Shown here: piece by piece, positions 1 to 64,000 of the stretch
Position numbering within the stretch: the stretch's first letter is position 1
Layout of the letters: each line of letters starts with the position of its first letter
NCBI GenBank assembly: GCA_040954595.2
Contig: JBECUI020000027.1
Location: forward strand, 372,001-436,000
Source: Balanoglossus misakiensis
Lineage: Eukaryota; Animalia; Hemichordata
DNA length: 64,000 bases
Direction of reading: 5' to 3'
Made by a program: the position numbers and the translations under genes
The notes under the pieces: generated by a model
Seen by the model: only the letters and a program-made list of their open reading frames with translations
Database searches by the model: none
What the model was told of the DNA's origin: nothing

Positions 1-3000
1 GGTATAGTGATATTTGAAATCAAATTGTTAGAAAAAGCCTTAGAACCAATACTCAAGTCTGTGCTTCCTGGTGGTAAATTTACACTGGTAATAGAATTCT
101 TCTTAAAAGCTTCAGCGCCGATGCTCTTAAGATTTGTGTTTGCTGATAAATCTACAATGACAAGATCATTAGAAGAAAAAGCCTCAGGACCTATACTCCT
201 TAGATTTGTAGCCCTTGAAAAATCTGTTGTCTCAATATCATTATAGTAAAAAGCTCTTTCTCCTATGCTGGAAACACTGTCGGGGATCATGATGCTTATC
301 AAATCATTCGCTTTAAATGCGTTGTGTCCTATGGTGGTTACGCTTGCAGGTAGTGCTATACTTTCAATATAATTGACACGAAAAGCTTCGCTGCCAATGG
401 TTTCCAAAACAGTGTTTCCTGATAAATCTACACGTTTAATGTAATTGTAAGAAAAAGCCTTAGAACCTATGTTGGTTATGGTTGGAGGCAGGACAACGCT
501 GTTGAGATTCTGATTATTGAAGGCCTCGGCAGCTATGCTGGTTACCTCATAACCTATGCCACCTTTTACAACGCTGGCCGGTATGATAAGATCCGTGATT
601 TCTGCAATTCTGTTATAAGCTGAAACCTCAACGGTGTTTTGTGTGCCCTCTGTCCATGCGCCAAATCTGAAACTGGAATAAAGTCCTTCCTCTATCGTGG
701 CGTTTGTAAGGTTCACCAATGATCCGTCACTCCCCTTGTAGACAGGTTCTGCAAAATCGGAATTTTCAAATACATTGGCTTTCAATGCCGTATTGCTTGA
801 CATGAATTCTACAGAAATCAATTCTGAGTTGTCACTAAAAGCTCTATCTTCTATGAGTGCTACTGTTGCCGGCAGTACCACGCTTCTAAGATTTTTGTTG
901 GCAAAGGCCAGGGGTTCTATCGTTGAAATACTGTAGGTATTACCTAAGGTGACCCTCTCAGGAATCGTTATATCTTGAGAGGTTCCTATGTATTGGGAAA
1001 TCGTCGCTTCTGAGGCACTACCTTTCTCTTGCGGCACGCCCACATGAGGAGGAGGTGTATAGCGCTGTAAAGCTCCCAGACTGTAAACAAAATCTCCTTG
1101 CGTCAGTGATCTACCGGGAATGGTTTCATATAAGCCTTTAGGCACAGCGCGGTAGCCAAGTCCCGGTCCGTCAAAGTCTGTAAAGTGTCCTTCCAGTAGA
1201 GTCCCGTTGAATACTCCATTATTTGATGATGCTGTTCCCCATATATCTATCCATGCTTCATGGCCCTTGAATTCCACAGAACCCAACAAAGGATTCTGAG
1301 AAAACGCATTGGAGGATATTGATCGTAAACTTGAGGGTAAAACCACACTGGTAAGGTTTTTGTTACTAAATGCATGACTAGCTATATATAAGATTGGATA
1401 AGATCTGTTGTTCATAGGGGGAATGCTTTCAGGGATCGTTATATCGGTAGCATTTCCTGTATAGTCAATAATGTTTCGCGAGATCCAGGTCTTATTTAAT
1501 TCTTCGTTTCCATTGATTGGAACATAGCGTTGGAAACTGTGAAAAACATAGGTGAAATCGTCTATTGTGTGGGTTTCTTGGGGGACCAATTGATATAAGC
1601 CTGCCCGTGCTGCCCTATTATTTTGTACTGTTGACCGAAAATGAAGATGTAACTTTGTTCCTTCAAATACACCATAAAACCATTGCGAAATAACAGTACT
1701 GCCCCCCTCAAATTTCACAGAAGCCAAATTGGGATTATAAGCAAAAGCTTTGTTGGCTATAAGCGAAATGCTTGCGGGAACCACCAGGCTTACAAGACCT
1801 TTGTTGGCAAATGCGCTGTTCCCGATTACGGCTATGGTGTGGGTGCGGCCGGTTCTCCGGGTAACACTATCGGGAATGCTTAGGTCGGTATCACTTCCTA
1901 TATAGGCCGTAATCGTTGTTCTTGATCCCACCAGTTCTTCCGGAGTGCCGGAGAGAGGAGTGTAGCGTTGTTCGGCAGAACCGAAATCATAGGTATAGTC
2001 GCCTATGGTTTCCGATATGCCGGCAATATATTCATAGAGCCCCGGTAGGGCATTGGCGTTGTCAACTTTCTTAAAGTGTTCCTCCAGCAAAGTTCCCTTA
2101 AATATCCCGTTGGGATTTGCTCCCCATGCGGTAATGGCAGCATTGGCTCCTTCAAATCTCACAGAAGCCAGGAGGGCGTTATGGGCAAAGGCGCCGTCAT
2201 CAATACGGGTGATGCTGGCGGGAATCACCAGGCTTACAAGACCTTTGTTGGCAAAAACGCTGTTTCCGATGACGTCTACGTTATGGATCTGACTGTTGCT
2301 CCGGGTAACACTTGTGGGAATGGTTAAATCAATATCACTTCCCGTATACGCCGTAACGATTGTTTCTGAATTTCCTCCCTGTTCTTCCGGACTGCCGGAA
2401 TTAGGAGTGTAGCGTTGCCGGACAGAACCGAAAGCATAGGTATAGTCGCCTATGGTTTCAGATATGCCGGGAATGTATTCATAGAGTCCAGGCAAAACAT
2501 TAGCGCTGTTGACTTTCTTAAAATGGTTCTCTAACAACGTTCCCTTGAATATTCCGTTGGGATTTGCTCCCCATGCGGTAATGGCAGCATTGGCTCCTTC
2601 AAATCTCACAGACGTCAGGAGGGCGTTATTGGCAAAGGCGCCGTCATCAATACGGGTGATGCTGGCGGGAATCACCAGGCTTACAAGACCTTTGCTGGCA
2701 AAAACGCTGTCTCCGATTACGCTTACGGTGTGGATACGGCCACTACTCCGAGTAACACTCTCGGAAATCCTTAGGTCGGTATCACTTCCTGCATACGCTG
2801 TAATTGTCGTTTCTGAACCCACAAGTTCTTCTGGAATGCCGGAAATAGGAGTGTAGCGTTGCTCTGCAGAACCGAAATCATAGGTATAGTCGCCTATGGT
2901 TTCAGAGAAACCAGCAAAATATTCATAAAGCCCCGGTAAAGCATTCCCGTTGTCGACTTTCTTAAAATGGTCTTCCAACAAGGTTCCCTTAAATATCCCG

Positions 3001-5153
3001 TTGGGATCCTCTCCCCAAGAGGTAACGGCGGTATGAGATCCTTTAAATTCAACAGAGGACAGGGCAGCGTTATCGGCAAAGACGCTGGCATTGATACGCA
3101 TGATGCTGGCGGGAATCACCAGGCTTACAAGACCTTTGCTGGCAAAAACGCTGTCTCCGATTACGCCTACGGTGTGGATACGGCCGCTGCTCCGAGTAAC
3201 ACTCTCGGGAATACTTAGGTCGGTATCACTTCCTGCATACGCTGTAATTGTCGTTTCTGAACCCACAAGTTCTTCTGGAATGCCGGAAATAGGAGTGTAG
3301 CGTTGCTCTGCAGAACCGAAATCATAGGTATAGTCGCCTATGGTTTCAGAGAGACCAGCAATATATTCATAGAGCCCCGGTAAGGCATTCCCGTTGTCGA
3401 CTTTCTTAAAATGGTCTTCCAACAAGGTTCCCTTAAATATCCCATTGGGATCCTCTCCCCACGAAGTAACGGCGGTATGAGATCCTTGAAATTCAACAGA
3501 GGACAGGGCAGCGTTATCGGCAAAGGCCGCATAGCCAATGCTCGTTATGCTCCCAGGGAGCTGCACAAACGTAAGACCTTTGCCCAAAAAGGCGTTGGAA
3601 CCGATGGTGCTTACGCCGTAGCGGCTTCCTGATCCACTGACGACACTCTCAGGGATGCTTAGAATGGTCTCACTACCGAGATACTCCGCAATGCTTGCCT
3701 CTGTTCCTCCCTGTTCCTCAGGAATTCCGGAGGCAGAAGTATAACGGTGTATGGTGCCCAGATTATACCTATAATCACCTATCGTTTCAGAGACACCTTC
3801 AATGGTTTCGTATAGTCCTTGGAGAACTTTACCATTGTCCACTTTCTTAACATGTCCTTCTAACAAAGTCCCTCGAAAGATTCCGTTGGGACTCTCTCCC
3901 CATGCCGTAACAGCGGTATGAGCTCCTTTAAATTCAACAGAGGACAGGGCAGCATTATCGGCAAAGGCTGCATCGCCAATACTCGTTATACTCCCAGGAA
4001 GCTGCACAAGCGTAAGACCTCTACCAGAAAAGGCGTTGGGGCCGATGGAGCCTACTGTGTAGCGGTTTCCTGATTCACTGACAATACTCTCAGGGATGCT
4101 TAGAATGGCCTCACTACCGAGATACTCCGCAATGCTTGCTTCTGTTCCTCCCTGTTCCTCAGGAATTCCAGAAGCGGGAATATAGCGATGTATGGTGCCC
4201 AGATTATACCTATAATCACCTATCGTTTCAGAGACAGCTTCAATGGTTTCGTATAGTCCTTGGAGAACCTTGCCATTGTCCACTTTCTTAACATGTCCTT
4301 CTAACAAAGTTCCCCAAAATATCCCTTCAGGACTTCCTCCCCAGGCATTCACCAGAGCACTGGAACCTTTAAATTCAACAGAGGACAGGGCAGCATTATC
4401 AGCAAAGGCTGCATCGCCTATGCCCCTTATACCCGCAGGGAGCTGCACAAGCGTAAGATTTTTGCTGGCAAAGGCATGGGGACCGACGGCGCTTACTGTG
4501 TAGCTCCGTCCTGCTCCACTGACAACAGTCTCAGGGATGCTTAGAGCGGTTTCACTACCGAGATACTCCGCAATGCTTGCTTCTGTTCCGCCCTGTTCCT
4601 CAGGGATTCCAGAGGCGGGAATATAGCGTTGTATGGTGCCGAAGTTATAGCTATAGTCCTCTATGGTTTCCCTTAGCCCAGAAATATACTCATAAAGACC
4701 TTGACGCACTGTGCCATGCTCTACTTTCTTGAAATGTCCTTCCAGCAAAGTCCCCTGCAATATCCCTTCAGGACTTCCCCCCCAGACATTCACCGAAGCA
4801 CTGGAACCTTTAAACTCAATAGAAGACAGGGCGGGGTTAGCAGCAAAAGCTGCGTCGCCAATGTTCGTTATACTCGCAGGAAGCTCCAAATGAGTAAGAC
4901 CTTTGTTAAAAAATGCGTTCTCACTAATGCCAGTAATAGTTTTACCACTAGTCGTTCTTGACAGAATAATGAGCACAGAATCACTGCCAGTGTAATTAAC
5001 AAGTTGGACGCCTTCATTGTTGTTAGAATCTTCTTGATATATGAAATTTCCTTCATTGAATTCTGTGACCCCCACAGGATTCATACAAGAAATTATTGTT
5101 ATGGATAGTGCTGACACCAGTATTAGGCTTAACAACAAGCTGATCTTTTGCAT
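1..5153 (-). CDS. Giant BspA-type leucine-rich-repeat (LRR_5) surface lipoprotein with ~9 tandem ~147-aa modules; runs off the window start
   Basis: Not in the ORF track because it has no stop in the window. ATG at 5153 follows AAGGAG and reads MQKISLLLSLILVSALSITIISC (lipobox), then motifs such as LELPASITNIGDAAFA and LVIPASITRIDDGAFA. The frame at position 59 (DLSIGSKAFSNNLISNITI) matches the start frame. DNA repeats recur with a 441-447 bp period. Confidence 0.9.
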   Translation of the reverse strand, partial: MQKISLLLSLILVSALSITIISCMNPVGVTEFNEGNFIYQEDSNNNEGVQLVNYTGSDSVLIILSRTTSGKTITGISENAFFNKGLTHLELPASITNIGDAAFAANPALSSIEFKGSSASVNVWGGSPEGILQGTLLEGHFKKVEHGTVRQGLYEYISGLRETIEDYSYNFGTIQRYIPASGIPEEQGGTEASIAEYLGSETALSIPETVVSGAGRSYTVSAVGPHAFASKNLTLVQLPAGIRGIGDAAFADNAALSSVEFKGSSALVNAWGGSPEGIFWGTLLEGHVKKVDNGKVLQGLYETIEAVSETIGDYRYNLGTIHRYIPASGIPEEQGGTEASIAEYLGSEAILSIPESIVSESGNRYTVGSIGPNAFSGRGLTLVQLPGSITSIGDAAFADNAALSSVEFKGAHTAVTAWGESPNGIFRGTLLEGHVKKVDNGKVLQGLYETIEGVSETIGDYRYNLGTIHRYTSASGIPEEQGGTEASIAEYLGSETILSIPESVVSGSGSRYGVSTIGSNAFLGKGLTFVQLPGSITSIGYAAFADNAALSSVEFQGSHTAVTSWGEDPNGIFKGTLLEDHFKKVDNGNALPGLYEYIAGLSETIGDYTYDFGSAEQRYTPISGIPEELVGSETTITAYAGSDTDLSIPESVTRSSGRIHTVGVIGDSVFASKGLVSLVIPASIMRINASVFADNAALSSVEFKGSHTAVTSWGEDPNGIFKGTLLEDHFKKVDNGNALPGLYEYFAGFSETIGDYTYDFGSAEQRYTPISGIPEELVGSETTITAYAGSDTDLRISESVTRSSGRIHTVSVIGDSVFASKGLVSLVIPASITRIDDGAFANNALLTSVRFEGANAAITAWGANPNGIFKGTLLENHFKKVNSANVLPGLYEYIPGISETIGDYTYAFGSVRQRYTPNSGSPEEQGGNSETIVTAYTGSDIDLTIPTSVTRSNSQIHNVDVIGNSVFANKGLVSLVIPASITRIDDGAFAHNALLASVRFEGANAAITAWGANPNGIFKGTLLEEHFKKVDNANALPGLYEYIAGISETIGDYTYDFGSAEQRYTPLSGTPEELVGSRTTITAYIGSDTDLSIPDSVTRRTGRTHTIAVIGNSAFANKGLVSLVVPASISLIANKAFAYNPNLASVKFEGGSTVISQWFYGVFEGTKLHLHFRSTVQNNRAARAGLYQLVPQETHTIDDFTYVFHSFQRYVPINGNEELNKTWISRNIIDYTGNATDITIPESIPPMNNRSYPILYIASHAFSNKNLTSVVLPSSLRSISSNAFSQNPLLGSVEFKGHEAWIDIWGTASSNNGVFNGTLLEGHFTDFDGPGLGYRAVPKGLYETIPGRSLTQGDFVYSLGALQRYTPPPHVGVPQEKGSASEATISQYIGTSQDITIPERVTLGNTYSISTIEPLAFANKNLRSVVLPATVALIEDRAFSDNSELISVEFMSSNTALKANVFENSDFAEPVYKGSDGSLVNLTNATIEEGLYSSFRFGAWTEGTQNTVEVSAYNRIAEITDLIIPASVVKGGIGYEVTSIAAEAFNNQNLNSVVLPPTITNIGSKAFSYNYIKRVDLSGNTVLETIGSEAFRVNYIESIALPASVTTIGHNAFKANDLISIMIPDSVSSIGERAFYYNDIETTDFSRATNLRSIGPEAFSSNDLVIVDLSANTNLKSIGAEAFKKNSITSVNLPPGSTDLSIGSKAFSNNLISNITI
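1150..4900 (-). repeat. Intragenic tandem repeats of ~441-447 bp (about 9 units)
   Basis: GTLLEGH-like motif near 1190, 1650, 2081, 2527, 2971, 3415, 3860, 4300 and 4740; near-identical pairs such as 2690-3060 versus 3134-3504. Confidence 0.85.
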
Positions 5154-5447
5154 ATTACACTCCTTCTCTATGCCTTGATGTGATTATGAGAAAATTATTG
5201 AAAGGCAGTAACCTTTTCGGCTCAGGAATAGACTATAAATCTAACTATATAACTTTTTTTCACAAATTCAGCTATGGAGGATATCCTCGCAAAAAAAATC
5301 TCTTTATTATCGGTGTTATGCCAATGCCGTGTTTTCTTTGCTGCTCTGCCTATCTGGAGTATTCTGTTGCATTCCCGGATTAACTCACCACCTGCTTTAC
5401 TTGGAGGAACCATCAGATGAACCTCTCTTTTTTAACAAAGGAAGGTC

Positions 5448-5475
5448 TTGACAAAAGAAGAAACACCACTATAGA
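5448..5475 (+). promoter_or_regulatory. Putative sigma70 promoter upstream of the orphan ACTC tract
   Basis: TTGACA-16 nt-TATAGA; same cTTGACAAAA context as the GLUG gene promoters. Confidence 0.45.
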
Positions 5476-5528
5476 GTGGGTAAGCTTTGTAGGAAACTAT
5501 TTTTAAAAAGGCATGGAAGAAAATATGA

Positions 5529-5604
5529 ACTCACTCACTCACTCACTCACTCACTCACTCACTCACTCACTCACTCACTCACTCACTCACTCACTCACTC
5601 ACTC
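5529..5604 (+). repeat. (ACTC)19 simple sequence repeat, orphan
   Basis: Follows ATG GAA GAA AAT ATG AAC; downstream there is only a short signal-peptide-like relic (HLRTQSKSSFFLCFSPLLTIF). Confidence 0.95.
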
Positions 5605-6135
5605 ACGCGCATCTAAGAACTCAAAGCAAATCTAGCTTTTTTCTCTGCTTTTCCCCCTTACTAACAATTTTTTCTTACTCCAATTCCGGCATTGCTTTGG
5701 GCAGACTGCAAATTGCTAAGCCACAAAGACCTCAGGCATTCCTGTGCGGGTTCATTCAGAAATGAAATTGACAAACCTCCCCATCTTCCAGGGCCTCGCC
5801 TGGACATTCCCCCCTGTCAGCCACGCTCTCCTAATGAAAAACGCCATCAGCGTGACATTGTGCAGAACTGTGGACGGGGCAGATTCACAGGGTAATCTTA
5901 TTAGAGCTACGTGGAGCGTGAGGACTTATGAGCAGCTTCCCGGCATGAGTCAGTTCGGGTCCTGCCTTGGAAATCGTATGAACGATAAGAAGAATCTGCT
6001 TTTGGGACTCTCAGTTAATCCCCCAGCAAGGTTGGAGGAAGGCCGGAGATCAAGGGCAATTTCAGATTTAAGAAAGAACAGGCCCTAAGAATAGCCAGAG
6101 TTAAAAAAATGATTTTTAAATTAAGGAGATATGCA

Positions 6136-7313
6136 ATGTTTTCCATCAGACAATTTGTAACTTTTTATTTTCATTTCCAGGACAATAAGAAACAAAGAAG
6201 CAGAACCAGATACAGAGGTATTTATAAGCACCTGGCTCTTTGTTTTCTGCTTCTTCCACCCCTTCTGAGCGGGTGCCAGACAGATCCCCTTAGTAGCGAG
6301 GCCCTTATACTCCAAGTCAACAGCGATAACGAGGAACTCTTAGAAAAAGACCTTCCAAACAAAACTTTTACGATTACCTACTACTCTGGAGAAACCGCTA
6401 CAGAGGTAATACTGTCTTTCCAGTTATCTCCCAAGGCTTCTTTATTGGTGGATGGGCAAATTGTTGAGGATATAACCATGTGGCCATACCCCTGGATCTG
6501 AACACACCTAACACACAGAAAACTATTACTCTAAGGGTCAGGGCCCAAGACGGAACTATGAACGACGAGTACAGTGTTATTGTACATTACCTCTCCTTTT
6601 TCACATTTCTTACAGGAGATGAAGAGTCCCACACCCAGGCAGGTTCCCATATCCTGGCAGGTTATGCTGAATTAAACGCACCGGTTGCCAATGCAACAAT
6701 CTATGCCGTGGCCTTGCCCACCTCTGCTACGCCCCCCGACAATATGGCCGCATTGAAAGCCACCTCTCCTACCTGGCAGACCTACAGCCTAGAGAGAAAC
6801 AAAGCACAATGGATAGTTTTTTTAAACCTTAGTTCTGAAACGCAATACCATATCTACCTAGGGATAGAATATGACGGCGGAGTGTATTATGACAAAAGCC
6901 CCATTTCTATAACTACCCTTGCGCCGCCGAATAGCATATGGCGAATAGGATACGACGGTCTTATTCCTCCTAGCGCTGGAAAAGGGCGGACGATTAAGGC
7001 CTATCTTGGCCAAACCATTATTCTTCCAGGAGCTGTGGCGGATGACAGTCACAATTCACTTACAGAATGGGTGTATTCTCCGTCCTCAGATCGAATATCC
7101 TTATCAGTCGGTTACAGCATTTACACGAATACTCGGTTTGGTAATCGGGCCGAGATAATAGGAGATGAAGCAGCGTTTCCTGCAAACAGCCACAGGTATC
7201 TGTGCTTGTCTTTACCTGAACTGGAAACAGGAGATGAAGGCACTTGGCGAGTAGTAAGTATTTTGGCAACACCCCAAAATATTAATTTTGATTTGGTGAT
7301 TTTGGATAACTAG
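6136..7313 (+). CDS. Lipoprotein, divergent paralog of the array family with no ACTC tract; split by one frameshift near 6470-6480
   Basis: AAGGAG-ATG(6136) and lipobox LLSGC. ORFs 6109-6501 and 6480-7313 join. Motifs match the array family: VRAQDG~VTAEDG, NATIYAV~NATVDFYAV, KAYLGQTIILP~QAYEGQRIILP, FDLVILDN~IDLRIIER. Confidence 0.75.
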
Positions 7314-7521
7314 CATCCCTGCGCAGACTCATTAACCCTTGAAGCATGGGGAATGGATAATATCTTTGCTATGTTTGTTGACGGGAAAGTTGACTATGGC
7401 CAATACGAACATACGGCGTTACCATAGCTCCTTTTTAACGCCGACTACTGTGTTCCTTTGGGCCTGAACCTCATATACTAGGTGAAGTTCAATAGAATAA
7501 TTAACAAATAAGGAAGGCGTA

Positions 7522-8439
7522 ATGAGATATTTATTATCTTCATGTATTTTCTTAACCTTGGTTTTCGGTTCCTGTACCAGCTTCCCCGTTAAACCTACCC
7601 CGGGGGAGCAGGTGGATGTGTTCATCCCTTCGGGAGATTCCTACCTGGTCGGCACTATCACCTATCCAGAGGACCTTTCCACACCAGTGCCGGCAGTGCT
7701 TCTCCTCCCGGGCTTCACCGGAGAGCGAGATGAACTTCCTGTAACAAATACTTTTTCCTCTCAGGAAGGAGGGGCCCCTTTGGGTATGTGGGAGATGACT
7801 GCCTTGGCCTTGGCCCAGGAAGGATTCGCTTCTCTACGGATCGACTACCGCAACAGCGGTAAATCCCCAGGTAAGTGGGAGGACATCACCGTCACCGAAG
7901 AGCTGGAAGATGCCTTGGCTTCACTGAAGTGGCTCTCCAAAAACCCAGCCCTTGATAAGAACCGACTTGCCGTTTGCGGTTTGTCCCAGGGAGGTACTCT
8001 GGCATCCCTGATGAGTACCAATCCCTTGGTTCACACAGTGGTCCTCTGGTCCGCTGCTTCTGATTTCTCCTGGCTTCCCCTCGCCATTCCCCAAGAGACG
8101 ATCTCTAGGATCCAATCCGAGGGAATCCTCTCCTTCAGCCTTCCTTGGGGGGAAGAAATAACAATGAAGAAGGCCTACTTTGATTCCGTGGAGGGTCTGG
8201 ATCCTCTGGCTAACATCGCCCAGTTTTCTGGCCCCCTACTCTCCCTGGCGGGAACCCAAGATACCCTGGTGGCACCCCAGCCGGAAGTGGCCCAGCGGTT
8301 CCTTGAGGCCCACTCCGAAGGTCCTGAATCTCTGGTAGTCCTTGAGGCGGATCATACCTTTAATAATTTCACTGGCCCCGATGGAATGGAGCAGGCCATA
8401 CGCGTTACCCTGGAATGGCTTAACCAGCATCTGAAATAG
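7522..8439 (+). CDS. Alpha/beta hydrolase fold lipoprotein (serine esterase/peptidase-like)
   Basis: Lipobox FGSC, LLPGFTG, GLSQGG nucleophile elbow, GTQDTLV, EADH triad residues; AAGGAAGG RBS. Confidence 0.88.
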   Translation: MRYLLSSCIFLTLVFGSCTSFPVKPTPGEQVDVFIPSGDSYLVGTITYPEDLSTPVPAVLLLPGFTGERDELPVTNTFSSQEGGAPLGMWEMTALALAQEGFASLRIDYRNSGKSPGKWEDITVTEELEDALASLKWLSKNPALDKNRLAVCGLSQGGTLASLMSTNPLVHTVVLWSAASDFSWLPLAIPQETISRIQSEGILSFSLPWGEEITMKKAYFDSVEGLDPLANIAQFSGPLLSLAGTQDTLVAPQPEVAQRFLEAHSEGPESLVVLEADHTFNNFTGPDGMEQAIRVTLEWLNQHLK

Positions 8440-8460
8440 TTCTTTTTGAAAAACAGGCAT

Positions 8461-8490
8461 AAGACTGCTGTTGTTAACGGCAGGTCTTTT
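8461..8490 (+). terminator. Probable rho-independent terminator
   Basis: AAGACTGCTGTT-GTT-AACGGCAGGTCTT followed by a T-run, just after the hydrolase stop. Confidence 0.5.
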
Positions 8491-8759
8491 CTTGTCCTTT
8501 CTATGGCTCCCCAAACAGAGTTTTCTTAGCATGCTGTCCTAAAGCTGCTCTCCTAAAGCCAACCCCAAAATCCAGCTCCACCCCGGTGTGTGTGAAGCCA
8601 GACCAATGTAGATTCAAACAATTGCTTACAGCATTACAGCCCTGCCCTCCACGAGATAGCATGTGGATAAAATCTACCCCGTCGGCGAGGCTTTCAAACT
8701 GGTTTTTTTCTACAGAAGACCATTTCTCCCCCTTAGCAAATAGAGATAACACCCCCCCC

Positions 8760-8788
8760 TTGATAAAATCCAGATAAGGAGATAGACT
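8760..8788 (+). promoter_or_regulatory. Sigma70-like promoter repeated in front of each array gene
   Basis: TTGATA-17 nt-TAGACT preceded by a poly-C run of variable length. Equivalent motif in units 2-9, with a 1-nt shorter spacer in degenerate unit 8. Confidence 0.65.
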
Positions 8789-8856
8789 GGAAAACAGATG
8801 CAAATCTAGTAAACTAAAGCCTTGTAAGAGGCTATTTTTAAGGAGGCATACCAAAG

Positions 8857-10049
8857 ATGATTAGCAATTTAAGGAAACTCACTCACTCACTCACTCACTC
8901 ACTCACTCACTCACTCACTCACTCACTCACTCACCAACTCTTGCGCGTTAGGACTTCAAAGAAAGCCTAATTCCCTTCGCCGTTTTTCCCCGTTAAAAGC
9001 AATACTTTTCTGTTTAATCCCAGCACTTTTCCTGACAAGCTGCGGCCCCACCGGTCCAAGTCGAGAAACCCTCATAACAACTTTGACCATCAACGGCCTG
9101 GAGGGAGCGGCAACAGTTGATGAAACCAAAGCCGTTTTTTCTTTTGATAAACTCGATCCCAGTATGATAAGCACCTTTGACCTCAGAGTATCCCCCGGGG
9201 CCCACGGTTACCCATGCCGACGGTACCGCTCTGACAGCTGAGAATCTTGTTCTTGGCGAGGAGTTCCCCGTGCTCGTTACCGCAGAGGATGGACTTACTA
9301 CCCAAACCTACACCCTATTAATTACCGGAGATATTTTCATTACCAACAAATACAGCAACGGCTACTATGTCTGGTTTGACCTAACCTTACATCAAAACGC
9401 TACGGTGGATTTCTACGCTGTAGAAGAAGGAACAACCCTGCCCAGCGCCGTTTCCGTGGCGGCCATGACTGACACCGATGGCGACCAAGCCGTCGACGGT
9501 CAACACTTCAGAGATGACTTGGTTGCCGGGGAACCCCACCGGATTGTTCTCTACAACCTGGACACTTCCAAAAACTACGATATTGGCAGCTATTTCAGTG
9601 ATGCTAAGTATCCCGGCTCTCACGCCGCTGTATTGACACAGATGACTACAGCCGCAGAACCCAGCACCACGGGCAAGGTGGTTTGGCAGGCTTACGAAGG
9701 GCAGCGAATCATTCTGCCGCCTGCAAGGTTGTTGTCAAATAACGATATACCTGCTGGAACAACCGAAACTCAGTCTCTTGCCACACGAAAAACTACAGCA
9801 GAGGGAGAGGAAGTCATCTACAGAAGTATATATGTACTCACTCCAAATTCATATTTCAATGGCGCTGATCACAAGCTAGCTATTCATCAGACTATAGAGG
9901 TTATTATTGATTCTATGGGACATTATTTCATAAATTTTACAGATGTTATGAAATCACAAGAAGGCATATATTGGTTTCGATGGACGTCAGAAGACCAGGG
10001 TACCGATTCCCCCGATGACTATATTGATTTACGCATCATAGAAAGGTAG
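8857..10049 (+). CDS. Phase-variable lipoprotein, array unit 1 ((ACTC)14 at 8877-8932, OFF; extra +1 C near 9201)
   Basis: AAGGAGG-ATG ATT AGC AAT TTA AGG AAA, then the tract, then TNSCALGLQRKPNSLRRFSPLKAILFCLIPALFLTSC lipobox in a shifted frame. GGGGCCCACGG here versus GGGGCCACGG in the other copies. Confidence 0.85.
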
Positions 10050-10495
10050 TCTTTGTCTCAGCAGGGGATGTGCCGTTCTCATGCTGGGACGGCTGCCAAG
10101 AATGCCATGGAGAAAAGAAAGACTCCCGTTGGGGCCAAAATGATGACTTTTCAGTAACTTCCAGGCCTAAGCAGTCCCTCGGAGACTAGAGGGAGTCAAA
10201 ACGATAAGAAGAATCTGCTTACTCCCCACCCCTGAAGGCCCTAGGGCAGGCTTTCTGGGGAGTGCCCGCTCCCAGATGCCTTAAAAACCTTAGCCAGCAC
10301 CCTAATTCCCTATGGCTACTACGCTTTTTCTCAAGTTACTGACCAAAGAACAGACCATTTCTCCCCTTACCAAACAATAAAGAGATAATACCCCCCCCTT
10401 GATAAAATCCAGATAAGGAGATAGACTGGAAAACAGATGCAAATCTAGTAAACTAAAGCCTTGTAAGAGGCTATTTTTAAGGAGGCATACCAAAG

Positions 10496-11696
10496 ATGAT
10501 TAGCAATTTAAGGAAACTCACTCACTCACTCACTCACTCACTCACTCACTCACTCACTCACTCACTCACTCACTCACTCACTCACCAACTCTTGCGCGCT
10601 AGAACCCCAAAGAAAGCCTAATTCCCTTCGCCGTTTTTCCCCGTTAAAAGCAATACTTTTCTGTCTAATCCCAGCACTTTTCCTGACAAGCTGCGGTCCC
10701 ACCGGTCCGAGCCGTGAAACCCTCATAACAACTTTGACCATCAACGGCCTGGAGGGAGCGGCAACAGTTGATGAAACCAAAGCCGTTTTTTCTTTTGATA
10801 AACTAGACTCAGGTGCGGTAAGCACCTTTGACCTCAGCGTATCCCCCGGGGCCACGGTTACCCATGCCGACGGTACCGCTCTGACAGCTGAGAATCTTGT
10901 TCTTGGCGAGGAATTCCCCGTGCTCGTTACCGCAGAGGATGGACTTACTACCCAAACCTACACCCTATTAATTACCGGAGATATTTTCATTACCAACAAA
11001 TACAGCAACGGCTACTATGTCTGGTTTGACCTAACCTTGCATCAAAATGCGACGGTGGATTTCTACGCAGTAGAAGAAGGCACTACCCTGCCCAGCGCCG
11101 CTTCCGTTGCGGCCATGACTGACACCGATGGCGACCAAGCCGTCGACGGTCAACACTTCAGAGATGACTTGGTTGCCGGGGAAGCCCACCGTATTGTTCT
11201 CTACAACCTGGACACTTCCAAAAACTACGATATTGGCAGCTATTTCAGTGATGCTAAGTATCCCGGCTCTCACGCCGCTGTATTGACACAGATGACTACA
11301 GCCGCAGAACCCAGCACCACGGGCAAGGTGGTTTGGCAGGCTTACGAAGGGCAGCGAATCATTCTGCCGCCTGCAAGGTTGATGTCAAGGAATGATATAA
11401 CTACTGGAACCAAACCTCATGCTCTTCATGTGAAAAAAACTACGGCAGAGGGGGAGGAAGTCATCAAGAAGAATTTATATTTTATATTTTCTGATTCTTA
11501 TACGATCGGCAGTGATTACAACCAAGCTATTCATCAGACTATAGAGGTTATTATTGATCCTAGGGGACATTATTTCATAAATTTTACAGATGCTATGAAA
11601 TCACAAGAAGGTATATATTGGGTTCGATGGTCGTCAGCATTGGACGATACCGATTCCCCCGATGACTATATTGATTTGCGCATCATAGAAAGGTAG
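10496..11696 (+). CDS. Phase-variable lipoprotein, array unit 2 ((ACTC)17 at 10516-10583, OFF)
   Basis: Intact frame from tract to stop; ATG is out of frame with it. Confidence 0.9.
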
Positions 11697-12159
11697 TCTT
11701 TGTCTCGGCAGGGAATGTGCCGTTCTCATGCTGGGACGGCTGCCAAGAATGCCATGGAGAAAGAAATGCCATGAAGAAAGAAAAGAAAGGCTCCCCTTGG
11801 GGCCCAAATGATGACTTTCCAGCAACTTCTAGGCCTAAGCAGTCCCTCGGGGACTAGAGGGAGTAAAAACGATAAGAAGAATCTGCTTACTGGTACCCCA
11901 AAAGCCCTAGAATAGGCTTTCGGGGTGTGCCCGCTCCCAGATGCCCGGGAAACCCTAGCCAGCACCCTAATTCCCTATGGCTACTACGCTTTTTCTCAAG
12001 TTACTGACCAAAGAACAGACCATTTCTCCCCTTACCAAACAATAAAGAGATAACACCCCCCCTTGATAAAATCCAGATAGCGAGATAGACTGAAGCTTAA
12101 GTTCAAATCTAGTAAACTAAAGCCTTGTAAGAGGCTATTTTTAAGGAGGCATACCAAAG

Positions 12160-13342
12160 ATGATTAGCAATTTAAGGAAACAAACTCACTCACTCACTCA
12201 CTCACTCACTCACTCACTCACTCACTCACTCACTCCCCAGCTCTTGCGCGCTAGAACTCCAAAGAAAGCCTAATTCCCTTCGCCGTTTTTCCCCGTTAAA
12301 AGCAATACTTTTCTGTATAATCCCAGCGCTGTTCCTGACAGGCTGCGGCAGCCCCACTCCGAGCAGTGAAGCCCTCATAACAACTTTGACCATCAACGGC
12401 CTGGAGGGAGCGGCAACAGTTGATGAAACCAAAGCCGTTTTTTCTTTTGATAAACTCGACTCCGGTGCGGTGACCGCCTTTGACCTCAGCGTATCCCCCG
12501 GGGCCACGGTGACCCATGCCGACGGTACCGCTCTGACAGCTGAGAATCTTGTTCTTGGCGAGGAATTTCCCGTGCTCGTTACCGCAGAAGATGGGCTTAC
12601 TACCCAAACCTACACCCTGTTAATTACTGGAGATATTTTCATTACCAACAAATACAGCAACGGCTACTATGTCTGGTTTGACCTAACCTTGCATCAAAAC
12701 GCTACGGTGGATTTCTACGCAGTAGAAGAAGGCACTACCCTGCCCAGCGCCGCTTCCGTGACGGCCATGGATGACACCGATGGCGACCAAGCCGTCGACG
12801 GTCAACACTTCCGAGATGCTTTGGTTGCCGGGGAACCCCACCGGATTGTTCTCTACAACCTGGACACCTCCAAAAACTACGATATTGGCAGCTATTTCAA
12901 CGATGGTAAGTATCCCGGCTCTCACGCCGCTGTATTGACACAAATGACTACAGCCGCAGAACCCAGCACCACGGGCAAGGTGGTTTGGCAGGCTTACGAA
13001 GGGCAGCGAATCATTCTGCCGCCTGCAAGGTTATTGTCAAATAACGATCTATCTGGACAAGATACGCACGTACTTTCCGTACGGAGAACTGTGGCAGGAG
13101 TGGAGGAGAACCTTTATGCTGTATATGAATTCATTCCAGGTACCTATCAAGCAGGCTCTGATTTCACCCGTTACGGCACAGCTGCTCAGACTATAGAGAT
13201 TATTATTGATCCTCTGGGATATTATTTCATGAATTTTACAGATGCTATGAAATCACAAGAAGGCATATATTGGGTTCAAAGGTCAGTGGGAGGTACCGAT
13301 TCCCCCGATGACTATATTGATTTGCGCATCATAGAAAGGTAG
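12160..13342 (+). CDS. Phase-variable lipoprotein, array unit 3 (ACAA+(ACTC)13 at 12184-12235, OFF)
   Basis: Lipobox FLTGC; intact downstream frame; ATG offset 76 nt, not a multiple of 3. Confidence 0.9.
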
Positions 13343-13789
13343 TCTTTGTCTCAGCAGGGGATGTGCCGTTCTCATGCTGGGACGGCTGCCAAGGATGCCA
13401 TAAAGAGAGAAAAAAAGGCTCCCCTTGGGACCCTCATGATGACTTGACAGTAACTTCCCAGGCTTAATCAGTCCCTCGGAGACTAGAGGGAGTAAAAACG
13501 ATAAGAAGAATCTGCTTACTGGTACCCCCAAAGCCCTAGGATAGGCTTTCGGGGTGTGCCCTCTCCCAGATGCCTTGAAAACCTTAGCCAGCACCCTAAT
13601 TCCCTATGGCTACTACGCTTTTCTCAAGTTATTGACCAAGAAAAGATCATTTCACCCCCTTACCAAACAATAAAGAGATAACACACACCCCCTTGATAAA
13701 ATCCAGATAGCGAGATAGACTGAAAGTTAAGTTCAAATCTAGTAAACTAAAGCCTTGTAAGAGGCTATTTTTAAGGAGGCATACCAAAG

Positions 13790-14973
13790 ATGATTAGCAA
13801 TTTAAGCAAACTCACTCACTCACTCACTCACTCACTCACTCACTCACTCACTCACTCACCAACTCTTGCGCGCTAGAACTCCACAGAAAGCCTAATTCCC
13901 TTCGCCGTTTTTCCCCGTTAAAAGCAATACTTTTCTGTCTAATCCCAGCACTTTTCCTGACAAGCTGCGGCCCCACCGGTCCAAGTCGAGAAACCCTCAT
14001 AACAACTTTGACCATCAACGGCCTGGAGGGAGCGGCAACAGTTGATGAAACCAAAGCCGTTTTTTCTTTTGATAAACTCGATCCCAGTATGATAAGCACC
14101 TTTGACCTCAGAGTATCCCCCGGGGCCACGGTTACCCATGCCGACGGTACCGCTCTGACGGCTGAAAATCTTCTTATCGGCGAGGAATTCCCCGTGCTCG
14201 TTACCGCAGAGGATGGACTTACTACCCAAACCTACACCCTGTTAATTACTGGGGATATGCTCATTACCAACAAATACAGCAACGGCTACTATGTCTGGTT
14301 TGACCTAACCTTGCATCAAAACGCTACGGTGGATTTCTACGCAGTAGAAGAAGGAACGACCCTACCCAGCGCCGCTTCCGTAGCGGCCATGGATGACACC
14401 GATGGCGACCAGCCCGCCGACGGTCGGCACTTCAGAGATGCCTTGATTGCCGGGGAACCCCACCGTATTGTTCTCTACAACCTGGACACTTCCAAAAACT
14501 ACGATATTGGCAGCTATTTCAGTGATGCTAAGTATCCCGGCTCTCACGCCGCTGTATTGACACAGATGACTACAGCCGCAGAACCCAGCACCACGGGTAA
14601 GGTGGTTTGGCAGGCTTATGAAGGGCAGCGAATCATTCTGCCGCCTGCAAGGTTGTTGTCAAATAATGATCTATCTGCTGGAACATCCGAAACTCAGTCT
14701 CTTGCCACACGAAAAACTACAGCAGAGGGAGAGGAAGTCATCTACAGAAGTATATATGTACTCACTCCAAATTCATATTTCAATGGCGCTGATCACGAGC
14801 TAGCTATTCATCAGACTATAGAGGTTATTATTGATTCTATGGGACATTATTTCATAAATTTTACAGATGTTATGAAATCACAAGAAGGCATATATTGGTT
14901 TCGATGGACGCCAGTCCTTCTCGGTACCTTGTCCCCCGATGACTATATTGATTTGCGCATCATAGAAAGGTAG
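13790..14973 (+). CDS. Phase-variable lipoprotein, array unit 4 ((ACTC)12 at 13810-13857, OFF)
   Basis: Intact downstream frame; ATG offset 68 nt. Confidence 0.9.
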
Positions 14974-15419
14974 TCTTTGTCTCGGCAGGGGATGTGCCGT
15001 TCTCATGCTGGGACGGCTGCCAAGAATGCCATGGAGAAAGAAAAAAAAGGCTCCCCTTGGGGCCCAAATGATGACTTGACAGTAACTTTCCAGGCTTAAT
15101 CAGTCCCTCGGGGGCTAGAGGGAGTAAAAACGATAAGAAGAATCTGCTTACTGGTATCCCCAAAGCCCTAGGACAGGCTCTCGGGGTGTGCCCGCTCCCA
15201 GATGCCCGGGAAACCCTAGCCAGAACCCTAATTCCCTATGGCTACTACGCTTTTTCTCAAGTTATTGACCAAAGAACAGACCATTTCTCCCCTTACCAAA
15301 CAATAAAGAGATAACACCCCCCCTTGATAAAATCCAGATAAGGAGATAAACTGAAAGTTAAGTTCAAATCTAGTAAACTAAAGCCTTGTAAGAGGCTATT
15401 TTTAAGGAGGCATACAAAG

Positions 15420-16612
15420 ATGATCAGCAATTTAAGGAAACTCACTCACTCACTCACTCACTCACTCACTCACTCACTCACTCACTCACTCACTCACTCA
15501 CCAACTCTTGCGCGCTAGAACTCCAAAGAAAGCCTAATTCCCTTCGCCGTTTTTCCCCGTTAAAAGCAATACTTTTCTGTATAATCCCAGCGCTGTTCCT
15601 GACAGGCTGCGGCAGCCCCACTCCGAGCAGTGAAGCCCTCATAACAACCTTGACCATCAACGGCCTGGAGGGAGTGGCAACAATTGAGGGAACCAAAGCC
15701 GTTTTTTCTTTTGATAAACTAGACTCAGGTGCGGTGACCGCCTTTGACCTCAGCGTATCCCCCGGGGCCACGGTGACCCATGCCGACGGTACCGCTCTGA
15801 CGGCTGAAAATCTTCTTATCGGCGAGGAATTCCCCGTGCTCGTTACCGCAGAGGATGGACTTACTACCCAAACCTACACCTTATTGATTACCGGGGATAT
15901 TTTCATTACCAACAAATACAGCAACGGCTACTACGTCTGGTTTGACCTAACCTTGCATCAAAATGCTACGGTGGATTTCTACGCAGTAGAAGAAGGCACT
16001 ACCCTACCCAGCGCTGCTTCCGTAGCGGCCATGGATGACACCGATGGCGACCAAGCCGTTGACGGTCAACACTTCAGAGATGACTTGGTTGCCGGGGAAT
16101 CCCACCGTATTGTTCTTTATAACTTGGACACCTCCAAAAACTACGATATTGGCGGCTATTTCAGTGATGGTAAGTATCCCGGCTCTCACGCCGCTGTATT
16201 GACACAGATGACTACAGCCGCAGAACCCAGCACCACGGGTAAGGTGGTTTGGCAGGCTTACGAAGGGCAGCGAATCATTCTGCCGCCTGCAAGGTTGTTG
16301 TCAAATAATGATCTTGCTGGAACATCCCTCTCTCATTCTCTTAATGTGCAAAAAACTACGGCAGAGGGGGAGGTAGTCATCTATGGCAGTATATTTATAT
16401 TCATTCCAGGTACTTATCAAATTGGCTCTGATTACGACTCAGCTGTTTATCAGACTGTAGAGATTATTATTGATTCTAGGGGACATTATTTCATAAATTT
16501 TACAGATGTTATGAAATCGCTAGAAGGTATATATTGGGTTCGATGGACGGCAGACGCTCGGGATACCGATTCCCCCGATGACTATATTGATTTGCGCATA
16601 ATAGAAAGGTAG
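15420..16612 (+). CDS. Phase-variable lipoprotein, array unit 5 ((ACTC)15 at 15440-15499, OFF)
   Basis: Intact downstream frame; ATG offset 80 nt. Confidence 0.9.
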
Positions 16613-17060
16613 TCTTTGTCTCGGCAGGGGATGTGCCGTTCTCATGCTGGGACGGCTGCCAAGAATGCCATGGAGAAAGAAAAGAAAGGCTCCCGTTGGG
16701 GCCAAAATGATGACTTTTCAGTAACTTCCAGGCCTAAGCAGTCCCTCGGAGACTAGAGGGAGTAAAAACGATAAGAAGAATCTGCTTACTGGTACCCCGA
16801 AAGCCCTAGAATAGGCTTTCGGGGTGTGCCCGCTCCCAGATGCCTGGAAAACCCTAGCCAGCACCCTAATTCCCTATGGCTACTACGCTTTTTCTCAAGT
16901 TATTGACCAAGAAAAGATCATTTCACCCCCTTACCAAACAATAAAGAGATAATACCCCCCCCCTTGATAAAATCCAGATAGCGAGATAGACTAAAGCTTA
17001 AGTTCAAATCTAGTAAACTAAAGCCTTGTAAGAGGCTATTTTTAAGGAGGCATGCCAAAG

Positions 17061-18240
17061 ATGATTAGCAATTTAAGGAAACAAACTCACTCACTCACTC
17101 ACTCACTCACTCACTCACTCACTCACCAGCTCTTGCGCGCTAGAACCCCAAAGAAAGCCTAATTCCCTTCGCCGTTTTTCCCCGTTAAAAGCAATACTTT
17201 TCTGTCTAATCCCAGCACTTTTCCTGACAAGCTGCGGTCCCACCGGTCCGAGCCGTGAAACCCTCATAACAACTTTGACCATCAACGGCCTGGAGGGAGC
17301 GGCAACAGTTGATGAAACCAAAGCCGTTTTTTCTTTTGATAAACTAGACTCAGGAGCGGTAAGCACCTTTGACCTCAGCGTATCCCCCGGGGCCACGGTT
17401 ACCCATGCCGACGGTACCGCTCTGACAGCTGAGAATCTTGTTCTTGGCGAGGAATTTCCCGTGCTCGTTACCGCAGAAGATGGGCTTACTACCCAAACCT
17501 ACACCCTATTAATTACCGGGGATATGCTCATTACCAACAAATACAGCAACGGCTACTATGTCTGGTTTGACCTAACCTTGCATCAAAACGCTACGGTGGA
17601 TTTCTACGCAGTAGAAGAAGGAACGACCCTGCCCAGCGCCGCTTCCGTGACGGCCATGGATGACACCGATGGCGACCAAGCCGTCGACGGTCAACACTTC
17701 AGAGATGACTTGATTGCCGGGGAACCCCACCGTATTGTTCTCTACAACCTGGACACTTCCAAAAACTACGATATTGGCAGCTATTTCAGTGATGCTAAGT
17801 ATCCTGACTCTCACGCCGCTGTATTGACACAGATGACTACAGCCGCAGAACCCAGCACCACGGGCAAGGTGGTTTGGCAGGCTTACGAAGGGCAGCGAAT
17901 CATTCTGCCGCCTGCAAGGTTGTTGTCAAATAACGATATACCTGTTGGAACAACCGAATCTCATTCTCTTCATGTGCAAAAAACTACGGCAGAGGGGGAG
18001 GTAGTCATCTATGGCAGTATATTTATATTCATTCCAGGTACTTATCTATTCGGCACTGATTACGACCCAGCTGTTTATCAGACTGTAGAGATTATTATTG
18101 ATTCTAGGGGACATTATTTCATAAATTTTACAGATGTTATGAAATCACTAGAAGGTATATATTGGGTTCGATGGACGCATACATATCAGGATACCGATTC
18201 CCCCGATGACTATATTGATTTGCGCATCATAGAAAGGTAG
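17061..18240 (+). CDS. Phase-variable lipoprotein, array unit 6 (ACAA+(ACTC)10 at 17085-17124, OFF)
   Basis: Intact downstream frame; ATG offset 64 nt. Confidence 0.9.
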
Positions 18241-18688
18241 TCTTTGTCTCGGCAGGGGATGTGCCGTTCTCATGCTGGGACGGCTGCCAAGAATGCCATG
18301 AAGAAAGAAAAGAAAGGCTCCCCTTGGGGCCAAAATGATGACTTTTCAGTAACTTCCAGGCCTAAGCAGTCCCTCGGGGACTAGAGGGAGTAAAAACGAT
18401 AAGAAGAATCTGCTTACTGGTACCCCCAAAGCCCTAGGACAGGCTCTCGGGGGTGTGCCCGCCCCCAGATGCCCGGGAAACCCTAGCCAGCACCCTAATT
18501 CCCTATGGCTACTACGCTTTTTCTCAAGTTATTGACCAAGAAAAGATCATTTCACCCCCTTACCAAACAATAAAGAGATAATACCCCCCCCTTGATAAAA
18601 TCCAGATAGCGAGATAGACTGAAAGTTAAGTTCAAATCTAGTAAACTAAAGCCTTGTAAGAGGCTATTTTTAAGGAGGCATACCAAAG

Positions 18689-19876
18689 ATGATTAGCAAT
18701 TTAAGGAAACTCACTCACTCACTCACTCACTCACTCACTCACTCACTCACTCACTCACTCACTCACTCACCAGCTCTTGCGCGTTAGGACTTCAAAGAAA
18801 GCCTAATTCCCTTCGCCGTTTTTCCCCGTTAAAAGCAATACTTTTCTGTTTAATCCCAGCACTTTTCCTGACAAGCTGCGGCCCCACCGGTCCAAGTCGA
18901 GAAACCCTCATAACAACTTTGACCATCAACGGCCTGGAGGGAGCGGCAACAGTTGATGAAACCAAAGCCGTTTTTTCTTTTGATAAACTAGACTCAGGTG
19001 CGGTGACCGCCTTTGACCTCAGCGTATCCCCCGGGCCACGGTGACCCATGCCGATGGTACCGCTCTGACGGCTGAAAATCTTCTTATCGGCGAGGAGTTC
19101 CCCGTGCTCGTTACCGACAGAGGATGGACTTACTACCCAAACCTACACCCTATTAATTACCGGAGATATTTTCATTACCAACAAATACAGCAACGGCTAC
19201 TATGTCTGGTTTGACCTAACCTTGCATCAAAATGCGACGGTGGATTTCTACGCAGTAGAAGAAGGCACTACCCTACCCAGCGCCGCTTCCGTTGCGGCCA
19301 TGGATGACACCGATGGCGACCAGGCCGTTGACGGTCGGCACTTCAGAGATGCCTTGATTGCTGGGGAACCCCACCGGATTGTTCTCTACAACCTGGGACA
19401 CTTCCAAAAACTACGATATTGGCAGCTATTTCAGTGATGCTAAGTATCCCGGCTCTCACGCCGCTGTATTGACACAGATGACTACAGCCGCAGAACCCAG
19501 CACCACGGGCAAGGTGGTTTGGTCGGCTTACGAAGGGCAGCGAATTATTTTGCCGCCTGCAAGGTTGTTGTCAAATAACGATATACCTGCTGGAACAATC
19601 GAATCTCATACTCTTCGTTCGCAAAAAACTACTGGCAGAGGGGGAGGTAGGCAACTATTCCTTATTTTTTCTAATTCCAGGTACTTATCAATTCGGCGGT
19701 GCTTACGACCCAGCTGTTGATCATACTATAGAGATTATTATTGCTCCTCTGGGATATTATTTCATAATTTTAAGGATGTTATGAAATCACAAGAAGGCAT
19801 ATATTGGGTTCGAATGACGGAGGGAGGTACCGATTCCCCCGATGACTATATTGATTTGCGCATCATAGAAAGGTAA
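18689..19876 (+). pseudogene. Array unit 7 ((ACTC)15 at 18709-18768, OFF) with several extra 1-nt indels (pseudogene or sequencing error)
   Basis: Homologous throughout but broken near 19035, 19117, 19397, 19633 and further on; fragments appear as ORFs 19222-19437 and 19358-19720. Confidence 0.8.
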
Positions 19877-20310
19877 GTCTTTATCCTTCCAGGGTAGATG
19901 CCGTTCACATGCTGGGACGGCTGCCAAAAATGCATGGAGAAAAGAAGGCACCCGTTGGGGCCAAAATGATGACTTTTCAGCAACTTCCAGGCTTAAGCAG
20001 TCCCTCCGGGACTAGAGGAGTAAAAACGATAAGAAGAATCTGCTTACTGGTACCCCGAAAGCCCTAGAATAGGCTTTCGGGGTGCCCGCTCCCCGATGCC
20101 CGGGAAACCTTAGCCAGCACCCTAATTCCCTATGGCTACTACGCTTTTTCTCAAGTTACTGACCAAGAAAAGATCATTTCACCCCTTACCAAACAATAAA
20201 TGAGATACCCCCCCCCTTGATAAAATCAGATAGCGGGATAAACTGAAGCTAAGTTCAAATCTAGTAAACCAAAGCCTTGTAAGAGGCTATTTTTAAGGAG
20301 GCATACAAAG

Positions 20311-21430
20311 ATGTTCAGCAATTTAAGGAAACTCACTCACTCACCAGCCTTGCGCGCTAGAACTCCAAAGAAAGCCTAATTCCCTTCGCCGTTTTTCCCC
20401 GTTAAAAGCAATACTTTTCTGTCTAATCCCAGCACTTTTCCTGACAGGCTGCGGCAGCCCCACTCCGAGCCGTGAAGCCCTCATAACAACTTTGACCATC
20501 AACGGCCTGGAGGGAGCGGCAACAGTTGATGAAACCAAAGCCGTTTTTTCTTTTGATAAACTAGACTCAGGTGCGGTGACCGCCTTTGACCTCAGCGTAT
20601 CCCCCGGGGCCACGGTGACCCATGCCGACGGTACCGCTCTGACGGCTAAAAATCTTCTTATTGGCGAGGAATTCCCGTGCTCGTTACTGCAGAGGATGGA
20701 CTTACTACCCAAACCTACACCCTGTTGATTACCGGGGATATTCTGATTACCAACAAATACAGCAACGGCTACTATGTCTGGTTTGACCTAACCTTGCATC
20801 AAAATGCTACGGTGGATTTCTACGCTGTAGAGGAAGGAACGACCCTGTCCAGCGCCGCTTCCGTTGCGGCCATGGATGACGCCGATGGCGACCAGGCCGT
20901 TGACGGACAACACTTCAGAGATGCCTTGATTGCTGGGGAACCCCACCGTATTGTTCTCTACAACCTGGACACTTCCAAAAACTACGATATTGGCAGCTAT
21001 TTCAGTGATGGTGAGTACCCTGACTCTCACGCCGCTGTATTGACACAAATGACTACAGCGCAGAACCCAGCACTACGGGCAAGGTGGTTTGGTCGGCTTA
21101 CGAAGGTCAAAAAATAATTTTCCCTCCTATAAGGTTGTTGTCGAGAGGAAATAGGAATAGGTTGTTTTTCTCAAGAATTGAGGGACAGAACCATCTTCCC
21201 ATTTATATAGTGGTAGACGACAAGGGTACCTGGGGCTGGGGCGGTGCGTATATTGCCGATATTCATAGTACGATGAGCGTTTTTTATGATTCTAGGGACT
21301 ACATCTCCATAAAAATTGAAGGTGTTGCAAAGTCACTGGAACTTCCTATTACCTAAGCACACAGACAGACGAATCCCATGCCCCTTCTGATGATGATAGC
21401 TTTATTGATTTGCAAGTGCTAGAACGGTAG
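20311..21430 (+). pseudogene. Array unit 8 ((ACTC)3 only) with multiple frameshifts and a divergent C-terminal domain
   Basis: Fragments 20492-20728, 20677-21117 and 21084-21356; ends FIDLQVLER-stop at 21430. Confidence 0.8.
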
Positions 21431-21521
21431 TTTTCTCCCATTCCCACAAGGGCCTGGATTTATGAATTTTCTTTTCCATTGTTTGGCTTTGTAGAAAGCT
21501 GACCCTTGTAAAGTTGGGGAC

Positions 21522-21653
21522 TGCGTTAGGGATGCGGAGGGTGGCCGTCAGTCTCTGACTGGCGGCCAGATCCACCCGCCAGTAGGCGGGTGAGCCGTAG
21601 CGATAGCGGAGCCCGTAGCAGCCCGACCCCGGCAAAGCCGGGGGAACGCCCAA
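21522..21653 (-). ncRNA. Probable Flavo-1-like structured RNA or repeat element
   Basis: Minus strand reads TTGGGCGTTCCCCCGGCTTTGCCGGGGTCGGGCT...multiple hairpins...ATCCCTAACGCA. This matches my recollection of the Flavo-1 motif ends (reported from Bacteroidota and Spirochaetota); not checked against a covariance model. Confidence 0.55.
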
Positions 21654-21941
21654 TTCTTTATTTGTCAGATCAGATTTTATTGTCGCTAAGGTAGAGTGGA
21701 AAAGGATTTTTATCTTCTTTTCCTTTTTTAAGCTATGATTTCTCCTTTTACAACCCTGCTCCTGGGAATGCTTTGTCTTGTGAAAAATATGGAGGGAGGG
21801 GGGAGAGATGTATTTCTTTGTGTGATAGAGGGTTATGAAAAAAGCCATCGGGGGAGGGGAGCTTAGGTGTTTTTGATCATATTATTCGATACATTCACAA
21901 TGTGGGGGTAGAATGGTATAAGTCAATAATCAGGAGTGTGT

Positions 21942-22313
21942 ATGTTACGAAAAAATGGATTGTTTCTTTTGGTGATTGCCTTGGCTTTTTCTACTGTGGC
22001 CTGTGAACTTTTTCAAGATAGCATTGGCGAGGGTACGTATTTTGTTGGTGTTTGGCAAGTCAACTCCGGTGATTTAGGCACTTTTACCTTTCTAGCCGAT
22101 GGTACATGGACCCGTGTAGGCGCTAGTGGTGGTCATGAGAATGGAACTTTCAGTGCAACAGGTAATGCCTCCAGCGGTGTCCTTCTATTGAAGTCAGAAT
22201 TATTCTCCTTCATTGCAGGTGAGCATGAGTATGTGTTTAACCCTGAAGGTACAGAGGTTGAGATCACTTGGGAGGCTTCCTTCATCGGGAAATCGGTTCT
22301 GGTTAAGCAATAA
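21942..22313 (+). CDS. Small lipoprotein, tandem copy 1 (lipocalin-like beta-barrel suspected)
   Basis: AGGAG-ATG, lipobox TVAC, motif FVGVW...FTFLADGTWTR. Confidence 0.85.
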   Translation: MLRKNGLFLLVIALAFSTVACELFQDSIGEGTYFVGVWQVNSGDLGTFTFLADGTWTRVGASGGHENGTFSATGNASSGVLLLKSELFSFIAGEHEYVFNPEGTEVEITWEASFIGKSVLVKQ

Positions 22314-22679
22314 TCCAGGAAATTTATCCGACTGAGATATCACAGACCCTAGCAGCCCGACCCCGGCAAAGCTAGGGGAACGCCTAATTCTTTATTTTTT
22401 AGGTCAGATTTTATTATAGCTAAGGTAGAAAGGAAAAGGATTTTCATCTTCTTTTCCTTTCTACCCTTAGCTATGATTTCTCCTCTTAAAACCCTGCTCC
22501 TGGGAATGCTTTATCTTGTGAAAAGCATGGATGGCTTCGGGGAAGTTAGAGTTATATTTTTTTCACAGTATAGGGTTACATGAAAAAATCATTGAGGGAG
22601 GGAGGCTTTAAGGTTTTTTAAATGGATAAATTTATGAGTAGGGGGTAGAATAGTATAAAGCAAATCATAAGGAGTGTGT

Positions 22680-23064
22680 ATGTTACGAAAAAATGGATTG
22701 TTTCTTTTGGTGATTGCCTTGGCTTTTTCTACAGCGGCTTGTGAACTTTTTCAAGATAGCATTGGCGAAGGTACGTATTTTGTTGGTGTTTGGCCAAGAC
22801 AACACAGGTGGGGAAGGCAAGTTTACCTTTCGATCCGATGGTACATGGACCCGTGTAGGCGATATTTCGGGTAATTACGATGGAACTTTCAGTGCAAGAG
22901 GTAATGCCACCAGCGGTGTCCTCGTATTGAAGTCAGATGAAATCTCCTTATTTCCAGGTGAGCATGAGTATGTGTTTAATACTGATGGTACAGAGGTTGA
23001 GATCACTTGGGAAAACTACATACTGGGAGATCTGGAGGGGAAATCGGTTCTGGTCAAGCAATAA
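22680..23064 (+). pseudogene. Small lipoprotein, copy 2, single +1 frameshift near 22795
   Basis: ORFs 22674-22874 and 22714-23064 join at GTTTGGCCAAGAC (extra C); may be a sequencing error. Confidence 0.75.
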
Positions 23065-23222
23065 TCCAGGAAATTGATCCGACCTGAGATAGCATAGACC
23101 CTAGCAACTCGCCCCCCGGCAAGGCCGGGGGGAACGCTCAATTCTTTATTTCCCAGGTCAGTTTTTATTATAGCTAGGGTAAAGTGGAAAAGGATAATAT
23201 AAGCAAATAATAAGGAGTGTGT

Positions 23223-23606
23223 ATGTTGCGGAAAAATGGATTATTCCTTTTTATAGTTGTCTTCGCTTTTTCTATAACGGCTTGTGGACTATTTCAAGAT
23301 AGTATCGGCGCAAGTACGTATTTTGTTGGTGTTTGGGAAGATCCCTTTGGTGGGGAAGGCACGTTTACCTTTCGAGCCGATGGTACATGGACCCGTGTAA
23401 GTGATGTGTGGGGTAATCTCAATGGAACTTTCAGTGCAACGGGTGATGCCTCCAAGGGTATCCTTGTGTTGGAGTCATCATTCCCCTCCCTTTTTACAGG
23501 TGTGCATGAGTATGAGTTCGAACCTGGAGGTAGAGTAGTTGGAATCTCTTGGAATACTATATTACTGGGATTGTTGGGGGTATCGATTCTGGTCCTCAAT
23601 TACTAG
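23223..23606 (+). CDS. Small lipoprotein, copy 3
   Basis: Lipobox ITAC; paralog of copy 1. Confidence 0.85.
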   Translation: MLRKNGLFLFIVVFAFSITACGLFQDSIGASTYFVGVWEDPFGGEGTFTFRADGTWTRVSDVWGNLNGTFSATGDASKGILVLESSFPSLFTGVHEYEFEPGGRVVGISWNTILLGLLGVSILVLNY

Positions 23607-23765
23607 TCCAGGAAATTTATCCGACTGAGATAGCACAAACCCTAGTAACTCCCCCCCCCCGGCCTTGCCGGGGGGAACGCTCAATTCTTTATTTCCAAGG
23701 TCAGTTTTTATTATAGCTAGGGTAAAGTGGAAAAGGATAATATAAGCAAATAATAAGGAGTGTGT

Positions 23766-24149
23766 ATGTTGCGGAAAAATGGATTATTCCTTTTTATAGT
23801 TGTCTTCGCTTTTTCTATAACGGCTTGTGGACTATTTCAAGATAGTATCGGCGCAAGTACGTATTTTGCTGGTGTTTGGGAAGATCCCTATGGTGGGGAA
23901 GGCACGTTTACCTTTCGAGCCGATGGTACATGGACCCGTGTAAGTGATGTGTTGGGTAATCTCAATGGAACTTTCAGTACAACGGGTGATGCCTCCAAGG
24001 GTATCCTTGAGTTGGAGTCATCATTCCCCTCCCTTTTTACAGGTGTGCATGAGTATAAGTTCGAACCTGGAGGTAGAGTAGTTCTAATCTCTTGGAATAC
24101 TATATTACTGGGATTTTTGGGGGGGAAATCGGTTCTGGTCAAGCAATAA
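23766..24149 (+). CDS. Small lipoprotein, copy 4
   Basis: Nearly identical to copy 3 (543 bp period). Confidence 0.85.
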   Translation: MLRKNGLFLFIVVFAFSITACGLFQDSIGASTYFAGVWEDPYGGEGTFTFRADGTWTRVSDVLGNLNGTFSTTGDASKGILELESSFPSLFTGVHEYKFEPGGRVVLISWNTILLGFLGGKSVLVKQ

Positions 24150-24521
24150 TCCAGGAAATTGATCCGACCTGAGATAGCATAGACCCTAGCAACTCGCCCC
24201 CTGGCAAGGCCGGGGGGAACGCTCAATTCTTTATTTCCAAGGTCAGTTTTTATTATCGCTAAGGTAGAGTGGAAAAGGATTTTTTCTCTTGCTTTCCTTT
24301 TTTCAACTATGGTTTCTCCTTTTACAACCTGCTCCTGGGAATGCTTTGTCTTCTGAAAAACACAGATGGCTTCTGGGTTGGTAGAGATATATTTCTTTGT
24401 TTTTGATAGAGGGTTATGAAAAAAGCCATCGAGGGAGGGGAAGCTTAAGGGTTTTGGGTCATATTAAAAGAAGACGGCTGGCTATATAGAGAAGACGCTG
24501 GACCCGCCTGTGAATGTCTTT

Positions 24522-25190
24522 ATCCTACCAGGGGAGATGCTGTTCTCATGCTGGAAGGGACCAAGAAGGCTGGGAGAGAGGAAGAAAAGGCTCCCGTTGG
24601 GGCTAAAATGATGACTTTTCAGCAACTTCCAGGCCTAAGCAGTCCCTCATGAGCTAGCGGGAGTAAAAACGATAAGAAGAATCTGCTTACTGATAACCCA
24701 AAAGCCCTAGGATAGGCTTTCGGGGTGTCCCGCTCCCAGAGATGCCCGGGAAACCTTAGCCAGCACCCTAATTCCCTATGGCTACCACGCTTTTTCTCGA
24801 ATCATTGACCAAAGAACAGACAATTTCTCCCCTTAGCAAGCAATAAAAGGTAGTCTGCATCCTACCAGGGGAGATGCTGTTCTCATGCTGGAAGGGACCA
24901 AGAAGGCTGGGAGAGAGGAAGAAAAAGCTCCCGTTGGGGCTAAAATGATGACTTTTCAGCAACTTCCAGGCCTAAGCAGTCCCTCATGAGCTAGCGGGAG
25001 TAAAAACGATAAGAAGAATCTGCTTACTGATAACCCAAAAGCCCTAGGATAGGCTTTCGGGGTGTTCCCGCTCCCAGAGATGCCCGGGAAACCTTAGCCA
25101 GCACCCTAATTCCCTATGGCTACCACGCTTTTTCTCGAATCATTGACCAAGAACAGACAATTTCTCCCCTTAGCAAGCAATAAAGAGATA
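24522..25190 (+). repeat. Direct tandem duplication (~337 bp) of the array inter-gene spacer
   Basis: ATCCTACCAGGGGAGATGCTGTTCTCATGCTGG begins at 24522 and again at 24859. Confidence 0.9.
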
Positions 25191-25295
25191 ACACCCCCCT
25201 TGATAAAATCCAGATAAGGAGATAGACTAAAAGTTAAGTTCAAATCTAGTAAACTAAAGCCTTGTAAGAGGCTATTTTTAAGGAGGCATACAAAG

Positions 25296-26463
25296 ATGAT
25301 CAGCAATTTAAGGAAACTCACTCACTCACTCACTCACTCACTCACTCACTCACTCACTCACTCACTCACTCACTCACTCACTCACCAGCTCTTGCGCGCT
25401 AGAACCCCAAAGAAAGCCTAATTCCCTTCGCCGTTTTTCCCCGTTAAAAGCAATACTTTTCTGTTTAATCCCAGCACTATTCTTGACAAGCTGCGGCCCC
25501 ACTCCGAGCAGTGAAACCCTCATAACAACTTTGACCATCAACGGCCTGGAGGGAGTGGCAACAATTGATGAAACCAAAGCCGTTTTTTATTTTGATAAAC
25601 TCGACTCCGCTACGGTAAGCACCTTTGACCTCAGCGTATCCCCCGGGGCCGCGGTGACCCATGCCGATGGTACCGCTCTGACGGCTGAAAATCTTGTTCT
25701 TGGCGAGGAGTTCCCCGTGCTCGTTACTGCAGAGGATGGGATTACTACCCAAACCTACACCCTATTAATTACCGGAGATATTGTCATTACGAATAAACAC
25801 AGCAACGGGTATTATGTCTGGTTTGATGTCATCCTGCATCAAGATGCGGTAGTGGATTTCTACGCAGTAGAAGAAGGAACGACCCTGCCCAGCGCCGCTT
25901 CCGTAGCGGCCATGGATGACACCGATGGCGACCAGGCCGTTGACGGCCATCACTTCCAGGATGCGTTGGTTGCCGGGGAAACCCACCGTATTGTTCTTTA
26001 CAATATGGATACTTCCACTAACTACGATATTGGCAGCTATTTCAGCGGTGGTAAGTATCCAAACTCTCACGCCGCTGTATTGACACAGATGACTACAGCC
26101 GCAGAACCCCGCACTACAGGTAAGGTGGTTTGGCCGGCTTACGAAGGGCAAAAAATTCTGCTTCCCCCTGCCCGGTTGAAATCAACAGATGATATCCCGG
26201 ATGGTTCAGGCCTATCTTATAATTTGGAGGGCCAAGCTTCATGGGCTTCCATTTTAGAAATTCTGGATGGTTCATATCAAATAGGTTGGAACTATGATTT
26301 TGTTCTTCATGCCATGTTTTCTATGATTTTTGATTCCACGACTTATCTATTCACCAAAATAGACGGTGTTCTCAAGGCACACACGGCTTTCTATTTTCTG
26401 AGTTTTTCAGATCAGGATATCGGTACCCCCGAGGATTACATTGATTTACAGGTACGGAACTAA
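25296..26463 (+). CDS. Phase-variable lipoprotein, array unit 9 ((ACTC)17 at 25316-25383, OFF), divergent C-terminus
   Basis: Same promoter, RBS, tract and lipobox; intact downstream frame ending DYIDLQVRN. Confidence 0.9.
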
Positions 26464-26926
26464 AAGAATCCTCCCCCTTTCCCTGTAGCTTCCTCATACG
26501 GGGACAGGGACATCTTCTTGTTGAGGGGGAAGGCCCGGCAGAGAAGATTTCCCTTCAGGGGGTCTTTAGGACCCCTGTTTTGTCTTTACCAGTAGACTTT
26601 CCACAGGAAAAGAATGATTTCCTCTCCTTAACCACGTGCCTATTCCCACGTATAAGGGCCGTACTGAAAAACCGTTTTTCCATTATAATCACAAATATCA
26701 TATAGGCCCTTGTCGTATTGCTGTGGCGGGCTGTGATCCCGGAATTAAGGGCCCCCTCCGTTTCTGACGGAAGGGCTTCCGCTGGGGTCTATGCTGTCCA
26801 TTTGTTTCCGGGGAAGAAGCAGGCGGACTAAAATTTTTTGTAATTCAGAGATAACAACTGGATAAAAACAATGTAGTACGATAATATAGATGATAAGAAT
26901 CAAGTTCGAAGTCTGAATTTATAGGA

Positions 26927-28717
26927 GTGTGTGTTTTAATGAAATGCAGTCATATGAAAATGAAGTTCAATGTTTTAACTGGAATGTCTGGTCTGCGAAG
27001 AAATTTCGGTGCTTTTCCGTCTTTTCGTTTCTGGCAGCCCATTCTTTTTGTTATTCTAGCGACTTTCTACTTAGGAAGCTGTGATTCAGAATCCGGAGCC
27101 ACCTTTACCATCACTCTTACAGGGCCTCAGGACATTGAAGCAGGTGAAGACTTGATATTGTCTGCTACAGCTTCGGATTTGAAGGGAGCTATCGCAACCT
27201 ATCAGTGGAAAGTTAACGGGGAGGTTCAGCACGAAGGAACTGATCTGAATTATACCTTCAGTCAAATAGAGGAAGGGACATACAAAATACAGTGTATGAT
27301 GATTATTGACGGTATTGAGTATGCCAGCAATACGCTGACAATAACGGTAACGGCTTCCCAGCCTGTTGTGCGCATCGCCGGGGGAGAGAGCGTGAGCGCT
27401 AATGAGGATCTGATACTGACTACAACCGTATCAGGTCTAAACGGAGCGGCGGCGACCTACCAATGGAAACTTGACGGGAATGATGTAGCAGGAGCCACCG
27501 GCACGGATTATACCTTTAATCAGCCCAACAACGGCTCATACGAGGTTTGGTGTGTGATGACAGTTGATGGTACTGAGTATACCAGCAACAAGCTGACGAT
27601 AACGGTTGAGCCTCCCCGGCCTGCTGTATCCATAACCGGGGGTGTGAGGGATCTCATTGTGATAAATACAGATGAGACATTTACCGCTACAACTTCTAAT
27701 CTGAACGGAGCGGCGGCGACCTACCAGTGGAAGCTTGACGGGAATAATGTAGCAGGAGCCACCGGTACGGATTATGTCTTTAACCGGCCAGTGCCCAGCG
27801 GTCCGTACAGCATACAGTGCGAAATAACAGTGGACGGTACCGTCTATTCCAGCAACACATTGATGGTAAGGGTTCTTAGGGCCCTGCCTACCGTGTCCAT
27901 AAGCGGGGACGCTATGGTGGTGGCAAATGATAATACAACAATAGCTGCCATAGCGTCTAATCTGGATGGAGCTATTGCATCCTACCAGTGGAAAATCGAC
28001 AATGCAGAAATACCCGGAGCCACCAATCCCCAATATGGCTTTAGCCAGGCGGTGGGAGGGGCCTACGAACTGCAGTGTGAGATCACGGTTTACAACAATG
28101 TCTTTACCAGCAGTGCGCTGCCCGTTTTAGTGATTCAGGTGGGTTCTCCCGGTCCTGGGGGAGGGGTCGTGTTTTATGATGATACCCTGGGGTATGATTT
28201 TGATAATAGCGGAGACATCGATGGATCTGAGAGAACCCTGCTGGCGGCAGATTCTCGATTCTTGGAAGCCGCCCCGTCTGGTTGGTATGGTACGGAAAGA
28301 GATCCCCTTGTTCAGTGGGGAGCTCAAGGGACAGATGTTCCCGAGGTGATAAATTACACGAGCATTTCCGGTGCTCCCAATCAAAAGGAAACCATGGGGC
28401 GTGGAGTCACAGATACCGATGCAATAGTAACTCTCCTGGAGGGCATTCCTGAGACAGACCGGGCGGCGCAGTTGGCCAAGGCATATACCGGAGGAGGTAA
28501 GGACGACTGGTTCCTGCCGTCTATTGGCGAATTGATTATACTGGTCAGTCAAAAAGACCAGGTGGGTGGTATGGACGGCCGGTACTGGTCTACCACCGAG
28601 GGTACCCTTACATTTGCCTGGTATATGCACAACAATAGCATAGGTACATTCAGAAATAACGGAAAGGCAGTCACCGACACAGCCGTGCGTCCTATCCGGG
28701 GGTTTAACGTCCCTTAA
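26927..28717 (+). CDS. Lipoprotein with four Ig/PKD-like repeats and a C-terminal DUF1566/Lcl-type C-lectin-like domain
   Basis: Lipobox YLGSC; four ATYQWK-type repeats; DWFLPSIGEL...YWSTTE...VRPIRGF. Start codon uncertain. Confidence 0.8.
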   Translation: MCVLMKCSHMKMKFNVLTGMSGLRRNFGAFPSFRFWQPILFVILATFYLGSCDSESGATFTITLTGPQDIEAGEDLILSATASDLKGAIATYQWKVNGEVQHEGTDLNYTFSQIEEGTYKIQCMMIIDGIEYASNTLTITVTASQPVVRIAGGESVSANEDLILTTTVSGLNGAAATYQWKLDGNDVAGATGTDYTFNQPNNGSYEVWCVMTVDGTEYTSNKLTITVEPPRPAVSITGGVRDLIVINTDETFTATTSNLNGAAATYQWKLDGNNVAGATGTDYVFNRPVPSGPYSIQCEITVDGTVYSSNTLMVRVLRALPTVSISGDAMVVANDNTTIAAIASNLDGAIASYQWKIDNAEIPGATNPQYGFSQAVGGAYELQCEITVYNNVFTSSALPVLVIQVGSPGPGGGVVFYDDTLGYDFDNSGDIDGSERTLLAADSRFLEAAPSGWYGTERDPLVQWGAQGTDVPEVINYTSISGAPNQKETMGRGVTDTDAIVTLLEGIPETDRAAQLAKAYTGGGKDDWFLPSIGELIILVSQKDQVGGMDGRYWSTTEGTLTFAWYMHNNSIGTFRNNGKAVTDTAVRPIRGFNVP

Positions 28718-28740
28718 CGTGTAATTTGGCTTAGGGAGAC

Positions 28741-28767
28741 AGGGGGCCTTCTGAGGGGCCCCTTTTT
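28741..28767 (+). terminator. Rho-independent terminator
   Basis: AGGGGGCCTTCTGAGGGGCCCCTTTTT after the stop at 28717. Confidence 0.65.
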
Positions 28768-28910
28768 CATGCCTGAGGAGGGTTATCTCAGAATCCCCCT
28801 GATTAACAGTGCCTTGAGGAAAGGAGACTGCTGCATCAACTGCCCACCATAAGCGAACTTCCAGAGAATTCTTTATCAATCGAATCAATTTTAACATCTT
28901 TTATTGTGTG

Positions 28911-29381
28911 TTATTTATTTTCAATAACATCATAGGCAGATTCCTGAGTCTTTTCTCCTCCTGATTCCTTGTGCTCCTTAAATGCTTTAAATTTATCAAT
29001 ATCCTTCTTTATAAGATTTAAGCAGAGAATAACCATACCGGCGTCATCGGCCAAACCTAGACCTACAATAAAATCTGGAATTAAATCCATTAAAGAAAAC
29101 ACATACAAAAGAGTAAAAACAATGGCAGAAATTGAACCGGTTGGGATCTCATGATATTCCCCACGCAAAAAAGCTTTTACCATCTCCAAAAGAAGCTTCA
29201 CATCTCCTTTTAATTCTAAGAGTTTTCCCCTACCCGCCTTAAAGAGGATATTCTTTTCATTTTTCAATACCTTATTAAAATCTCTCTCAGAAGCAGTTTT
29301 CTCCTTAAAACCTTTAAACTTTTTCTGATACTTATTCCTCATCCTTGTGTACTTTTTCCCTTCAAATCTTTGAACCGCCAT
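28911..29381 (-). CDS. YkvA/DUF1232 family protein
   Basis: LLYVFSLMDLIPDFIVGLGLADD motif; AAGGAG RBS before ATG 29381 (MAVQRF). Confidence 0.88.
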   Translation of the reverse strand: MAVQRFEGKKYTRMRNKYQKKFKGFKEKTASERDFNKVLKNEKNILFKAGRGKLLELKGDVKLLLEMVKAFLRGEYHEIPTGSISAIVFTLLYVFSLMDLIPDFIVGLGLADDAGMVILCLNLIKKDIDKFKAFKEHKESGGEKTQESAYDVIENK

Positions 29382-30151
29382 ACTCACTCCTTGTGCCGCT
29401 GTGATTATAGGATTAAAAAATAAAAAAACAAAGAATTGTCCTCTGTGTGACATTGTTAAGTCCTCTGCTGTATAGTCCTGCCTCTGCCTGGCTTAGAAGG
29501 AAGAGTGCAGACGGTGTGGAACTTTACAATCTTGTTTCAGAAAGAATACCCTTCCACCCGGTCGCTGAAGAATAAAGGGACCTCTCACTGATTCATGTAC
29601 GCTTTTGAGAAATGGGATTCTGATATCCCGCAATAGTTAAGGGGAGCCTACCTGCGCATCAGGAAGACTTGCTTGTTCATGGTAATGAGCTCCATAAATT
29701 CCGAAAGTTTATACATGCAACTTAAACAGGCCATGAAAAACCAGCCGTGAATCGTTTCACGATCATTGGAGAAGGAGCATTGTACTTGCGGAACTGGACC
29801 TAAGACAGATCTTATATGAAAAAAATGAATACGCTTTTGAGAAACCAGGCAGCTTGGGGGCCCTAACCTCTCCTTGAAGTCAGCTGCTCCTCTCTCTATC
29901 CTTCTCACTTCCCACCCCCAGAAGATTTGGCGGCTTTGTCTCTTTTTACTGGATAACTTTTCTTTCTTCCTCATTCAATTCGATCATCTGGATTTAACGA
30001 GACAAAGGGAGGGCTCACGGTGAATGATTGTAGTTGTTGTGGGGGGGCTTGATATATTTATCTTTTTGATATATCTTTATGCTATATGCGGTATTTAAGG
30101 TGGAATAACTTAAATACTCATCGCAATAATATAGTATTAAGGAGTTTTTAT

Positions 30152-31690
30152 ATGGGCAACATAAGGGAAATGTTAACGTCATACTCTAAGGGTAGCGTAG
30201 GCAGGGCCCTACCATGGGAAGCGGCAATAACTTTGGCCAGCTCTGTAGCATCCTCTGCCAGTAAAGCTGGTTTTGAGCCTATACCGGAATGGATGAAACT
30301 GCTCTATGAATCGGAGAAGGGCAATCGCAACTATAGGCCGCGAGTCGAGGGTGAGATACCAAAAAATCTGCGTGGAACGCTATATCGCAACGGCCCAGGT
30401 CTCTTTGAACGTGGTGGGATCAGAGTCAAGCATCTGCTTGATGGTGATGGTCTGATTCAGAAACTGACCTTTTCCGATCAAGGTCCTCACTACAGGAATG
30501 CTTTTGTTCGTACCAAAAAATTTGAACAGGAGGAGAAAAGCGGCAAACGGGAATTTTCTACCTGGACCACACGAAAATCGACTAATATGTTCTCCAATCT
30601 CGGCGGTGGTATAACCGAGAGTCAGGCCGGGGTTACGGTTTATCCAGTGCATGGCAAGGTTCTGGCTCGTGACGAAATAGGCCCAAGCTATGAACTGGAC
30701 CCGGAAACTATCGAGACCATCGGCACTATCCCCGTTGGTAGAGACTTAGAGAGCGTAATGTTCAAGGCGCATATGAAATTTGACCCCAGCAACAACGAAT
30801 GCGTGCTGGCCGGAGTCAAGTTCGGCCCCAAAATGAAGATCCACGTTAGCATCTATGAGCCAAATCTCAAACTTAAGACACAATTCTCATTCGTAAGCCC
30901 AAGACAGGTCTACTTTCACGATTTCATGCTAAGCAAGAATTATGTGCTGTTCAATTTGCATCCTTGTTTTTTCTCACCATTTCCCTTTTTACTCGGGATG
31001 AAAAGCTTTATTGAAAGTCTGAAATGGGAAAAAAAACATAGCAATCTGATCGCCGTTCTGCCTCGCGATGGCGGCAAGCCGACATACTTTGAAGCACCTG
31101 GATCCTTTATGTGGCACGCTTTGAATACTTACGAGCAGGGCCATGAAATTATCGCCGATTTTGTGAGCTATGAGCAGCCTGATCACTTCATTGCGCATAA
31201 TCCCCTGCTTGGTAATATTGTCAAGGGCTATATGGGTAATGCTCAATACCCAGGAAAAATTCGGCGCTATGTGATCAATATGAACTCAGGCCGTATGAAA
31301 GAAGAGATTATTGATCATCAAGGCAGCGAATTTCCAATGATCGATCTGCGTCAGACAGCCAGCAAACATAATGTCGGATATTTTACCTATTCAGGCGATC
31401 AATCTTATTTTCATTCTGGACTGAAGCGTGTTGATTATGGCCGAAGCAAGATCGAAAAATTTGATTTTGGTTCGAAAGTGCAGGTAAGCGAACCAGTTTT
31501 TTGTCCCAAGCCAGGCGGCCAGATAGATGAAGGCTGGTTACTGGCCCAGTGCGTGGATGGTAATACCAAAACCAGCTTCTACGCTCTGTTTGAAGCCAAG
31601 AACCTAGGCAAGGGACCGCTGGCTAAGATATGGCTCGATCATCATGTCCCAATGTCGTTCCATGGCGCATGGGATAATTGGAACCCATAA
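30152..31690 (+). CDS. Carotenoid oxygenase / RPE65 family dioxygenase
   Basis: GEIPKNLRGTLYRNGPG, HLLDGDG, four iron-ligand His (KAH, FHDF, WHAL, SFHG), SEPVFCP; AAGGAG before ATG 30152. Confidence 0.92.
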   Translation: MGNIREMLTSYSKGSVGRALPWEAAITLASSVASSASKAGFEPIPEWMKLLYESEKGNRNYRPRVEGEIPKNLRGTLYRNGPGLFERGGIRVKHLLDGDGLIQKLTFSDQGPHYRNAFVRTKKFEQEEKSGKREFSTWTTRKSTNMFSNLGGGITESQAGVTVYPVHGKVLARDEIGPSYELDPETIETIGTIPVGRDLESVMFKAHMKFDPSNNECVLAGVKFGPKMKIHVSIYEPNLKLKTQFSFVSPRQVYFHDFMLSKNYVLFNLHPCFFSPFPFLLGMKSFIESLKWEKKHSNLIAVLPRDGGKPTYFEAPGSFMWHALNTYEQGHEIIADFVSYEQPDHFIAHNPLLGNIVKGYMGNAQYPGKIRRYVINMNSGRMKEEIIDHQGSEFPMIDLRQTASKHNVGYFTYSGDQSYFHSGLKRVDYGRSKIEKFDFGSKVQVSEPVFCPKPGGQIDEGWLLAQCVDGNTKTSFYALFEAKNLGKGPLAKIWLDHHVPMSFHGAWDNWNP

Positions 31691-32052
31691 TATTTTGCCT
31701 GGAGATTGGCAAGTAAAGCTAAAACTTGCCAATCTCCTCATCCACCCTCCAGGAACAACAGAAGCACATTGCTTCCCTTCCATGTGTGACATGGATTGAT
31801 GCCTGGAGGACCAGCCTTTGCTGCTTTAAAGAGTCTGGCTAAGCTTGTCTTTTTTTTCAGTGCTGCTTGGTCTTAACTCTTATCAGATTGAATCATTAGA
31901 GGGGAAGAACCCGGCCTGAACAACAATTCAGAAAGAGCAGTCCGTTAAGATCTATTCTCCCAGCAAAAGCATGGAGTAGGGTCACTTGGAGAGTGACCTT
32001 TCCCCCGCCTCTGGAACCACTGTCAATACCAGCCCACTGCCCAAGAGAAGGA

Positions 32053-32742
32053 CTATTCTATTGCGCCATTCCTCCAAGTTCCGCTGCGGCTCTCTCCAGC
32101 AAGGTTGGGAATTGTCAGGACCATTCCCGGAAAGATAAGATGGGGATTCTCAGATTCAGGCATAGCCTCTTTATTGGCCTCATAAATACGACGCCATTCC
32201 CAGGGATTGTTATAGATAAAGTCGTATCCGGCAATGTTCCAAAGACAATCGGTGTTGCCCGCCAAGAGACGGACCACATAGAACGAGGGCTTCGTAGATT
32301 CCGAACGCACATAGACAATCACTTTCAGGGCTTCCAGGGCCGCCATGGAACTATCGCGGCTGGGAACATAGCTTTCTTCCTGAAAAAATTGATAGGCCTC
32401 TTGATAAAGTCTTTTGCCCTCGGCGTATTCTTCGGGAAAGTGAATCTCAGCCTGAACCACCGCCGCCTGGGCTAGACGTTCATTTACCATCCTCAGAGCT
32501 GAATTAGCACGATAGCGATTGAGCATCATGCTTATCCAGGCATCGGATCTTTGGACATAGAGCAGAGATTCCTCCGCCAGAGATTTAGCCTCTTCGTAGT
32601 TGCCTGCAGCAAAGGCCTCGTCGCTTTGCCGTTTAAGTTCCAGGGATTGTCGGTAATCAGCGTTATCCTGAAGGGACTGTGCCCCCAGGCTTCCCAGAGC
32701 AATCAACAGGGTAATAATACATAAGCTAAGTCGTTTTTTCAT
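32053..32742 (-). CDS. Exported LysM peptidoglycan-binding protein (spirochaete type)
   Basis: Signal peptide; DCLWNIAGYDFIYNNPWEWRRIYEANK...NPHLIFPGMVLTIP. Confidence 0.88.
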   Translation of the reverse strand: MKKRLSLCIITLLIALGSLGAQSLQDNADYRQSLELKRQSDEAFAAGNYEEAKSLAEESLLYVQRSDAWISMMLNRYRANSALRMVNERLAQAAVVQAEIHFPEEYAEGKRLYQEAYQFFQEESYVPSRDSSMAALEALKVIVYVRSESTKPSFYVVRLLAGNTDCLWNIAGYDFIYNNPWEWRRIYEANKEAMPESENPHLIFPGMVLTIPNLAGESRSGTWRNGAIE

Positions 32743-33161
32743 GATGCATCTTCCTCGCTGGCAGCCTTAATGGCATCTTCGGCCTTCATTTCCACATCGG
32801 AAATGGCTTTTTCTGCAGCTTTAATAGCGTTTTCCGCCTCGGCGCGTCTTTGTTTTGCCGTAGCGGCTGAGGTTCTAAATTCGGTAATGGATTGGGTGAA
32901 TCCTTCCAGGGCAGCCTCAAGGTCGCCCTCGCCTTCGGCAGTTACGGCTCCATTGTACGAAACAAGGGCCATGTCAAATTCAGCCTTAGCAGCCTGAGCT
33001 GCCTTGACTTCCTCGGCTTCCATTCGCGCGGCATCTGCCTCTTCCCGACGTTCTGCCACTGATCCTGTATCCATCTCAGGGGGGGCCTGGGGGGCAGACG
33101 CACAGGAAATCATTAAAGCGCTAATGCCTAGCCATAATATTATTGATTTGTAGTTTTTCAT
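32739..33161 (-). CDS. Alanine-rich helical lipoprotein, coupled to the LysM gene
   Basis: Lipobox MISC; ATGA overlap with the LysM gene. Confidence 0.8.
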   Translation of the reverse strand: MKNYKSIILWLGISALMISCASAPQAPPEMDTGSVAERREEADAARMEAEEVKAAQAAKAEFDMALVSYNGAVTAEGEGDLEAALEGFTQSITEFRTSAATAKQRRAEAENAIKAAEKAISDVEMKAEDAIKAASEEDAS

Positions 33162-33271
33162 AACCTTCCCTATATCAAGAAATTCGTAAGCTATTATAAC
33201 TTGATTTATAAAAAATATAACCTGATTTATAAAAAATACCAGCTATTGAAAAAAAATTTCTTGGACCCTTG

Positions 33272-34498
33272 TTAAAAATAAGGAGAAGAACAGAGTGCTT
33301 TCCGGGTGCTCTGGGAATCCCAACTCTCCAGTACGGCCTTTTGAGCTGTCTTGGCCAGGGCCTTGGGCATGCCTTGAGGGGCCGCTCCGGTCAAGGCTGC
33401 AAGTCGGCCATTTCTAAATCGCGGTCGCCAGAGTATGTTCGCCATTTCCCAGGTATCAAAGGGTCCCAAATCTGGTCCCTCTGGAGTCTTTACTTCACCG
33501 GAAGCAAACCAGTAGCCCCCAAAAACTTCACATTTAAGCCGGAAGGGAGGAAACTCGTTTTTCTCAGGCCGACCCAGAATGGCCCGAGCCGCAAGACGGC
33601 CTTGATGTTCGGCAGCATGCCACAGCCCGGTGAGCTTGCCTCCCGGATGCTCCGCCGCATCCCCGGCAGCGTAGATATGAGGTTCAGAGCTGCGTAGGAA
33701 TTTGTCTACCCGTATGCCGTGGCCACAATCGATACCAGCCTTTTCGGCAAGTTCAATTTCAGGCTGAATCCCCAGGCATAAGACAACGTGATCGGCGTTT
33801 ATGCTCTCACCATTGCTTGTTTTCAGGATAATCTGCTTCCCCTTTTTCTCAGCATTGAGAAGTTTGGTCCCTAGCTGCAACAAGAACACATTTTTCCCCA
33901 GAACAGCTTGAAGACTGGCAGAGCATACTTCATCAAGGACATTCCCCAGAAGGTTCTTATCTTCTCCAATGAGCAACACATCTTTACCCATAGAGACCAG
34001 CTGATCGGTCACTTCCACTCCCAGCACACCCACCCCAGCCACGGCTATTCTTTGAACTTTTTGGGCCACCTTGCGGAGAGCCAGACCATCGGTCAGGTTT
34101 CGAACTACTGACCACTTTTCGGGGATAGTCGGAAAAAGTGTTACCGGTCTGGCTCCAGGAGCCAGGATCAAATCTTCATAAATAAAATCCTCTCTTCCCT
34201 CTGGTCCCTCCAAGGTAATCATGCGTTTCTGCGGATTTAAGTCCACTGCCCGAAAGCCCATGAGAAGTTCCACACCCATTTGAGTGTACCAGTTCGGATT
34301 TTTGACGGCAAAATCCTCAAGACCATATCCAGAAGAAATTCTTTTGCTTATTTTTGTTCTTTTGTATGGGTAAACTTTTTCTGTATCTACCAAAAGTATT
34401 GAAAATCCGGGGTCTGCCTCTTTAAAGGTCTCTACAGCCGTTAATCCGGCGTTTCCAGCTCCAATAACAATAACGCTATAGTTTCTTGGGGACCTCAC
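33272..34498 (-). CDS. FAD-dependent pyridine nucleotide-disulfide oxidoreductase (rubredoxin reductase/NirB-like)
   Basis: IGAGNAG, LILAPGA, VAGVGVLGVE, IYAAGD motifs. Confidence 0.88.
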   Translation of the reverse strand: MRSPRNYSVIVIGAGNAGLTAVETFKEADPGFSILLVDTEKVYPYKRTKISKRISSGYGLEDFAVKNPNWYTQMGVELLMGFRAVDLNPQKRMITLEGPEGREDFIYEDLILAPGARPVTLFPTIPEKWSVVRNLTDGLALRKVAQKVQRIAVAGVGVLGVEVTDQLVSMGKDVLLIGEDKNLLGNVLDEVCSASLQAVLGKNVFLLQLGTKLLNAEKKGKQIILKTSNGESINADHVVLCLGIQPEIELAEKAGIDCGHGIRVDKFLRSSEPHIYAAGDAAEHPGGKLTGLWHAAEHQGRLAARAILGRPEKNEFPPFRLKCEVFGGYWFASGEVKTPEGPDLGPFDTWEMANILWRPRFRNGRLAALTGAAPQGMPKALAKTAQKAVLESWDSQSTRKALCSSPYF

Positions 34499-34581
34499 AA
34501 AGGCACTCCTTGCTCAAATAATAACATAGTTTCGCATAAGTTTGGAGCACATGAGGAAATTTAAAATAAGGTCCAAAATAT

Positions 34582-35538
34582 TTAAGACGAACCATAGAAT
34601 CCAGGAATTTTTTTTTCTCCTCGAAGCACACCAATAAGCTCCACCTTGGAGCGGACCGTGAGTTTCTTATACACATTGGCTACGTGATTCCGCACCGTAT
34701 GGGGACTGATATCCAACTCGTCAGCTATTTCGCCGTAAGTGAGGCCTTTGGCTAGATCTCTGGCAACTTCCCATTCCCGCTCTGTTAAGGGAAGGTTGGA
34801 AGGAAGGTTCCGGGCATCAGAAGAAAGGAGATGCGGGATAGCAAGGTCTTTCATGTAAAAAACAATTCCTGTTAAGGAAATCCAGAAATAATAGATGGTA
34901 AGGTAAAGGAACCGGAGGTTGGGGGTAATGATCACAGAAGTTCCTATTTCTGTCATGACTTTGCCTGCCAGTATAAGGGGAAGAAAAATAGCAGAAAGAA
35001 GCGCTAGGATAATAATGGTTACTCGGGAAGTAATCTTGTTGATTTTTTTGATGCTACGGACGGCATCGGTAAGAATAAAGATCATGGCAAATAAGAAGAT
35101 CAAAGCGGCAATTATGGCCATGTAAAGAAGAAAAGAAGTAAGAAGATAGGCCGTTCCCACAGCAAAATAGATGGTACAGGCCGTGATCACTGCCGTTAAA
35201 CGAAGTGGAGTCCAGGATCGTCCCAGAATGTGATTAATCGTGGCGGGAATGTAATAAATGAGGAAGGCATAGCCCAGAGACTCTGCCATACCAAGACCAA
35301 TTATTGTAGCCGGATTGTTGCCGATAAAACCTTCAAAATAGAAGCGTAGACCAGCCAGAAAAAACAAGATGTTCAAGTAGCCCACAAAAAGTAGAGTATG
35401 GAAGCGTCCTCTGCTTTTTTTTCTCATCCAATAAAGCAAGCTCAAGGTAAATACAGAAAAAGCAAGTCCCACAGAAAAGATGTAAAGAAATAAAAAAATG
35501 TAATCCAGCATCATATCTCCATGACTATGGTAGCCCAA
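34582..35538 (-). CDS. Membrane-anchored LuxR-family transcriptional regulator
   Basis: About 7 TM helices, then LTEREWEVARDLAKGLTYGEIADELDISPHTVRNHVANVYKKL. Confidence 0.9.
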   Translation of the reverse strand: MGYHSHGDMMLDYIFLFLYIFSVGLAFSVFTLSLLYWMRKKSRGRFHTLLFVGYLNILFFLAGLRFYFEGFIGNNPATIIGLGMAESLGYAFLIYYIPATINHILGRSWTPLRLTAVITACTIYFAVGTAYLLTSFLLYMAIIAALIFLFAMIFILTDAVRSIKKINKITSRVTIIILALLSAIFLPLILAGKVMTEIGTSVIITPNLRFLYLTIYYFWISLTGIVFYMKDLAIPHLLSSDARNLPSNLPLTEREWEVARDLAKGLTYGEIADELDISPHTVRNHVANVYKKLTVRSKVELIGVLRGEKKIPGFYGSS

Positions 35539-35641
35539 TAACTCAAGGGAATGTCGTTAGACTTTCCTAAATAGGAAAAACCACAACAGATCATGCCGAA
35601 AAATGGAAGCCACAGTTCTTTGAACTCAATTCCTTGTTGTC

Positions 35642-36850
35642 TTATGGAACCAAAACAGGACGAAAGCCAAAAGATCCATCTCTCTCCGAGGGGGAGGCCT
35701 CATAGCGGTGAGTAGATTGGAAATAAGGGCTATAGAGCTCACCATCGCGGTACAGGTAGGCACCTCCTCTTAATACACGATTTTCGCCCATTTCGGGCCC
35801 TGTGGGATCCACAAGCTCAGTATCCCCTTCCACATAAGGGCCGCCCCAGTCCAAACACCATTCCCACATATTTCCGCTCATATCGTAGAGCCCAAGTTCA
35901 TTGGGTTCCTTTTGTCCCACTGCTCTTGCTTCTTTTTGGTCTATATGATACCACGCTACGTCGTCAAGGTTATTACTACCGGAAAAAGTGTAGCCTTGAC
36001 TTAAGCTCCCTCCCCGGGCAGCGTATTCCCATTCTGCCTCCGTGGGCAAACGACCTCCTAACCACTGAGAATAGGCCTGCGCTCCAAACCAGGAGACTCC
36101 TCCTACGGGGAAGTGGTATTGGGAGGGACTGCTAGTGAAGACACTGCCATCATGAGAAATACTGGAATTACCTAAATTTATATAAGCAACTCCTTCAAAA
36201 GTTCCGTTAGGAGACACCCCTATTTCATTTAAAAAATCTGTGTACTTTTTGTTGTCGACTTCATATTTGCTTATGTAAAAGCCGCTCAGGTTAACCGAGC
36301 GAACCGGTCTTGATTGAAGAGAGTCGTAATCCCGATTATCGTTTGCGCGCACACTTCCCATTAAGAAGCTGCCCCCATCAACCCATTCAAAAACTTCCCC
36401 AAGCCTAGAGGTGTTTAACAGGGTCATAGTATAAGTCTTCGTTTCCAAGCCATCTTCGGAACTTATAAGTAGGATAAAAATACCTCTATGACTAGGAAGG
36501 GCAGTTCCTGCACTAAGAGCAGAAACGTAGCCGGGAGCCGTATGTATTTCTTCTAACAATGCCTCATTGGGGAGTTCAATTCCAAAATCCAGTATAAGGT
36601 TTAGGTTTGTGCCGAATAGGGTGGCAGAATGATTTTGACCGTCGATAATAAGTTTGCTGAGGGTCAACCCGTCCTCCGAGTACTCCACCTGGACTCGCCT
36701 GCCATCAATAATAATGGTAAACTTCTGTAACCAGAACTTCTTGTCTTCGTCGATTACCTCCGTAACCTCTTTTCCTGAAGAGGCCATGGAACAAGCACCG
36801 AGAAAAACAAGAGAAGCCAGAAAAGTACAGAATTTTAAGAAAATATCCAT
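35642..36850 (-). CDS. Lipoprotein with FGE-sulfatase (SUMF1/formylglycine-generating enzyme-like) domain
   Basis: Lipobox LGAC; RLPTEAEWEYAARGG, NELGLYDMSGNMWEWC, RVLRGG...GFR. Confidence 0.9.
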   Translation of the reverse strand: MDIFLKFCTFLASLVFLGACSMASSGKEVTEVIDEDKKFWLQKFTIIIDGRRVQVEYSEDGLTLSKLIIDGQNHSATLFGTNLNLILDFGIELPNEALLEEIHTAPGYVSALSAGTALPSHRGIFILLISSEDGLETKTYTMTLLNTSRLGEVFEWVDGGSFLMGSVRANDNRDYDSLQSRPVRSVNLSGFYISKYEVDNKKYTDFLNEIGVSPNGTFEGVAYINLGNSSISHDGSVFTSSPSQYHFPVGGVSWFGAQAYSQWLGGRLPTEAEWEYAARGGSLSQGYTFSGSNNLDDVAWYHIDQKEARAVGQKEPNELGLYDMSGNMWEWCLDWGGPYVEGDTELVDPTGPEMGENRVLRGGAYLYRDGELYSPYFQSTHRYEASPSERDGSFGFRPVLVP

Positions 36851-37028
36851 ACAATTCCTTAACCAATAGTAAACTCTGTATATTACCTAGAGTATCGCAG
36901 TTTAGAGAGTTGTTCAAGTCCATATGGCAACTTCAAAAGAAATATAGTTATTCTTATTTTGGGGTGTTATCGCTGCATAGACCAGGGTTTCCCTACTTTA
37001 CGGCTAAGCTGGAAAACATGCCCAAACT

Positions 37029-38678
37029 ATGCTTGAAATATTCCCTCTCCTTGATTCACTATGGAGGGGTATGAAACTTTTTTTGCCCTTCTTTATGTTT
37101 TTTGTTTCCGTCCTGGGTTGGGCAGCTTCAAAACCAGCAATTTTCAGCTATCAATACCAGGATTACAGCCGCCATCACCGGTTGGAAGAACAAGATCGTC
37201 TGCATGGAAGAAAGTTTACCTTTCAGCCCGGCTTGGAAATCATTGCGGATTTGGATGGAGCTGAGGTTCGACTTTTCGAAGCTTATGTAGGTGTAACTCC
37301 CTGGGAGGCCGACAACCTGTCCAACCAGACTTATAGGGTAAGTCTGGAAAAACCAGGTTACGATGGTGTGGAATTCTGGGTCTCCCTGAGTCAGGATTCC
37401 AGAACCGTTGTCTTGGTAACTCTAGAAGAACCACGAGCAAGCCTGGAAATTGTGGGGCTACCTCCTAAGGCCTTTGTGACCATTGACTGGCAGCCCTACC
37501 AGGGAGGAACGGTGGAACTGGAGGCAGGATCTCATATGCTGCAGATTAAAGCCTTTGGTTATGAGTCTTTTAAAGAAATCATAAACATAGGCCGAGGAGA
37601 GTATTACCTATGGAACTACACAGGGCTGCCCGTTCCCTTTTTGCTTAAAGATTTACGAATCAGCCCCCAGATCAGACAGTCTGGGGACCTTAGGGGAAAC
37701 CGAATTAGTTTTTCTGCCACCGCTCCGGGCTCCACTGTCCTAAAAATTTTCAACCCCCAGGATCAGCTTATCTACGAAGAACTCTATGGTATACAGGATC
37801 CGCAGAAGGTCATTGTCTGGAAAGAAGACCCCGAGAGGGCTTGGGAAGAGGGAATTTACAGTTTACAATTGGAGGCCAGGGGAGAAGATGGCAACCTCTC
37901 GACTCTGGAAACCTCCTTCCAACTGGATAACCGATTCCACCGCGCTCCCCGAACACTTGCCTCAGGGCTTTCGGGTATGCTCTACAGTCCTATGACCGAC
38001 ATGCTGCCTTCTGGACTTTACCAGTTTGGCAGCGGTGTTGGGGTGGAATTTTCTCCTGAGAATGAAGAAACGACAATTCCTGTCTGGATAAGTGGACGGT
38101 GGTCCTTTCTGCCCCGCTGGGAATGGGGGGGGCTGCTGGGTCTTAGCGCCCGGGTTCCCCTGGAAAGCACGGACTTCAATTTGAGATTCTATACTGCCTG
38201 GAGAGCCATTTCCAAAGGAATTCTCCAAGCCAATCTCAGCTTATCCTTTGCCTACAGCAGCCCCAACTTTTCTCAGATTTCCTTGAAGGGTTTTTCCCCT
38301 CAGATCCCCGGGATAACGGCGGCCATGCCCTGGCAGCTGAAGTTTCAGGGATGGGGGCTGCTCCTGGCTCCACAGCTCACCTTAACCTTTCTGGCAGGAG
38401 AAGGGAACCTTTGGCGCTTTGCTCCTCCCGCCCGCATGGCTGGGTTATTGGGTTTTGGGATATACCAGGAAGGCCGCCGTCACTTTTGGGGTATTTCGGG
38501 GACATTAAGAAGCCCAACCTTAGCAGCTGGGCCCCTGGACTGGGGATTTTGGGTGGGAGCTGAAGGAAAATGGATACTCCCAGGAGATGTGACCTATATC
38601 CAGGTTATGCTGGGAGTTCAGACATTTCCAAAACCAATGAACATCTTTGCCGCCCTAGAATTAGGACTGACAGGCTAG
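37029..38678 (+). CDS. PEGA-domain exported protein with possible C-terminal outer-membrane beta-strand domain
   Basis: YVGVTP...YRVSLEKPGY and GSHMLQIKAFGYE repeats; amphipathic aromatic-rich C-terminus. The start may be the later MKLFL. Confidence 0.75.
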   Translation: MLEIFPLLDSLWRGMKLFLPFFMFFVSVLGWAASKPAIFSYQYQDYSRHHRLEEQDRLHGRKFTFQPGLEIIADLDGAEVRLFEAYVGVTPWEADNLSNQTYRVSLEKPGYDGVEFWVSLSQDSRTVVLVTLEEPRASLEIVGLPPKAFVTIDWQPYQGGTVELEAGSHMLQIKAFGYESFKEIINIGRGEYYLWNYTGLPVPFLLKDLRISPQIRQSGDLRGNRISFSATAPGSTVLKIFNPQDQLIYEELYGIQDPQKVIVWKEDPERAWEEGIYSLQLEARGEDGNLSTLETSFQLDNRFHRAPRTLASGLSGMLYSPMTDMLPSGLYQFGSGVGVEFSPENEETTIPVWISGRWSFLPRWEWGGLLGLSARVPLESTDFNLRFYTAWRAISKGILQANLSLSFAYSSPNFSQISLKGFSPQIPGITAAMPWQLKFQGWGLLLAPQLTLTFLAGEGNLWRFAPPARMAGLLGFGIYQEGRRHFWGISGTLRSPTLAAGPLDWGFWVGAEGKWILPGDVTYIQVMLGVQTFPKPMNIFAALELGLTG

Positions 38679-38679
38679 A

Positions 38680-39006
38680 TCAATTTCTATAAGAGACAAC
38701 AAGGAATCCCAGGGCCAGAATCAGCAGCAGCGTGAGTATCCAAAAACTTCTGACAGACCAATTCAGGCCAGGAAAAGCCTGTCGTCCTCTCTTAGCAGAT
38801 CTTCTACCTTCAGACAGCCCTTTTCTCCCCAGCTTCTTGGGGTAACTACAGGAAGGACATCCCTGCACAAACGTTTCAGAACTGCCCTCATGACCGCAGC
38901 GAGGACAGCAAACGGATAGAAAAAGTCCTCCGCAAACAGAGCAAATTTTGCTGCCAGGTTTGACCCGAATGCCGCAGTCTTGACAATAGAAGCCTCCCGC
39001 CAGCAT
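38680..39006 (-). CDS. Double zinc-ribbon membrane protein
   Basis: Four CxxC pairs and a C-terminal TM helix; overlaps the upstream stop by 1 nt. Confidence 0.78.
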   Translation of the reverse strand: MLAGGFYCQDCGIRVKPGSKICSVCGGLFLSVCCPRCGHEGSSETFVQGCPSCSYPKKLGRKGLSEGRRSAKRGRQAFPGLNWSVRSFWILTLLLILALGFLVVSYRN

Positions 39007-42000
39007 TAGAGTTTCTCAATGGCCCATATGGTAAGGTCATCGTCTTGCTTGTCCTCTTTAAGATGAGAGAACCAAACATACTCCGATCTTTCGTCGTGGT
39101 CCTGAGGAAAGCGGAAATAATGCCTGTATTCCAGAAAATGCTCCTGGAGGAAGCTGTTGATTTTGCGATCCACCTGTATTCTGTCTCCAGACCCCGCATT
39201 GGGATCGGGAACCAGACGGAAAAGTTTTTCCACCGAAGCCAGGGCCAAAACCGCCTCGTCGGCAGTGCCCTTGAGTTTGGTAAAATCAAAATGAAGCGGC
39301 TCGCCTATGACCAGGTCACCACGGCGGAGAAGTTCGTAATGACCTCGATGCATCACCGCTTCAATGACGGCATGGATACGGGGGGTATCAAACTCCTCAT
39401 TGACCTCATCGTCCCCTATGGCCTTCATACCTGCCTTGACAAAGTTTTGATCTTTTTCTCTTTGCTCCTGGGGAAGATTGCTAAACTGGATGACAGAATA
39501 GTCTTTGTCCCGGAATTGGTGGTGAGATTCTTCTATACCATCGGTGAAAAGAAAAAGCACATCTCCCTTATTAAGCTTTCGAACCACTTGTTTGTAACCA
39601 GCCTTGGGATTCATTTCCAAGAGCATGGGATCAATCTGACCAGCAGCAGGGGCCTCTTGCAGAGAGTAAACACGCATCTTCCTTTGAGTCTTTTCATAGA
39701 TATGAAGAAGATTGTCTCCAGCATGCGTCATCCAGTATTCTCCAGTTTTTGTGTTGATTACCGAGAGATTAAATGCCGCAAAACGTCCCTGAAAGCCAAT
39801 TTCGTTAATAAGCTCATTAATGTTGAAGGCCAGTTCGTTCAGACGAAATGTGAGCTTAGCTCCCCTTTCTGAACTTTTCCGCAACTGCTGAAAATAATTG
39901 ACAAAGAGGGTGGAGACCACAACCATAACCAAAGAGGCAGAAACCCCATGCCCGGCAATATCGCATTTGATCATCAGGATATGTTCATCGTCAATCTGCC
40001 GGAAATCAAAGTAATCTCCCGAAACGGCGTCAGCCCCTTCGTAGTAGCCAAAAATGCGGATAAAGTCGTTTTTCAAACCTCCAATAGAGTGTTTCAGCCC
40101 ATCGCCGCCTCTTTCCAGAGGAATAAAGCTCTTCTGGATTTCTCGCCCCACCATAAGTTCCTGGTTAGCAATCGCAGCTTGAACCAGCCCCCGTACCATC
40201 TGGTTGATGGTATCGCCTAAACTGGCCAGCTCATCCCGGGTTTCAAGGGAGATGTTGAAATCCTTGTGTTGCAGCATGTCTGGTTCGTTCCGGATTCTCT
40301 GTAATCCATTGACCAGCTGCGTTATGGGCCGTAGCATCATGCGAGAAAGAATCATGGCTCCAAGGAAACCCAGGAAGAAAGCCGCTACGGCACCAAAGAT
40401 GGTAATGAGAACAATGGTGCTCCGTATCCTGCTAAGATCTCTGAGAACAGAATCTACAGAAATGGCCGTCCTGATCACACCGTGGAAATAACGTGAAGAG
40501 TTGCCTACCCTATAAAGAATGGGTTTATAAAAAACATAAGGAACGGCCCCATCGACATTGGTAAATTCCAACTCTATTCGTTCAGGAAAGAATCTATGCA
40601 ACAAGCGATTAAAGAACTGAGAATTGAGATCTTCTGGAGAAAGCTCTGGAACACTGTAGATGTTTTGGTTTGTTATCTCCGTAAAAAGGTTTTCAATGGT
40701 ATCGTTCAAAGTGATGAGGGCCTCATTGAGCTGGATTACTTCTGGATCCTCAAAATTGTATCCCCTGATGTCCAAAGTAGTGGTAAATTCCTGGCTTAAT
40801 GTCTCGTATTCTGTAATAAGTTTTTCTATCCCAGCCTCCTGCAAGTCTCTTTCTACTTCCAGCTCTAGGAGTTCAATGGTTTGAGATAGCTGATCACGAA
40901 GTTTGTAACGCCCAATGTTAATCTCTCCGGGCATGATCCCCCCACGAACCAGAATATCAGCGGCCTGCATTCTGAGCTCCAGGGGAGCGGTATCGTTTCG
41001 GACTCTGCCTCCCTCGGCTCCTTCAGAAAAAACAAGGCCCAGAACCTCCGTCTCGTCTTCGGTTTCAATAAGGTTCACAATGCGGTCCCACTGCTCCCTA
41101 TCCAGTTTTTCAGGCAATTCCAGCTTACGGAGGATTTCCGGATCGTTGCTGGCCCAAAGGTAGTCAAAGCCTTCCGAAGTGGTTCTCAGTTCCTCGGCTT
41201 CGAGATAGGCCCGTGGGCCCGTGACGGTAACCCAGAGGGCATCGTCTCCCATGGCTTCTTTTTGATTGGGTAGCCTGAGGATCTCTGTCCTAGAGGCTTC
41301 TGGAATGGATTTACGGGCCCCAGATACCAAGGTCTCCAACAGAAGGGCCGTTTCCTTACGGAGTCGGTCGGTAAGGCCCTGACGACCCGATGCAAGCCAA
41401 CTGAAACCTAGGAAAAGAGAGATCATCAGAATAACAATAAGTACCAATGAAGTCAGAGCAATAATAAATTTGCTCCTAAGACCCATTCCTCGTTTTTTCA
41501 TAGCCATAACAAGCTCCTCCCGCCGAACGGAAACCAATGAACCCCGACAAAGAAGTGCCCGGGCATTTTCCATTATTTCCCTGGTCTCTTTTACCAGGTG
41601 AATGAGTCGAAAGATGGTAAAGGTCAGTGCCAGACCCAGAAGCACAAGGACTGAGACAAAGAGTAGTTCATTGACTGTAAGCCTGAGTTTCTGAGCGGCA
41701 GGTTCCCAAAGCGGGATATATTCATAAAGTCCAAAAGGACCAAACTTTATGTTTCTGAAATTCTGGAGCCGTAAGCTGTTGTTCCAGAAGACCAAGCCCC
41801 GGGCCGGGTGCTCCACCCCCACACGGTAATCTCCCAAGGCTATGTCGTCGTCAACGACAACTTCCAGGATTCTATCGTTAATAACTTGGACGCTCTGTTC
41901 GGAAAGAAAATATTCATAGTCCCAGGGAGCGATTCCATCGGTATCAAGTATTACTTTTTGAATTAGTCCGCCTACGGCAAAACCACGACCAAAGAGCCTA

Positions 42001-44003
42001 AACGTCAGACTGCCCATGTCGTCGTTTTCAGCATTGCCTCCGGTAATGTAGGTAACCGGAATATACCTTTTGAGGGGCAGAATCTGCACTGAAGGAAGCC
42101 CTACATTCCCCGCCTTGTCCCGGGTACTAACAGAAAAGGCCCATAAACCGTTGTCCCCATTGCGCATGGTCGCCGACCGCTCATTGCTGCTGCTCACTTC
42201 TCTGGTATTGCGAGCTTGAACAACCTCAGGCAGCAATTGCCCAAGGCTAAGGTCTTCTGTGTTTTCAGATAAATAGTCAAAACGCCATAGATAGGCCTCC
42301 ACATCTTCTTCCTCAGCATCCTGCCAGGTAAGTGTGAAGGTGTTGGAGAGAAGATACCCAAAGGCATCGGTTTCCGGGGGGACAATATGAGGAGGCGCAG
42401 GAGGGGTGCGGTCCAGCTTATAGGTGAGTTTTAAGGGGTCTGACCAATTCCCCGCCCTATCTTGGGCAATCAGGCTAAAGTACCACAGACCTTCTTCCTC
42501 TAGGGTTTCTACGGCTTCTAGGCTTCCATAAACTTGGTCGGCCTCGTTCCTGGAAGGCTGGCTGTTGGGATCTTGGGACCAGAGCCAGGAGTAAGATAAA
42601 ATACCAGAAGAATCTTCCCTACCCCTCCAGGCAACCCGCACAGAGGGATTCCTGCTGATTTCTCCATCCAACACACCTCCAGCGTAACGCGGAATTTCGA
42701 TATTTCTATCAGGTTTAAGAAAGATAGCCCTGGGGATACCAGCCCTACTGTCCTGCCAAAGCAAAAATACATTCCCCTTAAAAACTTCCGCCTGGGCATA
42801 AGAGGAACTGCCTAACTCCTTACCAGGTACCGCCGAGTCCAGAACCTCAGCCGTACGGCTGTAGGTGTCCAGGGCGTCCCGGCGGGCCAGGCGAATGCCG
42901 GTGGTGTCAAACCAAAGAAGCCAGGTCTGGTTTCTGCTAAGAAATACCCTAGGATAAGCACTGAGCCCTCGGGCATTGCTAACTTCCTCGAGTCCCGTAG
43001 GGGATACCGTGCCATCAGTACTGATAACCACCGCAGCAATGGCAGGGTTAAACCCCCTTCCATACCTTTCCCAGGCCATTAAAATCTGGCCTTGTATGTC
43101 AAGAGCTAAAGAGGGGCGTTGATTATCCCATTCCAAGGGGTTAGTCTCCCCAGTCCTGGGTATCAGGGACTCGGTAATGGGAAGGGCAGTCCCCCAGTCC
43201 CCACCGTTTTTCCGAAGCTTTAAATAAATCTGGTAGGTATAGGTGCGCCGTCCTGCCCTGGAAGACTGGAATACCACATATTCACCCGAAGGCGAAGAGA
43301 GATAGGCCGGTAGAAAATTCTGTCTCAACTCACTGCCATCAGAAGCAAGGTCCACTCCCGGTCTGACAAAAAGTTTGACAGGTGCCCACTGTCTTCCATC
43401 ATCTGATTCGGTATACCAGATGGTAAAATTTTCACTTCCCCCTTCTACCGTAGACAGGGGAAGGCTTCTGGTTAGAAAGAGCAGAAATCCTCCCCCCTTC
43501 CTGGCCACAAGGCGCGGAGCTACGATAACTTCGACAACCTCACCTTGGACACTCAGAGAGGACAGGGGAACAAAAGTATTAGAAAAATTTTCCCGATAAA
43601 AGTTAATTCTTTTATCTTCTACAGACAGGGCAACAGTGAGCCGGCCATCGACGTCTTTGGCAACAGAGAAAAGCGGAACCTTTTTTTGCCATGTGTAGGG
43701 GACGTTTTCGGCTATACTAACGATTTCTCCCCACAGATCCCCGTCAGAGGAGAACCTGGCCTTCACATTGATATAGGTTTCCGCATCCACACCAGGAGTT
43801 CCGGAGAATTCCTGCCAGACTACAGCAAGATTGTCATCCCCCCCAACAAAAACAGGAAAGTGCATACTGGAGCCCAAGATCTCAGGGAACTCCCAATAGA
43901 GCCTTTCCTGGGCTTGTACTGAAGGGGAAGCCAGCACGGCCAGGAAAAGAACACATAGAAAAACTTTTCCTAAATGGACTTTAACATTAAGAATGTTCAT
44001 CAT
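39006..44003 (-). CDS. Large membrane sensor with HAMP and SpoIIE/PP2C phosphatase domains (TP0854-like)
   Basis: Signal peptide, large exported region, TM helices, RDELASLGDTINQM (HAMP), VSGDYFDF, CDIAGHGVSA, FTDGIEE, QDDDLT. Confidence 0.9.
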   Translation of the reverse strand: MMNILNVKVHLGKVFLCVLFLAVLASPSVQAQERLYWEFPEILGSSMHFPVFVGGDDNLAVVWQEFSGTPGVDAETYINVKARFSSDGDLWGEIVSIAENVPYTWQKKVPLFSVAKDVDGRLTVALSVEDKRINFYRENFSNTFVPLSSLSVQGEVVEVIVAPRLVARKGGGFLLFLTRSLPLSTVEGGSENFTIWYTESDDGRQWAPVKLFVRPGVDLASDGSELRQNFLPAYLSSPSGEYVVFQSSRAGRRTYTYQIYLKLRKNGGDWGTALPITESLIPRTGETNPLEWDNQRPSLALDIQGQILMAWERYGRGFNPAIAAVVISTDGTVSPTGLEEVSNARGLSAYPRVFLSRNQTWLLWFDTTGIRLARRDALDTYSRTAEVLDSAVPGKELGSSSYAQAEVFKGNVFLLWQDSRAGIPRAIFLKPDRNIEIPRYAGGVLDGEISRNPSVRVAWRGREDSSGILSYSWLWSQDPNSQPSRNEADQVYGSLEAVETLEEEGLWYFSLIAQDRAGNWSDPLKLTYKLDRTPPAPPHIVPPETDAFGYLLSNTFTLTWQDAEEEDVEAYLWRFDYLSENTEDLSLGQLLPEVVQARNTREVSSSNERSATMRNGDNGLWAFSVSTRDKAGNVGLPSVQILPLKRYIPVTYITGGNAENDDMGSLTFRLFGRGFAVGGLIQKVILDTDGIAPWDYEYFLSEQSVQVINDRILEVVVDDDIALGDYRVGVEHPARGLVFWNNSLRLQNFRNIKFGPFGLYEYIPLWEPAAQKLRLTVNELLFVSVLVLLGLALTFTIFRLIHLVKETREIMENARALLCRGSLVSVRREELVMAMKKRGMGLRSKFIIALTSLVLIVILMISLFLGFSWLASGRQGLTDRLRKETALLLETLVSGARKSIPEASRTEILRLPNQKEAMGDDALWVTVTGPRAYLEAEELRTTSEGFDYLWASNDPEILRKLELPEKLDREQWDRIVNLIETEDETEVLGLVFSEGAEGGRVRNDTAPLELRMQAADILVRGGIMPGEINIGRYKLRDQLSQTIELLELEVERDLQEAGIEKLITEYETLSQEFTTTLDIRGYNFEDPEVIQLNEALITLNDTIENLFTEITNQNIYSVPELSPEDLNSQFFNRLLHRFFPERIELEFTNVDGAVPYVFYKPILYRVGNSSRYFHGVIRTAISVDSVLRDLSRIRSTIVLITIFGAVAAFFLGFLGAMILSRMMLRPITQLVNGLQRIRNEPDMLQHKDFNISLETRDELASLGDTINQMVRGLVQAAIANQELMVGREIQKSFIPLERGGDGLKHSIGGLKNDFIRIFGYYEGADAVSGDYFDFRQIDDEHILMIKCDIAGHGVSASLVMVVVSTLFVNYFQQLRKSSERGAKLTFRLNELAFNINELINEIGFQGRFAAFNLSVINTKTGEYWMTHAGDNLLHIYEKTQRKMRVYSLQEAPAAGQIDPMLLEMNPKAGYKQVVRKLNKGDVLFLFTDGIEESHHQFRDKDYSVIQFSNLPQEQREKDQNFVKAGMKAIGDDEVNEEFDTPRIHAVIEAVMHRGHYELLRRGDLVIGEPLHFDFTKLKGTADEAVLALASVEKLFRLVPDPNAGSGDRIQVDRKINSFLQEHFLEYRHYFRFPQDHDERSEYVWFSHLKEDKQDDDLTIWAIEKL

Positions 44004-47000
44004 AAACGTGCCTGCACTCGCCGTTCAAGTTCTTTAAGAGGGGCGTAGCGGGTATTCTGGAGGTTCTCGTCCAGCAGCTTCCTGATCAAAGCCCATGCCT
44101 GAGGATAATTTGCCTGGGCATAAAATTCCTGGGCCCTGCGGAAGAGTAACTGGTCATTAATAGAAAGAGTGACGACTATGTTCCCTCCTACGCTTCGGGC
44201 TATGTTGTCCTTTAAAGCCGCTGCCTGAATGTTGTTCGGGTTAATCTCCAAAGCCTCATCTAAAAGCTCCCGTACCCGATCAGCAACAAATGCGCCCCGT
44301 GCCTGTTCTACAGCTTCTTCCCAGAGCTGCTGAGATTCCTCCGTCAATGCGGAGCTGCGTTCGAGTTTGATAGGATCAGGAGGGGGATCTTTTAAGCCAA
44401 GAAAAATTTCCAGATCACTTATCAGTCCTATCAGTCCTTCAAGCTCCGGGGCTATTTCTTCCAGAGACTGCAGCTTGGGCAGAGTCTCCCAGGCTCTGTC
44501 TGTTTCCCCTTGGAGAATAATGCCCCGAACTTCGTTGATCAGGGCCCTAGCCTCTTCAGCAAATTTTTCAGGGAAGGTTTCCTTAAGAATTTTCTGTTCC
44601 AAGGTAAGTACTTCGGAGTTGCGCGGAAACACACGTTTAACCTGGGCTATAAATTCCGCAGCAATGTCAAAGGCCTCCATGGATTCTGATTGGTTAGAAG
44701 ATTCTTCGTTGAGTTTCTTACCCACAAGGTAGTATTTCAAGGCAAGGTTCATGTACTGGGACATTTCTGTGTACAAAGGGTTTTCTGTGTTGATTTGACT
44801 CTGAGAAAGAGCTTTTTCGGCATCAAGGAATCGAATTTCTAGTCTATCCAGCTCGGCATTGGCTTCTCCTCTGGTCTTTTCCCAGAATTCCTTGGTGCGG
44901 GAAACCAAGTTGAGTCCCTCTCTGTAGACCCCCTCTTCATAGAGCAGGCGTGCTTCGTTAATGGTGCTTCTCGCCATTTGCACAGCAACCCCTCGCCTGG
45001 AAGTGGTAATGCGAGAAATCAACTCCTCACGTTTTTCTTCAAAACCCGTGGCTCCAGCAATATCTCTGTCGTTCTCGTAAATCTTCAGATAACCAGTTAA
45101 CACATCTTCCAGGGCAGCCAAAGACAGATCAAAGGTAACCAGGGCCTCTTCGTACTTTGCCCCATCCAAGAATTCCAGAGCCTCCTGGTAATAATTCTCG
45201 GCCAGAATAAAGTCGTTTGCCGTTTCGGCCTCTGCTCGCCTGGCAGCTCGTACATAGTTGGAAGCTTTCTGATCGTAACTTGTCAGAACTATCCGTTGCT
45301 TCTTTGTAGCTTCGGCAACCGCTTGAACCCTCTGAAAAGACACATCCTCGTTATTTTTAAAATCGTAACCCCCATAAACGAGTTCCTGGTATTGTTGGAT
45401 CGAGTCCTCAATTTCTTCCTCTGTCCTGTCCAGAATATTTTGACTGGGCAGGATAATCTCATTCAGATATCGTGTAGGATAGCGTTCAGGCGGCTCATTT
45501 CCTGTGTTGTCTCCAGTGGATATTCCCAGATATTCCCGATATTTCTTCTCACTTTCTTCGCCCAGCCCCTGAATGAGAGTCAGGAGTTTCTCATAATCAA
45601 AACCAATGGCCGAATCGAGAAAAAATGTTAGCCTTTTTTCGTAGGCATCTCTAATCTCTGTTGTGTCCTCGGCCAGTCTCGTCTGCAAGGACTGTATCCG
45701 GGGGTCGGCGGTCCCAAGACTTACAGCCTGATTCAATGCATTTTCCATGTCTTTGAGCCAGGTTATTTGTTCAGAAATAAAGGTGCTTGATTCCTCCAAA
45801 CCATCTATGCGTTCCTGCCTGAGGAAAGGGGGAATGGGGGGAAGATCTCTTCCAAGAACTACCAAAACCTGCCAACTTTCCAATTTTTCATCCAATTCGT
45901 TCAGATAGGCGAGCAAAGCGCTGTGGTTTTGTGCAAGTTCAGACTTCTTGTCTTCTTCAACTTCCAGGGCCAAACGATAATCAGCAAGGCGAAGCAGGTT
46001 CTTCATTTCTCTTGAAATGAGAGTCGCTTCACTGTATCCATCAAGGGCACTGTCCCAGGAATTGGTGGCAAAAGCATTTCTTCCCTGGTTCAGTCTGTCT
46101 TCCAGGAGGTCTTCCAGAGCTCCTAGAACTTCTTCAAAAAGGGCGTTCCAACGGGCATCCAGTGAAACAAGTATTCCCTCCGGCTCCAAGACACCCTGAC
46201 GTCCCAGAAGAAAAATATTTATAAAGTAAAGCCAGAAGTCCCCTGGAACCTCATCGAGCCGCTGGTTCAAATCCTGCCAATAAGTCCCTACTTGTTCCTC
46301 TATGTCCAGGACTCTCTGATACAACTCGTCTTCCCGGGAAAATATCTTTTCCATATCAGCAAAAAAGAAAGACCAGTCAGCAGGGGATGAGGAGCCTAAA
46401 AACTCTAACTTCTCTTTAACTTCCAGGTTTGTTTCGTCATAAGAACCCTCCCAAGCCGCCAAGCTGGCATCCAATTCTTGAATCAGATTGGCAATGGGTC
46501 TTCCCAGGCTTAGATAGGCTTGCCGCACCTTGTCCCACCGCTGAGGATCTTTTTCAAACATCAAGGGTACGGCTTTATCTCCTGTGGCATCATCTTCTGC
46601 TAAAAGAACAAAATTCATAAAGGTTTTGCGGTAGAGTTCGAATCCCCTGTGGTAGGAGGCCACGGCCTCAGAGTATTGTCCGGCATAGAGAAATTCGTTC
46701 CCTTCTTCAATAACTTTTACCAATAAAGCTTCATTGATCTTCTTTTCCGCAATAAGCCGAACCAAAGCAAGCAAGTTTCGAGTCCTGCTGTTTGGATCCA
46801 CATCCATTTTTTCCAATAGCAGAATAAGTTCTTGACTTTCCTCAATTCTCCCCTGATCCAGAGCCTCAAGAAGTTGGCTATAAACAGCATCGTATTGAAT
46901 ACGAGAAGCATTGATTTCCTTAATAAGCCTATTAACAACCTCGATGCTTTCTGGATTTTTTTGTCCCAACTCCACAAGAGTCAAAGTGGCTTGGTCCAAA

Positions 47001-47164
47001 TAGCCCTGTTTGATAAGTTCCTCGACCCTCTGTAAAGTTCTTGCAGCCTCCTTCGGAGAAAGGACAGCATCTTCCCCTCCTCTCCCGAAAAGGGATAGGG
47101 GTATACTAAGAAGGAGATAAATGAGTATTAATCGTTTCCCCTTGTGTATGCTTTTAATTATCAC
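44000..47164 (-). CDS. Large helical/TPR-like exported protein (TP0855-like position)
   Basis: 1054 aa ORF, signal peptide, TPR-like helices, ATGA overlap with the SpoIIE gene. Confidence 0.82.
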   Translation of the reverse strand: MIIKSIHKGKRLILIYLLLSIPLSLFGRGGEDAVLSPKEAARTLQRVEELIKQGYLDQATLTLVELGQKNPESIEVVNRLIKEINASRIQYDAVYSQLLEALDQGRIEESQELILLLEKMDVDPNSRTRNLLALVRLIAEKKINEALLVKVIEEGNEFLYAGQYSEAVASYHRGFELYRKTFMNFVLLAEDDATGDKAVPLMFEKDPQRWDKVRQAYLSLGRPIANLIQELDASLAAWEGSYDETNLEVKEKLEFLGSSSPADWSFFFADMEKIFSREDELYQRVLDIEEQVGTYWQDLNQRLDEVPGDFWLYFINIFLLGRQGVLEPEGILVSLDARWNALFEEVLGALEDLLEDRLNQGRNAFATNSWDSALDGYSEATLISREMKNLLRLADYRLALEVEEDKKSELAQNHSALLAYLNELDEKLESWQVLVVLGRDLPPIPPFLRQERIDGLEESSTFISEQITWLKDMENALNQAVSLGTADPRIQSLQTRLAEDTTEIRDAYEKRLTFFLDSAIGFDYEKLLTLIQGLGEESEKKYREYLGISTGDNTGNEPPERYPTRYLNEIILPSQNILDRTEEEIEDSIQQYQELVYGGYDFKNNEDVSFQRVQAVAEATKKQRIVLTSYDQKASNYVRAARRAEAETANDFILAENYYQEALEFLDGAKYEEALVTFDLSLAALEDVLTGYLKIYENDRDIAGATGFEEKREELISRITTSRRGVAVQMARSTINEARLLYEEGVYREGLNLVSRTKEFWEKTRGEANAELDRLEIRFLDAEKALSQSQINTENPLYTEMSQYMNLALKYYLVGKKLNEESSNQSESMEAFDIAAEFIAQVKRVFPRNSEVLTLEQKILKETFPEKFAEEARALINEVRGIILQGETDRAWETLPKLQSLEEIAPELEGLIGLISDLEIFLGLKDPPPDPIKLERSSALTEESQQLWEEAVEQARGAFVADRVRELLDEALEINPNNIQAAALKDNIARSVGGNIVVTLSINDQLLFRRAQEFYAQANYPQAWALIRKLLDENLQNTRYAPLKELERRVQARL

Positions 47165-47341
47165 TTGTAGAAGCTCCGAAGAAAACCACTCAACTTATAC
47201 TAATGTATACCTTATCGACATTTTAACAAGTCGGCTGGATTTCTCCGATAAAGAGTTATGAACCAGAAGAGCAAAAAACGTGCATACTTTAAATTTCTAG
47301 ACCTGTTTTGGTAGAGTTCACAAAGTCTGGGGGTTATAATC

Positions 47342-48601
47342 ATGGTTGTGTCTAAATTTTTTTTGATTCTCATATTCCTCTTCTTTCTTTCCTTCCCGCT
47401 CCTCGGAGATAGTAACGATACCTATAACGATATCAGCACTTGGTTCGGGGTCGATCCCAATGCTGGACAAAATTCCTTTTTAATTCTCCTAACTCCTCCT
47501 GGAGGCAAATACGAAGGTCTGGCCTCGACCTATACGGCCATGGCCCTCGATGGAGGTTATCTGGAAGCTAATCCGGCCTCAGGTGCCCTGCTTCCCCAAC
47601 GGGAGCTAGCCTTTACCCATAACGACTGGATAGCCGACTCCGCCTTGGAAACGGCTTATTACACTTTTCGTCCCAAACAACTTCAGAACATGGGATTGGG
47701 ATTTTCCATGAAGTTCTTTCATGTCCCCTTTACCGCCTACAATGCCTGGGGCGAGCGTAATGTTGATGGAGGAAGCAGGAGCAACGCCGCAGGTTGGTAC
47801 ATTGAATCCATCGGTACAGCTAACATCTCCTATAATTTTTTTAATGATTATTATTTCAGCGGCCTTGCCGTCGGAGCCAGCATCAAGGTCGGTTACAGAG
47901 GAGTCTCCGCCACTCTGGAGGCAGGACAGAATTCCGTCGCCCTCATGGGCGATATAGGGCTCATGACCAGGTTCAATCTGCTCAAAGGCTACCTTTCCCA
48001 GGAAAAGAATTTTTCTGTAGGAGTTGCTGTTCAAAATTTGGGAAGTGAATTCATAGAAGAACCCGATCCCCTCCCTTCGCTTTTAAGGGCAGGCTTTGTC
48101 TACAAACCGCTCTCCTTTCTTTCTATAGCGGCAGATCTTCACATTCCTTTTAATCTGGATGGTTCTACCAGCGAACTTCCCTATGGCAGCCTGGGCTTCG
48201 ATGTCGTAGCCGCCAGCTTTCTTTCGTTCCACGGGGGAGCTATGCTCAAGGCTGGAAAGCCGAGATTCGCCCTGGGAGTCAATATAAACTTCAAAGACTT
48301 TGCTCTGATTAGTAACTACACCTTTGACCTGGCCACCCAATTTTCCTTTCTTGACCGCGTGAGTATGGGGATTAAATTTAACCTGGGTGCTCCCTCCATT
48401 CTGCTGATTCAGAAAAAAGTTGAAACATACTACCTGGAAGGACTGCAGTACTACGCTGAGGGAGAACTGGAACAGGCTGCAAACAAATGGGAGATGTGTC
48501 TTTCACTCGATCCCAAATTCAATCCCGCCAAGGAAATGCTCAGCACGGTTCAACGGACCATAGAACTCAGGGAGTTAACCAGGAAGCTCTTGGAGCTGTA
48601 G
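47342..48601 (+). CDS. UPF0164 family (Treponema FadL-like outer membrane protein) with C-terminal TPR
   Basis: LLTPPGGKYEGLASTYTAMALDGGYLEANPASGA, FTHNDWIADS; C-terminal YYLEGLQYYAEG...W...LDPKFNPA. Confidence 0.85.
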   Translation: MVVSKFFLILIFLFFLSFPLLGDSNDTYNDISTWFGVDPNAGQNSFLILLTPPGGKYEGLASTYTAMALDGGYLEANPASGALLPQRELAFTHNDWIADSALETAYYTFRPKQLQNMGLGFSMKFFHVPFTAYNAWGERNVDGGSRSNAAGWYIESIGTANISYNFFNDYYFSGLAVGASIKVGYRGVSATLEAGQNSVALMGDIGLMTRFNLLKGYLSQEKNFSVGVAVQNLGSEFIEEPDPLPSLLRAGFVYKPLSFLSIAADLHIPFNLDGSTSELPYGSLGFDVVAASFLSFHGGAMLKAGKPRFALGVNINFKDFALISNYTFDLATQFSFLDRVSMGIKFNLGAPSILLIQKKVETYYLEGLQYYAEGELEQAANKWEMCLSLDPKFNPAKEMLSTVQRTIELRELTRKLLEL

Positions 48602-49360
48602 CTAGACTTTTAACGATTCATGCAGAACAAAGAGAGGGAAATCTCCAACGGTCCGAGCTAGAAACTCCATGGACAATTCGGGGTCCTCAGGGGATTTCTT
48701 TCTCCAGGACTTCAGCAGTGCCTGGCCTTTACGCAGCTTCTTCCGCCCCAGGGCCATGGCTGTGTCCTGCCATAAGAGACGAAGTTCTCCCGTACTGGCA
48801 ATAGAAGGGATAAAAATAAGACGCCCTTCCAGCAGTTCAGTAAGGAGAAAGCGCCGGGAGCCATCTTCCAAAGATTCCAAAAAGAGTTCCACTTCAACAA
48901 GAAGGTCGTTTTTTGTAAATTGGATTTGGTCTACCAGCACCGTTCCTTCCGCCTGAGCCCGCAAAGTCCGCGGACTCTCCTTATTGCGCCGGCGAAGCCA
49001 AACCCACATTCCGCCTGCAGCTACAAGGGAAAGAACAATTTCATCCACTAAGGGAAGGGGATCTCTTATCACGTAGGAGAAGAAAAAGTACCCAAAAAGA
49101 AAGACCACACTGGAAAACAGAAATCTTAAGGGAAACTGTCTGTCAATTTCGTGAATTTCCACAGCCTTCCTCACCAGAGCATAAAGCTCCGATTTTAATT
49201 TACTCAATACCCCAGGCTCCGGTTCAGCTCCGTAACATCCATGAACCTCTCCCTTCTCCATGGCCAGCAGAAAAGAAGTCGGTTCATCCAACCTGTAAAT
49301 AAATTGAACACCATGATTTCTCCTGATGAGCCATACCCTAAAAGGAAATCCCATTCCCAC
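48602..49360 (-). CDS. Hypothetical membrane protein
   Basis: 252 aa ORF with two TM segments around DPLPLVDE; start uncertain. Confidence 0.7.
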   Translation of the reverse strand: MGMGFPFRVWLIRRNHGVQFIYRLDEPTSFLLAMEKGEVHGCYGAEPEPGVLSKLKSELYALVRKAVEIHEIDRQFPLRFLFSSVVFLFGYFFFSYVIRDPLPLVDEIVLSLVAAGGMWVWLRRRNKESPRTLRAQAEGTVLVDQIQFTKNDLLVEVELFLESLEDGSRRFLLTELLEGRLIFIPSIASTGELRLLWQDTAMALGRKKLRKGQALLKSWRKKSPEDPELSMEFLARTVGDFPLFVLHESLKV

Positions 49361-49414
49361 CCCTTACATAGAACTATAAACTATGGAGTTAAGGATAACA
49401 GAATAAGAAGTTTT

Positions 49415-50725
49415 ATGAAAAGCGATGAGGAAATTCTACACCAGTATATTAACCGCCTGGAACTATGGCACAACAAGGTAGCTCCTCCAAGCGAAGAAGA
49501 ACTGCGGAAGTTAGATGAAGAAATTCCCCTTACGATAAAGGGAAAAAAGAAACTGGAATCCCTGGCATACAACCACATTGTCCGAGCTCACCAGGCCCTG
49601 AAGACAAGGCAGTATGCCCTGGCCCTTGCAGAAATTAACCGGGCGGTGCTGCTTAAACCCCGAGACCCCGCTATACGTCTGGAATTGGCAGACGTCTACC
49701 TTCAGAGATCTCTGGACCGAGGCCATAACCAAAAGGATCGCCGATTGGCATTACTTATTGCCGAGGCAGCTTTGGAAATTCAGCCTCGTTACCCCGAGGC
49801 AGTCCGATTTATCCAAGATTACCAAAAAATCTTTAGCATCATTAAAAAGGTCAGGAAAAAACCCCGTTGGCTTATCTTTTTTCTGTTCATTGTGTTGATT
49901 GTTCTTTTGGGCTTCCTGTTCCGCAACACTTGGCGGGAGTTCTTCTTTCCTGTTGTCGGCAGAACTCTGCCAACAGAGGAAACAATCCCCTTGCCCCCCA
50001 TCCTTCCTATACGGGAAGTTCCCACCAAACAGGACTCTCTTGCCGGCACAGGGCTGGAGGTCAATGGCATTTCTGCAGCCGTGGGAAGACGCATGGATGG
50101 TTCCTGGGTGGCCATCCAAGGACGTTTAACCCTTAGGAAACAAACCATGCAAGAAATTGTTTTGGAAGTCAGAGGCCGGGATAATGAAGGCTCGCTAGTG
50201 TTTTCATTTCCTTGGACGGTGCAGGAAATAGGGGATCCCCTTCTAAGAACCGGAGATACCCAGGCTCTGAACCTGTTCCGGTGGCTTGCCATAAGTGAAA
50301 GGAACATCACCCAACTGGAAATTCTTCCCCGTAACCTTGTTCAAGGCGACGGCAGTCCTCCCCCTCTGTATCCCGAAGGACGGATTGTCTGGGAAACTCC
50401 CCGTCCCGAAGGCGTCAGTTTGGCCATAGAAGTTCGAGAATTCCACATTACAGAAGCCTACGACAGGCAGGTTCTAAGGCTGGAATTGGGCCTGGAAAAT
50501 ACGGGAATTAAAGCCCTGGAATCCCTCGAGACCATAATCTCGCTAAGTTCCGACACCCTCCAAAGCCCCTGGATCCCCCTGGATGGCCAGGGAGCATCCC
50601 TGGCCCCCCAGGAAATCAGACGATACAAGGTCCTTCTTTCTATAGGACTAGATAAAATATTCAACAAAGAGGACCTAAGCATCTTGATGACCAGAGTCAC
50701 CCCTGCTCTGGAGGCCACCCATTAA
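49415..50725 (+). CDS. TPR-containing single-pass membrane protein
   Basis: TPR-like helices and a central TM segment; ATG 49415 chosen to avoid overlap with the divergent gene. Confidence 0.75.
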   Translation: MKSDEEILHQYINRLELWHNKVAPPSEEELRKLDEEIPLTIKGKKKLESLAYNHIVRAHQALKTRQYALALAEINRAVLLKPRDPAIRLELADVYLQRSLDRGHNQKDRRLALLIAEAALEIQPRYPEAVRFIQDYQKIFSIIKKVRKKPRWLIFFLFIVLIVLLGFLFRNTWREFFFPVVGRTLPTEETIPLPPILPIREVPTKQDSLAGTGLEVNGISAAVGRRMDGSWVAIQGRLTLRKQTMQEIVLEVRGRDNEGSLVFSFPWTVQEIGDPLLRTGDTQALNLFRWLAISERNITQLEILPRNLVQGDGSPPPLYPEGRIVWETPRPEGVSLAIEVREFHITEAYDRQVLRLELGLENTGIKALESLETIISLSSDTLQSPWIPLDGQGASLAPQEIRRYKVLLSIGLDKIFNKEDLSILMTRVTPALEATH

Positions 50726-51094
50726 ATTCCGGGAAAGGAACTTATTGCCAAGCTGAGAACCCAAGCCCAACAATCCCCCGAGCATAAAAGTGGGAGGACA
50801 TACACATTTTGACCTATTTCACAAAGAATCACCCTCTTCCCTATATACCAATAATTTATTGACTTTCTTCCAGCCCCCCCCTCCCCAAAAGCCAAACCAC
50901 ACACCCAAGAGAAGAAAATATTCCCATAACTTGTGATTTCTTAGCAAGAGTGATAAACTTATAAAAAATAAGCTATGCGCTGTAATAACTCAAACGCCTT
51001 TAAAAAACCTTGAGCCATAGTACGGACTTGACAAAAAAGCATCACAGCTCTATTGATTGTCAATCAAATTTAATTGTATAAGGAGAGCAAGCAT

Positions 51095-53705
51095 ATGAAT
51101 GTATCTATCAACTCACTCACTCACTCACTCACTCACTCACTCACTCACTCACTCACTCACTCACTCACTCACCCAACCACTTCCCCGCGTAAGAGATCAA
51201 AGAAAAACCTTAGCTAAAGCTAAACAACTCCTCCTTTTCCCCCTCGTTTTTTACATCTTAACTTCCTGTGCTAATCCTACTGCTCCTACCTTTGAAGCGC
51301 TTAGCTACCGGGACGAAGGCAGGGAAATCACCATTACTGGCCTGGCAACACGAGACAACAGCAGCTTAAGCATACCCCCTTTCATTCATAACAAGCCCGT
51401 CACGGCCATTGCCAAGGCAGCCTTTAAAAATTCATCCCTCAGCAGCGTGAGTATTCCAGACAGCGTAATTACCATAGGAGACGAAGCTTTCAACGCATCG
51501 GCTTCCTTAAGCGAAGTGCATCTAGGAAACGGTATTAGCTCCATAGGCAGCCTGGCCTTCGCCGGGACGGCTCTGAACAAGCTCACCGTCCTGGCCCCAT
51601 CGGCCCCCAGCGTTGCAGGCAGTCCCGCTGAAGCCTTCCCCGCCTCTCTAACAGAAATCACCCTGAACTACCCCATCGGAGCCGAGGGCTATTCCGAAGC
51701 CCCTTGGAGCGGCTTCGGCACACTTAAAGCGGTCCTAGACCCCGCTGTCATTGAAAATGTAGTCCAGGATTATCAAAGCCTTATCATCAGCCTCAAAGCC
51801 CTACCCGGCGTCACCATCACCGTAGAAGCCCACACCGAGGCCACCTTCTCAGGCGAAGCCGCTGCAAGGGCAGACTCTGACCCGACGGCTACAGCAGTCC
51901 AGGAGATAAGCTTGACTGGCCTGATTAACGGTAGCACCTATCACCTGCGGGCCAAAGGAGACCAGGTCTCCCCTGCAAAGACAAGCGAATGGATAGAACT
52001 TCCCACTTCCTACTCTCCCCGCGGCATCGTCATTATTGATGCCACCCCCAGTTCGGGAAAAATCACGGTTGACGTTGGAGCTTCTGAAGGGATGGAAGCA
52101 AAACTCCAGGCATTCACCGACCAGGATTTTAGCATCATGGCCAAAGAAGCCTCCCTTATAGGTAAGCTCGACTCTCAAACAGTGGAAATAGACGGACTCA
52201 GCAAGGAAACCACCTACTACCTGCGGGCCCTGCTCACTGACGGCAGTGCTGAGCACCGCTATTCCACCCCCCTCATCCCTACCACCGACGGCAAGCAGTA
52301 CATCCACCGCCTGAGCGAACTGGCCAAAATCGGAGTGGATACGGAAAACTACCCCGATAACTGGAACTACGAGTTAAAAATTAACCTCAACTTTGCCGAC
52401 GCCAACAACGACGGGGTTATGGATGACCCCTTTGACAGCGACGACAATGCCGATAACGGTAACTGGACACCTCTTACTCCTGGGGTTTATAGCGATACTG
52501 GAGCCTACCAAAGCGGTGGGTATGAGGGGAGCTTTGACGGTATGAACCACAGCATTGAGGGAATGATTATCACGACCCCTGAAGAGAATCGAGTCGGTTT
52601 ATTTGAGGTCGTTGCTGCCAAAGGGAAAATCGAGAATCTGGGGCTGCTGGGGGGCTCTGTCTTGGGGAATGCTAACGTAGGTACTTTGGTCGGTTATAGC
52701 CGAGGTACCATAAGCGGAAGCTATGCCACTGGAGATGTCTCGGGGCAGGGTTTTTTTGTGGGTGGCTTGCTTGGGTATAGTACTGGCAGCATAGCAGACA
52801 GCTATGCTACCGGGGCAGTTACGGGGCAGGGCGACTATGTGGGTGGTTTGGTTGGAGATACGAGAGGACCCATAACAACAGGAAGCTATGCCACCGGTAA
52901 TGTCTCGGGGCAGGGCCAAAATGTTGGTGGTTTGCTTGGGTTCAGCTCAGCTCTCATAACAAACAGCCATGCCACTGGGGATGTCTCGGGGCAGGGTCAC
53001 AATGTGGGTGGTTTGGTTGGAAACAGCACAAAGAATATAATAGGCAGCTATGCCACCGGGGATGTCTCGGGGGGGCAGGACCGGGTGGGTGGCTTGGTTG
53101 GGGATGTTTCTGGTGGTACCATAACGAATAATTATGCCACTGGGTCGGTCACGGGGAGGTCTAACCTTGGCGGCTTGGTCGGACAATTGTGGACAGATAC
53201 GAATAATCCCATAAGGGGTAGCTATGCCACTGGGTCAGTCACGGGGACGAGTGCCCTTGGCGGCTTGGTCGGTTCGGTCTTTGCTGGTCCCATAACGAAC
53301 AGCTATGCCACCGGAGATGTCTCGGGGGAACGATCCGTAGGTGGCCTGGTCGGAGATAGCAGTGCTACCATAACAAACAGTTATGCCACCGGAGCTGTCT
53401 CGGCAACCATGGAGAACATTGGGAGGTTGCTAGGAAGACCGTCTCAAGATACCATAAGGAACAGCTACTACTATGACAACCAGACCATCACCCCCCCTGA
53501 CAACGTCACTCCCAACACCGAAGGCAGCGCCGTAACCCTGGAACAACTAAAAACCTCAACCTGGTACACCGGAACCGACACGGACAATCTAGGCTGGTCC
53601 AACGATGCTTGGATCATCGACGGCCGGGTCAACGGTACTACCCCCTTCCACCCCCACATCAAAAACCTTCCAGACCAGCCCGACATCCCCCTTCCAACAC
53701 TCTAA
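51095..53705 (+). CDS. Phase-variable LRR(BspA)/FN3-like/GLUG-repeat lipoprotein 1 ((ACTC)15 at 51111-51170)
   Basis: Lipobox LTSC; VSIPDSVITIGDEAF; many SYATGxVSG...VGGLVG repeats. In frame from ATG 51099, out of frame from the overlapping ATG 51095. Confidence 0.9.
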
Positions 53706-53707
53706 CC

Positions 53708-54345
53708 ATACCCCCCCCTGCATTTTCGGGGGGGGGGATGCTACCAAGCAAATCCCACACCAGCCCCCCCCTCCCCTGCATTTTCTGGGGGGGGGGATGC
53801 TACCAAGCAAGTCCCACACCAGCCCCCCCTCCCCTGCATTTTCTGGGGGGGGGATGCTACCAAGCAAGTCCCACACCATCCCCCCCCCTCCCCTGCATTT
53901 TCTGGGGGGGGGGATGCTACCAAGCAAGTCCCACACCAGCCCCCCCTTCCCTGCATTTTCTGGGGGGGGGGATGCTACCAAGCAAGTCCCACACCAGCCC
54001 CCCCTTCCCTGCATTTTCGGGGGGGGGCTACCAAGCAAGTCCCACACCAGCCCCCCCTTCCCTGCATTTTCTGGGGGGGGGATGCTACCAAGCAAATCCC
54101 ACACCAGCCCCCCCTTCCCTGCATTTTCTGGGGGGGGGATGCTACCAAGCAAATCCCACACCAGCCCCCCCTTCCCTGCATTTTCGGGGGGGGGATGCTA
54201 CCAAGCAAGTCCCACACCAGCCCCCCCTCCCCTGCATTTTCGGGGGGGGGGGGGGTGCTACCAAGCAAATCTCACACCAGCCCCCCCTCCCCTGCATTTT
54301 CTGGGGGGGGGATGCTACCAAGCAAGTCCCACACCAGTCCCCCTC
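53708..54345 (+). repeat. About 11 tandem ~57-60 bp repeats with poly-C/poly-G arms
   Basis: Unit CCAGCCCCCCCTCCCCTGCATTTTCTGGGGGGGGGATGCTACCAAGCAAGTCCCACA; GCTACCAAGCAA counted 11 times; one degenerate copy at ~61415-61466. Confidence 0.92.
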
Positions 54346-54489
54346 CCCAAAAGCCAAACCACACACCCAAGAGAAGAAAATATTCCCATAACTTGTGATT
54401 TCTTAGCAAGAGTGATAAACTTATAAAAAATAAGCTATGCGCTGTAATAACTCAAACGCCTTTAAAAAGCCTTGAGCCATAGTACGGAC

Positions 54490-54518
54490 TTGACAAAAAA
54501 GCATCACAGCTCTACTAT
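54490..54518 (+). promoter_or_regulatory. Sigma70 promoter of GLUG lipoprotein 2 (counterparts at 51028-51056 and 58428-58456)
   Basis: TTGACA-17 nt-TACTAT; gene 1 has TATTGA and gene 3 has TAAGTT at the -10 position. Confidence 0.7.
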
Positions 54519-54555
54519 TGTCAATCAAATTTAATTGTATAAGGAGATCAAGCAT

Positions 54556-57139
54556 ATGAATGTATCTATCAACTCACTCACTCACTCACTCACTCACTCA
54601 CTCACTCACTCACTCACTTCCCCGCGTAAGAGATCAAAGAGAAACCTTAGCTAAAGCTAAAAAACTCCTCCTTCTCCCCCTCGTTTTTTACATCTTAACT
54701 TCCTGTGCTAATCCTGCTGCTCCTACCTTTGAAGCGCTTAGCTACCGGGACGAAGGCAGGGAAATCACCATTACTGGTCTGGCAAACCAAGACATCAGCA
54801 GCTTAAGCATACCCCCTTTCATTCATAACAAGCCCGTCACGGCCATTGCCAAGGCAGCCTTTAAAAATTCATCCCTCAGCAGCGTGAGTATTCCAGACAG
54901 CGTAATTACCATAGGAGACGAAGCTTTCAACGCATCGGCTTCCTTAAGCGAAGTGCACATGGGTAAGGGCTTAACCTCCATAGGCAATCTGGCCTTCGCC
55001 GGGACGGCTCTGAGCAATCTGACCATCTTGCCCCCAAGGGCCCCCAGTTTTGCAGGCAGCCCCGCTGAAGCCTTCCCCGCATCTCTAACAGAAATCACCC
55101 TAAGTTATCCCATAGGATCCACAGGCTACTCCGAAGCCCCTTGGAGCAGCATTAGCCAACACCTTCAGTTTCTGGACCCCGATGTCATTGAAAACGTAGA
55201 CCCCGCACTGCAAAGCATCATCATCAGCCTGAAAGCCCTACCTGGCCTCACCATCACCGTAGAAGCCCACACCGAAGCCTCATTCGCTGGCACTGCTGCC
55301 GCAACGGCAGACTCAGACCCAACGGCAACAACTTCCCAAAAACTAACCTTAAGCAACCTCACCGACGGAACCTCTTATCACCTGCGGGCTAGGGCTTACC
55401 AAGACAACCCGGACAACTCCACCGAATGGATCAATCTTCCCACTTCCTACTCTCCCCGCGGCATCGTCATTATTGATGCCACCCCCAGTTCGGGAAAAAT
55501 CACGGTTGACGTTGAAGCTTCTGAAGGGATGGAAGCAAAACTCCAGGCATTCATCGACAAGGATTTTAGCATTATAATCAAAGAAGACTTCTTTACAGGC
55601 AGCCTCGACTCTCAAACAGTGGAAATAGACGGACTCAGCAAGGAAACCACCTACTACCTGCGGGCCCTGCTCAGTGACGGCAGCGCTGAGCACCGTTATT
55701 CCACCCCCCTCATCCCCACCGCCGACGGCAAGCAGTACATCCACCGCCTGAGCGAACTGGCCAAAATCGGAGTGGATACGGAAAACTACCCCGATAACTG
55801 GAACTACGAGTTAAAAATGAACCTCAACTTTGCCGACGCCAACAACGACGGGGTTATGGATGACCCCTTTGACAGCGACGACAATGCCGATAACGGTAAC
55901 TGGACACCTCTTGCCCCTGGGGTTTATAGCGATACTGGAGTCTACCAAAGCGGTGGGTATGAGGGGAGCTTTGACGGTATGAACCGCAGCATTGAGGGAA
56001 TGATTATCACGACCCCTGAAGAGAATCGAGTCGGTTTATTTGAGGTCGTTGCTGCCAAAGGGAAAATCGAGAATCTGGGGCTGCTGGGGGGCTCTGTCTT
56101 GGGGAATGCTAACGTAGGTACTTTGGTCGGTTATAGCCGAGGTACCATAAGCGGAAGCTATGCCACTGGAGATGTCTCGGGGCAGGGTGCTTTTGTGGGT
56201 GGCTTGCTTGGGTATAGTACTGGTAGCATAGCAGACAGCTATGCTACCGGGGCAGTTACGGGGCAGGGCGACTATGTGGGTGGTTTGGTTGGATATACGA
56301 GAGGACCCATAACAGGAAGCTATGCCACCGGTAATGTCTCGGGGCAGGGCCACACTGTTGGTGGTTTGCTTGGGTTCAGCTTAGCTCTCATAACAAACAG
56401 CCATGCCACTGGGGATGTCTCAGGGCTGGGCGATAAGACGGGTGGTTTGGTTGGAAGCAGCACAAGGAATATAATAGGCAGCTATGCTACCGGGGCAGTT
56501 ACGGGGCAGAGCGGCTATGTGGGTGGCTTGGTTGGATATGTTGCTGGTGGTACCATAACGAATAATTATGCCACTGGGTCAGTCACGGGGACGACTGCCG
56601 TTGGCGGCTTGGTCGGACTATTGTGGACAGATACGAATAATCCCATAAGGGGTAGCTATGCCACTGGGTCAGTCACGGGGACGACTACCGTTGGCGGCTT
56701 GGTCGGTGAGATCATTGCTGGTCCCATAACGAACAGCTATGCCACCGGAGATGTCTCGGGGGAACGATCCGTAGGTGGCCTGGTCGGAGTTAGCAGTGCT
56801 ACCATAACAAACAGTTATGCCACCGGAGCTGTCTCGGCAACCATTGAGAACATTGGGAGGTTGCTAGGAAGACCGTCTCAAGATACCATAAGGAACAGCT
56901 ACTACTATGACAACCAGACCATCACCCCCCCTGACAACGTCACTCCCAACACCGAAGGCAGCGCCGTAACCCTGGAACAACTAAAAACCTCAACCTGGTA
57001 CACCGGAACCGACACGGACAATCTAGGCTGGTCCAACGATGCTTGGATCATCGACGGCCGGGTCAACGGTACTACCCCCTTCCACCCCCACATCAAAAAC
57101 CTTCCAGACCAGCCCGACATCCCCCTTCCAACACTCTAA
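54556..57139 (+). CDS. Phase-variable LRR/FN3-like/GLUG lipoprotein 2 ((ACTC)11 at 54572-54615)
   Basis: Paralog of gene 1; in frame from ATG 54560, out of frame from ATG 54556. Confidence 0.9.
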
Positions 57140-57140
57140 C

Positions 57141-58235
57141 CATCCCGCCCTCCAAGCCCCCCCCTCTGGGAGGGGGCTTGGAAGGCTTCCCCGCCAAGGC
57201 CATACAGCCCCACCTCACCCCCAAACCCTAGCCTGAACCTCTCCCCGCAATCCCAAGGGAAGCCCTATCCCTAACCATCACCCCCCCTCCCAAGCCCCTA
57301 GGCCCACACCCCCGCAAAGGCGGGGATGATGCCTCTACCAGCAATCCCGCCCTCCAAGCCCCCCCCTCTGGGAGGGGGCTTGGAAGGCTTCCCCGCCAAG
57401 GCCATACAGCCCCACCTCACCCCCCAAACCCTAGCCTGAACCTCTCCCCGCAATCCCAAGGGAAGCCCTATCCCTAACCATCACCCCCCCCTCCCAAGAC
57501 ACCCCCGCAAAGGCGGGGATGATGCCTCTACCAGCAATCCCGCCCTCCAAGCCCCCCCCTCTGGGAGGGGCCTTGGAAGGCTTCCCCGCCAAGGCCATAC
57601 AACCCCACCTCACCCCCAAACCCTAGCCTGAACCTCTCCCCGCAATCCCAAGGGAAGCCCTATCCCTAACCATCACCCCCCCCTCCCAAGACACCCCCGC
57701 AAAGGCGGGGATGATGCCTCTACCAGCAATCCCGCCCTCCAAGCCCCCCCCTCTGGGAGGGGCCTTGGAAGGCTTCCCCCCAAGGCCATACAGCCCCATC
57801 TCACCCCCAAACCCTAGTCTGCACCTCTCCCCGCAATCCCAAGGGAAGCCCTATCCCTACCAGCAATCCCGTCAAGCAAACCCGCCCCCCAAAGCCCCCC
57901 CACTTCGGGCGGGACTTGGAAGGCTTCCCCCCAAGGCCATACAGCCCCATCTCACCCCCAAACCCTAGTCTGCACCTCTCCCCGCAATCCCAAGGGAAGC
58001 CCTATCCCTACCAGCAATCCCGTCAAGCAAACCCGCCCCCCAAAGCCCCCCCACTTCGGGCGGGACTTGGAAGGCTTCCCCCCAAAGGCCATACAGCCCC
58101 ACCTCACCCCCAAACCCTAGCCTGAACCTCTCCCCGCAATCCCAAGGGAAGCCCTATCCCTACCAGCAATCCCGTCAAGCAAACCCGCCCCCCAAAGCCC
58201 CCCCACTTCGGGCGGGACTTGGAAGGCTTCCCCCA
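57141..58235 (+). repeat. C-rich tandem repeats, 7 core copies with ~150-200 bp periods and embedded hairpins
   Basis: GGAAGGCTTCCCC core near 57180, 57382, 57575, 57767, 57918, 58069 and 58221; hairpins CCAAGCCCCCCCTCTGGGAGGGGGCTTGG and CCCGCAAAGGCGGG. Confidence 0.9.
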
Positions 58236-58494
58236 ACAGACCAGACTACCTCCCAAACCACTCCTTTCTAATACCAACCTCCACTCCCAAGACCATACTT
58301 CCCATAAAACAGAAAATAATCTTTTAAAAACTTGGTTTTCCCTCTAAAACGCAATAAGCTTTTATACCGTAGTGTCCTTATTCAATATTACTGCTCAATC
58401 AAAAAGTCTTAGACCTAAGGACAAGACTTGACAAAAAAGTATCACTACGATAAGTTAGACCAAGTAAAATCAAACTTTTAAGGAGACCCAGCAT

Positions 58495-61411
58495 ATGAAA
58501 CATATGAATTTATTGACCAACTCACTCACTCACTCACTCACTCACTCACTCACTCACTCACTCACTCACTCACTCACTCACTCACTCACTTTCCCGCGTA
58601 AGAGGTCAAAGGAAAACCTTAGCTGAAAGAGTCACCCTTTTACCCCTTGCCTTCTACCTTTTAAGCTCCTGTAATAACCCCGCTGCTCCTTCCTTTGAAG
58701 CGGTCACCTACCGGGACAACGGCACGGAAATCACCATTACTGGTCTGGCAACACAAGACAGCACAACCCTCACCATACCCTCAGTCATTCAAGACAAGCC
58801 TGTGACCACCATAGCCAAAGCAGCCTTTAAAAACTCATCCCTTACCAGCGTAACCATACCAGACACTGTAAAAACCATAGAAGATGAAGCCTTTAACGCA
58901 TCGGCCTCCCTTGCTGAAGTTCACCTAGGAAAAGGCATTAGCTCCATAGGAAGCCTGGCCTTCGCCGCTACGGCCCTGACCAAGCTGACCATCTTAGCCC
59001 CAACGTCCCCCAGCTTTACAGGCAGCCCCGCCGAAGCCTTTCCTTCATCCTTAACGGCTATTACCTTAAACTACCCCATCGGCTCTACCGGCTACTCAGA
59101 AGCCCCCTGGAGCGGCTTCGGCACACAAAAAGCGGTCCTGGACCCCGCTGTCATTGAAAACGTAGACCCCGAACATCAAAGCATCATCATCAGCCTCAAA
59201 GCCCTACCTGGCATCACCATCACCGTAGCAGCTTACACCGAACCTGGCTTTACTGAACCTGCCGCCGCAACGGCAGACTCTGACCCAACGGCAACAGCAG
59301 CCCAGGACATAACCTTGACCGGCCTGACAAACGAAACCCCCTACTACCTGCGGGCAAAAGCATACCAAGACGACCCAGAAAACCCCACAGACTGGATAGA
59401 ACTCTCAAGCAACCCCAGTATCCCAAGACCACACCCCACAGTCAGCATAGAAGGGGTTAGTCTCGACTCTGCCAATCTCACCCTTATCCTCAGCATCAAA
59501 GCCCTAAGCGGGGTCACCATCACTGCCTCGGTACACAACCAGGCTGACTACTCAGACCAAGCCGTGGCCTCAGAATCCCTCGAAGCCTCAGGAGAGAGAG
59601 AAGAGATAAGTTTTACTGGCATGACCAGAGGAAATCCCTACTACATTCGACTTCAGGGCCTAAACTCCCAAGGGGAAACAAGCGACTGGACAGAAGCCCC
59701 CGGCAATCCCTACATCCTTCCCATCGCCCGCATTACCGATGCCATACCCCGTTCAGGAAAGATAACGGCCATGGTTGAGGCTCTCGAAGGTACAGAAGCA
59801 AAAATCCAGGCCTCCACAAATAAAGATTTCACGACGATCACCAAGGAACTCACCTTTACTGGCGAGGGCCTGGGCAACGAGAAAGCCCTGGTAATAGACG
59901 GGCTCATTGATGATAGCACCCACTACCTGCGTACCCTCCTGAGTGACGACAGCGCTGAGTACCGCTATTCCACGCCCCTCATCCCCACAGCCGACGGCAC
60001 GCAGCACATCCACCGCCTAAGCGAACTGGCTAAAATCGGAGTGGATACGGAAAACTACCCCGATAACTGGAACTACGAGTTAAAAACAAACCTCAACTTC
60101 GCTGACGCCGACAACGATGGGGTTATGGATGACCCCTTCGACAGCGACGATGATGCCGATAACGGTAACTGGACACCTCTTACTCCTGGAACTTATGACA
60201 ACGATGGAAACTACGTAAGCGGTGGATATGCTGGGAACTTTGATGGTAAAAAACACAGTATCGAGGGAATGAGCATCACGACACCTGAAGCTAATAGAGT
60301 CGGTTTTTTTAATTCTATGCTTGCTGGAGGTCAAATTAAGGATCTGGGGCTGCTGGGGGGCTCTGTCTCGGGGAATGCTAGCGTAGGTACTTTGGTCGGT
60401 TATAGCCGAGGTACCATAAGCGGAAGCTATGCCACTGGAGATGTCTCGGGACAGGGCCAATATGTGGGTGGTTTGCTTGGGTATAGTACTGGTAGCATAG
60501 CAGGCAGCTATGCTACCGGGGATATCTCGGGAGATCAAGTCGTGGGTGGTTTGGTTGGAGATACGAGAGGACCCATAACAGGAAGCTATGCCACCGGTAA
60601 TGTCTCGGGGCAGGGCCAAAATGTGGGTGGTTTGGTTGGAGAGAATAATGGGGGCATAACAGATAGCCATGCCACTGGGGATGTCTCGGGGGAAGAAACC
60701 GTAGGTGGTTTGGTTGGAAGCAACTCAAGGAATATAACAGGAAGCTATGCCACCGGTAATGTCTCGGGGCAGGGCCAAAATGTGGGTGGTTTGCTTGGGT
60801 ATGGTGGTGGTGGTACCATAACGAATAGTTATGCCACTGGGTCAGTCACGGGGACAAGTGCCCTTGGCGGCTTGGTCGGACAATTGTGGACAGATACGAA
60901 TAATCCCATAAGGGGTAGCTATGCCACTGGGTCAGTCACGGGGACAAGTGCCCTTGGCGGCTTGGTCGGTTCGATCTTTGCTGGTCCCATAACGAACAGC
61001 TATGCCACCGGAGATGTCTCGGGGGAACAAGTCGTAGGTGGTTTGGTCGGACAACAGTACTCTGCTCATTTTATAACAAACAGTTATGCCACCGGAGCTG
61101 TCTCGGCAACCATTGAGAACATTGGGAGGTTGCTAGGAGGAAGACAGTCTCAAGGTACCATAAGGAACAGCTACTACTATGACAACCAGACCATCACCCC
61201 CCCTGACAACGTCACTCCCAACACCGAAGGCAGCGCCGTAACCCTGGAACAACTAAAAACCTCAACCTGGTACACCGGAACCGACATGGGCAATCTAGGC
61301 TGGTCCAACGATGCTTGGATCATCGACGGCCGGGTCAACGGTACTACCCCCTTCCACCCCCACATCAAAAACCTTCCAGACCAGCCCGACATCCCCCTTC
61401 CAACTCTCTAA
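58495..61411 (+). CDS. Phase-variable LRR/FN3-like/GLUG lipoprotein 3 ((ACTC)17 at 58520-58587, OFF)
   Basis: AGGAG-ATG AAA CAT ATG AAT TTA TTG ACC AAC, then the tract, then shifted-frame LSRVRGQRKTLAERVTLLPLAFYLLSSC continuing into ORF 58802-61411; carries one extra FN3-like module. Confidence 0.9.
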
Positions 61412-61739
61412 CCATCACCCCCCTGCATTCGCGGGGGGGGGACCAAGCAAGTCTCACACCAGTCCCTTATTCTCCTGGGCTTCCCAGCCCTCTAAGCCTC
61501 CCGCATTCCAGCCACCCACTCCAAGACTAAGAATCGGAAGGAATAGGGTTTGAACCGATCTTCAAGTTGCTTCTGTTTGCTTGGTCTACTTCTCATCTAC
61601 ACAAGAGGCAAAGGATGGGGGATGATAGCCGAAAAGCCTAGAAAAGCAAAAATTATGGAAAATTCTGAAAAAGGAATCGTACTCCCAGGACCTTCTGAGT
61701 CTTTGATGCGTTTGAGGCATCATCCAGGCCAAGGGCCTC

Positions 61740-62090
61740 ACAATTCCACCTGCCCCTCACCGAAGGAGAATAGGCCCTGGGAATCTGGTGAACCGAGACT
61801 TCACAGGAGCCTAGCCGAAGTCCTTGTTGCTTGCTGACTTCATCTATGTATTGACTTGGCAGAGCTGTGCCTATGTTGCCTTCATCAGCGAGATTTTTTC
61901 CCAGAAGATCGTCGGTTGGAAACCCAAATGCTCAATGAAAACTGACTTAACTCTCAACGCACTAAACCCTGCTACTGGCCTGATTTATCATAGCGATAGC
62001 GGCACTCAGTATCGGTCGCTGTTCAGACCGGCTAACTAAAGTCATCCCTTAAGCCTTCGATTGGGAGCAGGGGGAATGTGACTGTAAAAG
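61740..62090 (+). mobile_element. Degenerate IS3-family transposase (OrfB/rve) remnant
   Basis: LVNRDFT / ADFIYVLTW...YVAFISEIFSQKIVGW...IYHSDSGTQY / KPSIGSRG, in broken frames. Confidence 0.8.
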
Positions 62091-62147
62091 CTCAAAAGTC
62101 TCTACAACAACCACCGTAGACGCACCTGGCAGAGAAAGAACAATACT

Positions 62148-63551
62148 TCATCGCTCCAAAGAACTGGGCTTGTCCGGTTCATCACGAAAAAATTCTTTTT
62201 CCAACCCATAGTCCCGTATCTTGCGGTACAGGGTCTTTCTGCCTATTCCCAAGGTCTCGGCCGCCAGGCTCTTGTTTCCTCCAAGAGTGCTCAAAGTGGT
62301 CCGTATAATAGCCTTTACGGCCTCGTCCATGGTGGTACCCACGGAAATCCTTATAACATCTTTTTCATGACGTCCCGTTATTTGGGGAGAAAGATCTTCC
62401 AGAGTTAACAAGGGCCCCTTGCCCAGAATAATGGCACTTTCGATAATGTTCCGAAGCTCCCGCACATTTCCCGGCCAAGAATAGGTACGAAGGGCCATAA
62501 GAGCTTTGGGTTCCAAGCCTTCAAACTGCTTGTTATTCTCCTTAGAAAATTCCCGTAGAAAGGCAGCTACCAGAAGAGGAATATCTTCCTGCCTTTCCCG
62601 CAGGGGAGGCAAAGAAACCTCAATAACGTTCAAGCGGTAGTACAGATCCTCCCGGAACCGGCCGTTGGCCACCTCCTGCCGAAGGTCTCGGTTTGTGGCT
62701 GCGATTATCCTCACATCAACAGACAGGCTCTGCTCTCCGCCAACACGCTCAAAAACCCTTTCCTGCAGAACCCTAAGAATTTTAATCTGTATGGCCTGGT
62801 TGATTTCTCCTATTTCATCTAAGAAGATAGTTCCCCCATCAGCCAGCTCAAACCTTCCCTTACGCAGCCCGGAGGCTCCGGTAAAGGAACCCTTCTCGTG
62901 ACCAAAAAGCTCGCTTTCCAAAAGTGTTTCGGAAAGGGCGGCACAGTGTACCTTAACCAGGGGAGCATCCTTCCGAGGGGAATGGCGGTGAATCGCATTG
63001 ACCACCAACTCCTTTCCCGTTCCGCTTTCTCCGGTAATCAGTATTGAAGCTTTGGTGGGGCCAACCTGTTCAATAAGGTCAAAGATCCGCTTCATTGGGC
63101 TGCTTCTGCCAAGAAGAACCAGATCTTGCCTTTTCTGTTCCAGACGATTGACTTCTTCTTGAAGCGCCCGGTGTTTCATGATGAGTTCACGGGTAGAAAG
63201 GGCTCTTTTTGTCAACAGAGCTAGACGGTCCAGGTTTACAGGCTTAGTTAAAAAATCATAGGCCCCGTCCCGCATAGCCTTTACGGCATTCTCCACAGTA
63301 CCATGACCAGTAAGGATGATAACCGGAACGGTGGGATAGGCCGAAACAAGTCTTTTAAGGAGTTCTTCTCCCGAGAGCTTGGGCATCTTGAGATCGGCAA
63401 TTACCAAGTCAATTTCTGTCTTGATCATCATTTTGAGTGCCCCCTGGGCATCGGAGACCTGGAAAACCTTGTAGCCTTCCAGTTCCATTGCCCGAGTTAG
63501 GCCTTCGCGAATGTTCTTCTCGTCGTCAACGATCAAGATCCGAAATGTCAT
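62148..63551 (-). CDS. rrp2: Sigma54-dependent NtrC-family response regulator (Rrp2)
   Basis: REC domain ILIVDDEKNIREG, GESGTGKE, ESELFGHEKGSFTGA, WPGNVREL, C-terminal Fis HTH; downstream of a kinase as in spirochaete hk2-rrp2. Confidence 0.92.
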   Translation of the reverse strand: MTFRILIVDDEKNIREGLTRAMELEGYKVFQVSDAQGALKMMIKTEIDLVIADLKMPKLSGEELLKRLVSAYPTVPVIILTGHGTVENAVKAMRDGAYDFLTKPVNLDRLALLTKRALSTRELIMKHRALQEEVNRLEQKRQDLVLLGRSSPMKRIFDLIEQVGPTKASILITGESGTGKELVVNAIHRHSPRKDAPLVKVHCAALSETLLESELFGHEKGSFTGASGLRKGRFELADGGTIFLDEIGEINQAIQIKILRVLQERVFERVGGEQSLSVDVRIIAATNRDLRQEVANGRFREDLYYRLNVIEVSLPPLRERQEDIPLLVAAFLREFSKENNKQFEGLEPKALMALRTYSWPGNVRELRNIIESAIILGKGPLLTLEDLSPQITGRHEKDVIRISVGTTMDEAVKAIIRTTLSTLGGNKSLAAETLGIGRKTLYRKIRDYGLEKEFFRDEPDKPSSLER

Positions 63552-64000
63552 GACTCATCTCCTGTCAATAACCGCTGTTCTGTCTGGGGGATTGGTAGGA
63601 ATATTCTAAAATTGGTGCCCCGGCCAGGATTGGAAGCAATTTGAATTTCTCCTCCATGTTCCCTGATAACCTTGTACACCACGGTAAGTCCCAGACCCGA
63701 ACCAGTTTCCTTGGTGGTATAGTAAGGCTCAAAAATCTTTCCCTGAAGCTCTTCAGGAATGCCTGTACCCGTATCCTTGACCGAAAGAAGTAACTGATCC
63801 CCTTCTCGACAGGTCTGGATTCTGAGTTCCCCCCCAGAGGGCATGGCTGCCAAGGCATTTTTAATAATGTTCAGCAATGCCTGCTTCATTGCAGTTTCGT
63901 CCATGACTATGCGGGGCAGGGTTTCTTCAAGAAGCAGGACAACATTTACCCGGGATTCTTCCATTTCGTAACAGAGAAACTGTATAAGGTCTGTTATTAA
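63548..64000 (-). CDS. hk2: Sensor histidine kinase (Hk2), HATPase part; 5' end lies outside the window
   Basis: QALLNIIKNA, DTGTGI, IFEPYYTTKETGSGLGL; frame open to the window end; ATGA overlap with rrp2. Confidence 0.85.
   Translation of the reverse strand, partial: LITDLIQFLCYEMEESRVNVVLLLEETLPRIVMDETAMKQALLNIIKNALAAMPSGGELRIQTCREGDQLLLSVKDTGTGIPEELQGKIFEPYYTTKETGSGLGLTVVYKVIREHGGEIQIASNPGRGTNFRIFLPIPQTEQRLLTGDES

Follow-up and report, generated by a model that had tools for sequence, protein, structure and literature searches.

A tandem array of spirochaete lipoprotein genes with (ACTC)n tracts in the signal-peptide region and a variable tip of predicted V-set-like fold

We found a family of nine lipoprotein genes in tandem, each of which is likely switched ON and OFF randomly as an (ACTC)n tract in the region encoding its signal peptide gains or loses repeats by slippage. 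Each protein has a conserved stalk and a variable C-terminal domain (the tip), for which structure prediction gives an antibody-like V-set fold and which likely binds host surfaces. All nine genes are out of frame in the assembly. On balance, we consider this reading probable. The genes are between positions 8700 and 26463 of the window, that is, the whole 64,000-nt stretch of DNA that was analyzed. The source organism is an uncultured member of the Spirochaetia without close relatives, and this supports the assignment to a spirochaete in the original prediction. A set of spirochaete surface lipoproteins under translational slipped-strand phase variation appears to be the best description of the array.

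The original prediction described nine paralogous lipoprotein units, each with a promoter-like site, a ribosome binding site, an ATG and a pure ACTC tract. This was confirmed, with n = 14, 17, 13, 12, 15, 10, 15, 3 and 17, exactly as predicted. Upstream of each tract there is a promoter-like site, TTGATA-17-TA[GA]ACT (the spacer is 16 nt in unit 8), followed by AAGGAGG and ATG. A C5-C9 run adjoins the -35 box of the units. Lipoprotein signal peptides have a basic n-region, a hydrophobic h-region and a lipobox with a Cys. Downstream of each tract are 36-37 codons ending in FLT[SG]C, and by pattern match a lipobox (FLTSC or FLTGC) follows the h-region in all nine units. In each of the nine, the repeat is pure, follows the start codon near the 5' end of the coding region, and has a unit length that is not a multiple of 3. 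The tracts have 10-17 repeats in eight of the units, long enough for frequent slippage, and three in unit 8. The chance expectation for an ACTC tract of n = 10 is 2e-19 per strand, which is negligible. All ACTC tracts of n≥3 in the window, 13 in number, are on the + strand and no more than 24 nt from an ATG; 12 of them precede a lipobox. Apart from these, the window has a single tetranucleotide run of at least three copies, GAGG x3.

All nine units are on the + strand. Unit 1 (8760..10049) has its promoter-like site at 8760, ATG at 8857, (ACTC)14 at 8877-8932, one extra 1-nt insertion near 9201, and a V-set-like tip at 9666-10046. Six units are intact after the tract: unit 2 (10399..11696; ATG 10496; (ACTC)17 at 10516-10583; tip 11316-11693), unit 3 (12063..13342; ATG 12160; (ACTC)13 at 12184-12235; tip 12968-13339), unit 4 (13693..14973; ATG 13790; (ACTC)12 at 13810-13857; tip 14590-14970, the domain modeled below), unit 5 (15324..16612; ATG 15420; (ACTC)15 at 15440-15499; tip 16232-16609), unit 6 (16964..18240; ATG 17061; (ACTC)10 at 17085-17124; tip 17857-18237) and unit 9 (25200..26463; ATG 25296; (ACTC)17 at 25316-25383), whose divergent tip (26113-26460) is 37% identical to that of unit 4. 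Unit 7 (18592..19876; ATG 18689; (ACTC)15 at 18709-18768) has five further 1-nt indels that are probably assembly noise. Unit 8 (20217..21430; ATG 20311; (ACTC)3 at 20331-20342) has a divergent tip and four 1-nt deletions, several of which are contradicted by contigs. Units 8 and 9 are separated by a stretch (21.4-25.2 kb) that contains four other small lipoprotein genes and an empty spacer present in duplicate. The spacer consists of two 337-bp inter-unit copies with no gene between them (24522..25184, + strand) and is likely the scar of unequal crossing-over.

The arrangement of each unit indicates how a switch would operate. Each unit would be expressed from its own promoter-like site, ribosome binding site and ATG. 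Gain or loss of one 4-nt repeat at replication, as in the opa and hgp genes described below, would shift the frame, and one third of the length classes would join the ATG to the h-region and lipobox. As had been predicted, there is no in-frame start that could bypass the tract: in none of the nine units is there an in-frame ATG or GTG from the tract to the Cys. The sole TTG, in unit 9, is only four codons upstream of the Cys, which leaves no room for a signal peptide. The two wrong frames were expected to stop early, and they do so within ~12 codons. ACTC repeats contain no stop codon whichever frame is read and, given lipoprotein processing, would be removed with the signal peptide, both also as predicted; the mature protein should therefore be independent of n.

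The original prediction gave n = 1 mod 3 as the rule for an in-frame tract. This holds for units with 20-nt leaders but fails for units 3 and 6, which have 24-nt leaders and are therefore OFF, not ON as the rule would give. Overall, none of the nine units is in frame, a result that had been overlooked.

We found four further ACTC tracts outside of the array, beginning at 5529, 51111, 54572 and 58520. The first belongs to a degenerate switch (5448..5765, + strand) with a promoter-like site, an ATG at 5525 and (ACTC)19 at 5529-5604, followed by a decayed signal-like frame without a lipobox. Next to it is a distant paralogue without a tract (6109..7313, + strand; lipobox LSGC), with 23% identity overall and 21% in the tip, that is split into two ORFs near 6480-6501. 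The other three tracts, at 51-61 kb, are at the same position in genes of a second, unrelated lipoprotein family. Two of these genes are in frame and encode complete lipoproteins of 859-868 aa: member 1 (51099..53705, + strand; (ACTC)15 at 51111-51170; 868 aa), with LRR_5, FN3-like and GLUG repeats, and member 2 (54560..57139, + strand; (ACTC)11 at 54572-54615; 859 aa). Member 3 (58504..61411, + strand; (ACTC)17 at 58520-58587) is out of frame. There was no Rfam match in the window.

The probability of finding none of nine units ON under neutral lengths is 0.026; with the second family included, 2 of 12 are ON (p=0.18). Because 0/9 is improbable under neutral lengths, an argument from selection or from a modal consensus is needed. 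The original prediction proposed a combinatorial switchboard. The strong OFF bias suggests that few units are ON at a time, and not a free 2^9 system. The ON state is likely costly or counter-selected, such that each cell would display few tips and the population consensus would be OFF.

Comparative support comes from an independent case in which the frame matters, the AC157Xtp secreted family of Neffella xylocopae, which has a similar bias. In its 34 paralogues, as in the units of the array, the signal peptide is long and its n-region contains an ACTC tract. Only 1 of the 34 ACTC loci is in frame, and the OFF frames have 20 and 13 loci (p=1.9e-5 against 1/3). In contrast to the array, this family is gammaproteobacterial, has no lipobox that we could see by eye, is mostly dispersed, and encodes unrelated invasin-like proteins (weak Invasin_D4 match). 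None of the terms that we searched for was present in the paper describing the species.

Some of the irregularities in the array come from the assembly. We compared tracts using Logan contigs, which are cut at tracts; contigs of one run (X1) span every one of the 30 array bins and break at eight of the tracts. None of the contigs bridged a tract with a different length. Contig comparison proved 1-nt indel errors in the window around 19-23 kb, so the frames of single units may be wrong. Several indels in units 1, 7 and 8 look like assembly errors because the X1 contigs read differently. There is a coverage dip and no bridging contig at the short tract of unit 8; its n = 3 is the reading of the assembly. 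These errors, together with the broken units 1, 7 and 8, the degenerate unit at 5525 and the split paralogue at 6109, could indicate that the units are decaying duplicates or assembly noise and that the tracts have no role in switching. We consider this very unlikely. The tracts are pure and differ in length by whole repeat units, the X1 contigs cover the array and break at the tracts, and the identical tract is at the identical position in the unrelated second family. Neffella also has this design, and there the frame is highly non-random. In addition, dN/dS in the stalk was 0.35 and 0.18, compared to 0.92 in the tip (units 2-6 only). The genes are maintained, as indicated by the low dN/dS of the stalk and by the six of nine units that are intact after the tract. 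In the tip, dS was also elevated (0.21-0.37); dN/dS near 1 may thus reflect relaxed constraint or import of diverged segments, and not positive selection.

The units are recombinant mosaics. For example, the 5' ends of units 2 and 6 have only 2 differences in ~330 nt, but their tips have 19-22 per 100. A PHI-like test gave p=0.0005, and 1687 of 3570 site pairs were incompatible. Recombination between units would reshuffle stalks and tips. We also considered a diversity-generating retroelement (DGR) as the origin of tip variation and dropped it: the differences between tips are indels and exchanged blocks of sequence, and there was no reverse-transcriptase-like ORF in the part of the window's ORFs that was scanned. 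A core contig had a depth of 168, compared to 7-9 for single-copy pieces, and there were novel joints and loose ends. This suggests further copies and chimeric tips beyond the window.

Strong mosaicism, nine of nine units OFF, and the hints of extra copies and chimeric tips elsewhere are also what would be found if the out-of-frame units were mainly a silent archive. That is, they would be gene-conversion donors to one or a few expressed copies elsewhere, in the style of vlsE, tprK or the vlhA genes of M. synoviae, and the tract would keep them off. We think this is unlikely as the main function. A slippery tract is a bad permanent silencer, and the stalk is under purifying selection. In addition, every unit has kept its promoter-like site, ribosome binding site, ATG and full signal peptide, features missing from the silent cassettes described in an excerpt of PMC4534519. 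Donation of sequences and phase switching can coexist, and we continue with the reading that the units themselves are switched.

The tip is predicted to fold as a V-set immunoglobulin domain without cysteines, a nine-strand A'BCC'C''DEFG sandwich. The original prediction had not noted a V-set tip or its CDR-like variation. The model of the unit 4 tip (AF2, alignment of nine sequences) was of moderate confidence (pLDDT 71.8, pTM 0.64); a single-sequence model of the whole protein was unusable (pLDDT 42.7). The top Foldseek matches of the tip model were CAR D1, Nav beta4, MPZ, JAML, nectin, CD2/CD58, TCR and antibody V domains (E from 3e-6; TM ~0.5-0.65). In a VIA search of 48,161 chains, the best 50 listed were all antibody, TCR or receptor V domains (Z 9.4-10.9, ~110 of 127 residues aligned, rmsd ~3 A); over all fold comparisons with V domains, Z was 9.4-11.5. 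Streptococcal Siglec-like binding regions (SLBRs) and Siglecs were not among the fold-search matches listed. None of the tips contains a Cys, and units 1-6 also lack a Trp in the C strand. Without the canonical B-F disulfide and this Trp, the tip is V-set-like and not canonical. The disulfide is also absent from some V-like domains, including CD2 and the N domains of CEACAM. V-set domains have a D-x-G-x-Y-x-C tyrosine-corner motif on the F strand. The tip sequence QEGIYW[VF]R is in register with DTAVYYCA of VH, with the Gly and Tyr kept but not the Asp and Cys; the distant paralogue has DEGTW. The F-strand Arg is in YWFR in units 1 and 4 and in YWVR in units 2, 5, 6 and 7; units 3, 8 and 9 do not have the motif. 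The PhiTRX motif was not found in the tips.

Sequence evidence for a V-set domain was weak: the best match had E = 0.01, and clustered weak matches were also drawn by a control profile. Of the control profiles, that from the middle domain had 43 weak matches, mostly copies of DPP4 with ~5 antibody chains, and that from the small lipoproteins had three, none to antibodies. Single-sequence phmmer searches of three tips against the PDB gave 0, 0 and 5 weak matches, one of them a Fab heavy chain. The tip did not match Pfam V-set at E≤10, and Pfam and NCBIfam contained no family for the array proteins. Domain 1 of the stalk matches cadherin-like/DUF5018 repeats. There was no full-length homologue among 5034 candidates and, as weaker evidence, no tip homologue among 7997 longer proteins. 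A library of 1.84 billion proteins and metagenome contigs gave matches to the stalk domain only (144 proteins at E≤0.001, and five loci, respectively), and all ESM Atlas matches were below 0.8. A match to the tip profile in 1 of 401 spirochaete genomes (E=0.005) was taken as chance; nothing on the one translated strand was interpretable.

Based on these models, a lipid-anchored stalk, in which a cadherin-like sandwich is joined by a second beta domain, would carry the V-set-like tip, probably at the cell surface. When placed on the model, divergence among tips is densest in the CDR-like loops (BC, C''D and FG) and the C/C'/C'' strands. Variation extends across the whole exposed face, beyond the loops, and the OFF bias is consistent with selection against display. 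It is conceivable that the switch works as described and that tip variation serves escape from predators, phages or host immunity, and not a change of binding. We regard this as improbable. A terminal V-set domain on a stalk is adhesin-like, and six of units 1-7 have the F-strand Arg in YWFR or YWVR, matching or near the YXFR of Siglecs (PMC13358205). Furthermore, loops tune ligand choice in streptococcal V-set adhesins (excerpt of PMC9117288). These adhesins (GspB, Hsa and SrpA) have a V-set Ig fold, variable loops that set ligand choice and an F-strand Arg, features that the array tips may share. The SLBRs have PhiTRX and CD, EF and FG loops and are in serine-rich repeat proteins. In contrast, the array has variation in BC, C''D, FG and the C/C'/C'' face, no PhiTRX, and a probably switchable multi-copy repertoire. 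A binding function, which we favor, is compatible with a more far-reaching and quite tentative notion: a bacterial antibody-like system. In such a system, at least nine V-set binding domains (contig depth hints at ~20) on Ig stalks would be diversified by recombination in loops equivalent to CDR1/2/3 and clonally selected by random slippage. Each cell would have one or a few specificities for host ligands, for example sialylated glycans or IgSF receptors, and the tip may have come from an animal IgSF domain or be a mimic of one.

Several known systems share parts of this design. Neisseria Opa proteins are outer-membrane beta-barrels encoded at dispersed loci with a CTCTT repeat, and the products of hgpA/B/C of Haemophilus influenzae are TonB-type receptors. 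The array differs from opa in its ACTC repeat, lipoprotein products, tandem arrangement and Ig-fold tip. Like the array, opa genes (11 in Neisseria; excerpt of PMC11868660) are paralogues in which a signal-peptide repeat frameshifts each gene ON or OFF and hypervariable regions are recombined (excerpt of PMC4534519). The hgp genes also are several paralogues with slipped-strand ON/OFF switching, at a tetranucleotide (CCAA)n in the 5' ORF (excerpt of PMC9341677); they are few, 22-32% ON in isolates, and neither lipoprotein genes nor tandem. The vlhA genes of Mycoplasma gallisepticum are full-length lipoprotein genes in tandem, each with a promoter and repeat switch (excerpt of PMC4534519), and vlp genes of M. 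hyorhinis are expressed combinatorially, according to titles cited in PMC11868660. The vlhA switch is transcriptional, with the repeat upstream of the promoter, whereas the main tract in the array is coding and would act by translational frameshift; fold and phylum also differ. In spirochaetes, Treponema pallidum tpr and tp0126 are surface genes with repeat-length phase variation (excerpt of PMC7864442); there the repeat is poly-G in promoters of outer-membrane protein genes, without a tetranucleotide coding tract or lipoprotein array. The original prediction knew of no description of the architecture. Parts of it are known from opa and vlhA, and it is less new than claimed. Searches of open-access text gave nothing on this design in spirochaetes or on ACTC repeats.

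In that literature, spirochaetes vary their surfaces through gene conversion and poly-G tracts in promoters. A switch of the opa type, based on a coding repeat and acting on two lipoprotein families, would be a third route. Together with the 34 loci in Neffella, it would mean that ACTC recurs in different phyla as a signal-peptide switch free of stops. Neffella is a cultured and harmless bee symbiont, and the switching rate and OFF bias are directly testable there. If our reading is correct, a switchable bacterial V-set repertoire with CDR-like diversity would be a striking convergence on the logic of vertebrate antigen receptors, and the tip would be a natural disulfide-free binder scaffold. 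The spirochaete would then exist as a population of cells with a changeable set of binding proteins.

The nine-unit feature is real. The positions and tract lengths first noted for the nine paralogous lipoprotein genes (units 1-9; window 8700..26463, + strand) were confirmed for all nine. Every unit has the same order: a run of C, TTGATA-17-TA[GA]ACT, a short leader with a small hairpin, AAGGAGG and an ATG, followed by 20 or 24 nt, (ACTC)n, and 36-37 codons encoding a basic stretch, an h-region and FLT[SG]C. As noted, the stretch from the tract to the Cys has no in-frame ATG or GTG, and both wrong frames close within ~12 codons. The original rule, that a unit is in frame when n = 1 mod 3, held for the other units and failed for units 3 and 6, whose leaders are four bases longer. 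With the rule corrected for these two, none of the nine units is in frame. The window contains 13 ACTC tracts, each on the + strand directly after an ATG, and the chance expectation of an n=10 tract is 2e-19. A second lipoprotein family at 51-61 kb (LRR_5, FN3-like, GLUG), unrelated to the array, likewise has an ACTC tract at this position, and in two of the three members it is in frame. The putative switch likely operates.

We noted two other features of the leaders. The C-run (5-9 bases) adjoins the -35 box in all nine units (unit 1: window 8752-8759); it is possible that this run is another tuning tract, acting on transcription, or that it is homopolymer noise. In addition, a conserved 6-bp hairpin and then ATTTTT immediately precede the RBS in 9/9 leaders (unit 1: window 8818-8839), a sequence that may be terminator- or attenuator-like.

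Similar tracts occur elsewhere. A GTDB scan for (ACTC)9 gave at least 122 stretches and, judged by eye among the matches listed, about ten from several phyla combine a start, tract and signal peptide. Single genes of this kind (L013, L046, L056, L070 and others), most of them out of frame, are found in Nannocystaceae, Saprospiraceae, Bacteroidota and Sericytochromatia MAGs. The complete genome of Neffella xylocopae AC157Xtp (G001, L150-L183; PMC13372188) has 34 (ACTC)4-40 tracts in one family of ~430-490-aa, weakly invasin-like secreted proteins, with the tract in the signal region. Together the 34 lengths account for all 436 overlapping matches, which means that every tract of at least six units is included. 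From a GTG/ATG start that is inferred and overlaps a promoter-like sequence, one tract is in frame, and the two other frames hold 20 and 13 (p=1.9e-5). Because the frame is non-random at variable n, it is under selection. By analogy with Neffella, the all-OFF state of the array would be typical rather than odd. The species paper (PMC13372188) gave no hit in a term search.

An ATG followed by (ACTC)5 was present in 4 of 401 spirochaete genomes, and no lipoprotein array was seen in those four. Two of them, with 25% GC (G282, G126), have (ACTC)15-20 in a short leader ORF (L123, L127, L143, L144) ahead of a class I methyltransferase gene. One frame of this ORF ends over the methyltransferase start codon, possibly a switch by translational coupling.

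The spirochaetal origin originally proposed agrees with the UPF0164 protein in the window. Its named matches (102 matches in all) are Spirochaetaceae, Spirochaetales, Spirochaetia or Treponema, and the best are 53% identical, indicating a spirochaete with no near relative among sequenced genomes. The region is present in one public run (share 0.83), which is possibly the source itself and thus not independent. Its contigs cover all 30 array bins and end at eight tracts. They differ from the window by 1-nt indels in single-copy pieces at 21-23 kb and in the promoter and signal region of unit 8. Based on these disagreements, the further frameshifts in units 7 and 8 are probably assembly errors, at least in part; unit 1 also carries a further frameshift. 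A 261-nt core contig has a depth of 168, where unique pieces have 7-9. Tips (the variable C-terminal domain) that are missing from the window appear at loose ends and joints, also in run X2. These results hint at about twenty copies, or at co-occurring strains; depth is not copy number.

The mature array protein (~334 aa) has three parts. Part 1 resembles cadherin-like/DUF5018 repeats, which take most of the 144 profile matches (PF12733 in 9 of the 12 scanned; E=0.016 for the window protein itself). Part 2 is conserved and beta-rich, with no firm family assignment. Part 3, the tip, is ~125 aa and variable. Pooled dN/dS for units 2-6 was 0.35, 0.18 and 0.92 for parts 1, 2 and 3, and 0.98, 1.32 and 1.66 for three hypervariable blocks; the pairs are dependent and the values descriptive.

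Which unit is the closest neighbour depends on the part of the gene compared. At the 5' end, units 2 and 6 are nearly identical; in the tip, unit 5 pairs with 6 and unit 1 with 4. Of the 3570 pairs formed by 85 informative sites, 1687 were incompatible, and incompatibility was lower than chance for nearby sites (p=0.0005). An empty spacer is duplicated at 24522-25184, which fits unequal crossing-over.

An AlphaFold2 model of the tip from nine window sequences (pLDDT 71.8, pTM 0.64) matches V-set Ig domains. Foldseek ranked CAR D1, Nav beta4, myelin P0, CD96, JAML, BARF1 and nectin, together with PD-1/PD-L1 complexes and TCR and antibody V domains. We also searched 48,161 representative chains independently: by title, each of the best 50 rows was a V domain of an antibody, TCR or receptor (Z 9.4-10.9; rmsd 2.6-3.8 A over 97-117 aligned residues); a second structural look gave Z up to 11.5. 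Matches among viral structures were Ig-fold glycoproteins of animal viruses. All 28 PDB matches of the tip sequence profile at E<=10 belong to the Ig superfamily: 23 are antibody heavy chains, 4 are CEACAM5 and 1 is titin. Two VH alignments that we inspected kept register over C''-F; a CEACAM5 alignment was out of register. Similarly weak matches of control profiles pile up on redundant families, so the profile matches are only supporting. The tip has no Cys.

We compared variation (mean pairwise difference, units 1-6) along the model, with strands named by hand. A', B and G did not differ at all (0), and D, E, EF and F gave 0.11-0.22; values were higher in BC (0.36), FG (0.47), C''D (0.51) and C, C' and C'' (0.44-0.66). 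In the model, the variable positions would thus be the CDR1/2/3-equivalent loops and the GFCC'C'' face, described in PMC12051499 as the surface by which V domains bind. The F strand is YWFR or YWVR in six of units 1-7, which equals or approaches the Siglec motif YXFR (PMC13358205), a possible lead.

Other genes accompany the array. Four tandem small beta-rich lipoproteins (~125 aa; 21942-24149) lie between units 8 and 9; they are 53-60% identical to the first, with no family match and no tract. A PKD/Ig-repeat lipoprotein with an Lcl_C-like end (26927-28717) immediately follows the array, and a lipoprotein of >1717 aa with BspA-type LRR_5 repeats in 147-aa modules (3-5153, - strand) is divergent from it. 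An RPE65-family carotenoid oxygenase, here in a spirochaete, is at 30086-31690 (E 3e-101). Intergenic tandem repeats of 57, 192 and 151 bp (53711-54348, 57142-58234), between LRR-GLUG genes, hold G or C runs of 9-14.

The putative switch belongs to a known kind, whereas its lineage and layout are new. Compared with the systems in PMC4534519 and PMC9341677, it resembles opa in its frameshifting signal-peptide repeat (CTCTT in opa), hypervariable regions and recombination, hgp in a repeat within the 5' ORF (CCAA in hgp), and M. gallisepticum vlhA in gene layout. Spirochaete precedents are poly-G tracts in promoters (PMC7864442) and gene conversion (PMC4534519). In the open-access literature searched we found neither this combination nor ACTC-repeat phase variation described. 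Known bacterial V-set folds include those of the streptococcal Siglec-like adhesins (PMC9117288); PMC7916673 and bioRxiv 10.1101/2020.06.09.141622 describe other Ig domains of bacteria as BIg or I-set-like and list IgV from sponges onward. The new element would be a phase-variable, recombining repertoire of tips predicted to be V-set-like.

What the first reader, a model, noticed from the sequence alone, without database searches (positions are those of the whole stretch)
9680..18240. C-terminal domain resembles a cysteine-less V-set immunoglobulin with three CDR-like hypervariable loops
Seen: the first ~200 mature residues are nearly identical between units, while the last ~100 aa vary in three blocks between conserved frameworks. 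The pattern is AYEGQRIILPPARL-[IPAGTTETQ / ITTGTKPH / LSGQDTH / LAGTSLSH]-...-[RSIYVLTPNSYFNGADHKL / KNLYFIFSDSYTIGSDYNQ / AVYEFIPGTYQAGSDFTRY]-...-FTDxMKSxEGIYW-[TSEDQG / SSALDD / SVGG / TPVLLG / TADARD / THTYQD]-SPDDYIDLRI. The frameworks resemble Ig V-set signatures (A..G..V.LP on the A'/B strands; L...D.G.Y on E/F), most clearly in the 6.1 kb paralog (LSLPELETGDEGTWRV). The variable blocks fall where the BC, C'C'' and FG loops would be, and they include length changes. Inference: an antibody-like binder library on a constant lipoprotein stalk.
Basis: partly seen in the sequence, partly recalled or inferred. Interest (0 to 1): 0.88.

Follow-up and report, generated by a model that had tools for sequence, protein, structure and literature searches.

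The report
Spirochaete antibody-fold lipoprotein gene array
An uncultured spirochaete carries nine tandem copies of a lipoprotein gene whose outer domain is predicted to fold like an antibody's variable domain and differs between copies mostly where antibodies grip their targets, likely giving the cell a switchable set of surface binding proteins.

The parts
8857..10049 (+). Unit U1, lipoprotein gene; (ACTC)14 at 8877-8932, out of frame; a further frameshift near 9200; V-like domain 9672-10046
10496..11696 (+). Unit U2; (ACTC)17 at 10516-10583, out of frame; lipobox LFLTSC; cadherin-like part, FN3-like part (by eye), V-like domain 11322-11693
   Evidence: (PF12733 E 0.076, weak)
11385..11423 (+). 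U2 CDR1-like window (BC loop and start of strand C)
   Evidence: loop names inferred from the model and the VH alignment
11481..11534 (+). U2 CDR2-like window (end of C', C'', C''D)
11631..11657 (+). U2 CDR3-like window (FG loop)
11697..12159 (+). Spacer of about 460 bp repeated between units (87-92% identity), ending in a promoter-like site and an AAGGAGG ribosome-binding site; no Rfam match, no unusual fold
12160..13342 (+). Unit U3; (ACTC)13, out of frame; V-like domain 12974-13339
13790..14973 (+). Unit U4; (ACTC)12, out of frame; V-like domain 14596-14970
15420..16612 (+). Unit U5; (ACTC)15, out of frame; V-like domain 16238-16609
17061..18240 (+). Unit U6; (ACTC)10, out of frame; V-like domain 17863-18237
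18689..19876 (+). Unit U7; (ACTC)15, out of frame; several further frameshifts (one of them absent in a contig of run X1, so error or decay)
20311..21400 (+). Unit U8; (ACTC)3; frameshifted, divergent V-like domain (about 43% to U5), decayed end
24575..25295 (+). A gene-less partial copy of the spacer followed by the spacer copy that leads into U9
25296..26463 (+). Unit U9; (ACTC)17, out of frame; divergent V-like domain 26119-26460 (38-42% to U2/U5) with a shorter CC' segment
6109..7313 (+). Distant gene of the same layout, split by a frameshift near 6473 that a contig of run X1 lacks; its C-terminal domain (6975-7310) has the clearest V-set features

Best explanation
The array is likely a phase-variable repertoire of surface recognition (adhesin-type) lipoproteins, each with a constant stalk and a tip predicted to have a cysteine-free, antibody-V-like Ig fold. 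Shown: nine tandem genes with lipoboxes, an (ACTC)n tract between ATG and signal peptide in each, none in frame, mosaic exchange of segments between copies, and amino-acid change concentrated in the CDR-like windows and the C/C' strands. Inferred: slippage of the tract switches single genes on in part of the population; the stalk holds the tip away from the membrane; the GFCC'C'' face with the BC, C'C'' and FG loops contacts a host or environmental ligand (a glycan or protein); duplication, gene conversion and selection, not a dedicated enzyme, give each copy its own specificity.
Confidence: 0.5

Rival explanations
1. Antigenic variation: the tip varies to escape host antibodies, lectins, predators or phages that recognise it, while one conserved function (or none) sits on the constant surface; phase variation keeps most copies silent.
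For: 0 of 9 in frame; variation spreads over a continuous exposed stretch including strands C and C'; the same logic is described for opa (10.64898/2026.02.02.703239); an invariant W and a near-invariant R on strand F could be a fixed binding site ringed by variable residues.
Against: The predicted ABED face, A', G and the whole stalk are also exposed yet almost invariant, which fits selection on one binding surface better than general camouflage; no vertebrate host is known.
Confidence: 0.25
2. Relaxed constraint or decay: the tip is an ordinary beta-sandwich whose loops drift, patchy gene conversion makes the blocks, and the array is partly pseudogenised.
For: Domain-wide pN/pS is 0.94; U1, U7, U8 carry further frameshifts and gene-less spacers exist; fold scores are middling.
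Against: Synonymous divergence in the loops is not enough to explain the pattern: closest pairs differ almost only by replacements in loops and by silent changes in frameworks; hydrophobic inward positions are kept; U2-U6 and U9 are open from the tract to the stop; some frameshifts are absent in run X1.
Confidence: 0.1
3. Self/non-self recognition between spirochaete cells: each V-like tip binds its own kind (as SLAM/CEACAM-type V domains do), and phase variation gives cells an identity code.
For: Variation covers the predicted GFCC'C'' face, which CEACAMs use for homophilic binding (PMC8013792, passages); SLAM-family chains are among the structural matches.
Against: No positive evidence of binding; with most copies off, matching partners would be rare.
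Confidence: 0.08
4. A true antibody-like system: a dedicated mechanism mutates or swaps CDR cassettes within cell lineages and selection picks binders.
For: FG loops differ at 11 of 21 nt (U1/U4) and 9 of 11 nt (U5/U6) between otherwise near-identical domains; all 7 FG loops of U1-U7 differ; more loop alleles in X1/X2.
Against: 32 of 113 variable columns hold no A and indels occur, unlike a DGR; no reverse transcriptase or recombinase among the ORFs scanned; crossovers are spread over the whole unit, spacer included. The rest of the genome could not be searched.
Confidence: 0.07

Closest known systems
Animal V-set Ig domains (VH/VHH, TCR V, Nav beta4, SLAM family, CD2/CEACAM-type disulfide-free V domains, Siglec N domains)
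   Same: Predicted strand order with C' and C''; C''-D-E-F sequence pattern including the EF/F x-E-G-x-Y motif; variation at CDR-equivalent positions.
   Different: No B-F cysteines, Leu in place of the C-strand Trp, no Pfam V-set hit, 5-14% identity in structural alignments; FR2 varies; bacterial lipoprotein with the V-like domain at the C-terminus; no dedicated diversifier seen.
Streptococcal Siglec-like binding regions (GspB, Hsa, SrpA; PMC9117288 and PMC3131266, passages)
   Same: Bacterial, cysteine-free, V-set-like domain whose three variable loops set ligand choice, with an Arg on strand F.
   Different: GspB replaces C' and C'' with a loop and has no sequence likeness to animal Ig; its variable loops are CD, EF, FG (here EF is constant, BC and C'C'' vary); it needs a Unique domain and a YTRY motif, both absent here; variation there is between strains, here between tandem copies in one genome.
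Neisseria opa genes (10.64898/2026.02.02.703239, abstract and Introduction)
   Same: About ten copies, short-repeat frameshift switch in the 5' coding region, fewer in frame than chance, hypervariable segments exchanged by recombination and gene conversion.
   Different: Opa is an outer-membrane barrel (recalled) at scattered loci with a pentanucleotide repeat; here a tandem lipoprotein array with a tetranucleotide repeat and an Ig-type tip.
IgI3 domains of streptococcal beta and R28 proteins (PMC8013792, passages)
   Same: Cysteine-free bacterial Ig domain used as adhesin.
   Different: IgI3 lacks C' and C''; not a variable array.
Diversity-generating retroelements (PMC12875486, PMC10907252; search listing only)
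   Same: Bacterial libraries of variable binding proteins.
   Different: Changes here are not adenine-specific, include indels, and no reverse transcriptase was found in the window.
Spirochaete variable lipoproteins: Borrelia Vsp/Vlp/VlsE, Leptospira Lig (recalled; PMC2766631 and PMC8716722 seen as listings)
   Same: Spirochaete surface lipoproteins, variable or built of Ig-like domains.
   Different: Vsp/VlsE are helical and use an expression site with silent cassettes; Lig proteins are chains of bacterial Ig domains without CDR-like variation (all recalled, not tested).

Membership tests
Ig superfamily V-set | C' and C'' strands between C and D, then E, F, G | tested here: met
   Predicted only: strands at 33-40, 46-56, 59-62, 74-78, 84-88, 97-104, 117-121 (pLDDT 64-75 over residues 31-110); whole-domain alignment to V domains.
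Ig superfamily V-set | A'/B strands completing the A'GFCC'C'' and ABED sheets | tested here: inconclusive
   Residues 1-30 not modelled as strands, pLDDT 53-56, though they fall inside the aligned range; second model failed.
Ig superfamily V-set | B-F disulfide | tested here: not met
   No Cys in the C-terminal domain of any unit. PMC12051499 (passage) names CD2 as an exception among V domains.
Ig superfamily V-set | Conserved Trp on strand C | tested here: not met
   Invariant Leu at the inferred position in U1-U7 and U9; a Trp is present in the 6.1 kb gene by eye.
Ig superfamily V-set | D-x-G/A-x-Y motif before the F-strand anchor | tested here: met
   E-G-I-Y aligns to D-T-A-V-Y of VH and D-A-G-V-Y of the sialoadhesin-like hit; U9 departs from it.
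Ig superfamily V-set | Match to Pfam V-set PF07686 | tested here: not met
   0 of 8 domains at E<=10.
Ig superfamily V-set | Common descent with animal V domains | not testable with these tools
   Similarity is too weak for a tree; no intermediate relatives found.
Siglec V-set domain | Arg on strand F that binds sialic acid (role and register recalled) | tested here: inconclusive
   Y-W-[VF]-R in 6 of 7 of U1-U7 aligns with Y-R-F-R of P0002; U3 has Q, U9 S; P0002 was a selected best hit; binding untested.
Streptococcal SLBR adhesins | YTRY / Phi-T-R-X motif on strand F and a following Unique domain | tested here: not met
   Motif absent and the V-like domain ends the protein; features from PMC9117288 passages.
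Opa-type phase-variable multigene repertoire (mechanism) | Short-sequence repeat in the 5' coding region that sets the frame of each copy | tested here: met
   (ACTC)3-17 in 9 of 9 units, 0 in frame, no other start.
Opa-type phase-variable multigene repertoire (mechanism) | Mosaic exchange of segments between copies | tested here: met
   120 informative sites in U1-U6, p 2e-4.
Opa-type phase-variable multigene repertoire (mechanism) | Switching observed between cells | not testable with these tools
   Only contigs were available and they break at the tracts.
Diversity-generating retroelement | Adenine-specific substitution without indels | tested here: not met
   32 of 113 variable columns hold no A in any of U1-U6; length changes in all three blocks.
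Diversity-generating retroelement | Reverse transcriptase gene and template repeat | tested here: inconclusive
   None among 39 window ORFs scanned; no whole genome is held.

The most novel reading that the evidence does not exclude
A bacterium has independently built, or taken from animals, a full nine-strand antibody-type V domain and uses it as a repertoire of single-domain binders: CDR1/2/3-like loops are shuffled between tandem genes by recombination, single genes are switched on by repeat slippage, and each tip recognises a different host ligand, a prokaryotic counterpart of a nanobody repertoire with clonal display.
Probability: 0.25. Interest if true: 0.88.

Novelty: new variant of a known kind. 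Interest (0 to 1): 0.66.

Why it matters
The bacterial V-like adhesin domains in the papers I read lack C' and C'' and vary between strains. A bacterial domain that keeps those strands, echoes VH sequence over C''-F and diversifies at CDR-equivalent sites inside one genome would show that the antibody way of using the V fold arose, or was borrowed, outside animals. It bears on the origin of V domains, points to how an uncultured spirochaete recognises its host or surroundings, and offers a disulfide-free single-domain scaffold whose tolerated positions are already mapped by nature.

Tried and rejected
No whole genome is held, so other copies and a diversifier elsewhere could not be sought. Relatives: none by word-indexed protein search (U2 full length; A3 among longer proteins), none in genome contigs (a flanking gene also found none), 4 metagenome loci matching only the cadherin-like part, not read further, 4 repeat-protein hits among representatives; viral search not possible with A4. 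Atlas for U2 tip: best 0.83, no V-set. Second AF2 job (6.1 kb domain) failed, not searched; fragment alignments A6 and A7 were misaligned and dropped. Homodimer prediction gave no answer, neither for nor against. No RNA holder listed; run X3 laid nothing. No FN3, PKD, cadherin or streptococcal SLBR chain appeared among the 50 rows, which does not exclude them. CEACAM5 match is out of register and partly to a tag: rejected. Spacer as structured RNA: no Rfam hit, z -0.68. NCBIfam gave nothing for the units. Literature searches returned no description of such an array in spirochaetes; the library is partial, and no supplements were read (the SLBR loop-variation figures are in supplements I did not see).

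Full report
Setting. The window belongs to an uncultured spirochaete: a UPF0164 gene is present and the NtrC-type regulator's best relatives (71% identity at most) are named Spirochaetes, Spirochaetales or Spirochaetaceae where a taxon is given, with one Deltaproteobacteria label far down the list. No whole genome is held. Host and habitat are unknown.

Anatomy. The finding covers six of nine units of a tandem array (ATGs at 8857, 10496, 12160, 13790, 15420, 17061, 18689, 20311, 25296), spaced about 1.63 kb apart, each with its own ribosome-binding site and a shared spacer. Each gene begins MIS/FSNL, runs into (ACTC)3-17 and then a signal peptide ending in LFLT[SG]C. In all nine the lipobox lies in frame +1 or +2 relative to the ATG and no other ATG, GTG or TTG precedes it. 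Two other lipoprotein genes with the same tract (51099, 54560) are in frame, so the tract can be read through. The mature chain has a cadherin-like part (PF12733, E 0.06-0.09, below cut-off), a middle domain that looks FN3-like by eye (untested), and a C-terminal domain of 114-125 aa without cysteine. U1, U7 and U8 have further frameshifts; contigs of run X1 lack those at 6473, 19765 and 20348, so some may be assembly errors or strain differences.

The observation. The quoted blocks are all there. Over U1-U6 (U7 and U8 left out as frameshifted, U9 as divergent) the stalk is 95% identical and the tip 71%. With windows set from anchors of the VH alignment, identity is FR1 98, CDR1-like 51, FR2 60, CDR2-like 40, FR3 83, CDR3-like 41, FR4 100% and 12 of 14 columns with four or more states lie in CDR-like windows (partly circular, since I drew the windows after seeing the alignment). 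FR2 is thus not a conserved framework: along strand C the alternate positions next to an invariant Leu vary most, which on a V domain would be the outward GFCC'C'' face (inferred).

How it varies. pN/pS over 15 ways of pairing six units is 0.18 in the stalk, 0.54 in FR1/3/4, 0.73 in FR2 and 1.36 (1.07-1.64) in the CDR-like windows; the excess over neutrality is not significant (median p 0.13). The two closest pairs are more telling: 21 of 23 changed loop codons are replacements against 1 of 7 framework codons (counted by hand; p 3e-4; two silent sites are shared by both pairs). Variable sites fall evenly on codon positions (42/34/37) with transitions equal to transversions, unlike the stalk (18/12/41; 330:156). 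Groupings of units change along the repeat (p 2e-4): U1/U4 share block 2 but differ at 11 of 21 nt in the FG loop. This is segmental exchange among copies. It is not DGR-like (32 of 113 variable columns lack A; indels), and no reverse transcriptase or recombinase was among 39 ORFs scanned. Runs X1 and X2 (one sample, one study, possibly related to the window's own source) hold loop sequences absent from the window, and a 261-bp stalk contig has depth 168 against 7-9 for single-copy flanks; depth is no copy number, but this hints at a larger allele pool than nine.

Mechanism. Most likely each gene is normally off and is switched on in some cells by slippage of the tract, displaying one V-like tip on a constant stalk; tips differ in what they bind. 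The switch, surface display and binding are inferred. The confinement of change to one predicted face, while the opposite sheet and the stalk stay constant, favours binding specificity (0.5) over pure escape (0.25), though both may act. A lead: strand F reads Y-W-[VF]-R in 6 of 7 units, in register with Y-R-F-R of the sialoadhesin-like hit; that this Arg binds sialic acid in Siglecs is recalled, and U3, U9 and the 6.1 kb gene lack it.

Comparison. The genetic logic is that of gonococcal opa (abstract and Introduction of 10.64898/2026.02.02.703239). A cysteine-free bacterial V-like domain with three selectivity loops is known from streptococcal SLBRs (passages of PMC9117288), but GspB lacks C' and C'' and has no sequence likeness to animal Ig (passages of PMC3131266); IgI3 also lacks them (passages of PMC8013792). 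CD2 shows that V domains can lack the disulfide (passage of PMC12051499). Five literature searches showed no such array in spirochaetes; no supplements were read. Unchecked notes of this scan describe similar constant-stalk, variable-tip lipoprotein arrays in another spirochaete, so the layout may recur; no look-alike sequence was on record.

Verdict. A real feature and a new variant of a known kind: a known switching and shuffling scheme carrying what is probably an unusually antibody-like domain. Interest 0.66; the boldest reading, a bacterial nanobody-like repertoire with distinct ligands, has probability about 0.25.

Noticed in passing
window 3-5153, minus strand: Lipoprotein ORF of at least 1717 aa, open at the window edge, built of repeated modules with BspA-type leucine-rich repeats (LRR_5 E 4e-71).
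   Followed up: partly
window 21936-24149: Four tandem small lipoprotein genes (about 125-129 aa, one frameshifted) with no Pfam or NCBIfam match, inserted between U8 and U9; copies differ in short patches.
   Followed up: partly
window 51099-61411: Three LRR_5 + fn3 + GLUG lipoprotein genes with the same (ACTC)n leader; two in frame, the third (tract at 58520) out of frame. The tract looks like a genome-wide switch for surface lipoproteins.
   Followed up: partly
window 5524-5604: (ACTC)19 after an ATG with no long ORF behind it, upstream of the 6.1 kb gene; perhaps a remnant leader.
   Followed up: no
window 26927-28717: Lipoprotein with several PKD/Ig-like domains and a weak C-terminal Lcl_C match.
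   Followed up: no
window 30086-31690: RPE65-family carotenoid oxygenase gene (E 2.6e-101), unexpected to me in a spirochaete.
   Followed up: no
window 53600-54400: G/C-rich tandem repeat between two of the GLUG genes, seen as repetitive ORFs.
   Followed up: no
window 7522-8439: Alpha/beta-hydrolase lipoprotein gene between the 6.1 kb gene and unit U1; no link to the array shown.
   Followed up: no

Follow-up and report, generated by a model that had tools for sequence, protein, structure and literature searches.

The genes that carry an ACTC tract in the window (the whole 64-kb stretch of DNA analysed) are best read as a surface repertoire that is mostly OFF and governed by slipped-strand translational phase variation, as in Neisseria opa. 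The tract is likely to be a slipped-strand frameshift switch, by which every predicted surface lipoprotein would be set ON or OFF on its own. Such a mechanism is textbook knowledge, well established for Neisseria and Haemophilus. The reading would extend frameshift phase variation of the opa and hgp type to lipoproteins of a spirochaete lineage without a close described relative (best conserved-marker matches of 47–54%), and the 'mostly OFF' pattern, a recent finding for opa, would be known from two more, unrelated bacteria. Should the leaders be one grafted cassette, they would also show how a contingency switch reaches new genes, which is a fairly open question.

Three of the genes (the GLUG genes) are paralogues. 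Each is ordered as promoter-like site, SD, ATG, tract and a single long open frame that contains the h-region and lipobox. Their features are as follows.

51028–51056, + strand: gene 1 promoter-like site TTGACA-17-TATTGA, below the promoter-scan threshold, at a position common to all three genes.
51080–51101, + strand: gene 1 SD AAGGAG (51080–51085), ATG 51095 (spacing 9, out of frame) and overlapping ATG 51099 (spacing 13, in frame).
51111–51172, + strand: gene 1 perfect tract (ACTC)15.5, in the signal n-region.
51174–53705, + strand: gene 1 open body, with basic n-region, h-region, lipobox Cys (51267–51269), BspA LRR, FN3-like domains, acidic linker and GLUG beta-helix.
53711–54348, strand not given: tandem array of a 57-bp palindromic C-run/G-run unit, in about 11 copies, separating gene 1 from gene 2.
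54339–54571, + strand: block upstream of gene 2, with 98% identity to 50877–51110.
54490–54518, + strand: gene 2 promoter-like site TTGACA-17-TACTAT, with SD 54541–54546, ATG 54556 (out of frame) and ATG 54560 (in frame).
54572–54618, + strand: gene 2 perfect tract (ACTC)11.75.
54620–57139, + strand: gene 2 open body, of the same architecture as gene 1; lipobox Cys 54704–54706.
57142–58234, strand not given: tandem 192-bp and 151-bp repeats with hairpins, between genes 2 and 3.
58428–58519, + strand: gene 3 promoter-like site TTGACA-17-TAAGTT, SD 58480–58485, ATGs 58495 and 58504 (sharing one frame, which is not that of the body).
58520–58590, + strand: gene 3 perfect tract (ACTC)17.75.
58592–61411, + strand: gene 3 open body of 939 codons, its FN3-like region longer by about 100 residues; lipobox Cys 58670–58672.

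One copy related to the 57-bp palindromic unit stands after gene 3. The tracts of genes 1, 2 and 3 begin 16, 16 and 25 nt past the ATG that is spaced 9 nt from AAGGAG, i.e. 5.3, 5.3 and 8.3 codons. The initial annotation had placed (ACTC)n five to eight codons past the start, in the signal n-region of the three genes; these distances agree with it, as does the position of the tract before the lipobox, the Cys of which lies 27–32 residues downstream of the tract. The predicted lipoboxes, read by eye, are ILTSC, ILTSC and LLSSC, and follow a basic and a hydrophobic stretch. The tract reads as THSL without stops and the complementary strand has a stop in each frame, so that only the ACTC strand can carry the unit within a gene. 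Occlusion of the SD by the tract was considered and is disfavoured, since the tract was mostly unpaired in the predicted mRNA folding (0.77–0.94). No Rfam match was obtained in 50700–61700.

The other tracts of the window belong to a second family, the array family, and to a leader without a gene.

5436–5700, + strand: orphan leader, with a promoter-like site, an ATG, (ACTC)19.5 at 5529–5606 and a decayed signal sequence, without gene body.
8857–26463, + strand: array family of nine lipoprotein genes with (ACTC)3.5–17.5, tandem beta-sandwich bodies and a variable C-terminal domain, none of the genes being in frame from its ATG.

A search with the array profile gave 67 partial matches, nearly all to the first beta-sandwich domain, and the contigs of sequencing run X1 hint at many more paralogues. 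The sequencing data comprised three runs of one sample, in the form of contigs in which repeats are skipped. The tract-less gene at 6136 is frameshifted, and several frameshifts of the window sit at short homopolymers.

In the window, (ACTC)3 gave 152 overlapping matches, versus a mean of 0.01 across 100 shuffles. The 13 tracts, carried by 12 lipoprotein genes and the orphan leader, have 3.5–19.5 units, and their length differs among near-identical paralogues. All lie 4–25 nt past an ATG, on the stop-free strand. Nine other lipoprotein-like genes of the window have no ACTC tract. The initial annotation had held that tracts just as common in intergenic or non-surface contexts would speak against it; among the 13 tracts of the 64-kb window, none was intergenic and none lay in a cytoplasmic gene. 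Its contingency-switch reading fitted every test made in the window, both the placement of the 13 tracts just behind a start and the selection on the gene bodies (see below). The features of phase-variable genes were also seen: a long perfect tract of a non-triplet unit in the 5' coding region, an intact body, and stops in the other frames.

The bodies of the three GLUG genes are open across 839–939 codons. Pairwise dN/dS was 0.22–0.47 in the signal, LRR and FN3 parts and <1 overall. These bodies are thus not decaying and, as judged by sequence comparison, are under purifying selection. Pfam LRR_5 and Glug were found above the curated cut-offs in all three proteins and fn3 below the cut-off in two of the three; with a lipobox in each, this upholds their identification as LRR/FN3-like/GLUG lipoproteins. 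The predicted structure, of low confidence (pLDDT 54), resembles FN3 chains; the two structure models obtained (pLDDT 54–56, low confidence) served for domain class only. Surface exposure and ligand binding are suggested by the domain content. Ten proteins of the window were compared with the protein collection and none had an exact match. Orthologues were searched with residues 30–420 of gene 1, which gave LRR-domain matches only, and with residues 180–600 of gene 3, which gave none, apart from one 27% match in one genome when 401 spirochaete genomes were searched with this gene 3 segment. The related-locus and plasmid searches returned nothing.

The frame was then read from the predicted start codons. 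None of the 12 tract genes is in frame from the SD-spaced ATG (P = (2/3)^12 = 0.008), and the same holds for the nine with intact bodies alone (P = (2/3)^9 = 0.026). In the three GLUG genes, the other two frames stop soon past the tract, with out-of-frame peptides of 32–43 aa, and no in-frame ATG, GTG or TTG was found between tract and lipobox (in the translations, and by eye in the DNA). Genes 1 and 2 have another ATG that lies 4 nt further on (ATGAATG) and is less well spaced from the SD; read from it they are in frame, with ORFs of 868 aa (ATG 51099) and 859 aa (ATG 54560) that run through their tracts. These two genes might be ON from this second ATG, with the tract tuning n-region length or expression level and not acting as a binary switch. 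If this ATG were the main start, 2 of the 12 genes would be ON and the in-frame deficit would not be significant. The array genes, in which the start lies 11 nt from AAGGAG, do tolerate a long SD spacing. This explanation is nevertheless improbable: the first ATG is homologous to the gene 3 start (MNVSIN versus MNLLTN), its spacing is 9 nt versus 13 for the second and 6–7 in four other genes of the window, gene 3 and all array genes are without an in-frame start, and four-base units inevitably shift the frame.

If the genes were decaying and their repeats had expanded neutrally, or if the assembly were at fault, this would account for the absence of any in-frame tract gene, for the frameshifts in three array copies and in the 6136 gene (several at short homopolymers) and for the leader without a body. 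The assembly may indeed carry indel errors, given the single-base indels in the bodies of three of the nine array copies and a one-base difference between run X1 and the window at 50874. Such an explanation is very unlikely, as the three GLUG bodies are open with dN/dS <1 overall, the tracts are perfect and restricted to one position, and contigs of run X1 hold both flanks of the gene 3 tract. A loose contig end before 51195 in run X2 was considered as a leader swap and rejected; it ends in GATC, which we guess to be a ligation junction.

With the tract as a frameshift switch, ACTC units would be gained or lost during replication and one length class in three would give the full preprolipoprotein. 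The neutral THSL stretch would leave with the signal peptide, which would make the mature protein independent of tract length. At any given moment most members would be kept OFF by selection, be it through host defence, phage or cost. In genes 1 and 2, the overlapping ATGAATG may provide a weak third state as well. Mismatch-repair status, a check proposed in the initial annotation, is a poor test for four-base units (PMC12721329).

An old common origin of the leaders is probable for the GLUG and array families, with independent recruitment nearly as likely. The absence of evident similarity between them, stated in the initial annotation, was confirmed for the bodies (best BLASTP match of 26 aa, E 0.031; no cross-match by tblastn in either direction, with the first 480 residues as the gene 3 query) but not for the leaders, which are not wholly unrelated. 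It is quite conceivable that one cassette (promoter, SD, start, ACTC tract, signal peptide and short tether) was recombined onto unrelated bodies, possibly with the tract as crossover site. This would add to the switch and not replace it. The 'portable leader' is weakly favoured by a likeness of leaders beyond the tract, seen mainly through the orphan leader at 5529, which exists without a body and whose similarity is strong to array leaders (E 8.5e-9) and weak to GLUG leaders (E 0.0025). After removal of the tract, the gene 3 leader scored z 5.0 (block shuffles) against the orphan leader and 3.3–5.7 against those of three array genes, and a control of 14 tract-less genes peaked at z 2.1; leader likeness stood above the controls for gene 3 and hardly so for gene 1. 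In the alignment, all three groups show a Q(R/S)K motif past the tract, in one and the same frame, and C..P..P..EAL, as seen by eye, recurs past the lipobox. However, the gene 1 leader reached only z 0.1–2.0 against array leaders, and nhmmer searches between array and GLUG leaders with the tract removed gave no match at E<10 in either direction. Weak array–GLUG leader profile matches were discounted, as they depended on two retained ACTC units. Lipoprotein genes in general converge on similar promoter, SD and h-region features, the post-Cys EAL motif is present too in the tract-less gene at 6136, and no identical leader was seen on two different bodies.

It may equally be that the tracts grew separately in the ancestor of each family, the unit being stop-free, neutral and tolerated in the n-region, and then spread by within-family duplication. 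Orbaceae, Nannocystaceae, Bacteroidota and other groups share this arrangement, and in metagenome contigs it also precedes DNA-methyltransferase-like genes; PMC2651432 describes one unit in unrelated H. influenzae genes. An ATG–tract–ORF fit was found at 15 of 121 GTDB loci on the ACTC strand (4 of the 15 from one genome) versus 2 on the GAGT strand. As unit and position recur in unrelated phyla, the shared unit is no evidence of shared origin. Separate growth is harder to reconcile with ACTC being the sole tetranucleotide unit used in the window, 13 times, when 48 of 60 tetranucleotide classes are stop-free, with the occurrence of (ACTC)6 even once in only 5 of the 401 spirochaete genomes, and with the leader likeness that remains without the tract. 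A broader proposal, which we consider rather doubtful, would be a reusable 'switchable export leader' grafted by recombination onto unrelated surface bodies, providing display and ON/OFF control for dozens of genes, nearly all OFF, with ACTC as a preferred leader switch of parallel origin in several phyla.

The second case of a mostly OFF family was found in Orbaceae bacterium ac157xtp (CP133583), in which 1 of 33 analysed copies of an ACTC-leader family is in frame (P = 2.7e-5). Unit and strand are those of the window, and the tract lies about seven codons past the putative start and before the signal peptide; the start assignment is uncertain, as the motif can be taken for a −10 box as well. 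The host differs in being a gammaproteobacterium with one secreted-protein family and no lipobox in the N-termini examined, and tblastn gave no protein similarity to the families of the window. Viral contigs contained 24 ACTC-tract loci, and (ACTC)5 was found in 0 of 12 members of the family to which the best sampled marker match belongs.

In Treponema pallidum, promoter poly-G tracts act mainly on transcription. As there, repeats would drive the variation of spirochaete surface proteins in the window, by a tetranucleotide frameshift in a coding leader where T. pallidum has homopolymer tracts. SSR phase variation in T. pallidum is named in the accessible text of PMC11868660 and also in PMC7864442. 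No prior description of an ACTC lipoprotein switch was found in the openly accessible literature, supplements aside. The tetranucleotide loci of H. influenzae given in the part of PMC2651432 consulted include hgp (CCAA), lic1A, lic2A and lic3A (CAAT) and trimeric autotransporters, and mostly encode hydrophilic peptides; ACTC is not in its main text. Like the window genes, they have a tract of similar length just past the start, encoding a hydrophilic tetrapeptide, and one unit in unrelated genes, whereas nine units are mixed there versus one in the window, where the targets are tandem lipoprotein families. The closest parallel in function is opa of N. gonorrhoeae, a multi-copy surface family in which, according to the accessible text of PMC13183285, (CTCTT)n in the signal sequence sets the frame and the copies in frame fall below the expected third. 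Both systems combine a multi-copy surface family, a frame-setting coding repeat in the signal region, an in-frame deficit and signs of paralogue homogenisation. The opa unit has five bases and its products are beta-barrels; the window has four-base ACTC in a lipoprotein n-region of a spirochaete, in two dissimilar families for which switching is deduced. With a different unit and no opacity beta-barrel Pfam match, the window genes would work like opa without being members of the Opa family.

The three paralogous spirochaete lipoprotein genes studied here (genes 1, 2 and 3, or GLUG genes) each carry a perfect (ACTC)n run, the tract, in the leader, i.e. the region from a promoter-like site to the lipoprotein signal:

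51111-51172, + strand, perfect ACTC tract of gene 1
54572-54618, + strand, perfect ACTC tract of gene 2
58520-58590, + strand, perfect ACTC tract of gene 3

Upstream of each tract, TTGACA and, after 17 nt, a hexamer resembling a -10 box are followed by AAGGAG and, 9 nt further, by an ATG; among the three genes, only gene 2 passed the threshold of a promoter consensus scan. The tracts begin 16, 16 and 25 nt after this SD-spaced ATG in genes 1, 2 and 3, as described in the initial annotation (five to eight codons after the start), and end 27-32 codons before the lipobox cysteine. A single frame is open 3′ of the tract (the body; 843, 839 and 939 codons, respectively) and the remaining two hit stops within 2-14 codons of it. 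Identity to gene 3 is 76% for both gene 1 and gene 2. The LRR and GLUG parts of the proposed LRR/FN3-like/GLUG make-up were recovered above the Pfam cut-off in all three proteins (LRR_5 and Glug). For the FN3 part, fn3 was seen below the cut-off in two proteins, and FN3-containing chains were the top matches of one predicted structure (LRR, beta-sandwiches and beta-helix, at low confidence). The intergenic regions 53711-54348 and 57142-58234 contain tandem arrays of C-run/G-run hairpins without spacers (a 57-bp unit about 11 times, plus 192- and 151-bp units). These probably arose by amplification of terminator-like ends and do not match any Rfam family.

The 64-kb window has 13 perfect ACTC tracts, every one on the + strand; its sole other tetranucleotide run of at least three units is one (GAGG)3. 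Overlapping (ACTC)3 matches numbered 152, versus a mean of 0.01 after shuffling. Every tract starts 4-25 nt after an ATG, and 12 precede a lipoprotein signal; the last one, at 5529, precedes a decayed signal without a body. Thus, within the window, none occurs in the intergenic or non-surface contexts that would have spoken against a link with surface genes. Ten other candidate genes were inspected, and they have no tract, including nine with a lipobox-like motif. The strand of the tract is forced because (ACTC)n is read as THSL and its complement as SE*V. Elsewhere in the window, a gene at 30086-31690 encodes an RPE65-family (carotenoid oxygenase-like) protein, in a spirochaete.

None of the 12 tract genes (the three GLUG genes and the nine lipoprotein genes of the array family, 8857-26463, + strand) is in frame from the SD-spaced ATG (P = (2/3)^12 = 0.008; P = (2/3)^9 = 0.026 when restricted to the nine intact bodies). 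Three array bodies contain single-base indels (9157-9201, 19033-19395 and 20349-21160), several at short homopolymers, which may be assembly errors. Genes 1 and 2 begin with ATGAATG; its second ATG has an SD spacing of 13 nt, reads in frame and may allow a weak ON state. The first ATG was taken as their main start because it matches the start of gene 3 (MNVSIN, MNLLTN). Genes 1-3 are not decaying and their bodies are under selection, since dN/dS between gene pairs is 0.22-0.47 for the regions coding for signal, LRR and FN3. For the GLUG helix it is 0.77-1.58 with low dS, and the C-terminal region hardly differs between the genes, a pattern consistent with gene conversion and diversification of the GLUG helix. 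In array bodies (10692-26460), the N-terminal 230 residues are near-identical and the last domain is highly variable, as would be expected of a diversified binding tip. Four small tandem lipoprotein-like paralogues (about 125 aa, tract-less) are inserted in the array at 21936-24149.

GLUG and array proteins show no evident similarity, as first noted: the best BLASTP match covered just 26 aa (E 0.031) and tblastn gave no cross-match. Predicted structures of array proteins, also of low confidence, are tandem beta-sandwiches. Leaders were aligned with the tract taken out and scored against block shuffles preserving composition. The gene 3 leader gave z values of 3.3-5.7 with three array leaders and 5.0 with the orphan leader (5436-5700, + strand; ATG, tract and decayed signal); the gene 1 leader gave 0.1-2.0 with array leaders and 3.7 with the orphan. 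The highest z among 14 tract-less control genes was 2.1. When profiles were built from leaders lacking the entire tract, the orphan matched the array (E 8.5e-9) and the GLUG leaders (E 0.0025), and neither array nor GLUG profile matched the other directly. Direct array-GLUG matches were rejected as dependent on two retained ACTC units. An orphan + GLUG profile, which includes the array-like orphan, recovered each of the nine array leaders (E from about 1e-6 to 1e-7). From these alignments, an old common ancestry of array, GLUG and orphan leaders is plausible, and the comparisons gave no sign of recent copying. The portable cassette suggested initially as the alternative to repeated recruitment, one leader grafted onto unrelated bodies, seems less likely than not. 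Downstream of the orphan leader is a frameshifted lipoprotein gene without a tract (6136-7313), of array-like architecture by eye, with a 21-bp array intergenic motif between them (5981-6001). Divergent from the orphan leader lies a large, tract-less BspA-type LRR lipoprotein gene (3-5153, - strand; >1700 aa, repeats of about 147 aa) that continues past the window edge.

(ACTC)8 was found at no fewer than 121 loci in GTDB genomes. Among those listed, a mechanical rule assigned an ATG-tract-ORF layout to 15 loci on the ACTC strand versus 2 on the opposite strand; the majority have a different setting. Cases resembling signal peptides were seen in Nannocystaceae, Bacteroidota and others. In metagenome contigs (L255, L261, L272, L308 and L337), SD-ATG-(ACTC)7-12 precedes a DNA-methyltransferase-like ORF (motifs by eye), a putative phasevarion-like layout. 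Orbaceae bacterium ac157xtp (CP133583; L210-L243) has 34 tract loci, of which 33 paralogous, signal-peptide-encoding ones were kept and one was excluded (fewer than five whole units). There, (ACTC)8-40 lies ahead of the signal peptide of at least 33 secreted-protein paralogues. One of the 33 is in frame from a conserved GTG/ATG (P = 2.7e-5, for a start chosen after the sequences were inspected); among the 23 with a nearby ATG, one is in frame from that ATG. One member was scanned and had no Pfam family above the cut-off. This complete, named genome offers a more tractable model of the putative ACTC switch. (ACTC)6 was present in 5 of 401 spirochaete genomes, including the centre genome, selected for carrying one. 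The unit is rare yet recurrent across phyla and therefore cannot alone show common origin. In low-GC spirochaetes (G128:C1:1241153-1245358, L177 and L244; G284:C191, L176 and L206), ATGA(ACTC)15-20 lies in a short upstream ORF that ends close to the SD-ATG of a gene judged by eye to be methyltransferase-like; the layout may represent a switch by translational coupling instead of an intragenic frameshift.

The top matches of the UPF0164 marker were 47-54% identical, the named ones being Spirochaetaceae or Spirochaetales; the best among 301 sampled spirochaete genomes reached 43%. Of the words sampled from the window, 90% were present in one DNA sequencing run, whose contigs total 339 Mb, suggesting that the sample was host-associated or mixed. 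Summed contig depth, which does not equal copy number, rose from 6-9 at unique flanks to 200-300 in the 5′ portion of gene 3. The 421 bases around the gene 3 leader were fitted by 81 contigs, a large share of which had divergent letters. Depth and contig number hint at numerous additional paralogues.

Leader anatomy, frame states and selection on the bodies are established; we infer that replication slippage would alter the ACTC unit number, that one length class in three would give the full precursor, that the THSL stretch would be lost with the signal peptide and that selection would hold most copies OFF. Slippage is established in SSR phase variation. In opa genes, the reading frame depends on repeats within the signal sequence, and in-frame genes are fewer than the one-third expected (PMC13183285). 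Tetranucleotide tracts of H. influenzae lie just after the start, encode mostly hydrophilic peptides and mark no single gene class (PMC2651432). Repeats are enriched N-terminally in several pathogens (PMC3315296), and T. pallidum is among the species listed with SSR repertoires (PMC11868660). Mismatch-repair status is little informative because loss of polI, not mutS, destabilized H. influenzae tetranucleotide tracts (PMC12721329). No report of ACTC leader switches, or of tetranucleotide switches in spirochaete lipoproteins, was found in a search of main texts from a collection with few subscription journals. The mechanism is already known, and the lineage, the unit and the lipoprotein targets appear to be new.
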